In this document: positions 1 through 64,000 of the stretch, one piece after another | Numbering within the stretch: position 1 is the stretch's first letter | Layout: the number at the start of each line of letters is the position of its first letter | NCBI GenBank assembly: GCA_035221665.1 | Contig: CM069174.1 | Location: forward strand, 10,912,001 to 10,976,000 | Origin: Okamejei kenojei | Lineage: Eukaryota | Reading direction: 5' to 3' | DNA length: 64,000 nucleotides | Notes under the pieces: model-generated | What the model was told of the DNA's origin: nothing | Database searches by the model: none | The model's input: the letters and a program-made list of their open reading frames with translations, nothing else | Made by a program: the position numbers and the translations under genes

Positions 1-1340
1 GTTCATGAACTAAACTCCAATGGTTTGTTAAAAGGTCAGTAAACGTAATATAGGAATTGCTGATGATAGACTAGCATGCAAGTCTACAGTCTACAAATTG
101 CTAATGGGCAAAACATTACGTGAAAAATGACTTCGAATTGACACAAAGTCTTCAAAGTGATTGACAATAGACAACAGGTGCAGGAGTAGGCCATTTGGCC
201 CTTCAAGCCAGCACCCGCCATTCAATGTGATCATGGCTGATCATCCCCATTCAGTACCCCGTTCCTGCCATCTCCCCATATCCCCTGACTCCGCTATTTT
301 TAAGAGCCCTATCTAGCTCTCTCTTGAAAGTATCCAGAGAACCGGCCTCCACCGCCCTCTGAGGCAGAGAATTTCACAGACTCACCACTCTCTGTGAGAA
401 AAAGTGTTTCCTCGTCTCCGTTCTAAATGGCTTACTCCTTATTCTTAAACTGTGTGTGGCCCCTGGTTCTGGACTCCCCCAACATCGGGAACGTGTTTCC
501 TGCCTCTAGCGTGTCCAAGCCCTTAACAATCTTTTATGTTTCAATGAGAATCCCTCTCATCCTTCTAAACTTCAGAGTGTGCAGAAATATTTGCAATTTA
601 CACATGACCTGTATCTTAATGATAGATTGCAATCACACACTCATACATACAATCTTTGTTTGTTGGTGTAATTGCAGATTACACATACAAACAGTAACTT
701 AACTATTTGCGACTTGCGTGCAAACTTTAGCTTGAAGTAATGAATTGCGATTTGCACTTTATTTAAAAGCTGAAAATGATTTTGCGACTTAAAGTGCAGA
801 CTACAGCTTAAAATGATGGATTGCAACAGACATGCTGAGTATATTCTAGAAATTGCTGATGAACATTTTACAAAATAAAAGCTGACGTGGAAATGAAATC
901 CATCGCTTAGAAATGTCTGGAGCTTAATATGACACTTTGCAACGTACATATTTGGCCAGTAGCTTAAAATGACCATTTGTAGTTTGGGACTTGTATGAGG
1001 ACCCATAAGTGTAAATTAACAATTTATGATTTGCACATACAAGGAAGATCGCTGGAGTTTAAATTGACTGTTTTCAATTCGCATATTTAAAGTGATCATT
1101 TAGGATTTGCACTTGATCTATAAAGAAAAACTGTTGTTTTGCAAATGACAGGTTAAGATGACAATTTGCAATGCGCAGGAAAATTAAAACTACTATTTGC
1201 AATTTAAATGTATGAAAAGCACAATCAGTTAGCTTAGGATGGCTGTTTGCGACTTACACTTATGAACTTAAGCTAAAAATAACTATTTGCAGCTTGCATG
1301 TACAACCCAAAGTTTAAAATAACTTGTAATCTACAGGTGC
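1..1340. repeat. Degenerate ~38-bp tandem array (rough consensus aaaatgactatttgcaacttacatatacaaactttagctt), interrupted by a CR1 fragment
   Basis: The 'ttgc' core recurs at 707, 745, 782 and 821 (spacing 37-39), each with aaaatgac/agctt flanks. Related units continue to ~1340 and are weakly visible in 1-165. Confidence 0.6.
164..580 (-). mobile_element. CR1/HER1-type LINE 3' fragment with (ctattgt)n tail
   Basis: The minus strand encodes the CR1 ORF2 C-terminal motif (GESRTRGHSLRI...FRTETRKHFFSQRVVSLW) plus 3' UTR. It is near-identical to copies at 21524, 43647, 48108 and 55313. Confidence 0.85.
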
Positions 1341-1991
1341 AAATCTAATTATTCCCCCAAGATTACTTTGCTCCTTCTGCAGCAAACATTTAACACATTC
1401 TTATTTCCTCCTTTACTTTTCTCTTTCTGTACAAGCTATTTAATATTTATGGAACTGCTGGAATTCAAGCTGGATCTAACCAAGTTCGGGGGGGAAAGAA
1501 AATTCCTTTGGTTGTTGCTTACGAACTGTGAGGGACTATATTTTGATGGCACCAGTTGTATCTCGGTATTTCTTTCCTGCTCAGCATGTCAGTAGGATTA
1601 ACTCACTAATGACTAACAGCAGATTAACCATGCTCATAAAACGAACTGACTGCACAGGTTGGTAGTTGATGATAATCAGTCAAGTTTTTTTGTTTTGTTT
1701 ATCCTCTTGCTCTCTTGAATAGTTTTATACGAAACTGCTCTAACTTGCATGACTGAGATATGATTTCCAAAAAAGAATCTCACCAAACGAGATATAGATA
1801 AAGCTCCATTAGACATCACCTCTCCAGTAAAGACACATCCCTTCTGCACCATAGTTGCTGGCCAATGTCCTTTCACTACAGACAAGGAAGATGCGTACAA
1901 GGTGATGATGAGGGTTCCCAATGGGCTCCATCAAGCCTGGTACAACCATTAGTTGGGAACTACCTCACCCTCTGAAGTATCAGTTAAAGCA

Positions 1992-2132
1992 GGGGGTGGG
2001 AGATTGCAACCTTCACGTGGTCCACCCTGTTTCGACGAATGCAATCAACCCGGCGCGCACAAACAGAAGATCAAATAGAACAAGTTGTCTTACAACTTTA
2101 GGCTGTGCACGCCACACGCAAGAAGGAGAAGA
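1992..2132 (+). mobile_element. Short non-autonomous retroelement (Vingi/Ingi- or RTE-like SINE) with 5' ribozyme and (GAA)n tail
   Basis: Exact 10-bp flanking direct repeat AGTTAAAGCA (1982-1991 and 2133-2142); purine tail caagaaggagaaga; structured 5' and 3' halves. The family name is an inference. Confidence 0.8.
1993..2046 (+). ncRNA. HDV-like (CPEB3-type) self-cleaving ribozyme with minimal P4
   Basis: P1 GGGGUGG(1993-1999)/CCACCCU(2022-2028) with a G.U wobble at G1; P2 GAUUGCA(2002-2008)/UGCAAUC(2040-2046); P3 ACC/GGU; L3 UUCACGU; GU after P1'; UUCG mini-P4; catalytic-position C2036 followed by GAA. Confidence 0.85.
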
Positions 2133-2799
2133 AGTTAAAGCATGAATGATAATCCTGTAACTTTGATGAAAGTGCATGGCACATTCTGCCTAAAAGGTGG
2201 TGATTAAATCCAGAAACACGATGAGGATGCAACTGTTGAGGGCTTTCTCGTTGGCCTCCACAGCCATGGTTGTAGAGAGTTGACTTGTTCTTCTACAAAC
2301 CATCTGCCTAATATCTCCTTTTCAGGCACCAGGAGAGGTTGCACAAGGTGTCAGGCCACGTGTGGGGGTGAGATGCTCCTGAGCTGTAATTATTGGTAAA
2401 TCTACCTATAGAGAAGTAAGGTAGACTTGATGCCTACCAAGGTGTAATGTGTCCCTGTGTGCTACGATCACTGCCAGCCAACAAAAGCTTTGAAGTCTGC
2501 ATCCAACAGGAAAATTGATCGCCCCCCAATGCAAGCAGTCTATCCAATTTGGCAACATTAGCTTTGTATTATTGCGTCAAAATATCAAGTTGCATGATGT
2601 TGTTGGTGAGAGAATGCTGCTCTGCACTTCTCTCAGTTTTGCCAATATGCTGCGAATCTCAACTGAAAGCACCGCTCGCTCCATGCAACTATGCAATGAT
2701 TCTGCTCCTATGTGAATGGATTGATGCTGCTTGTTTGCTGCTAGTTGCACCAAATGTCCTTTCAGTCCCAACTGAAGGCAGGCTCAGTAGAAGGTTAGA

Positions 2800-2970
2800 A
2801 AGAAGAAATTGCAGATGCTGGGATCTTGCATAGAACACTAAGTGCTGGAGTAACTCAAGTTGCTCAAGCTGCATCTTCGGAGGACATGTCTAGGCAACCT
2901 TTTGGAGTGGGACCTTTCTTCAGCCTCCAGAGATGCTGCCTGACCTGCCGAGTTACTTCAGCACTTTGTG
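2800..2970. mobile_element. Penelope-derived palindromic element (degenerate)
   Basis: gaaattgcagatgctgg...tgctggagtaactca...cccttcttcag-like...ctccagagatgctgcctgacctgccgagttacttcagcac: inverted arms of the window-wide family. Confidence 0.65.
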
Positions 2971-3054
2971 TATTCAGTAGAAGGTTAGCTGGGAACTGCC
3001 TCATCACGATGCACAGGCAGGCAACCTCTTACTCCTTCCTTTCCTGCCTCATGT

Positions 3055-6000
3055 ATCGTGAAATTACTGCTTCTAGATTTCCCTCTCCACCGAGGCTGCC
3101 TAACTTGCTGAATATTTCCAGCAATATTATTGTTTTTGCTTCACATTTTCAGCATCAGTTTTTCCTTTCTGATGTTACAATGGAAATTACTGCTTCTGAT
3201 AATTTATGGGGGACAGACAAGAAATGGGTAATGATATCACCTGGGAATATAAACTGCAAATGACTGCTTATATTTTATGTTCTTAAAGCTGGAAATTAGT
3301 GTTCAGATATTATGCAATATAGACTGAAAATTATTTCCATTTTTTTTCTGGATGTGCATGGGAAATCATTGCTTCTGACAGTTGATGGACTATAATGTGG
3401 AAATGAATCTTCTTGATATTTTATAGATGATTACCAAGAAATTATTGCTTCAGATTCTTTATGAAGCAGACCTGATACTTTATGAACTAGTAACTAGGAA
3501 TAATTGCTTCTGATACATTATGGGCTTTAAAGGAAAATAAATGCTTCTGAATTTTGTTTGGAATTTACTGTTTATGATATTTTCTGGACTAAGGACAAGA
3601 AAATACTGCTGCTATTTTGTAGAGCAGAAAGAGAAAATTTCTCCTTCCCACATTGCATATACTGCAGTCTGGAAATGACTACTTCGGGATCAGGCTTAGG
3701 GATCAAAAGTTGGAAATTACGCCTTGTATGTTTATGGTGAATCGACTTCCAATAAATGATTTACTTTAGAATGGAAATATTTCATGGCCTAACAACGAGA
3801 TTTTACCACTTCTGATCGAGGAAAGTTGTCCTTTGTTTATTTTAGGGACGAGATATGGGAATTTATTGATGACACATTCTTTGTGCAAAATAAAATACTG
3901 ATATTTAATAGACCAGAAACTACTCATTCTGATATTTTATGGCAGACACTGTTGATTCTGTTATGTTCTAGATTTTAAAGAGGAAATTTACGATGCGAAT
4001 CGAAGCACCAAATTAATGCCATTCACAGTTTAAAGACTAAAAACAGGACATTAATGCTTCTGATATTTTATGGACTAAAGCCTTAAAATGATTGCTTTTG
4101 GTATTTCCTGGCCTGCTGCCTGGAAATAGCTGCTTCTGAGGTGTGCAGACTGTATCCAGCAAATTACTGATTTACCATCCGTACACTATAGACTAGAAAT
4201 TCCTGCTGCTGATAATTTATGGAGTAATGATTAGAAACTGCTGCTTCTGATATTTTATGGACTCAAAACTGGAAATGATGGCTTCTGACACGTAATGGAT
4301 GTTAAATGGGAAATAACTGCCTTTTTTTTGGACTCTAAAGAAATATTGCTTCTGATATTTTATAGACTAAATTATTTAGTTGGAAAAAAGACATCTGATC
4401 ATTTATAAAGAATGGAAATTGAAGCTGCTGATTTTTTTAAGTTAATGGATTAATTGGAAATTGCTGCTTTTGATATTTTATGGATTAATTGCATTAAATG
4501 ACAAGAAATTAGAATTTGCCGTGTCTGACATTTTATGGAGTAAACATTGGAAATCTTCCCTCCCGATACTTTAAGGACTGAAGATAAGAAATTAATGCAC
4601 CTGATATTTTATGGAGTAGAGATTGGAAATTGGCTCTAGTAATAAACAGAGTCAAAAATGTTGAAATACTTTGTGAAATGTTTATGACCAACAATTGGAA
4701 TATTCTGTTCTTTCATTGACTAAAGATTGAAAATTGGCGCTCCTGACATTTAAAAAAACTAGGCATTGGAACTGACTGCTGCTGATATTATATGGACTGC
4801 TGTGTGGAATTTGCTGCTTCTGATGCCAAATGGATAATAAGAAGGAATTTGCCCCTTCGGATACTGCAGAGGTTACTGCTTCTGATCTGAGCTTTAACCA
4901 GAAATTTATGTTTCTAATATGTTATTGACAAAAGACGAGTGGAGACTGCTGATGTTTTATGGACTGAATTGCAAGTTCCTGCTGCTCATATTTTATGGAT
5001 CCCTGACTGTAAATAACTGCATCTGACATTTTGTGGATGATAGACCGGAATTAACTGCTCCCGATACGTGCTGGATAATTGACTGCAGTTTACTGTCTCT
5101 GATATTTTATGCTTTACAGAGAGAACATTACTTCAACTTGTGTTTTACCGATCACAGGACAGAAATGGATGCTTGTAGCATTTCCTGGACAATGCATGGA
5201 ATGTACTGCATCCAGCAATTCACAGACAATGGGTGGGAAATAGTTTCTGATGCTATACAGACTATAGATTACCCATTATGCAGTACAGATTGAACGAAAC
5301 GTTGAAATATTTTACCAACTCTACTGAAAATAATTGCTTCTGATCATTTATTGATCACAGACCAGAAATGACTGCTGTTGACATTGGATGGATGTTGACT
5401 TAGTACACGGGTGCTTCTGATATTGTGTGGACTGTTACTTGGAATTCCAAACTTCAATCCTAGGAATACCCTAAATGTGGAAATGTTTGTATTTTGTGGA
5501 CTGTCATTTGGAAATTAATACTTCAGACATTTCATGGACTATTATTGGACATTACTGTTTCAGGTCTTTTATGAACTTTGGATTGGGCATTACTGCTTTT
5601 CATACTTAATGGAAAATTACTTTCTGATATTACACAGAATGCACTCTATCAATAATTGTGTTTTTATATGTTATGTACTGCATACTGGACATTGTTTGTT
5701 CTGATATTTTACTAACTATGGAGTAGAAATTCCAGCTTCTGGTGTTCTATCTTCTATCTAGGGATCATACTTTATCAATTATTTCATGGAGAAGAAATCA
5801 CACCTTCAATTCTATCATGTTTTACAGAATGAACGTTAAAGACAATTAATTAGTTGACTGTAGATTGGAAATACTACCTCTGATAGCAGAAAGGTTTCTA
5901 AAATATACTCTGGAAATTACTACTGATATTTAATGGATGAGAAGCAGGAAATAACTCCTCCCGAAATGTTATGGGCTATAAACTGAAATTATTGCTTCTG

Positions 6001-7200
6001 ATATTTTATAGATGAAGGACTCCAAGAAATTACTGGTGTGATATTTTATCAGCTATCGACTGGAAGTTACTGCTTTTGATATTATGTGCTACAGCCTGAA
6101 CATGCTGTTTTTGTAAGGTACTTTTAAGGAAAATACTATATTGGATTTTTTTATGCGCAAGGTAGAAACAGCTTGGGATATTTTATGGACTTTAGATTAC
6201 AAATAACTGCCTGAGATTTTATGGATTACAGACTGTCAATTACTGCTTCAAATGTTTTCTGAATGTGACTAAATATTCTGTTTCTGTTATTTCGGAAAAT
6301 GTTAGGCTCCTGATACTTAATGGGCTAATGGCTTGCATATAATTTATTTTGAATGTGCAATAATGAGATACGTCAGAGATATCATGGGGTCTACACTGGA
6401 AACTCCCGCTTGTAATATTTTATGGGCAATCAGCAGAAAGTAATTGCTTATTTTAATTTAGGTAAACAATGTGGACATTGTTACTTCTGATATTTTATTT
6501 GCAGTAATCTGCAAATTACAAATTTTAATAGGCTATTGATTGGAGGTTACTGTTCTCTATATTTTCTATATTATAGGCTAGAAGTTACTGCATATAAGGT
6601 ACCTCAAACAGAAACGTACCACACGGTATTTGATGCAACCCAGATTAGCAATTACGTCTGCTATTTTATGGACTATAAGCAAGAAATTACCACATCTTAA
6701 GCAAAAAGACCTGTAGTTGCCGGAAATGTTCGGATTCTTGCTGCTGCTGATTAAAAATTACCCTGCTGATATTTAAAATGGAAATGGTTGCTTCTGATTT
6801 TTGAATGTTGTAATCTAGTGTGAACTACTTTGTGGACAAATGGCAGGAAATCACAGGCTCTGACAATGGATGGACTATAAGCAGCATATGGCTGTTACTG
6901 ATATTTTAGTGACTGTGATAGACACAAAAAGCAGGAGTAACTCAGCGGGACAGGCAGCATCTCTGGAGAGAAGGAATGGGTGACGTTTCAGGTCGAGACC
7001 CTTCTTCAGCTTCAAATGAAAATTCTTCTTGGTCCAATAAGGGAAATTACTCTTTCTGACATATTTGCAGGAATCTGCAAGTTACTGCTTTTTATTTCAT
7101 TTTACAGAAAATTAATACTTTTGTTATTTTATAACTAAATAGCAAAATACTCCTGATAGTTTGTGAATTATAATCTACAAATAATTGTCACTGTTATGAT
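3055..7200. repeat. ~4-kb degenerate 38-bp minisatellite in GDF11 intron 1 (consensus ~ggaaattactgcttctgatattttatggactatagact)
   Basis: The core gcttctga recurs with period 38 (e.g. 4056, 4094, 4132). There are roughly a hundred diverged units, with a Penelope-derived half element inserted at ~6920-7010. Confidence 0.85.
6920..7010 (-). mobile_element. Penelope-derived terminus with intact hammerhead-like core
   Basis: Minus strand of 6982-7009 reads CUGAAGA-A-GGGU-CUCG-ACCU-GAAAC-GUC. Confidence 0.7.
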
Positions 7201-7984
7201 CTAGAAATTAGGGGCTCAATTTTTGTGAAATAACTTCAGGAGCAATTAGATTACAGTTGCATCTTTCAACCACAAGTTGTATTTTAAAGTACTAGGTATA
7301 AATAATAATTTAAATGGGTGATACAATTACATAGGCTAGAAATTGTGATATCAATAGATTCATTCGTTGTCAATCTTCATTTAATGTGGGGCTGAGGCAT
7401 TAAGATGATTAAATTTAGTCTCTAGGTTTTTTTCAAAGATAGTAATATTCAGATGTGGCTTTTAGTACAGGCATCAATGATGACGATATCAGTTCATTAT
7501 TCTTATTTGTTTTTCAATTTTGAACTCCAGCCGACACCTTATTTGATAAGTTGCTTCTTTAAGTTACCGTTTCTGATTTAACTCCATGCACTGTAGCCCA
7601 GAGATTATCCCTAGTTTTACTGTAGTTTTGGAAAACTTGGAATATTACAACTGCCTGGAGACTGGCTGTGTGGTTGTTAACATGAGATCGCCATCAGGTT
7701 AAAGTGGTGTTTTCAGGTAGATTCCCGCGGAGACAGGTAAGGGGTTGGTCCAAAAATCGCCCCATCGGTGTTACAAAGTGTAGCGCAGTTTGAACCAACC
7801 AGGAGGTTGATGTCACCTGCGAAGAGACATCTTCGACTTTCGGCATAACGGCAGACGCAGTTAAAGATTACAATTGATTGCATGAGGCTTAAACGACCCC
7901 ACCCCCTCCGCCAGTGTGACATTGCCCCCTTGAGCCGTCAACATATTTTCGCCCAGAGTTTGAAGATGGGACAGGGGTACTCAC

Positions 7985-8381
7985 GTTCGGCGGCCATGGT
8001 AATGACAGTTTCAGTCGTGGCGTGATACTCGTCATCTTCCAGAGCAGGCTCTTTGGCTGAGCAGTCATCTCCCTGGATGTCATAGCGGTCGAGTAGTTGC
8101 TGCAACGGGGGAGCTTTAGGCAGGAGCTGATTGACAATGTCCCGGCTGATGTTGGGGGCTTGCTTGAGACGCAGCTTGCTCAGGATCTGGGACTTAATGG
8201 ATTCCAACCTCAGTGCTTTGCTGTGCTCCCTCCATAAACAAGCGGAGCATTCTTGGCTCCCAGGTTCCGCATGGTCTGAGGCGCTCTCTTCTGCCCCCAA
8301 ATCCTTCTCCAAGGCTCGCTCGTCGCTGCCTGTCAATCCTAGAGAGATCAGGAGGCAAAGCAAAACGTGTGGTCTGTGCAT
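7985..8381 (-). CDS. GDF11: Growth differentiation factor 11 (GDF8/11 family), coding exon 1 (signal peptide + N-terminal prodomain); rest of gene lies left of the window
   Basis: [15 protein letters not shown]...[54 protein letters not shown]...[19 protein letters not shown] in accATG context; phase-1 GTGAGT donor at 7984. [15 protein letters not shown] and the ORMDL2/DNAJC14 neighbourhood favour GDF11 over MSTN. Confidence 0.85.
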
Positions 8382-8391
8382 GGTCTGCTGG

Positions 8392-8431
8392 CGTGTGTGT
8401 GTGTGTTTATGTGTGTGTGTATGCGTGCGCG
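8392..8431. repeat. Interrupted (CA)n/(GT)n microsatellite in GDF11 5' UTR
   Basis: cgtgtgtgtgtgtgtttatgtgtgtgtgtatgcgtgcgcg, ending ~10 nt before the ATG. Confidence 0.8.
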
Positions 8432-8543
8432 CCCGCTTGAGAATGGAGAGACGCGCTGGATCCCAGATTACAGCCGGGAGTGAAGAGAGGGCAGAGGGTG
8501 AGACACACGCTGGTGTATGATAACTGATCAACTGGGTCGCCCC

Positions 8544-8627
8544 TTTTTATATTATAACTTTGACCAGAACTATTGCGTCGTAAAAATCTGGGATTGGCTG
8601 AACAGCCAAAGGGGTTTTTGGCTGTCA
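8544..8627 (-). promoter_or_regulatory. GDF11 core promoter: TGACAG (Meis) - CCAAT (NF-Y) - CRE-like - TATA
   Basis: Minus strand: cTGACAGc (8622-8627) ... agCCAATc (8593-8597) ... ttacgacgc ... tcaaagttataaTATAAAAAg (8544-8551), ~160 nt upstream of the ATG. Confidence 0.75.
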
Positions 8628-8933
8628 GGAGAAGAGATAAAAAAAATTAAGATATTGCCTTGTGTCAATTCTAGTTATTATTTGCACGTTTCCCCTCCCT
8701 CTATCTAGAGCTGCTCTCGGCATACCATTCCCTGTATTTCATTCTTTCCCTCTTCCATTTACCGGACACAATTTGGACTATTCTATTCATTTAGACACAC
8801 ACTTAGTTTCCATTTACCAAACGTGTTTAAATTGACAAACTATTTTATTCCTCAGATTTAACATTGTTATATAGAAATCACCAGCTGTGCTTTCGCGTTT
8901 AATTTTCATAATTTATTCCAGATATTTTCCCTT

Positions 8934-8962
8934 TGTGTGTGTGTGTATGTGTGTGTGTGTGT
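8934..8962. repeat. (GT)n microsatellite
   Basis: tgtgtgtgtgtgtatgtgtgtgtgtgtgt. Confidence 0.85.
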
Positions 8963-10419
8963 TGTTTTTTTTATTTTGTTTTTGCGTCGCTTTTAACCCA
9001 ACCAGGATTGACGGCCATCGTGCGCCTGTGAAACTGACCCGCAATTAACATCATTGAAGTTTATTGCTACTTGCACCAGGCGCTCGGCACTCTTGGACTG
9101 TTGTCTGAATGTGTTTTATTTACATGTTTTAGCGGGGCGTTCTTGTGAAATAATCTATTGGCGTTGTTTTAGTGGGGTGATGGAAAGAGGGATGAAACAA
9201 AGTGCGGTTTTAGCTCGCTTCCTGGAAGCCGGGAAGGAAGTCTTTAAATAATATCAGAGTTTTTGTTTCTTGTTTAGGTTCCGTTTATTGTAATTTCAAA
9301 ACCTTTGTTTTTAAACCGTATCCAAGCATGAATCTACTATTTCATTAATTTATGCATGCATTGTAATACATTATGAACAGGGCGGGAAGGAAATTCAAGT
9401 AATAATTAACTAAATCTGGTATAAAAAAGATATTATTGGTAATGATGAACCTGAAACCACCGGATTGTTGTCAAACAAAACATGTTTCACTGATGTCCTT
9501 CTATATGTGACTCCCGGCCTGCCGCTGTGCTTAACTCTTAACCGCCTCCTCGGCTCAAAGCCAATTAGATCCACAAATATTGGCATTGGCAGCGAACGGA
9601 TAAATAAATATTTTTTAAATGGTCGTTAGGTTGCACTTGATGCCGTTTTTCACCGAACCTATTTGAAACGATTTCTGCGTCAGTTACTGGTCAATTTCGC
9701 CGACTGATGAGCGGAAATTGTGACGGTTCTTAGCCTCATTTTAACGAAAATAATCAATAGCGAGAGGGCAAAAAAAGTGACGGTATCCATAAACTAGAAT
9801 AAAATAAAAGGCTAATAATGAATGCACCAGACCCTCGGGCCATTACAATCTGCGGCTTAATCGGGCGAAATGACAGATGGACCCTCTGGTTCCCAATGTT
9901 ACAATGCAAGGTGTGAAGCCCGTTCCACATGGGACATCAATGTGAAAATGGTCACGTTTTCCTAAATTGATAGAAAGGAACATCAATTATTGGCAACCGA
10001 GGTTTAAAAATACCAGCTACCTGCATTCTCCGTTTCCATTTAACCTGGGTTGCAAATGTAACCAGAACTTAAAAGAAAAGGGCTTTGGCTGATTTGCAGG
10101 TGCGGTTATAAAATCGCTTCTGGTTGTCGGGGCGAACTGGTGAAAGCCATAGATCGGATTTATTAAGTGCCTTCGTTTTTGTGCACAGACCGACGGAAGC
10201 AATTTATTGTACGTGAGATGGGGCGAGGGAGTGAAATGAAGAGGCATTTCTGCTCTGATTGGATCAGATCCGCTCTAATATAAAAAGTCAAACTAATATA
10301 AAAAGTGTTTGCCGACTGTTTGTTTCATATACGACGGACGACATTGCAGTGGAATGTTTCAGGCTGAGCTTTTCGAGCTCGGCAAGACTGTCTGGGTACA
10401 TAATCACTATCGACATTTA

Positions 10420-10580
10420 AAAAAATCAGAAAATGCTGGAAACACTTAGCAGGTCGGACAGCATCCGATGATGGAGAAACAATAAGGAGTTTATGACCTA
10501 AAGCGGCGGCTCTTTCTCTTCGCTACTGAGTGTTTCCAGCATTCTCTGTTTTCATTTCAGATTTCCAGCATCTGCAGTTT
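10420..10580. mobile_element. Older Penelope-derived palindromic element
   Basis: cagaaaatgctggaaacactt...gagtgtttccagcattctctg...ccagcatctgcag inverted arms. Confidence 0.55.
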
Positions 10581-10708
10581 CTGAGTTTCATTTTCTGCTT
10601 CAGTTTAAATCCGTACAGCCCCGTCCACTGGATAACATAAACGGCATTAAAATATAACGTCGAATTCCTCAGAGCATCAGTGAAAAAAATATCTCAGTGG
10701 GGTATTCT

Positions 10709-10921
10709 TTTTTGCATATCTTTCATTCATTGTTCTTTATCTCTCCACATCACCGTCTATATCTCTCGTTTCCCTGATCCCTGGCCAGTCTGAAGAAGGG
10801 TCTCGACCCAAAACGTCGCCTATCTCCTTCGCCTCTTAGATGCTGCTGCACCCGCTGAGTTTCTCCAGCCTTTTGTGTACCCTCGATTCTCCAGCATCTG
10901 CAGTTCCTTCTTTAACACAAC
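10709..10921 (+). mobile_element. 5'-truncated Penelope-like 3' end with 18-bp target-site duplication
   Basis: ATCTCAGTGGGGTATTCT at 10691-10708 and 10922-10939. The body matches the 3' region of the GIY-YIG-encoding remnant at 38245-38455 and has a hammerhead-like core at 10790-10817 (G12->A). Confidence 0.8.
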
Positions 10922-11074
10922 ATCTCAGTGGGGTATTCTGGTTTTAAACACAATTTGGGGCTCGAGTGACCATTGCCGCCTCCAGGAGAGGGGCTCCGTC
11001 ATTGAACCACATTATAGTAGTAGATCCAGTGACTGCTCCAAGTTCCTCTGTCCACTGTCTTTCTCCTCGGTAAA

Positions 11075-11400
11075 TACTCATTGAGGACCTTGCCCATCTC
11101 CTGTGGCTCCACACAGAGGTGACCGCTTTGATTCCTGAAAGGCCCCACTCTCTCTCTCGTTACCCTTTTCCCCCTTATGTATTTATAATATCTTTTGGGA
11201 TTGTCCTTAATGCTACCTGCCAGAGCTATCTCCTGGCCCCTTTTTGCCCTTATGATTTCCTTTTTTAGTTTACTCCTTCGTTCCCAAAGCTCCTCCAGGG
11301 ATGCAGTTGATCCCTGCTGCCTCTACATCCTTCTTGTTTTTGACTAATGTCTCAATTTCCCTCGTCAGCCAAGCTTCCTTTGTCCTTCACTCCACCGGAG
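11075..11400 (-). mobile_element. CR1-type LINE ORF2 internal fragment
   Basis: Minus strand reads VTRERVGPFRNQSGHLCVEPQEMGKVLNEY, typical of the CR1 ORF2 region between EN and RT. Confidence 0.65.
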
Positions 11401-12499
11401 AAGGTAGACGAGGCAGGTAGCATAACAGCATTTAAAAGACATTTGATCAGCTACATGGATATGCAAGGTTTGGAGGGATATGGGCTACATGCAGGCAGGT
11501 GGGACTAACAATTTTGGTCAGCATGAGCAAGTTGGGCTGAAGGGCTTGTTTCTGTGCTGTTTGAATCTGTGACTCTTCTAAATAAAAGTTCAAGGATAGC
11601 AACAAGCGAGATTGGGAATTCATCCATAGACTATGAGAGGACTGTTCAACAATAGGATACTTCCTCCAGTACATCTGTACAAATTGGTCACTGGAGACAT
11701 GAGACATTTCCTAAACCTTCTGAGGAAGTCGAGGCATTGGTGTACTTTCTTGGCAAGTTGCAGTGGATCGAGGCTGTCTGGGAAGCTGGAGTTGATGTGC
11801 ACCATGTGCACGGTGCCAAAAAAAGTGCAAAGTCCGCAACGATGTAGGTTGGAAGATTGGGACTACATCCTTATGAGAGGCCCATTTAGTGATGCATCTT
11901 TTGCCGGGAGGGGGAGGGGATGAGAGGGAATGATCGGGATGTGAGTGATCCTTGATTACGTTTTTGTTGTTGGAGGAAAGGGAGAAGGGCAGAAGGTTTT
12001 AAGGAATATGGTTATAGGGACACGAATGGCGTGGAAACAATCCCACCCTGAACGTTCCAAGGGTCGTGAGTGAAGGGTTAACTTTGTTGAGGGGGAAGTA
12101 ATGACAGCTGATTTGGAGGAGGCAAAATCTGAGAAATCTGCAAATACTGTGGGTGAAGAAGGGAAGGTGAGTCGTTATCAGAGAAGTAATTCTCTCTTGT
12201 ATTTGATCTCTTTCGATCAGCTTCAACTCCTCAGAATTCCCCACACCAATCCCATTAAGTGATTTCCCCCCACCCCCCTCCCCCCTTCATAGTCAGAGAC
12301 CTGAGACCCTCTCCATAAATACCTTTTCAACATTCCCCTCACCTCTTGTATTTTTTTGTTCAATGGTTCTTTGATTCCTGGGACACAGGCAGCAGCAACT
12401 GAGTTGTGTCACTCTGTGGATTCAGACTGTGCAGATCCTGCCATCTACTGGCCATTGCTAGTATTTCAGACCAACTATTTTAGATTCTGCAGCAGTGAA

Positions 12500-12675
12500 T
12501 GAAGCAGCATCTCTGGAGAAGGTTGCTAGGTACCGTTTAGGGTCAGGAAGTCTACAAAAGGGTCCCAACCCGAAATGTCATCCAATCCACGTTCTCCGGA
12601 GATACTGCCTGACCCACTGAGTGACTCCAGCACTTTGTCATTTTTTTGTAAACCAGCATCTGCAATTCCTTGTTT
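12500..12675. mobile_element. Penelope-derived palindromic element (degenerate)
   Basis: gcagcatctctggagaa ... gggtcccaacccgaaatgtca ... ctccggagatactgcc ... ccagcatctgcaattcc. Confidence 0.65.
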
Positions 12676-12714
12676 TTAACCTTGGGTCTGGAGGATTTGT
12701 TACTGCTGGATGTA

Positions 12715-14305
12715 CATAGAACAGTACAGCATAGAAACAGGCCCTTTGGCCCATGATGTCTGCGCTGGCTACAATGCTAATTTAAACTGCACATTTGCTT
12801 GCACACGATCCATACATAGCCTTGCAATCCTTGTCTGTTCATGTGAATGCCTAAATACCTCTTAAACATTGCTATAGTATCTGCTTCCACCACTTCATCA
12901 GGCAGTGTGTTCCACCTACTAACTTCTTCAATCGCCTTTAAATTTTTTGCCTCTCACCTTAAAACTTAGCCCTTTTGTGGATGTGGTATATCTGGACTTC
13001 CAGAAGGCTTTCGACAAGGTCCCACATAAGAGATTAGTATACAAACTTAAAGCATACGGTATTAGGGGTTCAGTATTGATGTGGATAGACAACTGGCTGG
13101 CAAACAGGAAGCAAAGAGTAGGAGTAAACGGGTCCTTTTCACAATGGCAGGCAGTAACTAGTGGGGTACCGCAGGGCTCAGTGCTGGGACCCCAGCTATT
13201 TACAATATATATTAATGATCTGGATGAGGGAATTGAAGGCAATATCTCCAAGTTTGCGGATGACACTAAGCTGGGGGGCAGTGTTCGCTGTGAGGAGGAT
13301 GCTAGGAGACTGCAAGGTGACTTGGATAGGCTGGGTGAGTGGGCAAATGTTTGGCAGATGCAGTATAATGTGGATAAATGTGAGGTTATCCACTTTGGTG
13401 GCAAAAACAGGAAAGCAGACTATTATTTAAATGGTGGCCGATTAGGAAAAGGGGAGATGCAGCGAGACCTGGGTGTCATGGTACACCAGTCATTGAAAGT
13501 AGGCATGCAGGTGCAGCAGGCAGTGAAAAAAGCGAATGGTATGTTAGCTTTCATAGCAAAAGGATTTGAGTACAGGAGCAGGGAGGTTCTACTTCAGTTG
13601 TACAGGGTCTTGGTGAGACCACACCTGGAGTATTGCGTGCAGTTTTGGTCTCCAAATCTGAGGAAGGACATTATTGCCATAGAGGGAGTGCAGAGAAGGT
13701 TCACCAGACTGATTCCTGGGATGTCAGGACTGTCTTATGAAGAAAGACTGGATAGACTCGGTTTATACTCTCTGGAATTTAGGAGATTAAGAGGGGATCT
13801 TATAGAAACTTACAAAATTCTTAAGGGGTTGGACAGGCTAGATGCAGGAAGATTGTTCCCGATGTTGGGGAAGTCCAGGACAAGGGGTCACAGCTTAAGG
13901 ATAAGGGGGAAATCCTTTAAGACCGAGATGAGAAAGACTTTCTTCACACAGAGAGTGGTGAGTCTCTGGAACTCTCTGCCACAGAGGGTAGTTGAGGCCA
14001 GTTCATTGGCTATATTTAAGAGTGAGTTGGATGTGGCCCTTGTGGCTAAGGGGATCAGAGGGTATGGAGAGAAGGCAGGTACGGGATACTGAGTTGGATG
14101 ATCAGCCATGATCATATTGAATGGCGGTGCAGGCTCGAAGGGCTGAATGGCCTACTCCTGCACCTAATTTCTATGTTTCTATGTTTCTATGTTTAATATT
14201 TGACTTTTCCTCTCTGGGGAAAAAAGACTGTGACTATCTACCCTGTCTGCATCTCTCATAACTTTATATACCTCTATTGCGTCTTCCCTCAGCCTCCGTA
14301 GCTCT
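12715..14305 (-). mobile_element. Old antisense CR1/L2 3' fragment split by a young CR1 insertion
   Basis: 12715-12976 (acagtacagcatagaaacaggccctttggccc...) and 14194-14305 (tttgacttttcc...ctatctaccctgtc...ttatatacctctat) are consecutive parts of one LINE 3' end. Confidence 0.6.
12977..14193 (+). mobile_element. Young 5'-truncated CR1 LINE: open RT C-terminal ORF + 3' UTR + (tttctatg)n tail
   Basis: Uninterrupted ORF with VDVVYLDFQKAFDKVPH, GVPQGSVLGP, KFADD, WQMQYNVDKC and RPHLEYC motifs, stop at 14092, octamer-repeat tail 14168-14193. Confidence 0.95.
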
Positions 14306-14799
14306 GATGTTTAGGAGACATCAGTGATTTCCAGGAAAGCCATTTCTACTTTGCCTTTCCTCTGGAACATGGTAGTAATATTTTAAGATTTAATATTTTA
14401 AGTAATACTTTTCACCGAGTCCTTTTTTCCAAGCATTGAACCATTTTAATGCTGGAACAGGCTTACCATCTGGAGTTATTCAGTTTTGATTCTATTGTCA
14501 AGAATGCAGAAGAAGTTCTGGATTACACAGTGACAGGATGAACATTTTATTATGCAATTACTTATTGCAAGTGAGTTTTTAAAAGGCCTTTTGCTGCTTT
14601 TTGTCTGTGCATAACTCTACATAGCTGCAGTGTGCTGGCACTCCAAGCACAGACTGCTTGATCTCCTGCCTCTTGATCCTTGATTCATTCCTGAGTTGCT
14701 TTTGGGTGCCTTCTGCAAAATTGCACTTGCACAGACCTGAGGTCAGGTGCTGCAGTCCATCGAAGGAGTCCTTGCATGGATGTACAAAATCCCATGGCA

Positions 14800-14910
14800 C
14801 CTGAAGGGTCCCAATCTGAAACGTCACCTACGTATTCCAGAGATGCTGCCACACCCGCTAAGTTACTCCAGCACTTTGTCTCCTCTTGTGCGAACCAGCA
14901 TCTGCAGTTA
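14800..14910 (+). mobile_element. Penelope-derived terminus
   Basis: cctgaagggtcccaatctgaaacgtcacc...ccagagatgctgcc...accagcatctgcagtt. Confidence 0.65.
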
Positions 14911-15149
14911 CTTGGGATGGTATAGATTTCCAAATATGTATTCGGGAAATCGGGAGCGATGGAGACAGTGCAGGAAATTGGAGCTGAAATGTGATCAGCC
15001 ATTATCTGGATGAATGGTTCCTTCCTGCTGCTTTATTTTATTTTTAATGTAAATGTGCACAATAAAATCCCAGAAATGACATTGACATAAATGAGCAGAT
15101 AATGTGCTTTAATGATTGAGGGAGTCGCAGCTCTTGGGCAATTCCACTT

Positions 15150-15350
15150 GCTCTTCAGGTGCCATGGGATTTTGTACATCCATGCAAGGACTCCTTTCAA
15201 CATCTCATCTGGAAGACTGAATCCCCGCCTGGGTGTCTCCCTCTCAGTATGGCACTGGGAGCATCAGCCTGGATTGGGGGATGGCTCCAGCGTGGGACTC
15301 CAACCCACGACCTCAGTGGCGAGAGGAATCCCTGCGGAACCACAGCTGGG
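15150..15350 (-). mobile_element. tRNA-derived Deu-type SINE fragment (SacSINE1-like)
   Basis: Reverse complement matches the 21215 and 36980 copies (gatgagatgttgaa...ggatgtacaaaatcccatggcac; B-box-like gggttggagtcc). Confidence 0.6.
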
Positions 15351-15974
15351 TCGGTATTCCATTCCCTGGTCCCGACATCCTTCACCTTGACAGGCAGGAA
15401 ATCTTAAAGAAAATGTTATTTATGTACAGAGCAGACTGGGGTGAGTGCAGCTGCATTCCTATCGCATGTAGTTGGGGGATTTGGCAAATTGTTGCCAATG
15501 CCTGGAATACCTAGCAACGGGACGCAGTTTCTACCTGTCTCGTTTATTCCATCTTCACACCTGCTAGTGTTGAATTATTGCATTGTTTTTCATATTGTTT
15601 GCAACTTCAGACAATGTTTTCCACCGATAACCGAGTGACTGTCTGGAGCTGTCCGCCTTTTGTGGAGCCACACGGGAACTGGTGGAGGCCATTCAGCCAC
15701 GGGCCTGTCTATCGTTTGGGTTGATCTGCAACTCATCCTTGTTCATGTGCCTTTGCTCTGTAGCCCCTGGTGTCTTCAACCAGTTCTGGCATTTCCATGC
15801 TACCCCAGTAATCACTGCTCTTTGTGGGGGCGAGCTGTAGAATTCTGACACTACAACAATGTTTCTTGGTTCAATCCTTGAATTTTGCAATGAATTTTCA
15901 GTTTTCTCTGGATTACCACACCAGAGAAATTGTTCTGCTTTTGTTTATTGCTTCAAACACCCCGGTTAGAATTG

Positions 15975-16178
15975 TGCAGGGAGGAACTGCAGATGCTGGT
16001 TTAAATCGAAGACGGACACAAAAGACTGGAGTAACTCAGTGGGTCAGGCAGCATCTCTGGAGCAAAGGAATAGGGGACGTTTCAGTCAGAAGAAGGGTCT
16101 CGATCTGAAATGTCACCTATTCCTTTTCTCCAGAGATGCCGCCTGACCCGATGAGTTACTCCAGTATTTTGTGTCCGA
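15975..16178. mobile_element. Penelope-derived palindromic element with ~14-bp imperfect TSD
   Basis: acccggttagaatt (15959) / accctggttagaact (16178) flank inverted arms. Confidence 0.75.
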
Positions 16179-17864
16179 CCCTGGTTAGAACTGCCTTCCA
16201 TCACAGAATCATAGATATTTATAACATTAAAGAGGGACACCACTCATCCTGCCCGACAATCTTCTGCAGTGGATGTGAAGAGCAAAATGCCCTGCCTTGA
16301 GTGGAGTGGTAAACACTCTGTCGCTGTTAATCTATCTGTGAACTTTCTCTACCAACTATGTCGCCCACAAAGTTTGTAATGAAATTCTGGCTGTTTCAGT
16401 TACCAATATTAGCTTTAAATCCACATTTATTTAAATATACTTTCATGTAAACTCTCAGTTGCTATAATGAGATTCAAACTCGAGTAGCTAGATCTCTAGT
16501 GAATTCTGACTGCTGGTCTGGTAATTTAACCACAGCTACTGTAACCACACTTTCTAGTGGGTGCACAGATGCTGTAGAGAGACCATGTGGATAGCCTATG
16601 TGGACACATTGCAGTCATCTTTCTCCTATGAGATGACCTGCTTGTTCACAAGGCAATCCCTTGTGCTGTTGCCAACATCAGTGCAACTGTACTAAGGGGT
16701 GGCTTAACAGTGGGGAAGTGGGGTACTGTTGGTACGAGTCAATGTACTGTGCCATTCAGGGTAGCTTGATTCATTTAGTTCATGCACGGAGGGGGAATAA
16801 ACTGGAGGAAAATTACAACAGGTCTTTCTCATGCTGTGGTGAAGAATGGAGGCCCAGCAGCAGAACACCATCCTGCCCTTCTTGGCTGTGAAGTGCCCTG
16901 TACACATGAAGAGGAGGGAAGCGGGGTGCCTATGGAGGGGTACGTGTAATGGCACGTGTAAGAGAGGCTCAGCACCTCCTCTTGATGCCAAATCTAAAAT
17001 GGAATTGCATCTTGCTACCATCTGAGGCTTGTGGAGATCTGAGCACTGTAATATTAAGGGGCTCACCTTTTCTGGGAGCCCATCTGTTTACATGAAAGAA
17101 ATGGAAGGAAATTCCTCATGCAGATTGCTTCTGCTGGAGTTTTTCCTAAAGGACATCTCTGGAAAGATCAAGGTTGAGAGGAGGAATCCCTTGTTTAACA
17201 GGAGAACTACATTCTCTTAATGCAAGGCCAAATATAATGGAACACCCAGGGAGTCCAAGAGTTGCATCTGCACTGTTGACACTATTATTTAAGTACATCG
17301 AAAAAATGTGAAACATTTCAGCATCAAAGCAGATGCTAAAATATTTTTACAATGTTTCCTTAAACAATGCCAAAATATGTTTTCAGACACTGCGTGATAT
17401 CGGCTCAAGCCAGGCATTTGAAGAATTGTTTCCTACTGACCATAAGCGATTGTTGGCTACCTGCGTCCCAGCCCATTCCAAGGACTTGACCTGAATGGAG
17501 TGGTTGCACCAGCAGGAAGGACTCTTTATCCCAGTAAGGAAGTTTCCCCAGTAGATGTCTTTAAAGCCATGGTAGGGTTTGTGCGGGCTCACTGTAGACA
17601 CGATGCTTTCACCTGTGGGGAAGACCAGAACCCAAGGTTGTAAAGATACGATCAGTGATGATTGTAACATGGCATTCTGGACAGCAGAGAGAATGTGAGG
17701 GTGGCTCCCATGCGGAAGAGTTTAGGTAAACAGCAGAGAAACGTGTAAGAGGAAGCTAGATAAAGACACAAATGATAGAAGGATGTGGCGGTGAGGTAGA
17801 TGGAGAGAGATGGGTGGAGTATGAATACCAGGATAGATAAATTGGGCCAAATGGACGTCTGTGC

Positions 17865-18132
17865 CTTTGATGTCGGTAGTCGCCAATGGAAATCACCAAA
17901 GTCAGCACCGGCATCAACCTACGTCATCCTGGCAACAGCACCTACGTCAGGCTACGATTGTTGGTGTCAAGCCCACGTGCGCCGACTGTCACCGAAAAGA
18001 TTTGAACATTTCAAAATCCAGTGGTGACCAGAAAAAAGGTGTGACTCTTTGGGCGGCTGAGGAGACCATACAGGCGACACCCTGGCGATAGCCTAGTCGC
18101 CTAAAAAAATCGCCTAAGTGGGACAGGGGCAT
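17865..18132. mobile_element. PIF/Harbinger-like MITE, one end only
   Basis: Ends gtcgcctaaaaaaatcgcctaagtgggacagggg, resembling a GGGCCTGTCCCACTT-type TIR in reverse, with repeated gtcgcc/ggcgac submotifs. The other TIR was not found. Confidence 0.5.
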
Positions 18133-18156
18133 TCACTAAGGCAAAGACACCTTAGT

Positions 18157-18360
18157 AAGAAGGAACTGCAGATGCGGGTGTAAACCGAAGACAGACGATG
18201 CTGGAGTAACTCAGCGGGCCAGTCAGCATCTGTGGAGAGAAGGAATGGCTGACGTTTCAGGTCGCGACCCTTCTTCAGACTGTCTTCATAGACAGCCATT
18301 CCTTCCCTCCACAGATGCTGCCTGACCCGCTGAGTCACTCCAGCACTCTGCGTCTATCTT
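18157..18360. mobile_element. Penelope-derived palindromic element
   Basis: Inverted arms; minus-strand core CUGAAGA-A-GGGU-CGCG-ACCU-GAAAC-GUC at 18251-18278. Confidence 0.75.
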
Positions 18361-18419
18361 ACATGGAAGTTCATTTGGAGGGCGTAACTTAAAAATAGAG
18401 AGCATTGTTGGTCAGGGTA

Positions 18420-18900
18420 AACGTATCCCGGCTCTCCATAGTTTTCCCAGGCACGATCGTCCCCTCCTGTCGTCAACGGAATCGGTGACGCTCGCCGCCT
18501 CCGCGCAACCTACCCTGATAGTCCACGGCCGACTGCTGATTGACGTGCGGGTAAACCAATTGCAGGGTGTCTGAGGACGAGCGCGAACCGTTCCACCAAA
18601 CAGCAGCGAGTGGGGGCGGTGCATCCCCTCCCCCGTGACAGGTTAGGTTGAGCGGTGGAGGACTTGCTGGTCGCAGTTAAAGGTGGTGAGTGGAGGGGCT
18701 GTTGTCTCGGATGGTTTTAGTGCTTTTGAATGTATAATACCCGTTTCTTGTGAATTAAGCGGATTAATTAAACGGCCTATTTCCCGTAAAATGTCCGTGC
18801 TCGTTAAGGGAAGGCCTTCTGAGCCTGCCTTTTGACATCTGCTCAAGTTTCAATATTGTCGTTTTCACCTCGCCCTGCCGCATCATTCCCGTTTTTAAAA
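18420..18900 (+). promoter_or_regulatory. CpG-rich promoter / probable non-coding exon 1 of ORMDL2
   Basis: Locally high CpG density; TGACGT at 18541 and CCAAT at 18556-18560; candidate donor ACAG|GTTAGG at ~18641; nearest CpG island upstream of the ORMDL2 ATG exon. Confidence 0.6.
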
Positions 18901-21214
18901 AAACCCAAATCACTTCATATTAAGGAAATAAGTAGTCCTCAGATGGGGTTTTAGCAGTTCTGGTGGAAATTTTACTGGGAGATGATACACCGTGTTTTAA
19001 AGTTCGTACTTTTAAAAGGATTAGTTTCCTTTAAAAATAAATCAATTGTTCTTGTTGCTTTGTTATCGTTATGCCACTTTGTTTTTGGTGGTTTGAGTAC
19101 CTGGGCCATTATAACAATGAACTAAACCAATACACTTCACATAGGTAGAGTTTCTCATTGCCTGGTTTAGAATGTGCACACATCTTTACTTGGAGGGCCC
19201 AGAAACCTTAGGTAAGAGAATATGATTTGGAACCTAGGGAGAATTTAACCAGCCAAAAGCCCAAAGAGTGATAAATTAGAGAATGTCTGTCTGTCCAATT
19301 AGGTATTTGTATTGATTGGGACATTGGCCTGCAGGGTTATCTGTAGCTGAGCTCCCACCTAGTTATAGTAGCTCCATGTCCAGGATGGCAAGTCAATTTT
19401 CAACTGCCCCCTGGATTACAGTCAACTTGACTGGTACAGGCACCATTTGAGTGAGATTGCTGTCAAGGTCCCAGATTCCAGTGCTGGTGGTGTTTTCCTG
19501 GAGCTATTCCTAACTTCAATGAACCCTGACTGTCCCTCCCCAAAGAGGATACATTTTACCTTGTATACATTGTAAAGAAATGAAAAAAATCTTGTCGGAC
19601 AGTTTTTCAAAAAGATTCCCTGTAAAGTATGTTTGTTTGTGCACACCAAAAAAAATTAAAATGGATCACTCTGCAGTTGATAGGCCTTTTCTCAGTGTGT
19701 ATAAGGTCAGGTGCCTAAACTAGTTGATAAAATTCTATTATCCTAGCCTATTTGTGGATTCTGGTATGTGATCTTTGGATTTTATTGTGAACAATGATGT
19801 GGTAATGCTTTTAATGTAGTTAGACATCTTCATAGAAGCATCATATGAGAAGAATTGAGGGCTAACTGGTTGATCAGAAGCACAGTCACTAAGAGGCTTC
19901 AATAAGTATAGTGAAGATGGAAAGGCAGAGCATATCCCTATTCTCCAAAAGCCTTTCCACCATCTCCAGAACATAAGCGAAGGGTGTGATGGGTTAAGTC
20001 CAGCATGAGCTGATAACACAGGCCCCAGTGGTGGGGCAATAGAAGTGGATGATGGTCAAAAGGCTAGAAATGGAGGAACAAATAGATCTAGGGAAGTGGA
20101 GGGGTTAGAGGTTACAGGGATATGAAAGGGTAAAGACTGAAAGGATTTGAACATGACAGTGAGAATGATTAAGATGGCATTGTTAAACCAGGAGCCGCAA
20201 ACAGGAGGGTTAATGGGACTAGGTGCAGGTTCGGACTAAGGGGCAAGAGATTTCTGGATGGACTAAAGGCTTGGAAGATTGGAAGAAAGCTCTGCTGAAG
20301 TTATATTGGACAAGTTATGTAGTTCCTACATTGCCTGATGCAGTCTGTTCTGCTCTGATTTCTGCACCGATTGGAAGCACAGCTGCCACCTTATGCAACT
20401 GAATCAACTTATTTCTCCTGCGTTGCACGCAAACTGTAGCAGAAGCACGCAGCCTGTATTTAAATGAGGGGGCAACAGCAACTGTGGAGCAGCGCAAATG
20501 GGCTGGGCAAAATGCGCAAGCAGCGCCAGTGCATCCAGAGCGCAATTTCATCCCCTGGCAGGGCAGATTGGCACTGTCTCGCTATCTCCATTGAGCAGGA
20601 GCTCAAACCCATTGCAGACACGTTTCTTTCTGGCATCTCCTTGCCTCAGCATGAGCTGTGTTCATGAGGCCAGTGCCTGCTCCACTACCTTTCTTCCTCA
20701 CTTAGCCCTGGAGAGGTGGTTGGCGTGAGGCAAGAGAGGCTGTGCTTTCATAATGGGAACTTTGACTTTCCAATTTTACATTCTGGCAAATGCGTCAAGA
20801 TCTTTTACTAAATGGTCTCAAGTGAATGCAGTAAAAGCTAATTCAGTGCAAGCCTCCCTTAGCAGAGCCTGTTGACATATTCATCTTGATAACTGATGGC
20901 CATTTTTACCAGCAAAGGGAATGTCCTTGTCATTGGCACCTGTTCTGAATTTTTTTTGAATTACAAGCAGGATTGTCTCTGATGAATCTCATTGAGAATT
21001 GTGAGCAGTCATTCCATAGGTTACGGATTTCAAAATCAGATCACAAACTCCAAGGTAAGTCATAGGCTGCAGTCAACAGAATGACATAAAACACAGTAAA
21101 ATCCTAGTGAATTTTCTGGTAATGCCTTTAATTCCAATGTACAGACAAATCACTGCTCCTACCTCTGGGTTATAATCCTGTTTCAGTGACACATCGTGTG
21201 AATTTTCACAGAGA

Positions 21215-21510
21215 CTCTGTGAGGCAAGTGCTGAACTGGTCGCGTTCTTGCACGAGTTCAAAGTTATGGGTTCAAACTCCGCTCTAGGGATTTGAGCACA
21301 AAATTCAGGCCAGCGCAGAACTGGGGATGTGCTGAACTGTCAAGAGGCAGATGTGACATTAAACCAGGGCCCTGTCTGCTCTCTTGGGTGGCTGTGTAAG
21401 ATCTCACAAGTACTGTTTGGAGAAACAGCAGAGGAGATCCCCTCAGTGTTCTGGTCAAAGATTATCCCTCAACCATCATCACTACTGTGTTAAGTGATCA
21501 TTTGTTTTGG
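21215..21510 (+). mobile_element. Deu-type SINE (SacSINE1/AmnSINE1-like)
   Basis: tRNA-like head (gggttcaaactcc B box), then Deu-domain-like gatgtgacattaaaccagggccctgtctgctctc...aagatctca...ttatccctcaacc. Confidence 0.65.
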
Positions 21511-21523
21511 TTCTAGTAGTGGG

Positions 21524-21998
21524 ATAATAGACAATAGGCGCAGGAGTAGGCCATTCGGCCCTTTGAGCCAGCACCGCCATTCAATGTGATCATGGCTGAT
21601 CATCCCCAATCAGTACCCTGTTCCTACCTTCTCCCCATATCCCCTGACTCCGCTATTTTTAAGAGCCCTATCTAGCTCTGTTGAAAGCATCCAGAGAACC
21701 CGCCTCCACCGCCCTCTGAGGCAGAGAATCCCACAGACTCACCACTCTCTGTGAGAAAAAGTGTTTCCTCGTCTCCGTTCTAAATGGCTTACCCCCTATT
21801 CTTAAATTGTGGCCCCTGGTTCTAGACTCCCCCAACATCGGGAACATGTTTCCTGCCTCTAGCGTGTCCAAACCCTTAACAATCTTATATGTTTCAATGA
21901 GATCCCCTTTCATCCTTCTACACTCCAGAGTGTACAAGCCCAGCTGCTCCATTCTCTCAGCATATGACAGTCCTGCCATCCCGGGAATTAACCTTGTA
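21524..21998 (-). mobile_element. CR1/HER1-type LINE 3' fragment
   Basis: ORF 21668-22012(-) RLIPGMAGLSY...MLGESRTRGH...FFSQRVVSLW; tattgtc tail. Confidence 0.9.
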
Positions 21999-22044
21999 GC
22001 TGCTCTGTACACATTGGCAAGCCAGTTAAGAGCCAGGAGTTACA

Positions 22045-22215
22045 AAGAACTGCAGATGTTTGTTTAAACAATAAGACACAAAGCGCTGGAGTAATTTAGT
22101 GACCAGGCAGCATCTCTGGAGAACATGGATAGGGTGCTTCGGGTCACCACACCTATCCATGTTCTCCAGAGATGCTGCCTGATCCACTGAATTTCTCCTG
22201 CACTTTGTGTCCTTT
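22045..22215. mobile_element. Penelope-derived palindromic element
   Basis: gaactgcagatg...ggcagcatctctggagaacatggatagg / cctatccatgttctccagagatgctgcc inverted arms. Confidence 0.7.
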
Positions 22216-22417
22216 TTAAAAAATGCTGTGAGTGCTGCTTTGTTGCTCGTGTGTGTCAACACTGGGAAAACACTGCCTTTGGTAGGATATTAATGAAATC
22301 ACTTCCTTTCTGCATGAGAGCTGCGGAAGCCATTGGCAGACTGTAAGTGGAGTGCACACAAAGAGGAGCATGTTCTTTTTTGTTTGAGCTTTGCCCTTCT
22401 TTAAAGTAGGAGACAGG

Positions 22418-22591
22418 ATGAACGTTGGTGTCGCTCACAGTGAGGTTAATCCCAACACTCGGATAATGAACAGCCGGGGGATCTGGCTAGCTTACCTCAT
22501 TTTAGTTGGAATTCTCCACGTCGTCCTGCTGAGTATTCCATTCTTCAGCATTCCGGTGGTGTGGACGCTCACTCATGTCATCCACAACTCG
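22418..22591 (+). CDS. ORMDL2: ORM1-like protein 2, coding exon 1
   Basis: [58 protein letters not shown], 174 nt, GTGAGT donor. GIWLAY and FFSIPVV are ORMDL2-type. Confidence 0.93.
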
Positions 22592-22867
22592 GTGAGTGTA
22601 GGAGACTGGGCAGGGGTGGGCTGGGAGGGTTAGGTATTGGAATGGATGCTCTATAAGGCTGCTGCCATTCTGGCCACCTTTTAGGAATAACATCAAAACG
22701 GCTGACAGCGCGTTTGTGATACAAGTGTTCAGTGTGTGGAGCTGTTCTGAACCTATGAACTACTGCTATAATCAGTCATTGGAACTCCTTCCTATCTTTG
22801 GTTACAGGTGAACAAAGGACTAGCCAAGTCCTCTTGTGATAGTGTGTGACATAGAATCAGTCCACTG

Positions 22868-23081
22868 ATGGTACACAAAATGTTGGAGAAACTCAGCGGG
22901 TGCAGCAGCATCTATGGAGCGAAGGAGATAGGCAACGTTTCGGGCCGAAACCCTTCTTCAGACGGTTTCGGCCCGAAACGTTGCCTATCTCCTTCGCTCC
23001 ATAGATGCCGCTGCACCCGCTGAGTTTCTCTAGCATTTTGTGTACCATCAATTTTCCAGCATCTGCAGTTCCTTCTTTAAC
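22868..23081. mobile_element. Penelope-derived palindromic element with 13-bp TSD
   Basis: Near-perfect ~87-bp arms 22866-22952 / 22964-23050; TSD aatcagtcca(c/t)tg at 22855 and 23082. Confidence 0.8.
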
Positions 23082-23448
23082 AATCAGTCCATTGTTCCTG
23101 CTTCCTCCCCATATCCCTTGATTCTGTTAGCCCCAAGAGCTATATCTAACTCTCTTGAATACATCCAGTGAATTGGCCTCCACTGCCTTCTGTGGCAGAG
23201 AATTCCACAGATATAGAAGATTGTGTGTGTGTACATTTGTTGCATATTGGGTCAAGCTTCTCTGTAACGTCCACCACCTCCCCTTCCCTCACATGTCAGA
23301 GATGGTGAAGGTTTCTTAGCCGTGTTTTATTGCTCAAGGGTGTAGAGATTGTGCCCACTCCATAAATATATGCACTAGGTGGTTTCAAGATGTCTGTTCT
23401 ACCCACCACAAAACTGTCACCAGTGTTGTAACGAGTGTCTGTTTGTAG

Positions 23449-23600
23449 GCAATGTATTGGTTTCTGCACACTGTCAAAGGAACACCCTTTGAGACTCCAG
23501 ACCAAGGCAAGGCACGATTACTGACGCACTGGGAACAAATGGATTATGGGATCCAATTTACATCATCGCGCAAGTTTCTCACCATCACACCTATAATTCT
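23449..23600 (+). CDS. ORMDL2: ORMDL2 coding exon 2
   Basis: tttgtag|[50 protein letters not shown](L)|gtaagt, 152 nt. Confidence 0.95.
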
Positions 23601-25118
23601 GTAAGTCCTTGTTTTGTCTTTGTGGTAGCTGCTTCAATTGTTTTAAACTGGTAGAAAATCTGGGATGTTATTGTGAGAGGGAAGAGGGAGCCAGAAACCA
23701 ACCGGTGAAATTCAGATTAAGTAAGTTTTAACCAGATTTCAAAGCTGTCTTGCCCATGGATCAGAAGTTCCAATCCTGAGCCTTGAATGTCTTTGCTAGA
23801 CTTTGTTTGTTCTGATGTAAATGATCCCCCAGCAACATTGCAAGAACAAGAGCATTCTCTCCATTGTACAAGGGCAATGTTTATCCATAAACCAGCATTA
23901 CTTAAAACAGATAATCTGTTCCTTATCAAATTGCTTTGGGGGCAAATCTTTTACATTGTTATAATGCCCATGTGCCAAGAAAATATCTGCTTGATTGTAA
24001 AGTGCATTTTAGAAGAGCTGAAGTTGTGAAAATCTCTGTAGAAATGCAAGTGTGCCCTTTTAACATATCAGGACAGGCGACGGTCTCATGCAGTGAGGAT
24101 CCGCAACTCATACGGTGTCCCTGCGAATGAGAATCCACCTATTGGTCATCAGTCAGGCCTTGCATGTTTCACAGAAAAATACCCTTTCAACATACTCGCA
24201 CCTTAAGTGTTATCACGATGAAGGGACAGCAATACATTTTCAAAGCAGGGTAGTGTAACTGGGAAACCTACAGATAGCGGTGCTCGCATGTGCCCACCAC
24301 TCTCAACTCCTAGGGGCTGGAGGCCAGTCACTGTCAGAATAGCCTAGGTGACATTTCATGCAGGTGATGATACACACTGCAGCCACTGTTGCCTGGTGGA
24401 GGGAGAGAATCGAGCATGCACTTCACTCTGGGTGATGTTGAGCTTCTTGAGAGGTATTACCCTTCATGCATCATACCCTTTTCTTATATCTTGGAGATGA
24501 TAGAAAGGCTTTTAGCGAGGAGGGAGAATTCAGCTGCCGGTTGCTTTAAATGACCCATGGAAACAAACTTTTAATAAAGTCAATTATCAAAGTAATCAAA
24601 AGCTATAAAGATGATTTTGTGGCATGGCATGAGGTGGGCGGACATTGGAGAAACTGAGATTGTTTCCTGTACAGGGGAAAGGGAGAATTAATGGTGACCT
24701 TCAAAACCATGAAGGAATTTTGATGGTGAAGTATTTAAGCTGGAGTTAGGTACATTTTTGAAAAATCAGGGGAAGAGGGCAATGGTGAAGGCAAGAGGGG
24801 CCTGGTGCCAACATTCTGTTCCTATTTTCTGACGTGGAGGCAGAGAAACTTTCCAGAGGCTGGAGAGGCAGCAAACAAAATTATTTTTTGTATAAGATTA
24901 ATTTAAGATTTAAGATGACTGACATAACATTACACAATGTGGTTAAACATTTACAGGCCATTAGGGAATGAGCAGGGGAGTGGAACTACTTGTAGTGATT
25001 GTTTCTAAAGGCTAGCACACAAATTGTGGGCTGAGTGGCACTTTTCTACAATATGATATGATGAATTAACTTTTACAGATTGTGTGTCATTTAATAAATG
25101 GTTATGTTTTCTTTCCAG

Positions 25119-25254
25119 GTATATGCTAGCAAGTTTCTACACTAAATATAATGTTGTTCATTTCCTGGTGAACACTACATCTTTGCTTACTGCCCTCATT
25201 CCCAAACTCCCCCAGCTGCACGGGGTCCGCCTTTTTGGCATCAATAAGTATTGA
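25119..25254 (+). CDS. ORMDL2: ORMDL2 coding exon 3 (stop TGA 25252-25254)
   Basis: ttccag|[44 protein letters not shown]. Total CDS 174+152+136 = 462 nt = 153 aa. Confidence 0.95.
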
Positions 25255-26254
25255 GCGGGTGGTTGGCAGCTGAGTGAATGCTGCCAGTGGCTCCAGCCAG
25301 CCTCAGACGGGGGTCCGTATGAGTGATGGGCACAATGTACTGAGACAATGAACCAAGAGGAGCCTGCTGACACAACCATCCAAATTAGTGACTATTTACT
25401 TACAGCCAAGATCTTCCACTTGACCAAGTAGGAATTGTGCTCTTGTGTATAATTTTATATTTTTTCTCTCCTTTTGCATCAATTGTATACATAAAAAAAG
25501 GTTTGTCACTGAGGGCGTGGTAGTGTTTGTGCACGTAAGAACATGAATGCATACATCAAGCAGTATTCTGCTCCTGCCTCCTGTCTACACTTCCTCTCAG
25601 ATTCTGACAATCTCCTATCGTCAGAGGAAAAAAATGGACAAGTCCAGAACAATGATATACATTTCTTCATTGTTCCTACTCCTGTCCAGAACACTCGGTG
25701 TCATTCCTCTAGTATATTAGAACAATTACTTGATTTTGGCTGACTGTGGTTTACTAAACTATAACACTTATGAGGCACAGTCACTGCATGGGGTATGATA
25801 GATCTAAACCTTCAACTTGGGGGCTGGTTATCGCCCTTGCAGTAAATAGTAACTTGGCACAAAGATTAAACTGAGAGGTAAACCACACCACCTACCATAC
25901 CCAGCGGTGACACCGCCAAAGCCAAACTTAAAACTTCAAGAAACGTAATTGATTTTTAGTTTTTACAAAGCATCTACGTAAAAGTAAATTAATTTATCAT
26001 TGCAATTGTTTATACAATTTGCTGCAGCCATCATTTAACATTCACATACACAATCAACTTGGTTAAGAGAGCTGTGCTCTATCAACTCTGAATCTGAAGC
26101 ACAAAAATGCAAGTTAACATTCCCAGTGAATGCACTAGTGTTTGACTGTTCATTGTCAAATCAAGGTTCTATTCTCTTGCCCAAGGCACTGTTTTGAAGA
26201 ACAGGTTAGTTTACCCCAAATTTATCACTTAACCGCAATCACTCAAACATAATA

Positions 26255-26410
26255 AAACTGCAGATGCTGGGAATCTGAAATAACAGAAAATGCTGAAAAA
26301 AACTCAGCAGCTCAGGCAGCATCTGTGAAAAGAGGAACCTGAAGAAGGTTGCAAATGTTTATTTTTCCTCAGAGATGCTGCCAGACCAGCTGAGTGTCCA
26401 ACACATTTTA
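26255..26410. mobile_element. Penelope-derived palindromic element (old)
   Basis: aactgcagatgctggg...ctcaggcagcatctgtg...ctgaagaagg...cagagatgctgccagaccagctgagt. Confidence 0.55.
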
Positions 26411-27224
26411 GTGGAATCCCATTGTACATGCGATTACATTTAAAAAAAGACTCTATTGGATCAAAAGCCATCAAGGCTCTTAAGGATGCTATAAAACATG
26501 GAAATATTTCAAATCAATGACTGGTTCATAATATCTTTAACTAACCTTTCATTCCCCAAACCTTCAAACAAAAACTATGACGCAAATTGTGCTCAGTTCT
26601 CAAAGATCTAAGCATCCAAGTGTATATTTTAAAGTGCTTTTTACCCCCCTTCAAATGGGAGCCACTCTAGGTATTGAACCCAGCAATGTGGGCATTATTC
26701 CTGTACCTCCATTGTACTGGTCAATATGTTATTCAGACTGTAGTTCTGGCCACCTGCTCTGATGGATTAATGGAATAGGAGCATTTCTTCCAGTCACATT
26801 TTTTTAACTCAACTAACACAACCAAACAGATTAACTAGACACTGCTGCTTATGAGATCCAGCTATGCACAATGTGGAAATCACATCATTAAAGCCATGAG
26901 CTGGATTGTGCACAGCCTGGGACACCTTGTTGCATCTCCAGGCTTTGAGTTTCAAAAATCAGCAATGCCAAACGTTGTCTCTTGAGTGCAAGAATCCCAA
27001 GTGAAACAAGAACTGTAAGCCTGTAACAAAGTTCCAGCTCCTGCACAACAAATTACATTGTGACGGCAACATTTGAAATCTTAGCAAACTAGAATAAATA
27101 GATAATGCAGATTCAATAGCAACAAAGCTAATTTCAGCAGTGATCCTTCCACATTTTGCATTTATCCAAACAGGGCTAGTTATAAAATAGTGACATGCAC
27201 AAATGTTGGATGACTTTTAAATAT

Positions 27225-27925
27225 TACTGCACGTTCCTCAACTCCTCCTTCTGGCAATTTGCTCCATATATCTATGTGTGAAAATATTGCCCCTCAGGTT
27301 ACTATGAAATCTTGCTCCTCTCACCTTAAACTTAGTTCCTGGTTCCCCTACCCTGGAAAAATGACCCTGTGCATTCACTATCTATTCCCTGTATAATTTT
27401 ATACACCTCTAGAAGATTACCCCTCAGCCTCTTCCACTCCAAGGAATAAAGTCCCCTCTCTCTATAGCTCAGCCCCTCGTGACTGGGCAACATCTTCATA
27501 CATCTTCTCTGTACCCTTTCCAGTTGAATGGCATATTTCCAATAGCAGAGTCACCAAAACTGAACACAATACTCCAAGTGCAGCCTCACCAACATCTTGT
27601 ACAACTATAACTTAACATTCCATATTCAATTCCCCGATTAAGGCCAGCATGGCAAAAGCCTTCTGCATCACCCTATCAATCTGTGATGCCACATTCAGGA
27701 AACTGCACTCGCTAGATCCCTCTGCTTTCCCCAGGGCCCTCCCGTTTCCTGTGAAAATTCTGCCCTGGTTTGGCTTCCTAAAATGCAACACCTTGCACTT
27801 ATCCGAATTAAACTCAATTTGCCATTCTTCGACGAACTTGCCCAACTGATCAAGATCACACTGAAATTCTTAATAACCATCTGTAAAAAAAACACCAATT
27901 TTAACGTCACCTTACTGATCATAAA
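27225..27925 (-). mobile_element. Degenerate CR1-type LINE RT C-terminal fragment
   Basis: ORF 27612-27845(-) EEWQIEFNSDKCKVLHF...KAFAMLA, frameshifted relative to the intact CR1 at 12977. Confidence 0.8.
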
Positions 27926-28177
27926 TATATGGTAGAAATCTTTTCTTAAAAGGGGACCTCCTGAGAGCAATATTTAATGTTCAAACAACATCCAAACCAA
28001 ATGTATTTCATTGTTACCTGTACGAGCAGGCTGTGCGCAAATGGGTGCTGCTATTCTTACATTACACCTTAAAAGTACTTCATTGGCTAATAGTACTTTG
28101 GGATATCCTGAAGTTATGAACAGTAAATGCAAGCAAAGCAACAGAAGTTCAGCTATGATTGAGATTTAACAATGCTA

Positions 28178-28499
28178 CAGTGCCCTCCATAAAGTTTGGG
28201 ACAAAGACCCATCATTTATTTATTTGCCTCTGTACTCCACAATTTGAGATTTGTAATAGAAAAAAAAAATCACATGTGGTTAAAGTGCACATTGTCAGAT
28301 TTTAATAAAGGCCATTTTTATACATTTTGGTTTCACTAAACATGACTACTTTCATTGACATGACATTGCTGTGTTGCAAACATTATGGTGCCCTGAAATG
28401 GGGGGGACTATGTATAAACACAGCTGTAATTTCTACATGGTGAAACCAAAATGTATAAAAATACCCCTTAATAAAATCTGACTATTATGGAAGGCACTG
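28178..28499. mobile_element. Tc1/mariner non-autonomous element (MITE)
   Basis: TA|CAGTGCCCTCCATAA ... TTATGGAAGGCACTG|TA (TA TSD 28176-77 and 28500-01); additional internal inverted repeat ~28294-28336 / 28440-28482. Confidence 0.85.
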
Positions 28500-29019
28500 T
28501 ATATGGTTGCTGAGTGTATCATATTTAAAAACCAAATCCCTTTCTTTACAAAAATACACTTTGGTAATGCAATATGCATTTATTTTTACTCCCCCAAAGG
28601 TTCTGGCTAACAAGAAATTGTGTTGGGATCTGCAAGCCTTTTTACAATCAAAAGACTGGAGGTGCATCGAATAATGCAGTATTAAATTTGCCCATGGCCA
28701 CCTCGAAATCAGCCCTAACTTCAACAGTAATATTCAACAGATCTTTGCTAACAGCGCTTCTATATCTAACAATCTAGCGATTAAAGGCAACAAGATGCAA
28801 ATTATTTGGATTTCTCAAGACAACTAAAGGTGTGGTGCGTGGGGGGGGGGTATTTTAACAAGATAGAACTATAATTTAAGAGGTTATTTAATTTAAAACA
28901 TCATCAAATGGAAAATAAAATGAGAAAATGTTGTTGAACAAAATCAGCAAATCAGAACCTCAGTGGATTCTCCCACAGTGTGCCTCTTCCAAGCAGAACC
29001 ACCCACCAAGTTTACTGTT

Positions 29020-29195
29020 TAAGAAAGAACTGCAGATGCTGGAAAAATCGAAGGTAGACAAAAATGCTGGAGAAACTCAGCGGGTGAGGCAGCATCTATG
29101 GAGTGAAGGAATAGGTGACGTCTGAGGAAGGCTCTCGACCCGAAACGTCACCTATTCCTTTGCTCCACAGATGCTGCCTCACCCGTTGAGTTGCT
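29020..29195. mobile_element. Penelope-derived palindromic element with 17-bp TSD
   Basis: CCACCAAGTTTACTGTT at 29003-29019 and 29196-29212; core CUGAGGA-A-GGCU-CUCG-ACCC-GAAAC-GUC at 29122-29149. Confidence 0.8.
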
Positions 29196-30738
29196 CCACC
29201 AAGTTTACTGTTGGAGGCTAGCAAGGTTTCTGGTAGCTTGAATGCATGATAGGGGCACTTGTTTGAGGCATTTTTTGAAATCCAGGATTTCAGGCATACA
29301 TTCAACTATCTACATTGACCTAGCTTTCCTGAACAATCTCAAGGTAGTGCATCAGGATCTCAGGTGATTTAGATCTTGTCAAGTTGAAAATAGCAATACA
29401 AATTGCAGAGGTCATCCTGGAGTGTACACTATCCTCTTTGAGTATACAATGCTCTCTTGCTAAATTCTAAGCCCGTACCATGCACACAGAAGGGCATGGA
29501 ATAGTCAACATGTATTCAAATTCAATTCCCTACTGTCTGAGAATTTATTTTATGCATGGGTCACAGATTTTTGCAATTTTTTGGGTTGAATCAGTAGTAG
29601 ACTTATAGGGTAGCACTCTATACATGTATACACAATATAGTAAGAATTTATTAAGTGGACATGTTTTGGCCAAGTTCCCAGAGAAAGCGTTGCCAACAAA
29701 GTATACATACTGAATCTATCAATAAATACACTTCCCATTCCCACCCTATGGAGCAGTGAACACATGATGCAAAGGTTGCACTGCACAAATTCCAGTGTTA
29801 ACCCCTGGGTACCTCATTTGGGTTGCAAGGCACTTCATAGTTGCGTTCAACTTTATGGTGAATTCTGCAGACATCAATGTAAGATATATACTTGCGCCAT
29901 TACTATGAAATAAATGTTCAACTTTGTTGAGGAATTTTGTTAAAGCCAATTAAGGAGCTGAAGGAGAGGGGGACAGAGAGAGAGGAGAAGACATTACAAC
30001 AATAAGAGACAGCAGAATAAAATGAGCACAACTCCATTTTTCTATTTATGGTAGAGCTATCAAAGGTTCATATTTTTTTATAAGATTTGTGTACGATTTC
30101 TGCAGCACAATAATTTTCCAATAAATATTTAATTTTTTTAAAGTTACAAAAAGAAATTGTATCCCATCTCTAAATCACAATAAGTGTGGCGATTTTACAC
30201 ATTTAACGCAAATTATTTTCTGGTTCCTTTCTAAAAAAAAAGTGCTTTCTTTTAAAAAGAAAATACCTACCATACGGTGGAAATCAGGCCAGCAGCCAAG
30301 CACAATGTTTAGTCTGTTCCTTTTGCATTGCAAACTTTTCCCCATTAAAAATGGTCAGGAGGGTGTATGACCTTGGGGAAAGGAAGAGCCGAGAAACGGA
30401 ACATTTCAGGAGGAGGTAGCCGAGCATGGAAGAATAATAAAGCATTTTAAAAAGTCACCTACCGGGTAATTTTTCATCTACCTGTGGAAACCAGAAATTA
30501 ATTTGTCTTTACCTAACAAATTATAAAGTAAAGCCCTCTTAAGATCACTTTAGTTGCTACTGTACATCCAAATTAAAATGTTAAAACAAGGTACAGTTAA
30601 AGTCTATTCATTCAATTCAATAAAAGAGGACTTTTATTTGTCTTTGTTCTAATCTAGAATCAGGTTTTGACCTTCTCAGTCAGGCTGCTATCTAGCTGAC
30701 TGAGGTGATCGCTGAGGTTTGTTTTAGCGCTTTAAGGC

Positions 30739-30946
30739 TCAGCGCGGGAATGTCCGTCGCACCTTCTTCCTTCTCTTTTGCTTTGTATCGGTTCTCTGCG
30801 TGGACTCTCCTTTTGCCTGACCATTGGGCCCCATTTGTGATGGGTTAAAGAAGCTCCCGTTGGCCTGCGGTGGCACTCCCTGGAAAATCTTGCTGAAAAA
30901 CTCTTGGAGGTCAGCAGGAGAACTTGGGCCATTCTCCGAGCCAGCT
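30739..30946 (-). CDS. DNAJC14: DNAJC14 last coding exon (stop TGA)
   Basis: tttgtag|(R)AGSENGPSSPADLQEFFSKIFQG...KQKRRKKVRRTFPR*; PADLQ.F and RRKKVRR motifs of DNAJC14. Confidence 0.9.
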
Positions 30947-31614
30947 CTACAAAGAGAAAATAAAGATGTTATGGAACATTTTTAGAACCACTTCTTCAAA
31001 TGACAATATCCTCATACAGTAGGCTGTCAAACCCCTTAACCAAGCAGAGTTACAACACAACTGCAGCCAACATCGGCTGTGGAAAAAGTCAAACAAGAGG
31101 ACCTTGAGCTTGCTCTTAATGCCCTTTCCATTGGACAGCACTTGTCCTTTCATCAACTTCTCCAAAAGCAGAGACAAGACAGAATAGACAGAAACCAGAT
31201 TGAGGTATATTTTCCTGCATTTCGTGAAAGACAATATGGCGTTTTACTAACAAAGTATATTCTGCTACACTTAAGGGCGTGAGACACCATCTGTTCAAAC
31301 TGCTATCAGAGCAACATGATGTGCATTCTATTTTGAAAACCATAAACAAACACTCAAATGATAGATTTTCCAAACTATTTTAAATGTTTCTCATTCTCCC
31401 ATGGGCATAATTGGCCTCAGGAAGATGACGGCAATCTCCTTAAATCACTTAAGTCCATTGGTGAATGCACTCCCACAGTGCTGTGAGAGAATAACCTCCC
31501 ATGAACTGCAATTCGGCTTGAAAAATAAAATTAGAATTGCAAATTTACAGCTGTAGTTTACGGTTAACTTTTTATCAATCAACAAGAAACACCCACCAAC
31601 ACCAGGCACAATAA

Positions 31615-31730
31615 CCATGTTTAGTTTAATTTAGTTTAGAGATAGAGTGTGGAAATATGCCCTTCAGCCCACACAGACAGCACGGAACCCGGGTCTATGG
31701 TGCTGTAAGGCAGCAACTCTACCGCTACAT
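31615..31730 (-). mobile_element. Internally deleted tRNA-SINE (HE1-like) with (taaac)n tail
   Basis: Reverse complement: gtagcggtagagttgctgccttacagcacc...acccgggttc head joined to a gggctgaagggc...tctctaaactaaattaaactaaac tail. Confidence 0.55.
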
Positions 31731-32028
31731 AGCGTCAATATGCAAATTGTGCTCGCAGGCTTGTCAGTCATTAAAAATCTACACAAAGTGTGAGTTGGTC
31801 ACTCCACTCCAATAGCTATTGTAATTTTCACAAGACCAACACTGGTCACTGCTTCTGATAAAACCAATTTACACAGGCATTTTATTTGGCTGCCTCGTAT
31901 CAAATTTCAAATCTGCACTTGGAATGTTATCATGTAAAATGTACTGTTTGATGCCATAAAAATTACATTTAGTTAAAACAGTTGGAAAATGATGATGAAT
32001 ATGCCAAGCTTTCTGCATTTTTACCCAC

Positions 32029-32131
32029 CTATGCCGACCACTGCTTCCAGAAGTTCTTGTAGCAAATGATATATGGTAAGGAACAAGATGTATGTCAGGA
32101 GATATTCCTACCTTCTGACACCCAGCCCATT
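32029..32131 (-). CDS. DNAJC14: DNAJC14 coding exon 5
   Basis: ttcag|(E)[33 protein letters not shown](R)|gtgggt, 103 nt. Confidence 0.92.
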
Positions 32132-33229
32132 CTGAAAAGAAAGAAATAACATAAGTTACCAAAGATTGTAACTGAGAAAGATGCAAGCTCTCCTAATCCT
32201 CCCTCTAACAGATTGATGGACAATATCACAATGGCTAACGTAACAAAAGAAATGCAAGTACTTTGTATCCTTCCTCTCAAATCATCATTTAGTATTTTCC
32301 AATCAAGGAGAACTGTGGGTATCCACACCCAATCTGAACCCACTTGCTTCCCAATTAACTATTTGAAAATTAATTTAAAAACTGAAAAAGCATGAAGAAG
32401 GTGCAATCGTCAGGTAAACAGGGATGATCAAACTGAATATCAGGAACGAGTTCAAAGGACTGAATGATCTTCTCCTGGTCCAATGAACCATTCTAACTTT
32501 CCTTCCCACAATCGCCAAGCCACCACTTTCTATCTGGTGGCCCAACGCCATTGAAGCAAGCGGCATATGCCAAACCCATGGCACTCCACACCACTTCAAA
32601 CAAAACTAACGACTTTAAAACCTTTGAAGGTCGACTTTCATCTGCAAAAATTTAAACGTAGACCTGGCTTCCCCCTTATTTTTCCTTTGATTATTTCCAC
32701 TGCCGTTGACAGGATTTTGGACCACTGTAAGAATATTTTTAAATGCCCTGGAGTAGAATTTTAGCCATATTCTCCGGAAGAACACTCCAGGGAGTACTAT
32801 GAGACATATTCAAGCATTTGCTGTCATTTGGGAGAGCTGTGGCAACAGCTGCTGCAATAAAATATATTTCTTCCATCGACATCCCCTATCATTCAGCAGG
32901 AAACAAGGGCTGTAGTCTTGTTCAGATGGTAGCAACATTTCTGTTGCTTTGTAGGTTCTAATATTGACTACTTTTTGCAAAAACATAGGAAGCTTTTCTT
33001 CAGCATCAGTCAAGCCTGGGATTTTCATGTTAAGTTGTACAGACAACACATTCAGTCCCAGTGAGTTGGTGTCACTGCTCCATAAAACCACAGTACCGGA
33101 GTAACCAGGCAACTAGTTTCATGCAGCACACTAATTCCAAATTCTCATCACATGCAAAGGTCACCGGAAGCTAACGGTGTTTGTTTTCCTAATACAACAC
33201 GCTGAGAGCGCCGCGTTTCGCAGCCGCAC

Positions 33230-33390
33230 CTGTGATGTCATAGACCTTTCCATCCATCATAGCAAAGTAGGTGATTTTCAATCCCAGCATGCTCGATTCC
33301 GCCCAGAAGTCTCCGGCCTCCACAGGGTGCCTCTTGTTACACTCGGCACAGTACCGAGCGGCCTGAGGATCACGATCCATCTCAAACCTC
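33230..33390 (-). CDS. DNAJC14: DNAJC14 coding exon 4 (Jiv90 domain)
   Basis: tgcag|[53 protein letters not shown]|gtgcgg, 161 nt. Confidence 0.95.
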
Positions 33391-33685
33391 CTGCAAATAA
33401 CCGTCACACCTCATTGTGACACACAAGTAGATCAGGAAACACAGTTCCAAAAAGACAATTTGAGATTAGACCCTGATGTGGACTTGTCTGGGCATTATTC
33501 CTTAAACGGTCATGCATGAATCTTCTGCAGCTTTCAGAGTGTTGCGGATAGCAAGGAAATAGGAATTACATTGTGCAGACTCGATGGGAGCAAAGCTATT
33601 TTGGGAATGGAGAGGGGCAGGAGAACAGGCCTGAACAGAGTTACAAACAGGTGCACTAGAGCAACTAATAGTATCCAGAAGAATG

Positions 33686-33880
33686 ACAAGGAACTGCAGA
33701 TGCTGACTTACCAAAAAGACACAAAGTGCTGGAGCAACTGAACAGGTCAGGCAGCAACTGTGGAGAACAGGGAAAGGCTGTGTATTGGGTCTGAAGAAGG
33801 GTCCCGACACAAAACATTGCCCATTCATGTTCTCCAGGGATGGTGCTGACCCGCTGAGTTACTCCAGCATTTTATGTCTT
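33686..33880. mobile_element. Penelope-derived palindromic element
   Basis: aaggaactgcagatgctg...tctgaagaagggtcccgacacaaaac...cccgctgagttactccagcattt. Confidence 0.7.
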
Positions 33881-34170
33881 TTTTTCTCCCTCTTCTCTCT
33901 AAACTAAACTTGGATGGATGCATTTGAGTGAGCACAGTTAAATCATTCCTATGTTGAAAAGATGTTCCATTGTAATTGAATGAAGAACCCAAGGGTACCT
34001 GACAACTGTTAAATTCTATTCTAAGAGTTGGCTCCAGGGAGAAGAGGTGCGGGTGAGCGGGGAGGGGAGGAGGAGAGGGAAAACCCGATCAGGGAGACTA
34101 AAAACAAAACAAAAACCACGCAGCTATACACTTATTTTAACAGATTAGCAAAAGATAAATGAGCACAAAC

Positions 34171-34290
34171 TTGTGTTTTCCTTCACATTTACTGCACATC
34201 ATCGTGTTCATGGCCTCCTTCAGGTCATCCTGGAGTTTGGTAAGAAAATCATTCATGGATCGGTGTAACTCACTCTCTGCAGCCCGTTTG
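34171..34290 (-). CDS. DNAJC14: DNAJC14 coding exon 3
   Basis: ttttag|KRAAESELHRSMNDFLTKLQDDLKEAMNTMMCSKCEGKH(K)|gtttgt, 120 nt, phases consistent with flanking exons. Confidence 0.92.
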
Positions 34291-35605
34291 CTAAAAACAA
34301 AAGAAATATAATTGGTATTATCTGGCAAGAAATCAAGAGCAGAAAGTGGTTGAGAAACTTGGATTCTGCAATTGCTCAGAAATGAAAGACAATACAAACC
34401 TCTCACAACAAGATTCAAATATCCATCCGCAGGGAAATTCAGCCACGATAAAATGAAAAAAATATACAAAAGCCTTTGCATTTACGCAGCACCTCTTTAC
34501 ATTTGGAGGTGTGCAGATACTGTCCCAGAGGCAAACGCGGCAGCATGTTTGCGCATAGCAAGATCCTGCAAAAAGCAGGTGACTAGGATAGTCAGCTTGG
34601 CTGAAGGACCAGTGGTAGCCACAACACGGGAGAATTCCCCAGCTCTTCAAATTGTGCCATGAGATCTCTTCTGCCCATTTGAGCAGGAAATCAAAGTCTC
34701 AGTGTAGAGACTAAGTAAACAAAGCAACCAATCATCTCCAGGATGTTCTTGCACAGCACCAACAGCAAAGGATAGAACACAAACAACATCTCATGCTTTC
34801 CCCATCTCACACTCTCCCTATGTTAAAACTATTCACATCATTGTCTCTTTAACTAGAATCAATCAAAAATACTTTTAAAGTCTGGAAAGGTAATCTGCCA
34901 CAAAAAAAAAGATTAAAAGACATTAGAGAAAGGTAAACCTAGAGTTAATTAGTATTAGAGCTAATATTATTCGGAGTTGCAAAATAATACTTTACCTTTC
35001 AAGTCGTAAGAAAGAGGGAAATTATTAACGTGCATGTTTTGATGGATTTTTGTGTGAGCAATAGTGTATTGTCAGTGCCAAGTAACAGGAAACTTTTCTT
35101 GCATCCAGTTTCAACATCAAGTAGTTCTAAAGCAACTTTATAGCTTATCTCTGTGAGACTGACATGTCACTATTAATTGATGTGAATTTTACAGGCAGTT
35201 TTGCGATGTAGGATTAGGAACTCAATCAAACCTGCCAAGACTCAATACACTTGGGAATTCTGTAGCCGACAGAGAGGAGAATTTCATTCCATTGGCCGGG
35301 ACCGCACTCAAAACCAATCCCGTGTTGAAATAGCAATATTCTTAAAAGTTAGCTGCAGGGAGCTTTCTTAAACAGTAAACTGGCTGACATGTTTAAGCAG
35401 AGTTTCACTCCCTAACTCAAAATGGCAATCTTTGAAATGGAAAATTATAAAGAGTAATCAAATTTAAGCAGCTCAAAACATGCCAAAATGCTTTTGATAT
35501 CACAAATAGAAGTTAAACTAACATTTTCAAAACAATGGAGCCTGCAAAGATAAAGATCACAGGTCACATGGATGTATCTGGAATGCAGCACTGAATTTTG
35601 CTTAC

Positions 35606-35712
35606 ATTTCATATTCCTTCCTCCTCTCAGGATTGCTCACAATATCCCACGCTGCTCGCACCACCTTAAAAGCTTCCTCCGATCGGGGGTGTTGGTTTTT
35701 ATCAGGGTGAAC
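35606..35712 (-). CDS. DNAJC14: DNAJC14 coding exon 2 (J-domain HPD)
   Basis: ttgcag|VHPDKNQHPRSEEAFKVVRAAWDIVSNPERRKEYE|gtaagc, 107 nt. Confidence 0.95.
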
Positions 35713-36979
35713 CTGCAATCACAATGGGGCGATTACTTTAAAAGAGAAAGGCTTTGAATTGATGCGTTTTGTTCAACTACCGCTGGTGATAGTTCACATG
35801 AAGATATATCAGTCTTCATTTTTTTTTTAAAGTTTAACTAAGAGCTCACCCTGCAACTCTTGGGCAATAAATGAGTAAAATCAAACTTTACCCCAAGCTG
35901 ATGGGGCTTGGATAACAGCACCATTCAAGGTGGTATTGGTAGAAGCAGCTTTACTCACTGCTGTGTGTTATGGCTCATTTTATGCAGTGGGATACCACAA
36001 CTCACTTCAGCACCCAACACCTTTGAGGGAGAAACCAGAAGCTGGGGGCGGAGTGGTGAAAGAAAACAACCCAAAGTACTCAGCAGGGATTTACTGTCAT
36101 GACCATTGCTCAGTCACCCAAGGCACCATACGGGGGTGGGTGGGGGTGGGGCATGATTAAGTTCTGATGTGACATCTAAACAGTCTGCTGACACCATCTT
36201 GGCTCAAAAATGAAGACTGTTACTATTCCTTCTCATGATTTTATGGTCAGCAGAAGTTGACCTGTTGAGGGAATTATTTATAAGGAAGCAAAGATCCAAA
36301 CAGTCAACTGTCTTATGTATTGAAGTGAAATAGTGAGACTCAACTAAATACTGTTTACAGAAGGGCAAATCTGCCGAGTTACACCTATGCATTATATGTA
36401 CAGAAGCCTTGCTAACACACAGAACAGAGGCGAGCACTTGAACAAATGAGGAAGAAATAAGGAGAAATCTGAAAATGGTGAAAGGAGTCTGCAAACTGAA
36501 AGTTGCACAATTCATGCAGAAATCAGGCAACAGCTCAGGCGTTAATCTTCTTTCAAAACATTAAAGCCTGTATATTTGATACTTCCTGATGTGATGTTGC
36601 TAGCTGCATAACAAAGATTGTCTGTGTATATATTGGAAAAACACATAATGCTTCATGTGACGGGGATCTTTATCTAGGTTAGTTCTTAATGAGTATCCGT
36701 TGACGTCCACAACGATTAAGAGCAATTCTTAATGTTGTTTAGCAATCTGCGGGAGAGAACAAATATCACAGATGAACTTACTCTGTGGAAAGTTGTGTTA
36801 TTTTATATATGTAAATATTTCACACAGTGCCTTCAGGCAGAAGTTTTGATAGTCTATCCCAGTTTGATGTTATGACTTTACTAATAATTGGGCAAGGTGC
36901 TGCAAAAGACTGGGGACAAATAGCATGGGTGACTTCAAAGATCCTTTCGTGGTTCATTAGCTGTACAACTCCTTAGATT

Positions 36980-37345
36980 GCATTCAAGCCCAGCTCCAGA
37001 GACTTGGACCACAACCCAAGCTAAAGCTTTCAACATCCTCATTACTGCACCAGAGATGCCGTCCTTAGGATGAGACATTAAACTATGATCCCATCTACCT
37101 TTTCAGGTCGACATCAAAGATCCCATGACACTACTGGAAGAGCAGGGGAGTTCTCTGGTCTCTTACCCAATTTCCATCCCTCAACCAATATATAAAGTAA
37201 ATCAGCAGCTGCTGTTCGTCAGATCACTTTGTGCGCAAGTTAGCCGCTGCTTTTCCATTCGTGACAAAGTTAGCTGCAGATCTTATTTCATTGGCGACAT
37301 AGTCCTTCAAACTGCTCTGGGGCAGAGAGAGATTGCAAGTATAAA
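36980..37345 (+). mobile_element. Deu-type SINE (SacSINE1-like), near full length
   Basis: ggatgagacattaaac...aaagatcccatgacacta...gaagagcaggggagttctc...tccctcaaccaa...tgtgcgcaagttagccgc...ttcattggc. Further fragments at ~27945-28135, 34490-34700(-) and 46240-46350. Confidence 0.7.
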
Positions 37346-37904
37346 ATTTTCCTCACATTTCCTCATTTTTTGTGTATTTTGCTTGCCTCTACAGTTGTTT
37401 CCAAATAAACTTCACGCTGCAATTACAATAAATGGTCTGTCAGTGCTGTCAGAGAGGAGTGACCATTTCCAGTGATTCCTCTTTACAGTCCCAAGATTCC
37501 ACAATTTCTGCTCACTTTCAGAACTTGAATGATGTAGCTTTAACTTTCCAGAATTGCAAATGGAGCCCACAATAAGTGACCCCCCCCCCCCCCCACCCCC
37601 GGACTGCTTGCCACAGATACCTACTCACAAGAGATAGAAGAGCACAACACTAACAATTTAGTGTCCAATCAGAGCAAAGGTACTACACAAAACTGTTCCC
37701 ATGTCTTATTCTAAATCCCCTCTCACTGTGTCACCTTGCCTTGGACCTTAAATTAGCACCAGAGGTCAACAACAGAATGGAGCATCATAACACTGGAGCA
37801 GCTGAGCAAGAGCAGACAACAATGCCAGGCCTGCTCTGCTGTCACAGCTGGAAAAGCTTTCCTGGTGGAAGTGCAGCGACCAAACTGTGAGTGCACATAT
37901 GCAG

Positions 37905-38455
37905 AAAACCAGCCACCTTACTTTGCTGAACACCTTTGCTCAGTCAGCCTAGACTGACCTGATCTCCTGGCTGCTAAACAATTTAATTCCCCTTCCCATT
38001 CCCACACTGATCTATCTGTCCTGGGTCTCCTTGATTGTCAAAGTGAGGCTAAACGCAACTTGGAGGAACAGCATCTCATATTTTGCTTGGGTAGCTTACA
38101 GCCCAGTGGTATAAGTATTGATTTCTTTAACTTTAAGTAACCCCAGCATTCCCTCTCTCTCCATCCCTCCCCCACCCAAGTCACACCAGCTTCTCGTTTT
38201 CACCCAACAAACAGCTAACAATGGACGGTTTCCGTTATCATCATTACTTTTTTGCATATCTTTCATTCATTGCTCTTTATCTCTCTACATCATCATCTAT
38301 ATCTCATGTTTCCCTTTCCCCTGACTAGTCTGAAGGTCTTGACCCGAAATGTCACCCATTCCTTCTTTCCAGAGATGCTGTCTGTCCCGCTGAGTTATTC
38401 CATTTTTTTGTGTCAATCTTTGGTTTAAACCAGCATCTGCAGTTCTTTCTTACAC
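37905..38455 (+). mobile_element. Penelope-like element 3' remnant (end of GIY-YIG domain + terminal repeat)
   Basis: FAEHL...FNSPSH...RNLEEQHLIFCLGSLQPSG, followed by the tctgaag..gacccgaaatgtcacc...ccagcatctgcagtt terminus. Confidence 0.8.
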
Positions 38456-41218
38456 CTTACTTTTAACCTTGAGCTGCAACAGAAAATTCTAATCTTCGAA
38501 AGTTGTTATAGGATCCTGGATAAATACTCGCTTGGTACCTTGAACAATAGCAAATATGCTGCTGAGACACATTATAGTGAGCTGGTAGAAGCTGAATTAA
38601 TTGAGTACTCATGCCAGCCATGATATAAGGTTGCCACGATTCTCACTGTAAACTAATAAAATACATTGGTTTTCTTTGGAAGCCACATATCATTTCATGG
38701 GACAGGACCTAGCTGTTGTCAAGTTTGCATCAGTAACTTGCTACTGATCAGCACCTAGCCAATTAAACTCCCTTCTGCACGCATGCTATGAAAAAGATAC
38801 AATCGCAATTTGCCACAAATAAACTTTATATCCCATATGCTTAATAAAATCTTTCCCTCTCTCCCACATATACATAAAGCATTTTCAGAAAAAAGGTGCA
38901 TTACTATTTATTGTATGCCATGCACAGAACTGACTTAGAAGACAACATCTACACTTCTCATGTGTCTCTCTATGATGGTCGCCGACAAGAATGGAAGATA
39001 TAATCACACAAGGAAAAGCACTGCGTTAAAGGACAAGCTGATTATTATTACAGATGATTTAAATAATATAAATCAACTTCACAAAATATGCAGAACTAAT
39101 TTTACAAAAGAACCTGGACATGAACAGGGAAAGCAAGGAGTGCATTCACCACACTGCTGCATCCCAGACCAACATTGCTGCAGGCTGGAAAAGACCTACA
39201 ATCTGGGTGCAGCAATCTCAAGCTGCAACCTAATCCTAGCATCCAGTCAGCCTGCTCAGAGCCTTGTGAGTAGATTGCAGAAGCATAATATGTACGAGAA
39301 TGCTGTATTAGTTGCATTTTGTTTCTTCAAATGTTAGTGCAAGTGTTCAGAAGAGTGTGAGCTTTACGATGGTCTAATATGCAGAGAATGCTGGCAGGAG
39401 GGTTTTGTTTTTAAAAGACAACTCTAGTTAAAACCTGATAACAAACCATTGCTGCAATAATGTAAAATTAGCTGAAACAGCAAAAGCAAAAGTCCACCAT
39501 CAAAATCACCAGAAAGATGTGATAGTGGGTGTGAAAAAAAACCGGCTCATCTTATTTAATATTTTGAAACAGTAAATAACCATTGACCCAGAATTGCTGA
39601 GAAGACAGAGTTCAATGCTCTTGGCGTTACTAGTGAGCAATTGCCTCAGTAACATGTGGTAATTGAGGGCTACCCAGTAAATTGCGAACTGCCACGTTGC
39701 TGAACTATTTGCTTTGCTCCACCTTGCAAAAACAGCCACTGATTGCCATCCTTCAAATATGTTTCAAGGTATTTGCTGCATTTGCGCCGGTAAAACAAAC
39801 ATAATTTATTGCAAAATCTATGATACATAATGATGCAAGCACCTTGTGAGATTTATCTTCTTGCAAACGCAAATTCCTTTCAACCCAGAGAGAAAACAAC
39901 TAAAATTGGATTATCATTCCTGCAGGCAGTAAACTGTTCCCAGGTTTTGTTTTTAATTTAAATGCAGATCTTGTATTTTTCTCAGACAATCAAAACTGCA
40001 GATGCTAGAAATTTAAAATAAAATCAGAAAATGTTGGAAATAGTCAGCAGATCAGGCCACGTTTGTGGGAAGAGAAAGTTCAGGTCAAAGACTTCACCTG
40101 TTAAAGGGTCCTTGACGTGAAATGTTAGCTCTTTTACTTTCCCTGTCTCTTTTCAATCTCTCTTAATCCATACATTCCACACTTCTCTTTTTGCACTTAA
40201 TTTGAAACTAATTCCCCCATTTCCTTTACCATTATACCTATTAAATCTTATGCTAAGAAATCTGCTTGTTCTGTCATTCACTAAGGTCCCTGATGCCCCA
40301 TTATCCTTGTCAAGCAGTTATCAGCAAACATTCCCAGCAATTTGCAACGTAAAATAGTAAGCTGCGAGGGTGAAAGAAAAAATCTAACAAATGAGGCACA
40401 TCGCCAGATGCTCAGGCCCACTAAATTCTAGGCCATTACACAGCAATTCAAGGCAAAATGCATCATTAAGTGTTGTTTTGTGGATTAATGTACTTTATCC
40501 ACATATAAATAACGTGTTTCAATAGAACACACTAAATATTCACAGAACATTGGCTTGAATTGTCCTATTTATTACTTACTACTCCACAACGGCACAGTAA
40601 GTGGTTGGAGTTTTGAGATTTGACAGGAAATGCCCCATCAGTTTTTCTGCTATCTTTCAGTTCCCAGTCACGACTGCAGAGTTGGTTTAGAGCAACGCCT
40701 AAGACACCACACTGCCTACCTCTTGCCAAGGAACCCAACACTCTATGACAGCACAGTGAACATCAAATTCAGTGCTCCTGTGTGAATGGGAAGTGAAAAC
40801 AGACACTTTCCGGCTTGATGTCCAGTTTGCCGTTTGCTTCTGATAGGCCTCGAGAGATGCTTCTGCTTTAAACAACACCAGATGCACTTCGAGTTGTTGC
40901 TACATAGGGGGTGCTAGCACACTGTAAGACTGGAGCAATTCCCATAGGTTTAGAAAATAAAGATTGTTAAATAACAGCATAAGGGAAACAATGTTTGTAA
41001 TTATCTGTACAAAATATGTTATCAGGCAAAAAATGAGCAACAACAAAACAATTTGCTAGGATGCCAGGCCCCAATTATTACCAACCAAACTCCCTCTGGA
41101 AACACATAAATGTAACCACCAGATAGAGGTTGAAAGGCCCTTTGAGTTCACTGCCACTGTCAATAAACTAAAGGTTCAATAGCACAGAAGGAATATAAGT
41201 GTAGAGGAATTTATTTAA

Positions 41219-41275
41219 GGGGGGGGGGGGGGGGGGTGGGAGGGGGGGGGGGGGGGGGGGAAGGGAGGGGAGGGG
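41219..41275 (+). repeat. Poly-G tract (G-quadruplex-prone)
   Basis: Two long G runs of ~18-19 nt plus shorter G runs, ~140 nt into the DNAJC14 intron that follows the large exon. Confidence 0.8.
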
Positions 41276-41414
41276 TATTAAAAATAACAAAATTGAGACA
41301 TTTTGTACTGTCATTCACAATTAGAACATTAGTTAAGGTAACTAGCTCAATATAAATAACTGAATGAGGCAGTTGGACTTTGTCTTTAATTAAATGTTTT
41401 TACACAGAACTTAC

Positions 41415-43253
41415 CAGCACGGCCAACTGCCGATAAGCCTTTTTCAGCTCGGCATCAGTGGCCGTTACCTCCACGCCTAGAACTTTAAAAGGATCCAGCT
41501 CCTCCTCTGGTACATCAGCCATTGCCAACAGTCGGTCAACCTCGTGATCTGGCTGGTACCTATTAGCACTAGGAGACTGGGGCGAAGGAGGCGAAGAAGG
41601 AGACTGGCCCGCAGTCCGCCATTTAGCAGTTAGCCACAATCTCATTTTCAATTTTTCCCACAGTCTTTTCAAATAATTCCAAGTTCTAGATTCTTCTATG
41701 GTGGAGCACAAGTAGTGCAGAAAACAAACAGTTACCGTGTGGGGAAAGTTTTCCTGGCCCCTGATGGGTAACCTCTGAAAAATCATGAAAACACCAGACT
41801 TTGCACATTTGTAGCCAAGTCGTAAGCATCCTATAAATAACATTAGTACTAGAAAAAGCAGAGCAAGCAGCATTTTTAAAAACTTCAGAGTCATCTTCAT
41901 CAAGGAAAGGCAAAACCTCCTCAGCTTCTCAGACCCCAACTTTGCCTGCTTAAGAAGCCACATGCTTGAGGTCCTTGCACTGCCCTTTAAGGAATTAAGA
42001 TCCTCTTTTTGTATCTGGCAACATGAATACACAAATTTGCCACCCATCTCCACATACTCTCCACACTTGTGGGTCACAAACAGAATGACGTCCATTACAA
42101 TTTTGATATAGGTTACACATCTCCAAAGCAGCTCCTCGGTTTGTTTCTGGATTCCAAACTTGAATCTATCCCGATTGTCGGTATGCTGCCGCTTCCTCTC
42201 AGCCTTCGAGTGCCTTTGTTTATTAATGGAAGACTTGCTATTTTTCTTTGTGTGCTCCCTCACATCCTCTTTATCGTAAGCATTTGAAGAGTTCTCTTTT
42301 GTCACCGATTTGTTTCTTTGCCTTTTGCTGCTTTTTCTGTTGGCCAGCTTCACCGGCTGCGTGACATCTTCCGTCACCTTTATGTGGCTTTCGGCCGTGC
42401 TGTCATGTTCATTGAATTCATCACATTTGTCCATTCCATCTTCTTGCGAAGCATTGGCAGAGTGAATGCAGTCCAAGTTGTCAAGAAATGACAGATTGTC
42501 GTCGGTGCTGAATGGGAAGTTGTGGTCTCCGTAGCTTCGGGATTCAAAACACCCGTCCAAAAACATCCGAGTACCTGCGGAGCCTTCCAACGGAGGAATG
42601 GATGACAGGCACCCGTCCTCCTGCGAGTCATTCTCAGTCACACCGTCGCGATTGGTTATTGCATCGGAAAGAGAGTACGGCTTCTCAACACTGGCCAACT
42701 CGGTCTCTCGGTTTTGAAGGTTACATCCCTCACATGACGTGCCGGAACAATAAAGAGGTGGCAGTTTCCCTGTAAAACCCAGCTGTCCACAGGGGAAGCT
42801 CAGCCCTTCCATATCCAACGTCTTCAGCTCCTCGTCTAAACGCTGATCTGAATATGGTTCTTTGTGGTCAAAGCACTTCATGTCACCGAGAGGCCAATCT
42901 GACACGGGCGGACTCTTCCCTGTCTCGGTATTTCTCGCAGGTCGTTGGCTTGTTCTTGGCCAGGTCTGATGACGATGCGATGTGTCGACATGTTCAGAAA
43001 TATACAGATCTGAGTCGATGTTGTCACGTCGTGCACGACAGGAATAATTTGGAAAAACATCCGTTTTTTCATCATGAGGAGAATTGGCAACTGGCCGATT
43101 TATCTGGGCAAACTGACAATGGCTGTGATGGAGCAGTTGGGATGCAACTTGCTGCTCCTCCTCCTCCTCCTCCTCCTCCTCATTCCAGTGGGATTTGTTT
43201 ATTTCTGACCACTGCAAATCACCTTGCCCACCATAGTGATCCTTTCCCTCCAT
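41415..43253 (-). CDS. DNAJC14: DNAJC14 large first coding exon (613 codons; exon acceptor at 43301)
   Basis: Long ORF ending EVDRLLAMADVPEEELDPFKVLGVEVTATDAELKKAYRQLAVL|gtaagt (J-domain start), with a hydrophobic TM-like segment. Spliced CDS is 2538 nt = 845 aa. The start codon is inferred. Confidence 0.9.
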
Positions 43254-43537
43254 TGCAGCTGAATCTCAAGTTACTGGTAATCATGTTTGTTCCATCTTCA
43301 CCTGCAATCAACAAGATATAATCAATGTTTTTAATTCTTCCATTGAAGTAAATACATATAGAATTTCAAATCTTGCAACAATGACATGGTAATAATTAAT
43401 AAAAGCCATCTCACAAATCAATACATTGCATCTATGCACAGTTATTTCCAGATCTACAAATACATAAATAGCCTACCTGCCTTAATGCAAGTCATGAATA
43501 ACATTACAGACACACATCTCTATAAATAACTTCACAC

Positions 43538-43955
43538 CTGCAGATACTGGAATCTTGAACAAAAAAAACAAAGTGCTGGAGGACTCTGAAGGATCCCAAT
43601 CCAAAATGTCACTTATCCATGTCCTCCAGAGATGCTGCCTGACCCAATAGACAATAGGTGCAGGAGTAAGCCATTCGGCCCTTCGAGCCAGCACCGCCAT
43701 TCAATATGATCATGGCTGATCATCCCTAATCTGTACCCCGTTCCTGCCCTCCCCATATCCCAACTCCACTATTTTTAAGAGCCCGATCTAGCTCTCTTGA
43801 AAGTATCCAGAGAACCTGCCTCCACCGCCCACTGAGGCAGATAATTCCATAGACTCACCACTCTCTGTGAGAAAAAGTGTTTCCTCGTCTCCGTTCTAAA
43901 TGGCTTACTCCTTATTCTTACCCACTGAGTTACTCCTGCACTTGGTGTCTTTTTT
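43538..43955. mobile_element. Penelope-derived element with nested CR1 3' fragment (43647-43920, minus)
   Basis: The arm sequence gatgctgcctgaccca|...|cccactgagttactcc is interrupted by the CR1 tail; short duplication accca at both junctions. Confidence 0.7.
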
Positions 43956-44989
43956 TATTCACACCTTAAGCTTGCTTACAATCATTATATTATAATGAAG
44001 ACTGCAATTACCTCTCCAGATCAATGATTCACCGTCAGAGAGAAACGTAACAGTATCCAGGCCAACCAATGCTTTCTTACCCATCTCACGACAATTCCCT
44101 CAATTTTCTTCTTATCTATAGTGAGAACATGTGTTAATAAGCCATAAAGACGTTAAGTTCCGGGATCAGTCTCTGAGAGTGAAAAACGAATGAAGGGATG
44201 GTGGTATCACTGGAACTGTCTATCAGCACAGCTGAGCACATTTGTTTTTCACTCTCAGAGGCAGAGAGATCCCAGAACTTATCATCTTTATGGCTACAGG
44301 CTGCAATGAAGTAGCTTATTAACACACATTACACAAGAGGTCAGAATTTAAAACACACACACAAATTAAGTTTGGATTGTGCAAGAAAATATCAAATTAG
44401 AACGTGCCTTTTCTCTAACGTTTCCAACTGTTTTCCAACATATACCTGGCCAAGATGTACAACTGGGATTGGAGGCTGCAGCACTGGGGAGATTTTTTTA
44501 AACTAGATCTCATTGCAGTTCGCATGTAGACACTGAATCCTGGAGAATGGCAGGAAAATATTTCTCCAGTGAATATGAGGCCTGATAAATTAATTTGCTG
44601 CCATTAAATTAACGATTTAAAAAGGATGCAAAATGGTATATGATGGATAAAAGCTCCAGATCTTAGAAAAAAAACAACCAAATTGATAAAATGGTGAACT
44701 AGGTAAATTGTCAGTACGTTCTTAGATTTATTCCCATTTCAGTGCTGAGAATATCTTCCAATGGATTCTGCAAATGTACCTGTGGACTAGGGGATAGAAA
44801 ATGTGATCCCCCAGAGAGCAGGAGGGACGGGCAGAGAAGAGGGCGAGAAGGGCGGGCAGGGAGAGTGCATGAATTCCAAGAAGAGAAGAATTAAATTCAA
44901 ATTGGCTTGGAGGAAGGAGTCTCAGATGGTGGTGAAGGGGTGTTTTTTCCGATAGGAGTGCCCACTCCCCCACTAAACACAATGTTTAA

Positions 44990-45433
44990 ATAACATTTCT
45001 CCTCCTCCCCTCCCACACTCTCCTTACAACAATGTAACAAATGTCACATTGCACTGGGTGGAACACTGAGAATCCCATTTACACAGTTTATGTAAATGGG
45101 ATCCCATTGTGATGTCCTATGCTGCTATCTGCCAGTGGAACACGGCAGAGGGGCAGTTTATGTAAATGAGATCCTATTGTAACGTCATAGCTGCTAACCG
45201 CCAGTGCAGATGAAATATTTTTTTCAATGTGGGGTTTTGTGAATAACTTGTAACGTATAACATCAATCTGAACGAAAGTTGATACAGGGCACTACAGGAC
45301 AATTGTGGGTAAGGTGGTCCAACAATTGTAGTGTAATCGAGTACCATTTTGGCGTAATTCAGGGCATGGCTCACAGACACACATGCACGCACACTCACAA
45401 ACAAACAAGATGAGAGTTTTAGTAATATATAGA
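44990..45433 (-). mobile_element. Probable non-autonomous Helitron fragment
   Basis: Minus strand starts TCTATATATTACTAAAACTCTCATCTTGTTTGTTTGT (TC start + GTTT microsatellite). Internal ~54-bp direct repeat at 45084 and 45154. No 3' CTRR/hairpin found. Confidence 0.45.
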
Positions 45434-46804
45434 CGAGCCAAATAGGATTAGCCCAATATGTCAACATGACCGGCATGGGAATATGGGGAGAATAAAAACA
45501 TGGGATTAATGTAAGATTAGTATAAATTGGTGGTTGATGGACAGCACAGACACGGTGGACAGAAGGGCCTGTTTCAGTGCTGTATCTCTCTGTGACTCCA
45601 TGTGATCAGCCGTAGTATGCACCCTGCCACTCCTATTGAACTTGGTTAATGAAACAGGGGCGCTGAATCAGAGCTCTCAATGGTCTGTGGCTTTAATTTC
45701 TTCACACAGGTTGTGGTTCTTTGGAATTTTCCACCTTGCAAGGTGCGAATGCACAGTGGTTAACCGTATTTAAGCTTGAGATTTATTTTGGCACAAAAGG
45801 AAATTGGGCACTGGGAGAGAAAACAAAAGTATATGATGACATTTAATGGTAGTCAAGGGACTGCATAGCTTACAATAGCTTTAGTTTATGTTCTTAACGT
45901 GCCACGGTGTATTTAATTGCCGACCACTGTATTAATGGTGTGCATTAGTACCTCAGTGCACAGGATGAATTTCCAGGAACAAGAATGTTAATGAAATCAG
46001 TGCAAACGAGCCATTATGTACACAGAGGCATGTTACCGATAGTGCTCCGACACCTGGAAAATTCTTCAGCTTCTCTTGGTGCCACCACAGGTACATTTCT
46101 CAACCAAGTCAATTCACGGCCCATTTCAGCCTTGACGCCACAATATAGACCAATATTTCAGTGCTGCATGGCAGAAACAGTATCTTTCAGATAACATATT
46201 CAATCAAAGTAGAGGCACAAAAGATCTCAAAACCACTGGTTAAAGAGCAGGAGAGATTTTCCAGTACCCTGATCAATATTTACCATTCAAACAAGGTCGC
46301 TGTAAAATGTTATTTTCTTGCGCACAACTTGGATGTTGTGATTCCTGAATAACTGTAGTGGCATCTCTATTGAAATCTGAATGAGAGTTTTGACCAAAAA
46401 CGTCACTTATCTATGTTCTCCAGAGATGTTCCCTGACCTGCTGAGTTACTCCAGCATTTTGTGCCCTTTTGTGGCATTTCTAAAGTTTGCTTGTGTACTC
46501 TACTATGGCCACCCTGCAGAGCACAGATTTCCTATAGTATTCTTGGCCTTCCCATCCAAACACTCACAGTAAACACACTCTGTACTTTAAAAAAGGCATC
46601 CACTCAGGCTGCACGCTGTTGTGCTGGGAATCTGGCATGAAATGCTGCCTGCCCTGCTGCTGTTCTTGGGCTGGAACTCTGATGCAAATCCCTGCCCTCC
46701 TGTTGGCACTCCTGCTCCAGTGCCCAAGATGGAGAGGCTGCCTCTCCATACTGCGCCTACTCTCAATTCCTCCGTCTCCACCGCAGCTGCTCCCCAGATG
46801 ACAG

Positions 46805-46970
46805 AGGAAGGAACCGAGGATGCTGGTTTATACCGAAGATAGACAGAGTGCTGGAGTACACAGTGGGTCAGACAGCATCGCTGGAGAAAAGACTAATTCT
46901 CTTTACAAAAGGCTTTTCTCCCGAGATGCTGCTTGACCTGCTGAGTTGCTCCAGCATTTTGTGTCTATCC
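46805..46970. mobile_element. Penelope-derived palindromic element abutting the PLE remnant
   Basis: gatagacagagtgctggag...cagcatcgctggag / ctcccgagatgctg...ctccagcattttgtgtctatc. Confidence 0.65.
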
Positions 46971-46974
46971 CCAG

Positions 46975-48345
46975 ATAGAGGGGTTCCATACCAGGACATT
47001 CAAGATGTCCATATTCTTCAGGAAACATGGGTTCTCCCCTATTGTCACAGATGTGGCCCTCACACTCATCTCATGCGTCCCTTCGTTCTGCTCTCGCTCC
47101 CCCTCCCACTGGACGCAACCAGGATAGTTTCCCTGGTCCTCACCTTTCACCCCATCTGCCTCCACCTCAATTACATTATCCTCTGACTCCCAACACCTCC
47201 TACGCGATCACACCACTAATCACATCTTCCCATCTCCATCCCTTTCCACCTTCCATAAAGACCACTCCCTCTGCAACTACTTGGTTCACCGATCCCATCC
47301 CTTCCCAACCAAACCACCCCCTCTCCAGGTACTTTCCCCTGCAACCGCAGGAGATGCAACGCATGTCGTTATACCTCCTCCCTCGACTCCATCCAGGGAC
47401 ACTGACAGTCCTTTCAGGTGTGACATAGGTTCACATCTACCTTCTCTAAACTCATTTACTACACCCGGTGTTCATGATGTGGGCTCCTGTACATCGTTGA
47501 GACAAAACGTAGACTCAGCGACCGTTTTGCTGAACACTTACATTTGGTCTGCCGAGGTCTACAGGATCTCCCGGTTGTTAATCATTTCAACTCCCCTTCC
47601 CACACTGTCCATTCTGTCTTGGGCCTCCTCCATTGCCAGAGTGAGGCCACATGCAAATTGGAGGAACAGCACCTCACATTTCGCCTGGGTAGCTTATAAC
47701 CCAGTGGTTTGAACAATTAATTCTCTAATTTTAAGTAACTTCTACAAGCAGTCCACTCTCCTTCCCCTTTACCCCGCCCTAGTTGTTTAACCAGTTCCAC
47801 AGTTCACATTATATTCCTCTGGCGATCACACCTTCCCAAGCCAACAATGGACTTACCAGGGCACCACCCTTGCCTGAGGTAATTTGGTGACAGCCCTGAT
47901 TTGTCGTGGTCTTTTCTTGTCTCCAGCTCTTCCCCCCTCCCCGCCTCAGTCTGAAGAAAGGACCCGACCCGAAGCAGATCACCTATCCTTTTTCTCCAGA
48001 GATGCTGCCTGATCTGCTGAATTACTCCAGCACTTTCTGTCTATCTTTGGTATAATGACTCCAGCATGTTCTGTCTATCTTTGGTATCTTTTTCAAGAGT
48101 CAAGTCAAGAGAGTTCTGTGGAATTCTCTGCCTCAGAGGGCGGTGGATGCCGTTCTCTGGATACTTTCAAGAGAGAGCTTGATAGGGCTCTTAAAGATAG
48201 CAGAGTCAGGGATATGCGGAGAAGGCAGGAACGGGGTACTGATTGGGGATGATCAGCCATGATCACATTGAATGGCGGTGCTGGATCAAAGGGCCGAATG
48301 GTCTACTGCGTCTATTGTCTATAAACCAGCATCTATAGTTCTTTG
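46975..48345 (+). mobile_element. Degenerate Penelope-like retroelement: RT-linker + GIY-YIG endonuclease + terminal repeat; CR1 3' fragment nested at ~48108-48322
   Basis: Frameshifted motifs LVLTFHP, GTFPCNRRRCN, LLYIVETKRRL (YIGET-like), RFAEHL, HFNSP, KLEEQHLTFRLGSL*PSGLN; then the tctgaagaaaggacccgacccgaa terminus. Confidence 0.85.
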
Positions 48346-49630
48346 TTTCTACAGGAAAGCGGGTGCTTGACAGGCTAGGGTGAGCAACATGGCTGAGATG
48401 TGGGGGTGCAGGGGTGCCATTGGATTTAGACGTGATGGATATTGTTCTTGTCTCCCCACATCTTTCGTTGACCAGACAGCTCTCCACACCCCAGACATTT
48501 CCTGCACAACTCCTTTAAACTTTGCTCACGTATAGATTTTCCACTGACTGGACAGCACGCAATAAAAAAGCTTCTCACTGTATCTCAGTACATGTGGCAA
48601 TAAATTAAATTGAAAGTTATGCCCTCTAGTCTTTGACATTTCCACCCTGGGAAAATGTTCCCTTTTTTGTTTCGTGTACTCAGTAAATTTGATTAACCTT
48701 GTGTACAAAGAGGCCTTGAGAATGACGTGATTAGCAGTCTATCCTCAAAAGTCATTGCATCTGTTACAATTACAGCACATGGACACTTTCCTGTGCCACT
48801 AGATGCCCAAGTTGCGCCACTTCTCCACAATTAGATGCTTCAGAATTTTTGACACAATTTTGGTTGACACTGAACTTCAATCCTTCCTCAACAGTCTCTA
48901 TTCATCTGGGAAATTTGCAAAACAATGCCATCATATCACTTAGGGAACTGCACAGCTACACGCAGGTGTGCACATCTCGTTTGAAGGAAAGTAACCATCC
49001 ATCATAAATTGAGTTTTACTTTCAACTTGAGAATTTAAAATAATTAAATTGAAGCACTAACAAAAAAATTAATTGTACTCGGACTGAATAATATTAGCCT
49101 GGTAAAGATTTCATTACAACTCTCAAGAATTACAATAAAGACATTTGTTTAAAATGTAGATGTTTTACAGGCTGTTTGGAATTGTTTTCACCAAGCAGAG
49201 ATACAAAAAATATAAATTCCAATTGCTCTTTTCAATCTATGTTTTTTCCAAAAGGTTAAGAAAGCTTAGAACATTTATCTTTCATATTTTATAACTGGGA
49301 AAGTTTGAATTGTGCTATGCTGACTCAAATCCTTTAACTAATGTGGTCAGCTCACTAAATTAAGTTAACGATTCTTTACAACAATTAAGACATTTCAAAG
49401 GGGACTTTATTAGCTATAAAACACTTTAAAACATCCTGAAAAGGGATGCAAGATATATAAATTGTTTCTATTTGTCTGGATTTCCCTCTAAGATGCTCTT
49501 GTGTACTGATGTACTCAGTAAATGTGATTGTGTACCTTAACAATGCTTTTGGCTATCTTCACTGATGGTGCGTTATGACCACCATTACTTAGCGTCGAGT
49601 GTTGTTTGATAAAATTAGCATGAAATCCTT

Positions 49631-49762
49631 GAAGGTAGACAAAAATGCTGGAGAAACTCTGCGGGTGAGGCAGCATCTATGAAGCGAAGGAATAGGTGAC
49701 GTTTCGGGTCGAGTCCCTTCTTCAGACTGATGAAGTCTGAAGCTCGACCCGAAACGTCACCT
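49631..49762. mobile_element. Penelope-derived element with hammerhead-like core
   Basis: Minus strand of 49698-49725 reads CUGAAGA-A-GGGA-CUCG-ACCC-GAAAC-GUC; partial inverted copy follows. Confidence 0.7.
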
Positions 49763-50649
49763 TTGATATCACCTTTGCGTGTATCTGCAGGCTTGCCAGT
49801 AGTTAAATAATAATAATAGCAACCATGTACAAAAGGAAAGCTGGTAACATGCCATTAACCATTTCAGCACCAGGAATTATTTAAACACACAAAATGATAA
49901 GGAGAAAACATCCAATGTTTGAAATGTATTTTCAGTTTCATTTCTGTCATAGGCTAGTTGCTTTTAAAATTATAATCGTGAATAGATCTATTATCATACT
50001 ATAAATACAGAAATTATCTTCACCTTGCTTCATCCCCAAATGCTAACAGCTTGATGCACTTTAAAACCACAGGAACCAAAGAAGAATATGTGAATATGAA
50101 CATGGAGCAGAAATAAGTGATTCTGATGCAGTATTACGAGTGGCACGCTATCAGTTTTACTTTCTAATCTACTCTTAGAACAATCTCATGCTGACCTAGC
50201 AAATTTAACATTATCCCATGTCAAGCTGAGATGGGATAATGCCATTTTTACCACTGTCACGTCTACAGTAGTTTAACAGCGGTACTATCACTAATGACTT
50301 ATTATGCCTCTTAGCTCATGACATAATCAGTTGATCTCATGTTTTATTTTTTTAATTTCCCAAACATTACATTTGGCTCCAAAATATAGCAGTGATGAAA
50401 TATAAAACCTGGGGTGGGGTGGAAAGAGTCAATAAAATCAACTTCAATAAATTGATTTTGCAAGTTATAAAATTACAGCATTTTTTAAAAATCTTGAACC
50501 AATCTGCTTGAAATTTTTATTTAGATACCTCAGACTAATCATTAAAGAAAACCATAGCCTCAACCAAAAGATGATTGTGAATTGATCTTTGAAAGATTCG
50601 TGGTGGTTGTAACAAATTCAGCTCCTTTGGCAATGGGGCTATTTACAAG

Positions 50650-51200
50650 CTAATGGTGAGGAAACGAAACCGCCCCTTCAGGCGCCCGCCTCCTCTGCGC
50701 GCTCATTGGTTGCAGCGCTTGCCGGGGGAGACAGGCCCTGCGGCCATTGGCTGGCGCTGCTGTCAGTCAGCGTGTCCCACCGGGATGATTGACGCGCCAG
50801 CGCGCCCCTCCCCCTTTCTGTTTAGATTCAGTTTATCAGGTCCGATTGTCAGAATGTAACGGCGTGGAACTCACCTCGACTCCCGGGCGCCGCTGCTCTC
50901 ACGCAGCGCAAGTGAAAGGCGCCGGCCGCCGAGCGGCCGCCAGCTCCGCTCGAGTGAGACTTTCGCCGTTTGTGTTTCCAGGCGAGCGCCGTTCAGCCAC
51001 TTTCTCAGAGCGTCGGGGCGGGTGCCAGCTCCATTTCCGGTGTGAGCCGGAATGGACGTCATCCGCGAGAACAAAGCCTGCACGCGGCGGTGTGGCCCGG
51101 GCGGCAGTGCTGCAGCAGGGCGCTGGGGGGCGCCCGCCCCGGCGGCCGGCCATTACAATAAGCTGCTCAAAGTATTAGCCCATGACCAATGGCAGTCCGG
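50650..51200 (-). promoter_or_regulatory. CpG island promoter and probable non-coding exon 1 of DNAJC14 (donor GAG|GTGAGT at 50875/50874)
   Basis: Very CpG-rich; ETS-type CCGGAA sites (51034-51052) and GACGTCA (~51056); GC boxes; two CCAAT boxes (50706, 50746); strong minus-strand donor. Confidence 0.7.
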
Positions 51201-51534
51201 CAAGGAATTCATTGCAAAATATTATTAGGCAACTCTCATGTAAATATTGCAAAATATTATTAGACAACTCATTTAAATCTCCGAGCAGGCCACTTTATTT
51301 AAAGTGCACTTGCTGCCACGTTTAAATATGCATTCCTGATGGATCTTACAATCAACATAACATGCCACACACACACACACCCCCCCCCCCCCCCAAGGAT
51401 TCTCCTCCTAATTCCACACGGCCCTCTTTACTTTTGATTTACATGTCTCGGAAGTTACAAGTTTCTACTCCCAGTCAAGTGCTTTCCCGAGGTCATCATT
51501 GTAACCTTTAAGGACCAACTCGGGATGAGTAATG

Positions 51535-51800
51535 GAGACAAGGAACCGCTGGACTCTGGAGAACATGGATAGGTGATGTTTCAGATCAGGACCCAGCAGA
51601 GTGATCTGAAGGAGGATCCCAAACCAAAACATTGCCTATTCATGTTCTCCAGAGTCAAGTCAAGTGAGTCTATTGTCATGTGTCCCAGATAGGACAATGA
51701 AATTCTTGCTTGCTGCAGCACAACAGAATATTGTAGGCATAATATAGAACCGATCAGTTGTTGTCTAATCATGAGAGTCACTCCAGCTTTTTTGCAGATG
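51535..51800. mobile_element. Penelope-derived element with inserted LINE 3' tail ((cttga)n, minus)
   Basis: ctctggagaacatggatagg / cctattcatgttctccagag arms, then agtcaagtcaagtgagtctattgtcat... Confidence 0.55.
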
Positions 51801-52422
51801 AGTAATGGATGCCAATATTGACAGTACTGCATCTCTACCAAAAAAAAAGGCTTTGTGTTAGATGCTGCAGATGTGTGTTAGATGTGGGTGAACCAACTGT
51901 AGTCACCTTTCCCAGGCCAACCTCTCCAAATGGATTCTTGGTCCGCTGCATTGGGCAGGACATGTTATCTGCATCCCCAACCCTAGATTCATAAAGCATT
52001 CTCTTTAGAGTTTGATCATAAGGAGATTATCAAGTGCACAGAGAACGCAATTCAAGGAGATGTTCAAAGTGCAACATCCCCAACAATGGCATGTCATTCT
52101 GTGGAGATCCAACTTTTTAAAACCACCACCCAAAGATTATTTTGGTCACTAAACAAACAGCAATACTGGGTATTAGTGCAACAGAAATGTGTCCATAATC
52201 TATCATTTATCATAATTATCAATGCATGTTGTATCACCACAGGAAAATAAAGAATTAATTTAGATATGCAATGTTATAGCAGACAAAATAACTTATTTGC
52301 ATTCCCGACATCAGAAGGTAGATGGGTCACCTAACCACAGACCCTATATTCAAACATTACAAAGATTGCACAAGGAAAATCCCCCCTTCCTCTCTACTAT
52401 CCCAACCAAACAATTTCAAACA

Positions 52423-52578
52423 CGTGTCTGAAGATGGGTCTCGACCCATAACGTCAAGTCTGAAGAACAGTCGGCCCGAAACGTCACCTGTGTTCTCCCG
52501 AAATGCTGCCGTTGGTGTTACTCCAGTACTCTGCGCCTTTATGTGTATTAACCAGCATCTACAGTTCCTCGTTTCTAG
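52423..52578 (+). mobile_element. Penelope-derived terminus with tandem hammerhead-like cores
   Basis: CTGAAGA at 52428 and 52460 (32-nt period), followed by the family 3' arm. Confidence 0.65.
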
Positions 52579-54872
52579 ATACCAACCAAACACAAACGTC
52601 TTCCCATCCACAACCCCACATTTTCCCTCCCACACATGGAAAGATACAAAAATCAACCAAAGACATTTTCCTGATATGTTTATTAGAATTCAAAATCCTT
52701 TCAATAAAACAGATCATTTCTCATGTAATCAGTGCTTAACAGTAAAACACAGGGATATTCACAGATTTAAACATACATTTTATACATGCCATTGCCTCGG
52801 GTTTGGTTAGTTTAAACTGCCTGAGCATTTGGATACTGTGACTGCGTCTGGTTATTGCATAGCCATAGCTTTTACACCTGAATTTTAAACAATCTCACTA
52901 AAAGTCAGCATATTGCGCCAGACAGCATCATCCACAGTAACTTGAGGTCCTAAGAATCAAAAACAGTTGCATCAGTAAATAAAACCCCCAACTTACAAAC
53001 ATGCCGAGGCTCCAAAGTGTTGGGTAATAGCAGTGTTACCCTCAAGAATATTTCAGACTAGCATAGCAGCACCACCATTGCACAGATGGAAAAGTAGCAC
53101 CAACTTTAATTTGTTGTGAACAGCAGAGGCAAGAATTAAGTTTGAGAGAACGGCAAGTTTAAGTGAAGATGGTAATCCATACTCCATTACACATTACCTT
53201 TAAAGGAGGCTAGCAATACACCATCTCTACCACAATTCTATTCTCCAGATCATGGCCAAGATATTCAACAATATAAAAATCACTGCAATGCAAAGGTTCC
53301 CATATTGTTCAGCTAGCTCAAAATATATAGTGCAAATTGATGAGCTCAAATAGACTCCAAATACTGGACAAGGTATTCGAGATTTTTGTTTGTAAAACAT
53401 CAAGTCTCTTCCCCTCCACTTTCCCCAATTATGTGTACATTTTCAGTGGAACTAGCAACATGATTTGACTTCAGTGTCAAGGGAAGTATAAAAATAAATC
53501 AATATGAAGTGCACATTCCATAGCGAAGATCCTGTTTAAGGCCCTGTCTTTCCTAAAATTAAAAGTGTCCAGCTTGGATCAGTGTTTGCTGACCCATTCA
53601 TGCAGGATTCCCACTATAGAATGAGTGTCAAGAGAAATTACCTCTTGTAATACCTTTTAAAGAATAGAATACGGGTTGCGTTAGACTCCCACTCATTTTT
53701 ACAACTCCAGGATACTAAGGTCAAAGAAGAGAGTGGGTTGAAGCAGAGGACAAGACAAATAATGTTACTATTTCCACTGAAAATAAAGTTACTTAAAAGA
53801 TATGCCAACTATTGAAATAATTTTATTTTTGGTTTCAGCTATTCCTACATTCTTCCAACTGCTCAGAGAGAACAGATGTCACAGTTGGGTACAGATTGAG
53901 TTACTAAAGACCCCTTGCTTTGAAACTAGATTAAGAATGAGTGATACGGCCTGGAGAAAGATAAGTACGCCATTAGGCGCACAACTCCCAATAATAGGAT
54001 TAAAATCAAGATAAAATTGCTCAAAACAGAACAAAATACAAAACAACATTATTCTATAACCACTTCATTGTTGGAAAAAAAAAGCAACTGAGTTCATGAC
54101 GTTTTCTTTGCATAGACACAAGTAACCAGACACAAACGTGTGTGGACTTTGGAGTGACTGCACCAAATGCACAACTCTGCAGTTAATATAGTTAATATTT
54201 ATATTTTGATTCAGATACGCATTGAGTTGTAATGCCAAAGTACAGAGGGCGCATTAAAATAATAGAAAACACTGTAAAAGTTTCAACATCAAATATCTAG
54301 AACAGCAAATCTAACAAACAAATTGATAAAAACTTAAAAGGTAAACAATGATTGTGTTGGGAAGTTCACTAGGCCTTGGAAATATCTCCAGGGTTTTCCT
54401 ATCTCTTGGCTTGAGGGAGTCAGGATATCAAAAAGTAACCCTTTCTTTTCAATCACCCCTCACAAAAGTTATTTTTTCCCAAAGTGGAGCCATTAGTTTC
54501 TTGGCTTCTGAATTCCAAGTATTGTACCTGGTCAGATCAACTTTTAAGAAGCCACTAAAAATTCAAAACACCCAAAATGGGACTGAAGTCAGGGCACAAA
54601 GCCCTTACTCCAGTTGTTTGATAAATGGCCTTTGTAGTAGGGGTGTGTGAGAACCAGGTTCATACAGTATCAGCTCCCAACACCCCTGGTCTAATCTAGA
54701 TAAAGATCACCCCTGTACTGAAGTAATTGCTGTAGTTAATGCCTTAATTCTTTCAATTATCCAGGTCAGGAGTCCAACAAGCAGCATTGCAAAGTATTTC
54801 CTCCTCCACAGAAAGGGCGCTCCACTCTGATCGACAGTCCTCGCACAGAACGTTTTCTGCCAAGGCCCAGTC

Positions 54873-55017
54873 TCAATTTTCGTCGTCGTCATCGTCAAAC
54901 TCAATGTCAGACATCTCATCTTCTAGAGCAAGCAGGCTGCCTAGACCGTATTCTTGTTCGTGAACAGAACTTTCGTTCGGGTTGAGATGGCACTCCCCTT
55001 CAACAAAGTCCGCAAAT
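54873..55017 (-). CDS. NEMP1: NEMP1 last coding exon (stop TGA)
   Basis: tgcag|(R)[47 protein letters not shown]. Confidence 0.92.
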
Positions 55018-55312
55018 CTGCAGGCAAGACAACCTGGCAGTCACAACAATGTCCCAAACTCATGAGTCATTGAAATCATGTCAGGAATACGCATTCTAGA
55101 AAAACTCTCCCAACATAGTACTTCATGTTACTAAACGTAAACACAGACATTTTGTAGAAAAAGCATCAATTAAATGATCAATTCTTCCCTCTCCTTTCCC
55201 AGGCTATGAATGACAACATCGTTGATATCAAACCAGCCAGGCGTCAGAGTGCGGCCCGTGTCAGTGAGCTACTAAGTAGACAGGCGCAACTCCATATTTC
55301 TCCTCTTTGACA

Positions 55313-55625
55313 AAAGACAATAGGTGCAATAGCCATTCGGCCCTTCGAGCCAGCACCGCCATTCAATGTGATCATGGCTGATCATCCCCCATCAGTTCCC
55401 CGTTCCTGCCTTCTCCCCATATCCCGACTCCGCTATCTTTAAGAGCCCTATCTAGCTCTCTCTTGAAAGCATCCAGAGAACCGGCCTCCACCGCCCTCTG
55501 AGGCAGAGAATTCCACATACCCACAACTCTCTGTGAGAAAAAGTGTTTCCTCGTCTCCGTTCTAAATGGCTTACTCCTTATTCTTAAACTGTGGCCCCTG
55601 GTTCTGGACTTCTCCAACATCAGGA
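55313..55625 (-). mobile_element. CR1/HER1-type LINE 3' fragment
   Basis: MLEKSRTRGHSLRIRSKPFRTETRKHFFSQRVVGMWNSLPQ. Confidence 0.88.
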
Positions 55626-57636
55626 ACTTGGTTTTCCAAGATTGCCAAGAAATGCTAAGATTTCCAAGAAATACTGGAGACTTGGAATAAACAGATACCT
55701 TGGCTAACACTGTCCTCTGCTTTGAATGGGAACAGAGGTACTGGGATTAGCTGATGCATGTGTGATGTTTTAGGTCGGGGCTCTTCTTCAGACACACATT
55801 TTGTGTCGGCACCCCGCTTCAGTTCTGAAGGATTTTGACCAGAAACATCATCTATCCGTGTTCTCCAGAGATGCTGCCTGACCTGCGGAGTTACTCTCTT
55901 TCTTGCCAAGAGAGCCGTTTTATTAGCTTTCAAGCTACTATGACGTGGGGGGGGGCTGTAAAAGAATAATTTACAGGGGGAAAAAAAAAAATGGTAACAG
56001 TCCTCTTGATAAAGCCAAATTACTCGGAAGCCAGAGCTTGATCACGTTTCACTGACGAGTGTGTAGCATCTCTTTACAATCTACAAGCTGTTTTTTTATA
56101 CGAACAGGTCATTTTTCATTGGGGAGATAAGAGATCCAGTGATCTTTTAGTTTGGGGCCGGGCTTCACTAAAAACATTTTTTTTTTTTTACACAGGAGTC
56201 TGAGAAACTCATCAAACCTTTTTGAGGCCTAAAGGATGGTTGCTGTACGGAGAACAAAGATTCACAAAGGGACAATTTGAGGGCAAAAAGGTCTATGTTC
56301 AAGGAGAGAGGAGACTTTACTGCATTTAGATTCATTCTTCAAAGATGGGAATTCATGATGATGGAACCGGACAGTCAAGGTACAAAAAATGTTATGAAGT
56401 GTTTCACCATGCATGCAACACCACGACTGACAGAATGCAAGCTGGCGAATCCACCCCACCCCAGCTCATGATTCAATGTGCAGAGGCAAGATCACCTCGT
56501 CTGTTGACGTGAGGAGAAATTGGATAGAATTGACACACCTCAGCCACCGCATTCTTGATTTTATTCCAATATATAAGCCATTTAAATCTGTTGCATGTGA
56601 TAAATACCCTAAGTTACCAGTATAGTCCTTCATCCCGGCAAACACTGCACCCAATAAATATTGAAGTGTGTTTTTTTTTTCCCCTGGAAAATCTGGCTTG
56701 CCTGACATTCTGATTGGGGAACTTCAAACTTTGGTCCATGCAGTAAAATTCTGAGAGATGCAAAAAATATCGCACCTTCCCACAATGAATACACCAGGGA
56801 CGTACTGAAGATTTCAAACAGTGGCCTCGAACAATAAGTTGGATGCTTGTTCAGTGCTAAACTTTGGACATTCTCAGGTAATTCACTTCGACGAGGAAGA
56901 TGAGTAAATTGAGGAAAGTTGATCAAATTCTCAGATGGTCTGAGAGTCGAATCGCTCAGCACAGAAGCAGGCCGTTCTGCCCATCATGCCCATGCCGTCT
57001 ATTGTACTTATCTATAGCAATGCCATTTCCCCACATTTGGCCTGTGGCCTTCCATGCCTCGGAAATTCAAATGCTTGCCTCAATGTTTCTTAAACACACG
57101 TTTCTGCCTCCACCTTCTCGGCTACTGTACTCCAGATTATACCAGGCTCAGAGTTCCTCTACACCTCCTACCCCTTACATCATACACCCTTGTTTTGGAC
57201 ACCCCCAATTTAACTATCTACTGCATTGTCCTCATCCACCAGAAAGCGACAGGCTCAGTGGATCACATCACCTTTTCCCATTGCTTCTTTTAGACTTATC
57301 CGTGTTTCAATTAGGAGCTGGATGCATGGCTGTCATGCAATATAATGAGGCCTTATAATGCTAAGCTACGGAACAAAGAGGTACATTTACTACCTGCCAT
57401 TTCTCCATGCACCCAGTTATCTGCCTCGACGATACAGTCAATGGCAGGTCAGAAACCAATGTCTGCTGCTTCTTTATTCAAAGTTAAAACACAAATAAGT
57501 GTTCTTGCACATCTCCAAACTGCCGGTATGAGGGCAGCTTTGGCAAACACCTGGGAACAGGCTGTTGTCCATTTTTTTTCAGGATGGAGGAAGATAGCAC
57601 ATGCGCAAGAGGATTTAAATGGCACTAGAGCATTAC

Positions 57637-57810
57637 CTCTTTGGTGTTGAAAGTCTGGACACTACTTTCCACGGATGGAACTCAGGGCTGCTGCAGTGCT
57701 TCCGCAGTTCCACCAAAGCTTTTTGGGTTTCTATTTCTCCTTGCTTTTGAAATTCTTCCTCAGTTAGAAGCCGTCGGGGCTCTGGCTTGTTTCTTAGTTT
57801 GAAAACTTTC
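57637..57810 (-). CDS. NEMP1: NEMP1 coding exon
   Basis: ttttag|[57 protein letters not shown](R)|gtaatg, 174 nt. Confidence 0.93.
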
Positions 57811-58399
57811 CTAAAATTAGAGTATTTAGAAAATTATGAAAAGGTCACTGGGATATATTTGAGAGAAATCTTGGCTTTTTTAAAAAATCCCTCTTTCTGC
57901 CAGGTCCCAAGGAATCAACTCATGGCAACTGTCAAAACTTTCTGAACTCTTTCCTTTCCCATACCAAACCTTATTTCAGGAGTAAACATGAAACCAAAAA
58001 GAAAATCTGATCTACAGTGATAAAAAGGAACTTAAATAACTTGGGTCCTTGTAGACTTTATATTTTAGGTGCCACGACATGAGTTAAAAAGAGTTTCTTG
58101 GTCTCTACCAATCTACAACCTCCCACTAGATGGTGCCCATGAGGTAAGTGTGTTGAACATTAATTATCCTTCACAATGCTGTATGATCCACAAAGCAAGC
58201 AGGTTGTTGTAGTTGCAAGGTGAGGCAGAGTACAACTTATGCCTTAGTTTCATACTAAAAGCAACTGTTCCAGTCCATACCTATAATGCCAATGAATTAA
58301 CAATGGAGTTGAAAAATTAAATGCACTCTTTTCTTCACATTCCACCAGATGCATTGGAAGTCGGTATTGAGGGGAGATTCTTGCCAGTGATAGAGCTGC

Positions 58400-58600
58400 T
58401 GTCTCTCAGGTTGTACGTTCCCCGTGTGACAGCACGCATTTCCTCCAGATGCTCTAGTTTCCTCCCACATCCGGAAGACAAGCAGGTTGGTGGGTTAATT
58501 GGCCACGACACTTTGCGAAGTGGGGAGCTTAAATGGGATGAGTGTAAATGGGTGCTTGATGGCCGGCAGGAATTCTGTGGGATAACCACCCGTTTCCATT
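58400..58600 (+). mobile_element. V-SINE (HE1-like) fragment
   Basis: V-domain-like tttcctccagatgctctagtttcctcccacatccggaagac...ggttaattggcc. Confidence 0.6.
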
Positions 58601-58631
58601 CTAAATGACTTCATAACACTTCAACACTTAC

Positions 58632-58857
58632 TTGTATGCAGTGTAAGACCATTGAAAGGGCAGTTCGATGTTCTTGATGCAGAAAGCCACAATGAGGAGG
58701 GTCAGGGCCACCTGTCGTACTTGAATCCCGGAGTACATTAGGAACAGCCCGAAGAGTTGCAGGCTCCAGTTCAGCAGATTGATACTTCTCTCCTCCTCAG
58801 GGGGGCCATACTTGTAACACACAGCAAAGCTGATGAAGCCAGAAACTGTCACATAGC
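58632..58857 (-). CDS. NEMP1: NEMP1 coding exon
   Basis: tttcag|(G)YVTVSGFISFAVCYKYGPPEEERSINLLNWSLQL...FQWSYTAY|gtaagt, 226 nt. Confidence 0.95.
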
Positions 58858-59535
58858 CTGAAACATTAACATCAGATGTGAAAACTAATCTTGGAGACGC
58901 AAGGAACAACAGATGCTGGCTTACAAAAACAAACACAAAGTGTTAAGAGTAACTCAGCGGATCTGGGAGGACATGGATAGACGACATTGTGGGTTGGGAC
59001 ACTTCTTCAAACCTTAAATAACCGTACCAGACTTGATGCCTGCATCTCCTAGATAATCTGGATAGCACAACCCTATGTCACTTGAGCTGCGGAGTACTGT
59101 ATAACTAGGAGTGGCAGGAAGCAGAATAGAAAGACATGGCCACACTACTTGGAATAAAGTAGGGACAGGCAGTAGAATAAAGACGTCACATAGATCAGGA
59201 AAGGGGAGGGAAATATAGAGCAATGATCACCCTCACTCTCTCAAGCAGACTTGACCAGATGATGGCAACACGACGGTAGCGAGCAAATTGAGGCATGACA
59301 AGTGTATGAAAATGTCCCTAGTGTGATGTATATGTAATATGTAATGTAAATGCCAGTGCCCCTTGAGGCCAAAAGCAGAAGCTGGCAAATGTACCCTTGC
59401 CTCGTGAATGAGGTCAAGTGACCTTCTGGAAGTTTCAGTTGATTGCAGATTAAACCTTTTCTACAGGATGTCAGACATGTATTCATTGTGCTAGTCACAA
59501 CAAGGTCAAGCTGAAGATGTTACATGGTGTCAGAA

Positions 59536-59810
59536 GTGGGATGTAATTAAAGTGAAGAGGGAGATGTAATGTAATTAAAGTGAAGGGGGAGATATGCTGT
59601 AATTAAAGTGAAGGGGGAGATGTGATGTATATGTAATGTAATATGTAATGTAAATGCCAGTGCCCCTTGAGGCCAAAAGCAGAAGCTGGCATTTACATTA
59701 CATATTACATTACATATACATCACAACTCCCCCTTCACTTTAATTACATCACATCTCCCCCTTCACTTTAATTACAGCACATCTCCCCCTTCACGTTAAT
59801 TACATCACAC
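59536..59810. repeat. 275-bp foldback (125-bp arms built from 28-bp subrepeats, 25-nt loop)
   Basis: 59536-59660 is the reverse complement of 59686-59810 with few mismatches; the central segment is duplicated at 59322-59387. Confidence 0.9.
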
Positions 59811-59936
59811 CTAGTACACATTTACTCACAAAACCCCAGTGTCAATATTTAACAATACATGCTGGGTATCACTCAGACGAACATTTTCCAAAAAATATAC
59901 AATGTACCTTAAATTAAACGCTGCGAACATTCTCAC

Positions 59937-60051
59937 CTAAAACATACTGCCAGTATTCTTTTAAGAGAAACTGCAAATTCCTTAAGGTCACTTGGATCAA
60001 ATACAGAGACACAGACCAGCCACCTGCCACCAACAAGTAGAGAGAACTTCT
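59937..60051 (-). CDS. NEMP1: NEMP1 coding exon
   Basis: ttttag|RSSLYLLVAGGWSVSLYLIQVTLRNLQFLLKEYWQYVL|gtgaga, 115 nt. Confidence 0.93.
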
Positions 60052-60629
60052 CTAAAATGGTAAGAAAGGAAAATATTAGCATTTTGATGTTTAATTAAAG
60101 CAAATGGCATGCATAGCAGATCTTGGAACTGTTAAAGAAAATCTCGCACTTTTGACCCAACATTTGGACAGCGCGAATTAAGATTTTTACCCATGGCAGC
60201 TTCAACCTGGGTTCAAGTTCAACCCTTGCAGATAAGCTCTCCTTCTATTAGGATTGTCTAGTTTGGATCACATCTTCCAGTAAGCTGATTTGCACAGTAA
60301 AGAAGCCCTCCCAATTCAGCATCAACTTTCCAATCACAGTCCATTTTTGACGAGTAAAATGCACACTGGCGCAGTCATGACTCCATTTTGGAGAATGGAA
60401 CACTTTAAAAGCAACTTCCATCTTGTACCAAACTTGCATTGCATCTGTAAAAACAATGCTAATAGTGGTTAAATCAAATGGAAAAAAGTTTTCAATTGAC
60501 CACTCCGGATATTAATTACCCCAAGTGCAAGCAAATTCAACCAGGGTACGAGGACCTTCTCACAAAGCAGGACAGAAACAGATGTCAGTTCATTTTTCTA
60601 ACCCTGGGCAAAGGCATTCTCCAACTTAC

Positions 60630-60723
60630 CTTGGGCAGTAACCGAGCCAGGATGAAAATGACAATAACGGCTGAAGCCAAGACACCCAAGCTCATTCCTG
60701 ACGTATAGAAGAAAAGCTGGCTC
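60630..60723 (-). CDS. NEMP1: NEMP1 coding exon
   Basis: ttttag|SQLFFYTSGMSLGVLASAVIVIFILARLLPK|gtaagt, 94 nt. Confidence 0.93.
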
Positions 60724-61009
60724 CTAAAAAGAGAAGAAAATCTCAAATATTTGTGAAATATATTTTAAAAAGCAATACCAGCACATGAACACAATCTCCC
60801 CCATCACTACAAAGATGAATGAGCTCCAGCTCAAATTTAAATATCACAACATTTAAAAATGGTCTGCCTTTTCCAAAAAAGTGACTTTTTTTACTAGTTT
60901 AGAAAAGTTTATAAGAGATGAAATGCTTACCTTGGTACCCAATGTTGTACGGCTCCTCCCTGGGGTTAGTTGCCAGCGTCACCAACATTTTCCTGGGACC
61001 AGTTTTGAT

Positions 61010-61560
61010 TGCATATCCCTGGCACTGATTTTAAATGCAGTATGCTATCCAACATGCACTGCTGCTGCTCGATTTCAACGCTACTTTTACATTTTACTGC
61101 ACTGCTGCTGCATCAGCCATGCACTGCTTTTAATTGACTTATTTTTCAATGTGCTTTGCCGTGCGATTCTTGCGCTGCTTTGGAATGGCGCTTTCCTGCA
61201 TTGCTGCTTGTCGATACTTGCATCGCTTTAAAATGCATTACATTTTGCGACATGCTTTGCTGTATTGTTGCTGCCCAATTCTTGCATTGCTTTTAAATGC
61301 ATTTCTTCATGACATACTTTGCTACACCACCACTGCTGCTGCTTCTTGCGCTGCTTTCAAGTGCACTATGTTTGCCAACGTGCTTTGCCGCATTGCTGCT
61401 TCATTTTAAACACACTTCACTTTCTGACGATCTTTGCTGCCAGATTCCTGTGCTGCTGTTAAATGCACTACATTTCCTACGCACTTTGCTGCGCTGGTTT
61501 TAAATGAACCCTTTTTCAAAGTGCTTTGCTGTGTTTTTGAACAGCTTTTAATTGTTCTGC
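61010..61560. repeat. Degenerate variable-unit (40-65 bp) tandem array
   Basis: About 11 units beginning tttaaatgc and containing tgctttgc / tgctgct motifs. Confidence 0.65.
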
Positions 61561-61996
61561 TCCAGACTGGCCACACACACGCCTCGGCCCATGGCCTTTA
61601 AATTTAGAGATTGAAAAATTGGTATTATACAGAAGATTGACTTGGCGAAAACAAGGACTCGGTGAGCAAAAAGGTTGAAGACAGAGACAGGGAGACACTG
61701 AGCCAGTGCAGCAGTTATGTCGAGGTAGGTGGAAGAGCGAGTGAGCTGGGCAATCATTTTCCAGCTGACCATGAGCGCAGGCATTTTGAAGCATTTTGAA
61801 GTAGGCAAGATAATACAGCTGTCTAAAGAAATTAGGTAGTGATTGAGTTGGCACTAGTAAAGTTCGAAACCCTGCATATGCCAAGGTTTATTGAGATACC
61901 CAAGACATTTTTATAATACAAGAGAACTGTAAACAAAACCTGAAGGTTTTGCCCAAAACATTAATGAGTATGTATTCTGAAAACATTGGCTGACGT

Positions 61997-62163
61997 AGGA
62001 ACTGCAGATGCTGGTTTAAACCGAAGATAGACACAAAAAGCTGGAGTAACACAGCGGGACAGGCAGCATCTCTGAACCCTTTTTGAGTCTGAAGAAACAT
62101 CGCCCATTCCTTCGCTCCAGAGATGCTGCCTGTCCCGCTCAGTTACTCCAGCCTTCTGTGTCT
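61997..62163. mobile_element. Penelope-derived palindromic element with 15-bp TSD
   Basis: AACATTGGCTGACGT at 61982-61996 and 62164-62178. Confidence 0.8.
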
Positions 62164-62241
62164 AACATTGGCTGACGTGCCTTTCACCCAGTGTGTCCCA
62201 GTTTAGCCGGGCATTATTCGGTTTCTTATTTCACTGCTTAC

Positions 62242-62314
62242 CTGCTTAAGTTTTCAGCGTAGAAGAACAGCAGCAGCCCAAACGTGAAGATAAGGATCAG
62301 CTGTGGATCAAAAC
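62242..62314 (-). CDS. NEMP1: NEMP1 coding exon
   Basis: tttgtag|(R)FDPQLILIFTFGLLLFFYAENLS(R)|gtaagc, 73 nt. Confidence 0.93.
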
Positions 62315-63787
62315 CTACAAAAGAATAGATCAAGATGAGACAGATGCACAACTTAACCAAAGGTAGACGTACTTTATTGTCACTTGTACCCAAGTACAGT
62401 GAATTTTGTTTTTGCATACCATTCAGCGACAATCCTACTATACATTATAGACAATTATACTGTACAAGAGTGCGGGATGGTAGGCCACACTGAGGCAATA
62501 CACAAGAGTCACCACGTTTTAGGTGTCATCCTGTACTCAAGGCCGAAATTTATTAAAAAACGTTAGTCTTAACTTGGTCATAAAGGCCCAAAATCTTGGT
62601 ACTTCAATAGGTTCAACATGTCAATGGGTTTGACTAACTCAGCCAGAAGGAGATACAGGTTGAAACCTTCTGCTCCTGTGGCATGTTTTGAATCTGGTGC
62701 CACTGGTTTGTGGAGAAGCCACCAGGCAGGTGTAGCACCGATCTGCCAAGATTGTTTATATTTGTGGCTGATATTTTCTGCTTTAAGCTTTATTATACAT
62801 ATTTCAACAGCATGAAAGTGCAGTACAGAGTCTCAACTGTAAGCTTCATATTATATTTCAGAAAATAAAAGCCATTTCTGGCAGTATTAGTTTTATTTGA
62901 CATCGTAATGACATAGCAATAAATATTCCGGGTGAAATAGCAAGCCTAGTGGTTTTGGCTTATGTCCATGTAGGGGGTTCTCAGGGTAATTTCTGTGATC
63001 CAGCACCAGTCATGTCTCAAGGGTGCCGGACTGGAGCGTTTCAACCTCTAAAAAGTGTTCCAAAAGATTACAAATAAAAAGTACACCCACAGGGATATTT
63101 AATATTAGCCTTCAGTGTAAAGCACTTTGCCTAGATATGTGAAAAAGACCACTTGGAAAAGGAACGAGCGTATGTGGCATCTATGGTGATACATCTGTTC
63201 AATTCAGCAGGAAATGGGTGATACATCAGGGGCAGCACCCTGTAAGAATGTTTACTTTAAAAAAATATATCTTTCCGACTCATTTCCATAAATACTCTGG
63301 AACCAAACTTAGAACATAGTACAGTGCAGGAACAGGCCCTTTGGCCCTCAATGTCTGTTCCGACCATGACACTAATTCAAACCAATTCCAGCTGCCCGCT
63401 CAAGATCCAGATCCCTCCACTACCTGTCCGTTCATAAAAGCAAGATTATTGTCCGGCTCGCCCCCGCTCTTCAAGATGCCGCATCAAACCTTCCCAGTAA
63501 ACAGTTCATTCAAATCTTGGAAAACACTTGCGTCTTAGCCATGAAAACCTCAAAATAAGTGAAAATATGAAGGTGCTGTCCATAGGAAGCTGTGCCAACT
63601 TATAAAACCAATTGGCAAAAGACTTACTGAGGAAATGGGCATTGGGGAAAATGTCTGAAAAGTGACAAACAGCAGACTTGAAACAAGGAGGCAGCAACTA
63701 AACAATATGAGTTTACACCAGCGTCATGGCACTGGAAACCAAGCTGCCATGAATTATAAGGAACAAAGTGGATTACTAAATACTCAC

Positions 63788-64000
63788 GGCGTGTCAATAG
63801 GACGTCGTAATCCACTTTACTGCTTGGTTCCACCTTAAAGCAAGTTTTGTTGCTGAACAAATCAACATTAAGGTAAGTTTCATTCACTTTCTCCTTCAGC
63901 ATCGATGTGGCTGAATCCACGATCCAACTCCACACCCCTGGATCTTCCATCTCCATTTCATCATCCACTTGCTTGATTTTAAATTTCTCAGAGCTGTTCA
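63788..64000 (-). CDS. NEMP1: NEMP1 coding exon (runs off the right edge)
   Basis: NSSEKFKIKQVDDE...LKEKVNETYLNVDLFSNKTCFKVEPSSKVDYDVLLTR|gtgagt; matches the NEMP1 LKEKLNDTYVNV.LYS.KTCLKVE region. Confidence 0.9.

Follow-up and report, generated by a model that had tools for sequence, protein, structure and literature searches.

The window, which is the whole 64,000-nt stretch of DNA analysed, contains a 140-bp insertion. We take this insertion, with a probability of about 0.85, to be a real member of a high-copy family of ribozyme-headed mini-retrotransposons built from the 5' and 3' ends of a Vingi-type LINE; cleavage by the ribozyme is predicted. The features of the insertion and of its host gene are listed in Table 1.

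Table 1. Coordinates of the element, its predicted ribozyme and the host gene in the window
Feature	Position	Strand	Basis
5' target-site duplication (TSD), 10 bp	1982-1991	+	exact repeat of 2133-2142
Spare G between TSD and element, -1 base of predicted cut	1992	+	
Segment homologous to 5' UTR of parent Vingi-type LINE	1993-2065	+	BLAST against full-length L117 and L109
HDV-like double pseudoknot of 54 nt, P4-less, predicted to be cut 5' of G1993	1993-2046	+	descriptor; same architecture in relatives
P1	1993-1999/2022-2028	+	HDV descriptor
J1/2	2000-2001	+	
P2	2002-2008/2040-2046	+	HDV descriptor
P3	2009-2011/2019-2021	+	HDV descriptor
L3	2012-2018	+	
P1.1 G and 6-nt stub replacing P4 (7 nt; relatives 18-38 nt)	2029-2035	+	
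J4/2 with predicted catalytic C2036	2036-2039	+	C in 46/47 copies; C-N-A-A in relatives
Clasp 5' arm (long-range 5'/3' helix)	2052-2061	+	
Family-specific middle, including one inner-hairpin arm	2066-2090	+	
Segment homologous to last ~42 bases of parent LINE (ORF end, 3' UTR, tail)	2091-2132	+	
Clasp 3' arm, directly before A-Y-A-C-G motif	2104-2113	+	
(GAA)n-type tail	2120-2132	+	sequence; parent LINE has same tail
3' TSD	2133-2142	+	exact repeat of 1982-1991
Frame with exon 1 of GDF11-like host gene	7941-8546	-	

The predicted ribozyme head

The initial annotation described a 141-bp insert bracketed by a 10-bp direct repeat. The repeat is exact and does not extend further, and the bracketing by TSDs stands. 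The length is corrected to 140 bp, because the TSDs of other copies and the loose ends of contigs point to G1993, at the predicted cut, as the start of the element; G1992 is a spare base.

When both strands of the 64-kb window are searched with an HDV descriptor, a single site is found (1993-2046), and the same descriptor gives no match in 40 order-3 Markov simulations. The head follows the nested order of the HDV double pseudoknot (P1-P2-P3-L3-P3'-P1'-P1.1-(P4)-J4/2-P2'), with a 7-bp P1 and a 3-bp P3, and contains the G1 wobble, the pyrimidine core of L3, the C-G pair of P1.1 and the catalytic C within C-N-A-A. P1, P2, P3, L3 and J4/2 all lie where they were initially placed, and the helices are fully paired in the window. 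P4 is absent, with 7 nt between P1 and the catalytic C. The UUCG stub varies: 12 of 47 copies have A in place of its G. The recommended search with HDV and CPEB3 models finds no ribozyme at the element. Rfam matches neither the HDV nor the CPEB3 ribozyme in positions 1-6000 of the window at E<=5, and gives no ribozyme match in the full-length parent copy L117. A covariance-model match, as a mark of an HDV-like ribozyme, is thus lacking for the window head. Pseudoknot-free MFE folding of the 140 nt yields a long hairpin in the 3' half and scores no better than folding of shuffles (z -0.06). This unremarkable score is expected, because the fold is a short pseudoknot, and the fold is therefore supported by the descriptor and by covariation rather than by energy.

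Relatives are encoded at 80 metagenome loci, 28 of which have a scannable 5' region. By the strict scan, HDV folds are present in 6 of these 28 regions, which represent four independent heads (L143, L159/L160/L161, L168 and L180), and in 0 of 71 control regions. Most of the metagenome 5' regions without an HDV fold have a missing or degraded 5' end. The head of L145 is degenerate and was parsed by eye. When the window head is compared with the four metagenome heads, 84 of the 85 cells are paired, and 14 of the 17 pairs change on both sides. A later pooled count (132 of 136) was set aside, since the automated parse had chosen an incorrect partner strand for P2 of V4. No HDV fold is detected in the 5' region of L139, a Vingi-type region that forms a terminal helix and a long perfect hairpin without an HDV-type L3 (L139:16-100) and is possibly another kind of structured head. 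L175, L199, L155, L173, L204, L205, L210 and L215 are set apart as a subgroup by another 3' terminal motif, and the 5' regions scanned in this subgroup give no HDV match.

Besides the window family, the genome carries the Vingi-type families V2-V4 and the lone, degraded copy L261. All of them begin at the TSD with an HDV-like head of their own. The V2 head reaches 32.1 bits on RF02682, below the 44-bit cut-off. The 5' boundary coincides with the HDV cleavage position in the window family, V2-V4 and L159. Vingi-type copies with their own HDV-like heads and a long P4 are seen at L252, L253, L256 and L267, at L254, L257-L259, L262, L263 and L266, and at L261. A second Vingi-type family of the genome, seen at L260:544-3760 (G000:C313:148600-153100), L251 and L255, combines a complete HDV-like head of 65 nt with a strong 5'/3' helix, and is young, because its copies are 99% alike. 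From these comparisons, Vingi-type heads appear to be HDV-like with strong helix covariation, and this looks new.

The distance from P1 to the catalytic C is 7 nt in the window family and 18-38 nt or more in all relatives. P4 was most likely lost within the lineage of the window family, in a clade that has P4, because all relatives retain this longer distance. The minimal P4-less fold of this predicted ribozyme looks new in its context, the head of a vertebrate retrotransposon. Thousands of predicted minimal HDV-like ribozymes would be placed in a vertebrate genome, where the form is unreported in the literature consulted.

The element family, its parent LINE and the host locus

The genome contains 6,310 exact matches to a 35-nt pattern of the head (3161 forward and 3149 reverse), and the reversed control has 0. 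The window copy is one of many, and TSD-flanked copies are found, which bears out its description as a TSD-flanked retro-insertion. From the top-ranking BLAST matches of the window copy (scored: 40 of 492 and 40 of 222 candidates), 47 distinct near-full-length copies were aligned, which are 88-100% like the window copy; this sample is biased to full-length and similar copies, because the copies were picked as best hits. A scorable TSD of 9-13 bp is present in 41 of the 47 copies. Of these TSDs, 17 are flush with G1, 12 overlap the G-run by 1-2 bases and 12 are separated from the element by 1-2 spare bases. Position 1993 is the commonest 5' loose end among those listed for contigs of four public runs (479, 446, 477 and 76 contigs). 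The copies thus start at the predicted cut, in support of a 5' end defined by the HDV-like head and, indirectly, of metal-dependent self-cleavage 5' of G1. Variable TSDs and a repeat tail common to the element and its parent are hallmarks of target-primed reverse transcription. The predicted catalytic C is kept in 46 of the 47 copies, and all 17 pairs and the core are intact in only 23 of them. The four common variants within the ribozyme lie in J1/2, at a U-A/U.G pair, in the stub and at the N of C-N-A-A. Head-to-tail tandem copies, with a joint from 2125 back to 1993, are observed in runs X5, X6 and X9.

The base at -1 is T in 23, G in 11, C in 9 and A in 4 of the 47 copies. The T before G1 may reflect a target-site preference or selection for a cleavable -1 base. 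G is the least favourable -1 base for HDV cleavage, and its presence at -1 in the window copy counts against the preferred explanation. Only 2 of 9 copies have G as the spare base, which leaves no signature of the cap-G effect known for L1. This absence of a G excess argues against a rather unlikely alternative, in which the head is, or is also, an internal Pol II promoter like Pr77 of L1Tc, with transcription start setting most 5' ends and the ribozyme being auxiliary or slow. The precise 5' end is explained equally well by such a promoter, and Pr77, the nearest precedent, acts as promoter and ribozyme at once in L1Tc and NARTc, according to the available text of PMC3383444. The copies are also dispersed and lie equally on both strands, so that host read-through is not guaranteed. 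However, the catalytic C and the core are kept across families that differ in primary sequence, which a promoter alone would not require.

The parent was searched for with a pattern for the tail without the head, which has 762 matches, 100 of which were listed. This pattern exposed a second upstream sequence, and 16 such loci are 5'-truncated LINE copies. Upstream walking led to the full-length LINE copies L117 and L109 of ~3.05-3.1 kb, which have about nt 1-74 and the last ~42 nt in common with the small element by BLAST; in L117, the TSD abuts G1. The LINE reverse transcriptase that the element was proposed to borrow thus has a candidate source, a LINE with the same head and tail. The autonomous Vingi/RTE-type LINE with both ends that was to be looked for is represented by a ~3.05-kb Vingi-type family with broken copies: all parent copies examined are broken, and no intact ORF is found among the 45 candidates scored. 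A PF14529 search for the parent gives the element in 0 of 30 loci. One copy of the small element, with its own TSD, is nested in the LINE copy L100.

The parent has a single ORF of the APE-RT type without RNase H. Pfam detects pieces of APE, RT and zf-RVT, of which APE and zf-RVT are below the cut-off. P0001, an intact relative of 1019 aa, is 72% identical over the region searched and lacks RNase H, which is present in 4 of the 4 longer neighbours tested. In a 26-row tree, the parent and the ribozyme-headed relatives, with ~1000-aa proteins, are placed in one 100/100 clade. Vingi elements are defined, in the part of PMC13708176 used here, by a compact single ORF with APE and RT, without RNase H, and by a position as sister to RNase H-bearing elements. 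The architecture of the parent fits this definition, and the parent is probably Vingi-type, a label that rests on architecture.

Because its first ~74 and last ~42 bases are shared with the parent, the element is a bipartite non-autonomous LINE, with both ends homologous to one LINE and no ORF. A contiguous source in the LINE was looked for and not found for the middle of the element (2066-2090), one part of which contributes to an inner hairpin (2082-2088 with 2092-2098). A LINE-type 5' UTR pattern has 132 matches, and 19 of the 30 loci fetched belong to a sister family of ~136 bp, in which LINE nt 1-96 is joined cleanly to the last ~40 nt. This family is possibly the ancestor of the window family. 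Sister-family loci are L218, L220, L225, L227-L234, L237-L242 and L244-L246. Further single deletion forms occur among the tail-pattern matches listed. The earlier proposal of a 'ribozyme SINE' is right in that the family is ribozyme-headed and LINE-dependent, but the family is an internal-deletion derivative of a Vingi-type LINE, which is a known kind and not a new SINE class.

The size, TSDs and copy number of the element are those of a SINE, and we considered whether it is a conventional Pol III SINE with a tRNA, 5S or 7SL head that is ribozyme-like by chance. This reading is extremely improbable. Neither a tRNA gene, nor an A/B-box pattern, nor an Rfam small-RNA match is found in the element, which thus lacks the tRNA, 5S or 7SL head with A and B boxes of a Pol III SINE, and the reading is refuted by L117 and L109, in which this head forms the 5' end of the LINE itself.

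Exon positions and domain scores place the element within intron 1 of a GDF11-like gene, in antisense orientation, in agreement with the initial annotation. Exons 2 and 3 are located 4.0-4.5 and 8.2-8.6 kb before the window start, and the mature domain scores 247 bits against GDF11 and 236 bits against GDF8. In runs of three species labels, contigs span the junctions of the element with both flanks, and no empty-site joint at this insertion is found among the joints listed. The insertion predates the split of those species, because the three labels share it at the orthologous site. The window copy is probably an old antisense intronic passenger. Its co-option for regulation of GDF11 or of an antisense transcript is very unlikely: all of its ribozyme pairs are intact and its site is shared by runs of three species labels, but 23 of the 47 copies are just as intact, the shared site does no more than date the insertion, and the element is antisense to the pre-mRNA. 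Elsewhere in the window, fragments of the RT of another LINE type, which we take to be CR1-like, lie at 12923-14092 (+), 21668-22039 (-) and 55372-55746 (-), one of them with a 389-aa frame. A 621-aa exon-like frame at 41400-43265 (-), presumably DNAJC14-like, contains a poly-E run and ends in the start of a J-domain-like motif.

The 5'/3' helix and 5' inversions

In the window copy, 2052-2061 pairs with 2104-2113 to form a helix, termed the clasp, with one mismatch at 2056. This position is T in about 97% of the run depth, which restores the pair. The terminal motif A-Y-A-C-G at 2114-2118 lies directly 3' of the 3' arm, and the two arms are 3 kb apart in the parent LINE. The clasp was tested by one rule for eight families, including the family in which the helix was first noticed, by pairing the 30 nt after P2 with the 32 nt before the tail. 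Cognate 5'/3' pairing over the eight families ranks 1 of 40,320 assignments. In comparison with 500 shuffles, 6 of the 8 families beat all but at most 3, and V3 (68) and L159 (31) fall short of the other six. A narrow anchored test failed for L168 and L117, and the clasp of L168 is recovered by the wider uniform window. When terminal windows are compared with internal windows of the same element, the terminal window ranks first or second in 6 of 10 copies (V2, V4 L266, L109, L143, L145 and L168) and weaker in L159, L117, L258 and L253, in which 4 of 93, 7 of 90, 16 of 91 and 17 of 90 internal windows, respectively, pair as well as the terminal one. The clasp is thus weak in some single copies. 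The base-pairing comparisons suggest that, over eight families, the sequence just downstream of the ribozyme pairs with the 3' end of its own element. Such pairing looks new, as does the clustering of 5' inversions of the parent at this place. The helix would be a concrete, mutable design rule for a LINE clade used in gene writing, in which donor RNAs carry both Vingi UTRs (PMC13708176, in the text available).

Inversions of the 5' end are present in 12 of 45 parent loci, with L092 and L109 left out of the count as ambiguous. The outer inversion end lies at LINE nt 50-110 in 7 of the 12, where a uniform null predicts 1.0 (P about 2.5e-6, for an nt 50-110 window chosen after seeing the data). 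Five of these seven lie at about nt 71-76, just 3' of the clasp 5' arm, and clear TSDs surround the whole insertion in four of the seven. The loci of the sister-family pattern add inversions ending at 107, 108, 183 and 233. In the parent copies L098, L102, L104, L106, L111, L115, L133, L222 and L226, the 5' junction is an inverted ribozyme head that starts at about nt 71-82 or 105-108. In twin priming of L1, the priming site is near the breakpoint; in the Vingi-type inversions, it is often 1-3 kb from the breakpoint, beside the head. This location suggests that the clasp or a bound protein keeps the 5' end at the insertion site. No literature on long-range pairing with twin priming was found.

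Retention of the 5' end at the insertion site would also suit a fold kept mainly as a protective or protein-binding 5' module, acting as an exonuclease barrier or RNP handle, with catalysis being secondary. With R2 templates, insertion is more efficient when a stable HDV-like fold is present, which points to protection against decay from the 5' end (PMC11331408, in part). We regard this alternative as improbable, since the 5' boundary coincides with the HDV cleavage position in the window family, V2-V4 and L159 and the catalytic C is conserved, but it is compatible with the preferred explanation and does not exclude it.

In the preferred explanation, a source copy would be transcribed within a longer host transcript. 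The P4-less ribozyme would cut 5' of G1 using C2036 and leave a folded 5'-OH end, and the 5'/3' helix would close the RNA into a loop that is bound by the LINE protein. Target-primed reverse transcription from the (GAA)n tail would then give insertions with 9-13 bp TSDs. A closed loop would explain both the repeated ends-only derivatives of the parent and the 5' inversions that start just 3' of the 5' arm.

The CPEB3 ribozyme and comparison with known systems

The window head is not CPEB3-like as initially claimed, since it gives no RF00622 match and differs in sequence. The accompanying suggestion that retroelements seed CPEB3-type ribozymes finds support in the relative L159, and not in the window head. 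L159, which lies on a metagenome contig, is a Vingi-type LINE of full length with flanking TSDs. Its head (L159:3117-3189) scores 55.6 bits on the Rfam model CPEB3_ribozyme RF00622 (E 1.4e-12, gathering cut-off 35). L160, which also passes this cut-off, and L161 are the same insertion as L159, and L165 is a clipped family member. The L159 head equals the RF00622 consensus at 45 of 48 non-P4 bases (35 of 37 starting at G1 and ending with the P1.1 G, and 10 of 11 beginning with the catalytic C), and only P4 differs. Other heads with the L159 architecture give no RF00622 match at E<=1, so that the match lies in helix sequence, which is free to vary. The simplest reading is that the L159 head and the CPEB3 ribozyme may share common descent, a reading based on one insertion of one family; convergence or horizontal transfer could also account for the likeness. 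In viral contigs, neither a relative of the parent ORF nor a CPEB3-like head pattern is found. Traces of Vingi are present in the human genome (PMC5753468, in part). The CPEB3 ribozyme is single-copy, sense-intronic and conserved for about 159 My according to the part of PMC8233481 available, in which the words 'origin' and 'transpos' are absent. A retrotransposon origin for the mammalian CPEB3 ribozyme, to which the L159 match points, looks new and can be put directly to the test.

The wider proposal is that Vingi-type elements replicate as closed-loop RNA by means of a self-cleaving head and the clasp, spawn mini-elements and head-primed inversions, reached a 54-nt P4-less minimum and gave rise to the CPEB3 ribozyme. 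We give this proposal an even chance. If it is true, the mammalian CPEB3 ribozyme would have been domesticated from a Vingi head.

That retrotransposition spreads HDV-like ribozymes has already been put forward in general terms (PMC8256844, in part). No Vingi ribozyme, clasp or Vingi source of CPEB3 was found in the literature consulted on Vingi elements and on the CPEB3 ribozyme. The window head shares with the CPEB3 ribozyme the short-J1/2 layout, and its L3 and J4/2 are identical to the RF00622 consensus, whereas its helices are different, P4 is absent and RF00622 gives no match. It shares the P4-less HDV fold with the drz-Mtgn minimal HDV-like and theta ribozymes, which are active in vitro. 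According to the portion of PMC10879173 used for this comparison, nearly 99% of P4-less HDV-like ribozymes are in phages, often beside tRNAs, and a search of bacterial and eukaryotic genomes (human, mouse and protists) gave 12 theta hits only, in bacteria. The window form, in contrast, heads a vertebrate retrotransposon and probably arose by P4 loss in a P4-bearing clade.

The element itself is of an already known kind, the bipartite non-autonomous LINE, represented by NARTc, RIME and the R2 SIDEs. Vingi-1_EE and Vingi-derived SINE bodies belong to the same clade and have the same ends-only structure (PMC5786205, in part). NARTc and RIME, derivatives of L1Tc and Ingi, likewise combine the 5' ribozyme head of a LINE, cut just before nt +1, with its 3' end, are dispersed and have parents from a sister LINE clade, as described in the text available of PMC3383444. 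NARTc is 263 nt long and the L1Tc ribozyme is 77 nt with P4 (PMC3383444), whereas the window element is 140 nt, with a 54-nt ribozyme without P4, a vertebrate host, a (GAA)n tail and a parent without RNase H. In the R2 SIDEs, a 5' HDV-like ribozyme is joined to the parent 3' end by internal deletion and the element is mobilised in trans, as here; these elements are site-specific for rDNA, are called rare and depend on R2 or R1 of the RLE type (PMC3414825, Eickbush and Eickbush 2012, in part), whereas the window family numbers more than 6,000 dispersed copies and derives from an APE-type parent.

Follow-up and report, generated by a model that had tools for sequence, protein, structure and literature searches.

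Short palindromes as paired back-to-back ends of Penelope-like elements, most likely made during insertion

Genes, repeats, and palindromes of the window

The window (the whole stretch of DNA analysed, 64 kb, 42% GC) carries minus-strand exons at 7938-8546 (TGF-beta propeptide), 31869-43265 (DnaJ and Jiv90), and 58628-58942 (NEMP), which we take to be GDF11-, DNAJC14-, and NEMP1-like. A LINE-type reverse transcriptase (RT) is also present, and copies of a LINE family lie at 161-583, 12923-14174, 21523-21988, 43645-43920, 48115-48322, and 55307-55633, the younger ones being about 90% identical. Three inverted-repeat pairs (28291-28485, 44140-44295, and 53439-53784), unrelated to the unit described below, are possibly true MITEs. 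Another unrelated structure, at 59322-59819, is a 290-bp foldback with 28-bp minisatellite arms, its centre being duplicated at about 59322-59395. The 57-nt G-rich run at 41219-41275 is possibly a sequencing or assembly artefact.

A unit of ~130 nt makes up 6.0% of the window (48 profile matches, 3,813 bp). Its profile was built from 19 hand-picked arms and matches were accepted at E<0.2; the reversed-window control gives a best E of 0.49, versus 48 matches below 0.2 in the forward window. The matches resolve into 17 pairs, whose arms always stand head-to-head, and nine single-arm loci, in agreement with the "around twenty" inverted-arm elements counted in an earlier note on this DNA. One of the 48 (43630-43674) is weak and spans an arm/LINE junction, and this match makes the sole tail-to-tail adjacency in the window. 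Insertions made of the terminal unit alone (pLTR-only, see below) occur about once per 2.5 kb, with palindromes of 150-220 bp.

The element at 22855-23094 displays the complete anatomy between two target-site duplications (TSDs); model positions are those of the unit profile:

22855..22867, plus strand: left TSD, 10 bp exact or 13 bp with one mismatch, its last bases overlapping the arm end
22866..22963, minus strand: tail-less pLTR arm, model 4-97, with a complete hammerhead-type core
22932..22963, minus strand: minimal type-I hammerhead motif, with 2-bp helix I, CUGAAGA, unpaired A, 4-bp helix II, and GAAAC-GUU
22964..23050, plus strand: opposite arm, starting inside helix II (model 15) and complementary to the left arm
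23051..23079, plus strand: ~30-nt PLE "tail", on the 22964..23050 arm only
23082..23094, plus strand: right TSD, direct repeat of 22855..22867

The arms of this focal element (22866-22952 and 22964-23050) are 97% complementary across 87 nt, and its minus strand folds at -175.6 kcal/mol (z = -22). Its hammerhead is predicted to cut between 22934 and 22933 and, in the modelled fold, to be sequestered in the hairpin. The other loci are listed below, all pairs being head-to-head and given without strand:

2784..2988: pair, tail on left arm, 15-bp TSD
3083..3158, plus strand: degraded single arm, profile match
6914..7010, minus strand: single tail-less arm, core residues intact, without helix I
10420..10583: pair belonging to a divergent subfamily, right arm with tail
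10691..10939, plus strand: 5'-truncated PLE 3' end with ~80 nt of 3'UTR, unit, tail, and 18-bp TSD, of the focal palindrome's subfamily
12493..12675: pair, left arm truncated, tail unscorable
14802..14913, plus strand: single arm with tail, profile match
15959..16190: pair, tail left, 13-bp TSD (one mismatch), 4-nt central overlap
18155..18361: pair, left arm with tail and intact core, right arm from model 34, a predicted cleavage product
22043..22218: pair, tail left, right arm from model 33
26256..26407: divergent pair, tail left
29003..29212: pair with 17-bp TSD, tail left, core in the right arm, which is tail-less
33687..33885: pair, tail left
37910..38455, plus strand: 5'-truncated PLE, with GIY-YIG C-terminal remnant (37922-38137), 3'UTR, and unit with tail
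39994..40132: degraded pair, profile match
43531..43966: pair split by a LINE 3' end (43645-43920), candidate 9-bp TSD (p about 0.04)
46375..46473, plus strand: single tail-less arm, profile match
46757..47735, plus strand: decayed PLE ORF (RT thumb, Cys-rich linker, GIY-YIG), interrupted by the 46791..46976 palindrome
46791..46976: pair nested in the PLE ORF, 9-bp TSD backed by ORF homology on both sides
47947..48347, plus strand: 3' terminus of the 46757..47735 PLE, with a 34-bp duplication and a LINE fragment between unit and tail (48322-48347)
49631..49764: pair, 5' boundary reached by both arms, right arm truncated
51524..51809: pair with internal deletion, about 100-bp insertion, and 13-bp TSD
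52426..52570, plus strand: partial tandem of a short copy, which stops at model 33, followed by a nearly complete tailed arm
55754..55897: degraded pair, profile match
58901..59012, minus strand: single arm with tail, profile match
61982..62178: pair, tail left, 15-bp TSD

Two LINE copies interrupt PLE termini and thus postdate them. At 48020-48087, the 34-bp tandem duplication stands at the tail-less end position of the PLE terminus and is followed by the LINE fragment, then by the tail. A 44-nt perfect inverted duplicate of non-repeat sequence (14763-14806 and 15153-15196) adjoins the 5' end of the 14802 arm and shares its first bases; it may stem from template switching to host DNA close by, or from faulty assembly. 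Rfam returns 12 weak matches to microRNA precursor models, all below gathering score, of which ten lie entirely inside unit elements and the other two partly. Annotation pipelines can therefore misfile these palindromes.

Penelope origin, target sites, and arm anatomy

Judged by its sequence relationships, the unit is the terminus (pLTR) of an endonuclease-bearing Penelope-like element (PLE). It lies downstream, and in the same orientation, of ORF remnants with RT and GIY-YIG homology, and arms of the palindromes group with UTR- or ORF-linked termini, which bears out the Penelope origin put forward in the earlier note. The terminus was also said to sit directly downstream of GIY-YIG remnants; it is downstream, but the remnants end about 190-210 nt before the unit. 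The best named relative of the 47325-47735 remnant comes from the whale shark, which points to a cartilaginous fish as the probable source of the DNA; this protein has RVT_1 and GIY-YIG domains and matches at E 2e-40, and tblastn with it covers 46960-47735 and 37922-38137 (RT-thumb/GIY-YIG remnants). Pfam detects GIY-YIG only in this homolog and not in the decayed remnants of the window. The ORF has a Cys-rich linker between RT and endonuclease (EN), of a type shared by Neptune and Nematis, Neptune being a candidate clade, and tblastn with long relatives gives no match that would put an ORF N-terminus inside the unit. An origin as a tRNA-derived SINE was rejected, the unit aligning along its whole length to the PLE terminus; tRNA genes number 0 in the window and no tRNA-derived SINE head was found.

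A third copy, at 10709-10918, has about 80 nt of the same UTR as the ORF-linked copies. In a tree of 34 of the 48 arms (14 were too short and dropped), the focal arms group with the UTR-bearing 10786p (88% identity, UFBoot 100) and the 61996 and 6914 arms with the ORF-linked 38331p (87-88% identity, UFBoot 97), deeper nodes being weak. Since arms group with different UTR- or ORF-linked termini, the palindromes derive from several PLE subfamilies, not from one lineage. Reading 46807-48347 as one textbook insertion (inverted pLTR, pLTR, ORF, pLTR) was rejected because ORF homology continues to the left of the palindrome and no TSD flanks the whole.

The five direct repeats named in the earlier note are all present: 18 bp at 10691/10922, 17 bp at 29003/29196, 15 bp at 61982/62164, 13 bp with one mismatch at 15959/16178, and 10 bp exact or 13 bp with one mismatch at 22855/23082. 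The first is a genuine TSD, but what it flanks is a single arm and not a palindrome. A TSD score of at least 11 is reached at 9/25 loci, versus 0.9% of 2000 random intervals, in a test that is not blind, its boundaries having been chosen by eye after a first inspection of the repeats. Two of these nine loci (3083 and 52426) are doubtful, with repeats 8-24 nt off the ends, and 16/25 loci lack a significant TSD, which counts against the insertion model preferred below. Accepted lengths are 13, 13, 13, 15, 15, 17, and 18 bp, plus 9 bp at 46791/46968 and possibly at 43531/43958. The 46791/46968 repeat is independently supported, as this palindrome lies inside the PLE ORF and homology continues on both sides. 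The TSDs are thus real and variable (9-18 bp), with no fixed short length within the window; they are of the long retrotransposon type, as the earlier note held, and not those of a MITE.

The 3' ends of the arms are bimodal: 15 fall at model 96-102, 21 at 115-127, and none at 103-114. The ~30-nt tail is found on exactly one arm in all 11 automatically scorable pairs (0.5^11 = 0.0005), and in 13/13 when two pairs scored by eye are included. Four of the 17 pairs are unscorable, and one of them (12493) may keep a remnant on both arms, against the preferred model. At the other end, the start lies at model 3-7 in 19 arms, 1-4 nt ahead of the hammerhead core, a boundary at which the unit profile itself begins; two of these arms run on into 3'UTR, and the 38331 arm likewise extends into UTR. 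The remaining seventeen have this boundary in common and share no upstream sequence beyond (C)A. This boundary reads TCAGT, downstream of a pyrimidine tract. TCAGT resembles an initiator, and after such a tract it also resembles a splice acceptor. A start site, a splice acceptor, or an RT stop are the candidates for its nature; a splice-acceptor origin is disfavoured, there being no common upstream exon and the G of the AG being mostly kept.

Central junctions are different in all 17 pairs. Scored by eye, only 4/7 flush junctions show a 2-4 nt overlap (microhomology), and the arm reaching the 5' boundary is tail-less in eight pairs and tailed in three. Palindrome centres are deletion-prone, so that the variety of junctions may partly postdate insertion. 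In seven of the 12 measurable pairs, the identity between the two arms ranks first or close to first among all comparisons; in the other five, an arm resembles its partner no more than it does other copies, which also counts against the preferred model.

The hammerhead motif and its decay

The unit consensus harbors the minimal type-I hammerhead motif described in the earlier note, with CUGANGA, GAAA, and GUH boxes, an unpaired 9.1 base, and a palindromic 15.2-16.2. The statement that the centres repeatedly read as this core holds for the consensus but not for most copies: 14 of the 19 core-spanning arms are damaged, and all core residues are intact in five. A strict hammerhead descriptor finds five loci, versus 0 in 100 shuffles, and the motif is therefore not due to chance. 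Rfam gives no hammerhead match at E<=1, and a prokaryotic genome scan for the core gives 0 matches. Four arms (14802, 38331, 43587, and 55826) share a 3-nt deletion within the GAAGAAG core box that breaks the core, either by recurrent slippage or as members of a core-less subfamily.

The helix II variants GGGU-CUCG-ACCU (6982), GGGU-CGCG-ACCU (18251), and GGGU-UUCG-GCCC (22934) are present as listed in the earlier note, on the minus strand, the 6982 one in a single arm without helix I. They had been taken to keep stem II; they are single transitions to G-U wobbles, not above shuffles. Covariation, suggested as a check, is not apparent in the 18 arms, a small and neutrally decayed sample (78.3% paired versus 79.0% shuffled; double changes 1 versus 1.4). 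Both caveats of the note are confirmed: helix I is short (0-2 bp in the five intact copies), and folding indicates that the hairpin arms sequester the core. A longer helix I using upstream UTR was not found, by eye or by folding, in the three UTR-bearing copies.

In isolated arms, the hammerhead fold is 5.6-12.2 kcal/mol less stable than the minimum-energy structure, and in whole elements 6.3-40.4 kcal/mol. These energies leave out tertiary contacts and protein help, so that the ribozyme of a master PLE may work; self-cleavage by the inserted copies appears unlikely from the folding models. For a double-hammerhead dimer, the bare structure lies at -6.7 to +4.9 kcal/mol versus dimer minima of -26.6 to -40.1 kcal/mol, values that are not strictly comparable and make a weak test. 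PLE hammerhead dimers are the subject of a study by Lunse et al., as cited in the available part of PMC6765202. In the five intact arms, the purine-rich core (model 8-16) pairs with a downstream pyrimidine run (model 35-49), an alternative hairpin that, as modelled, would leave the ribozyme inactive.

Two partner arms begin at model 33-34 (18292 and 22150), and the short copy at 52426 ends at 33. Starts at the predicted cut site (2/15, P about 0.08) are not significant, and as a cleavage signal such ends are a lead only. In most arms the sequence continues across the cut site, which indicates uncleaved templates. The hammerhead of these elements is an inherited, mostly decayed passenger.

Origin of the palindromes and comparison with known systems

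The palindromes are most likely paired back-to-back PLE ends made during insertion. More specifically, the elements are probably short pLTR insertions, each palindrome being built at its own site by two-strand, two-start-site priming. The PLE protein would make a staggered cut at the target, and both target 3'-OH ends would prime reverse transcription on uncleaved PLE RNA, one starting at the distal (tail) and the other at the proximal internal start site. As priming would take place in the pLTR found at the RNA's 5' end, each cDNA would stop after just 100-130 nt. A head-to-head join between the two cDNA ends would follow, in many cases using 2-4 nt of microhomology and trimming one arm, and 3'-pLTR priming would yield the rarer UTR/ORF-bearing copies. 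The hammerhead would be carried along since it lies in the pLTR, and, once inserted and sequestered, would decay neutrally. A full PLE transcript and a short pLTR-only RNA are both compatible with this model as template.

Several of these steps have counterparts in vitro. According to the available part of PMC11167929, the PLE protein of Anolis cuts and extends both strands, and starts reverse transcription at two internal RNA sites bounding the genomic tail; it is a predicted dimer, and the RNA that it inserts is uncleaved. In the same source, start-site use shows no difference between the strands, which speaks against the model, and the ribozyme of Poseidon of Anolis carolinensis (PAc) cleaves only with protein. 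That 17 junctions from one 64-kb window leave room for many low-copy palindromic masters also speaks against it. A stronger version is conceivable, though doubtful: a dimeric RT-endonuclease would prime one RNA twice, obligatorily using both start sites, with master-free MITE-like hairpins, a large genomic fossil record, and a minority of arm ends at the cut site. If true, those arm ends (18292, 22150, and the 52426 copy) would be genomic evidence of cleavage in vivo by minimal PLE hammerheads, which is unproven.

Palindromes would still be PLE by-products, made one at a time, under fold-back self-priming, in which antisense pLTR RNA (or cDNA) acts as its own primer, the resulting hairpin is copied, and resolution by the endonuclease gives a one-sided tail. 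In the available parts of the sources, fold-back is proposed for head-to-head inverted pLTRs of Adineta vaga (PMC3846280) and EN-mediated resolution is held to account for the one-sided tail (PMC8557442); the uniqueness of the junctions and their central microhomology are accommodated as well. Snap-back of sense-derived cDNA, however, cannot put the tail only on the truncated arm, as in eight pairs, and fold-back of antisense RNA would call for an antisense transcript whose 3' end is fixed at model 3-7, with no sign of one here. Later work in vitro assigns the tail to a pair of RT start sites (PMC11167929, available part); this origin appears unlikely. Mobilisation of a MITE by a DNA transposase recognising the inverted arms would suit the size and the long inverted arms, and is nonetheless barely credible: besides the variable TSDs (9-18 bp), the ends are asymmetric, with a tail that has no inverted partner, single arms bear TSDs, the unit lies downstream of PLE ORFs, and no transposase family is found among the 43 stop-free frames of at least 100 aa in the window.

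The earlier note favored a retrozyme-like non-autonomous family. Under such a reading, a short hammerhead RNA or the whole palindrome would be transcribed from masters, self-processed, and retrotransposed by PLE proteins. The very high density (6% of the window), the presence of PLE body or UTR at only 3/26 loci, and the sharp 5' boundary, which also suits a short SINE-like master transcript, are in its favor, and retrozymes derived from pLTRs are reported in one chondrichthyan genome (bioRxiv 2026.07.22.740005, available part). Yet the window holds no tandem array of the unit, the sole partial tandem (52426-52570) has both cores damaged, and each palindrome strand has at most one core; on these grounds the reading fails. 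The damage to 14/19 cores with no covariation, a hammerhead fold 6-40 kcal/mol above the minimum, the sequence kept on both sides of the cut site by uncleaved templates, and the lack of any junction common to two pairs add to this, and such a family is quite improbable. More generally, the 17 different junctions and the grouping of arms with UTR/ORF-linked termini make a discrete non-autonomous palindromic family, on sequence grounds, disfavoured.

Under the preferred reading, insertion by two-strand priming, the palindromes would provide a countable record of an incompletely solved mechanism, PLE transposition steps after first-strand synthesis being unvalidated according to the available part of PMC11167929. 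At the density of this one window, by extrapolation, the whole genome would hold many thousands of pLTR-only palindromes, which would make it possible to count directly how often tails are coupled, how often junctions have microhomology, and how many arms end where the ribozyme cuts. They reveal that MITE look-alikes and long intronic hairpins can come from a retrotransposon; those in introns of the TGF-beta, DnaJ, and NEMP genes would form long double-stranded RNA. A literature search set apart from Repbase, Dfam, and subscription papers returned no account of abundant pLTR-only palindromes, cartilaginous fish included, or of a strict one-tail rule; given this scope, the family may already be catalogued.

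The palindromes are a compact variant of the known PLE insertion structure. They recall the twin-priming 5' inversions of L1, in which both target ends prime and the inverted junction shows microhomology, with long, variable TSDs. The two parts of an L1 inversion copy non-overlapping RNA segments, whereas here both arms copy the same segment, which results in a palindrome. Published precedents exist for inverted pLTRs, one-sided tails, solo pLTRs, and pLTR hammerheads (PMC3846280, PMC8557442, PMC4209133; this and the following comparisons draw on the available parts of the sources). Endonuclease-bearing PLEs such as Penelope of D. virilis and Pen2a of A. vaga likewise display a head-to-head inverted pLTR, a tail at one end (30-40 bp), a pLTR hammerhead (PMC3846280, PMC8557442, PMC2377424), an ORF with RT and C-terminal GIY-YIG, and a variable TSD (8-10 bp in A. 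vaga). In contrast, insertions of the window are mostly pLTR-only, 150-220 bp long, with no ORF between the arms and TSDs of up to 18 bp. Penelope of D. virilis possesses an internal promoter and an intron at this pLTR region (PMC2377424, PMC4209133).

With PAc, the elements share two classes of 3' ends about 30 nt apart, extension of both strands, and a hammerhead near the template's 5' end that is dispensable for insertion (PMC11167929). Unlike in PAc, the ORF of the window has the Neptune/Nematis-type Cys-rich linker (PMC8557442 for the linker) and no ORF start can be placed in the unit. The minimal hammerheads of metazoan PLEs (PMC4209133) have the same core boxes, unpaired base before helix II, G10.1-C11.1, and palindromic 15.2-16.2, with no loop 3. 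The unit differs from them by its helix I of 2 bp (as in a D. virilis variant) versus 4-5, its helix II of 4 bp versus 7-8, an A at N7 in most copies, and the absence of compensatory changes in the sample. Animal non-LTR retrozymes are similarly non-coding and PLE-related, with a type-I hammerhead motif and TSDs longer than 4 bp; they are head-to-tail tandems with circular RNA, whereas the elements of the window are head-to-head, with one core per strand (PMC7229834; bioRxiv 2026.07.22.740005).
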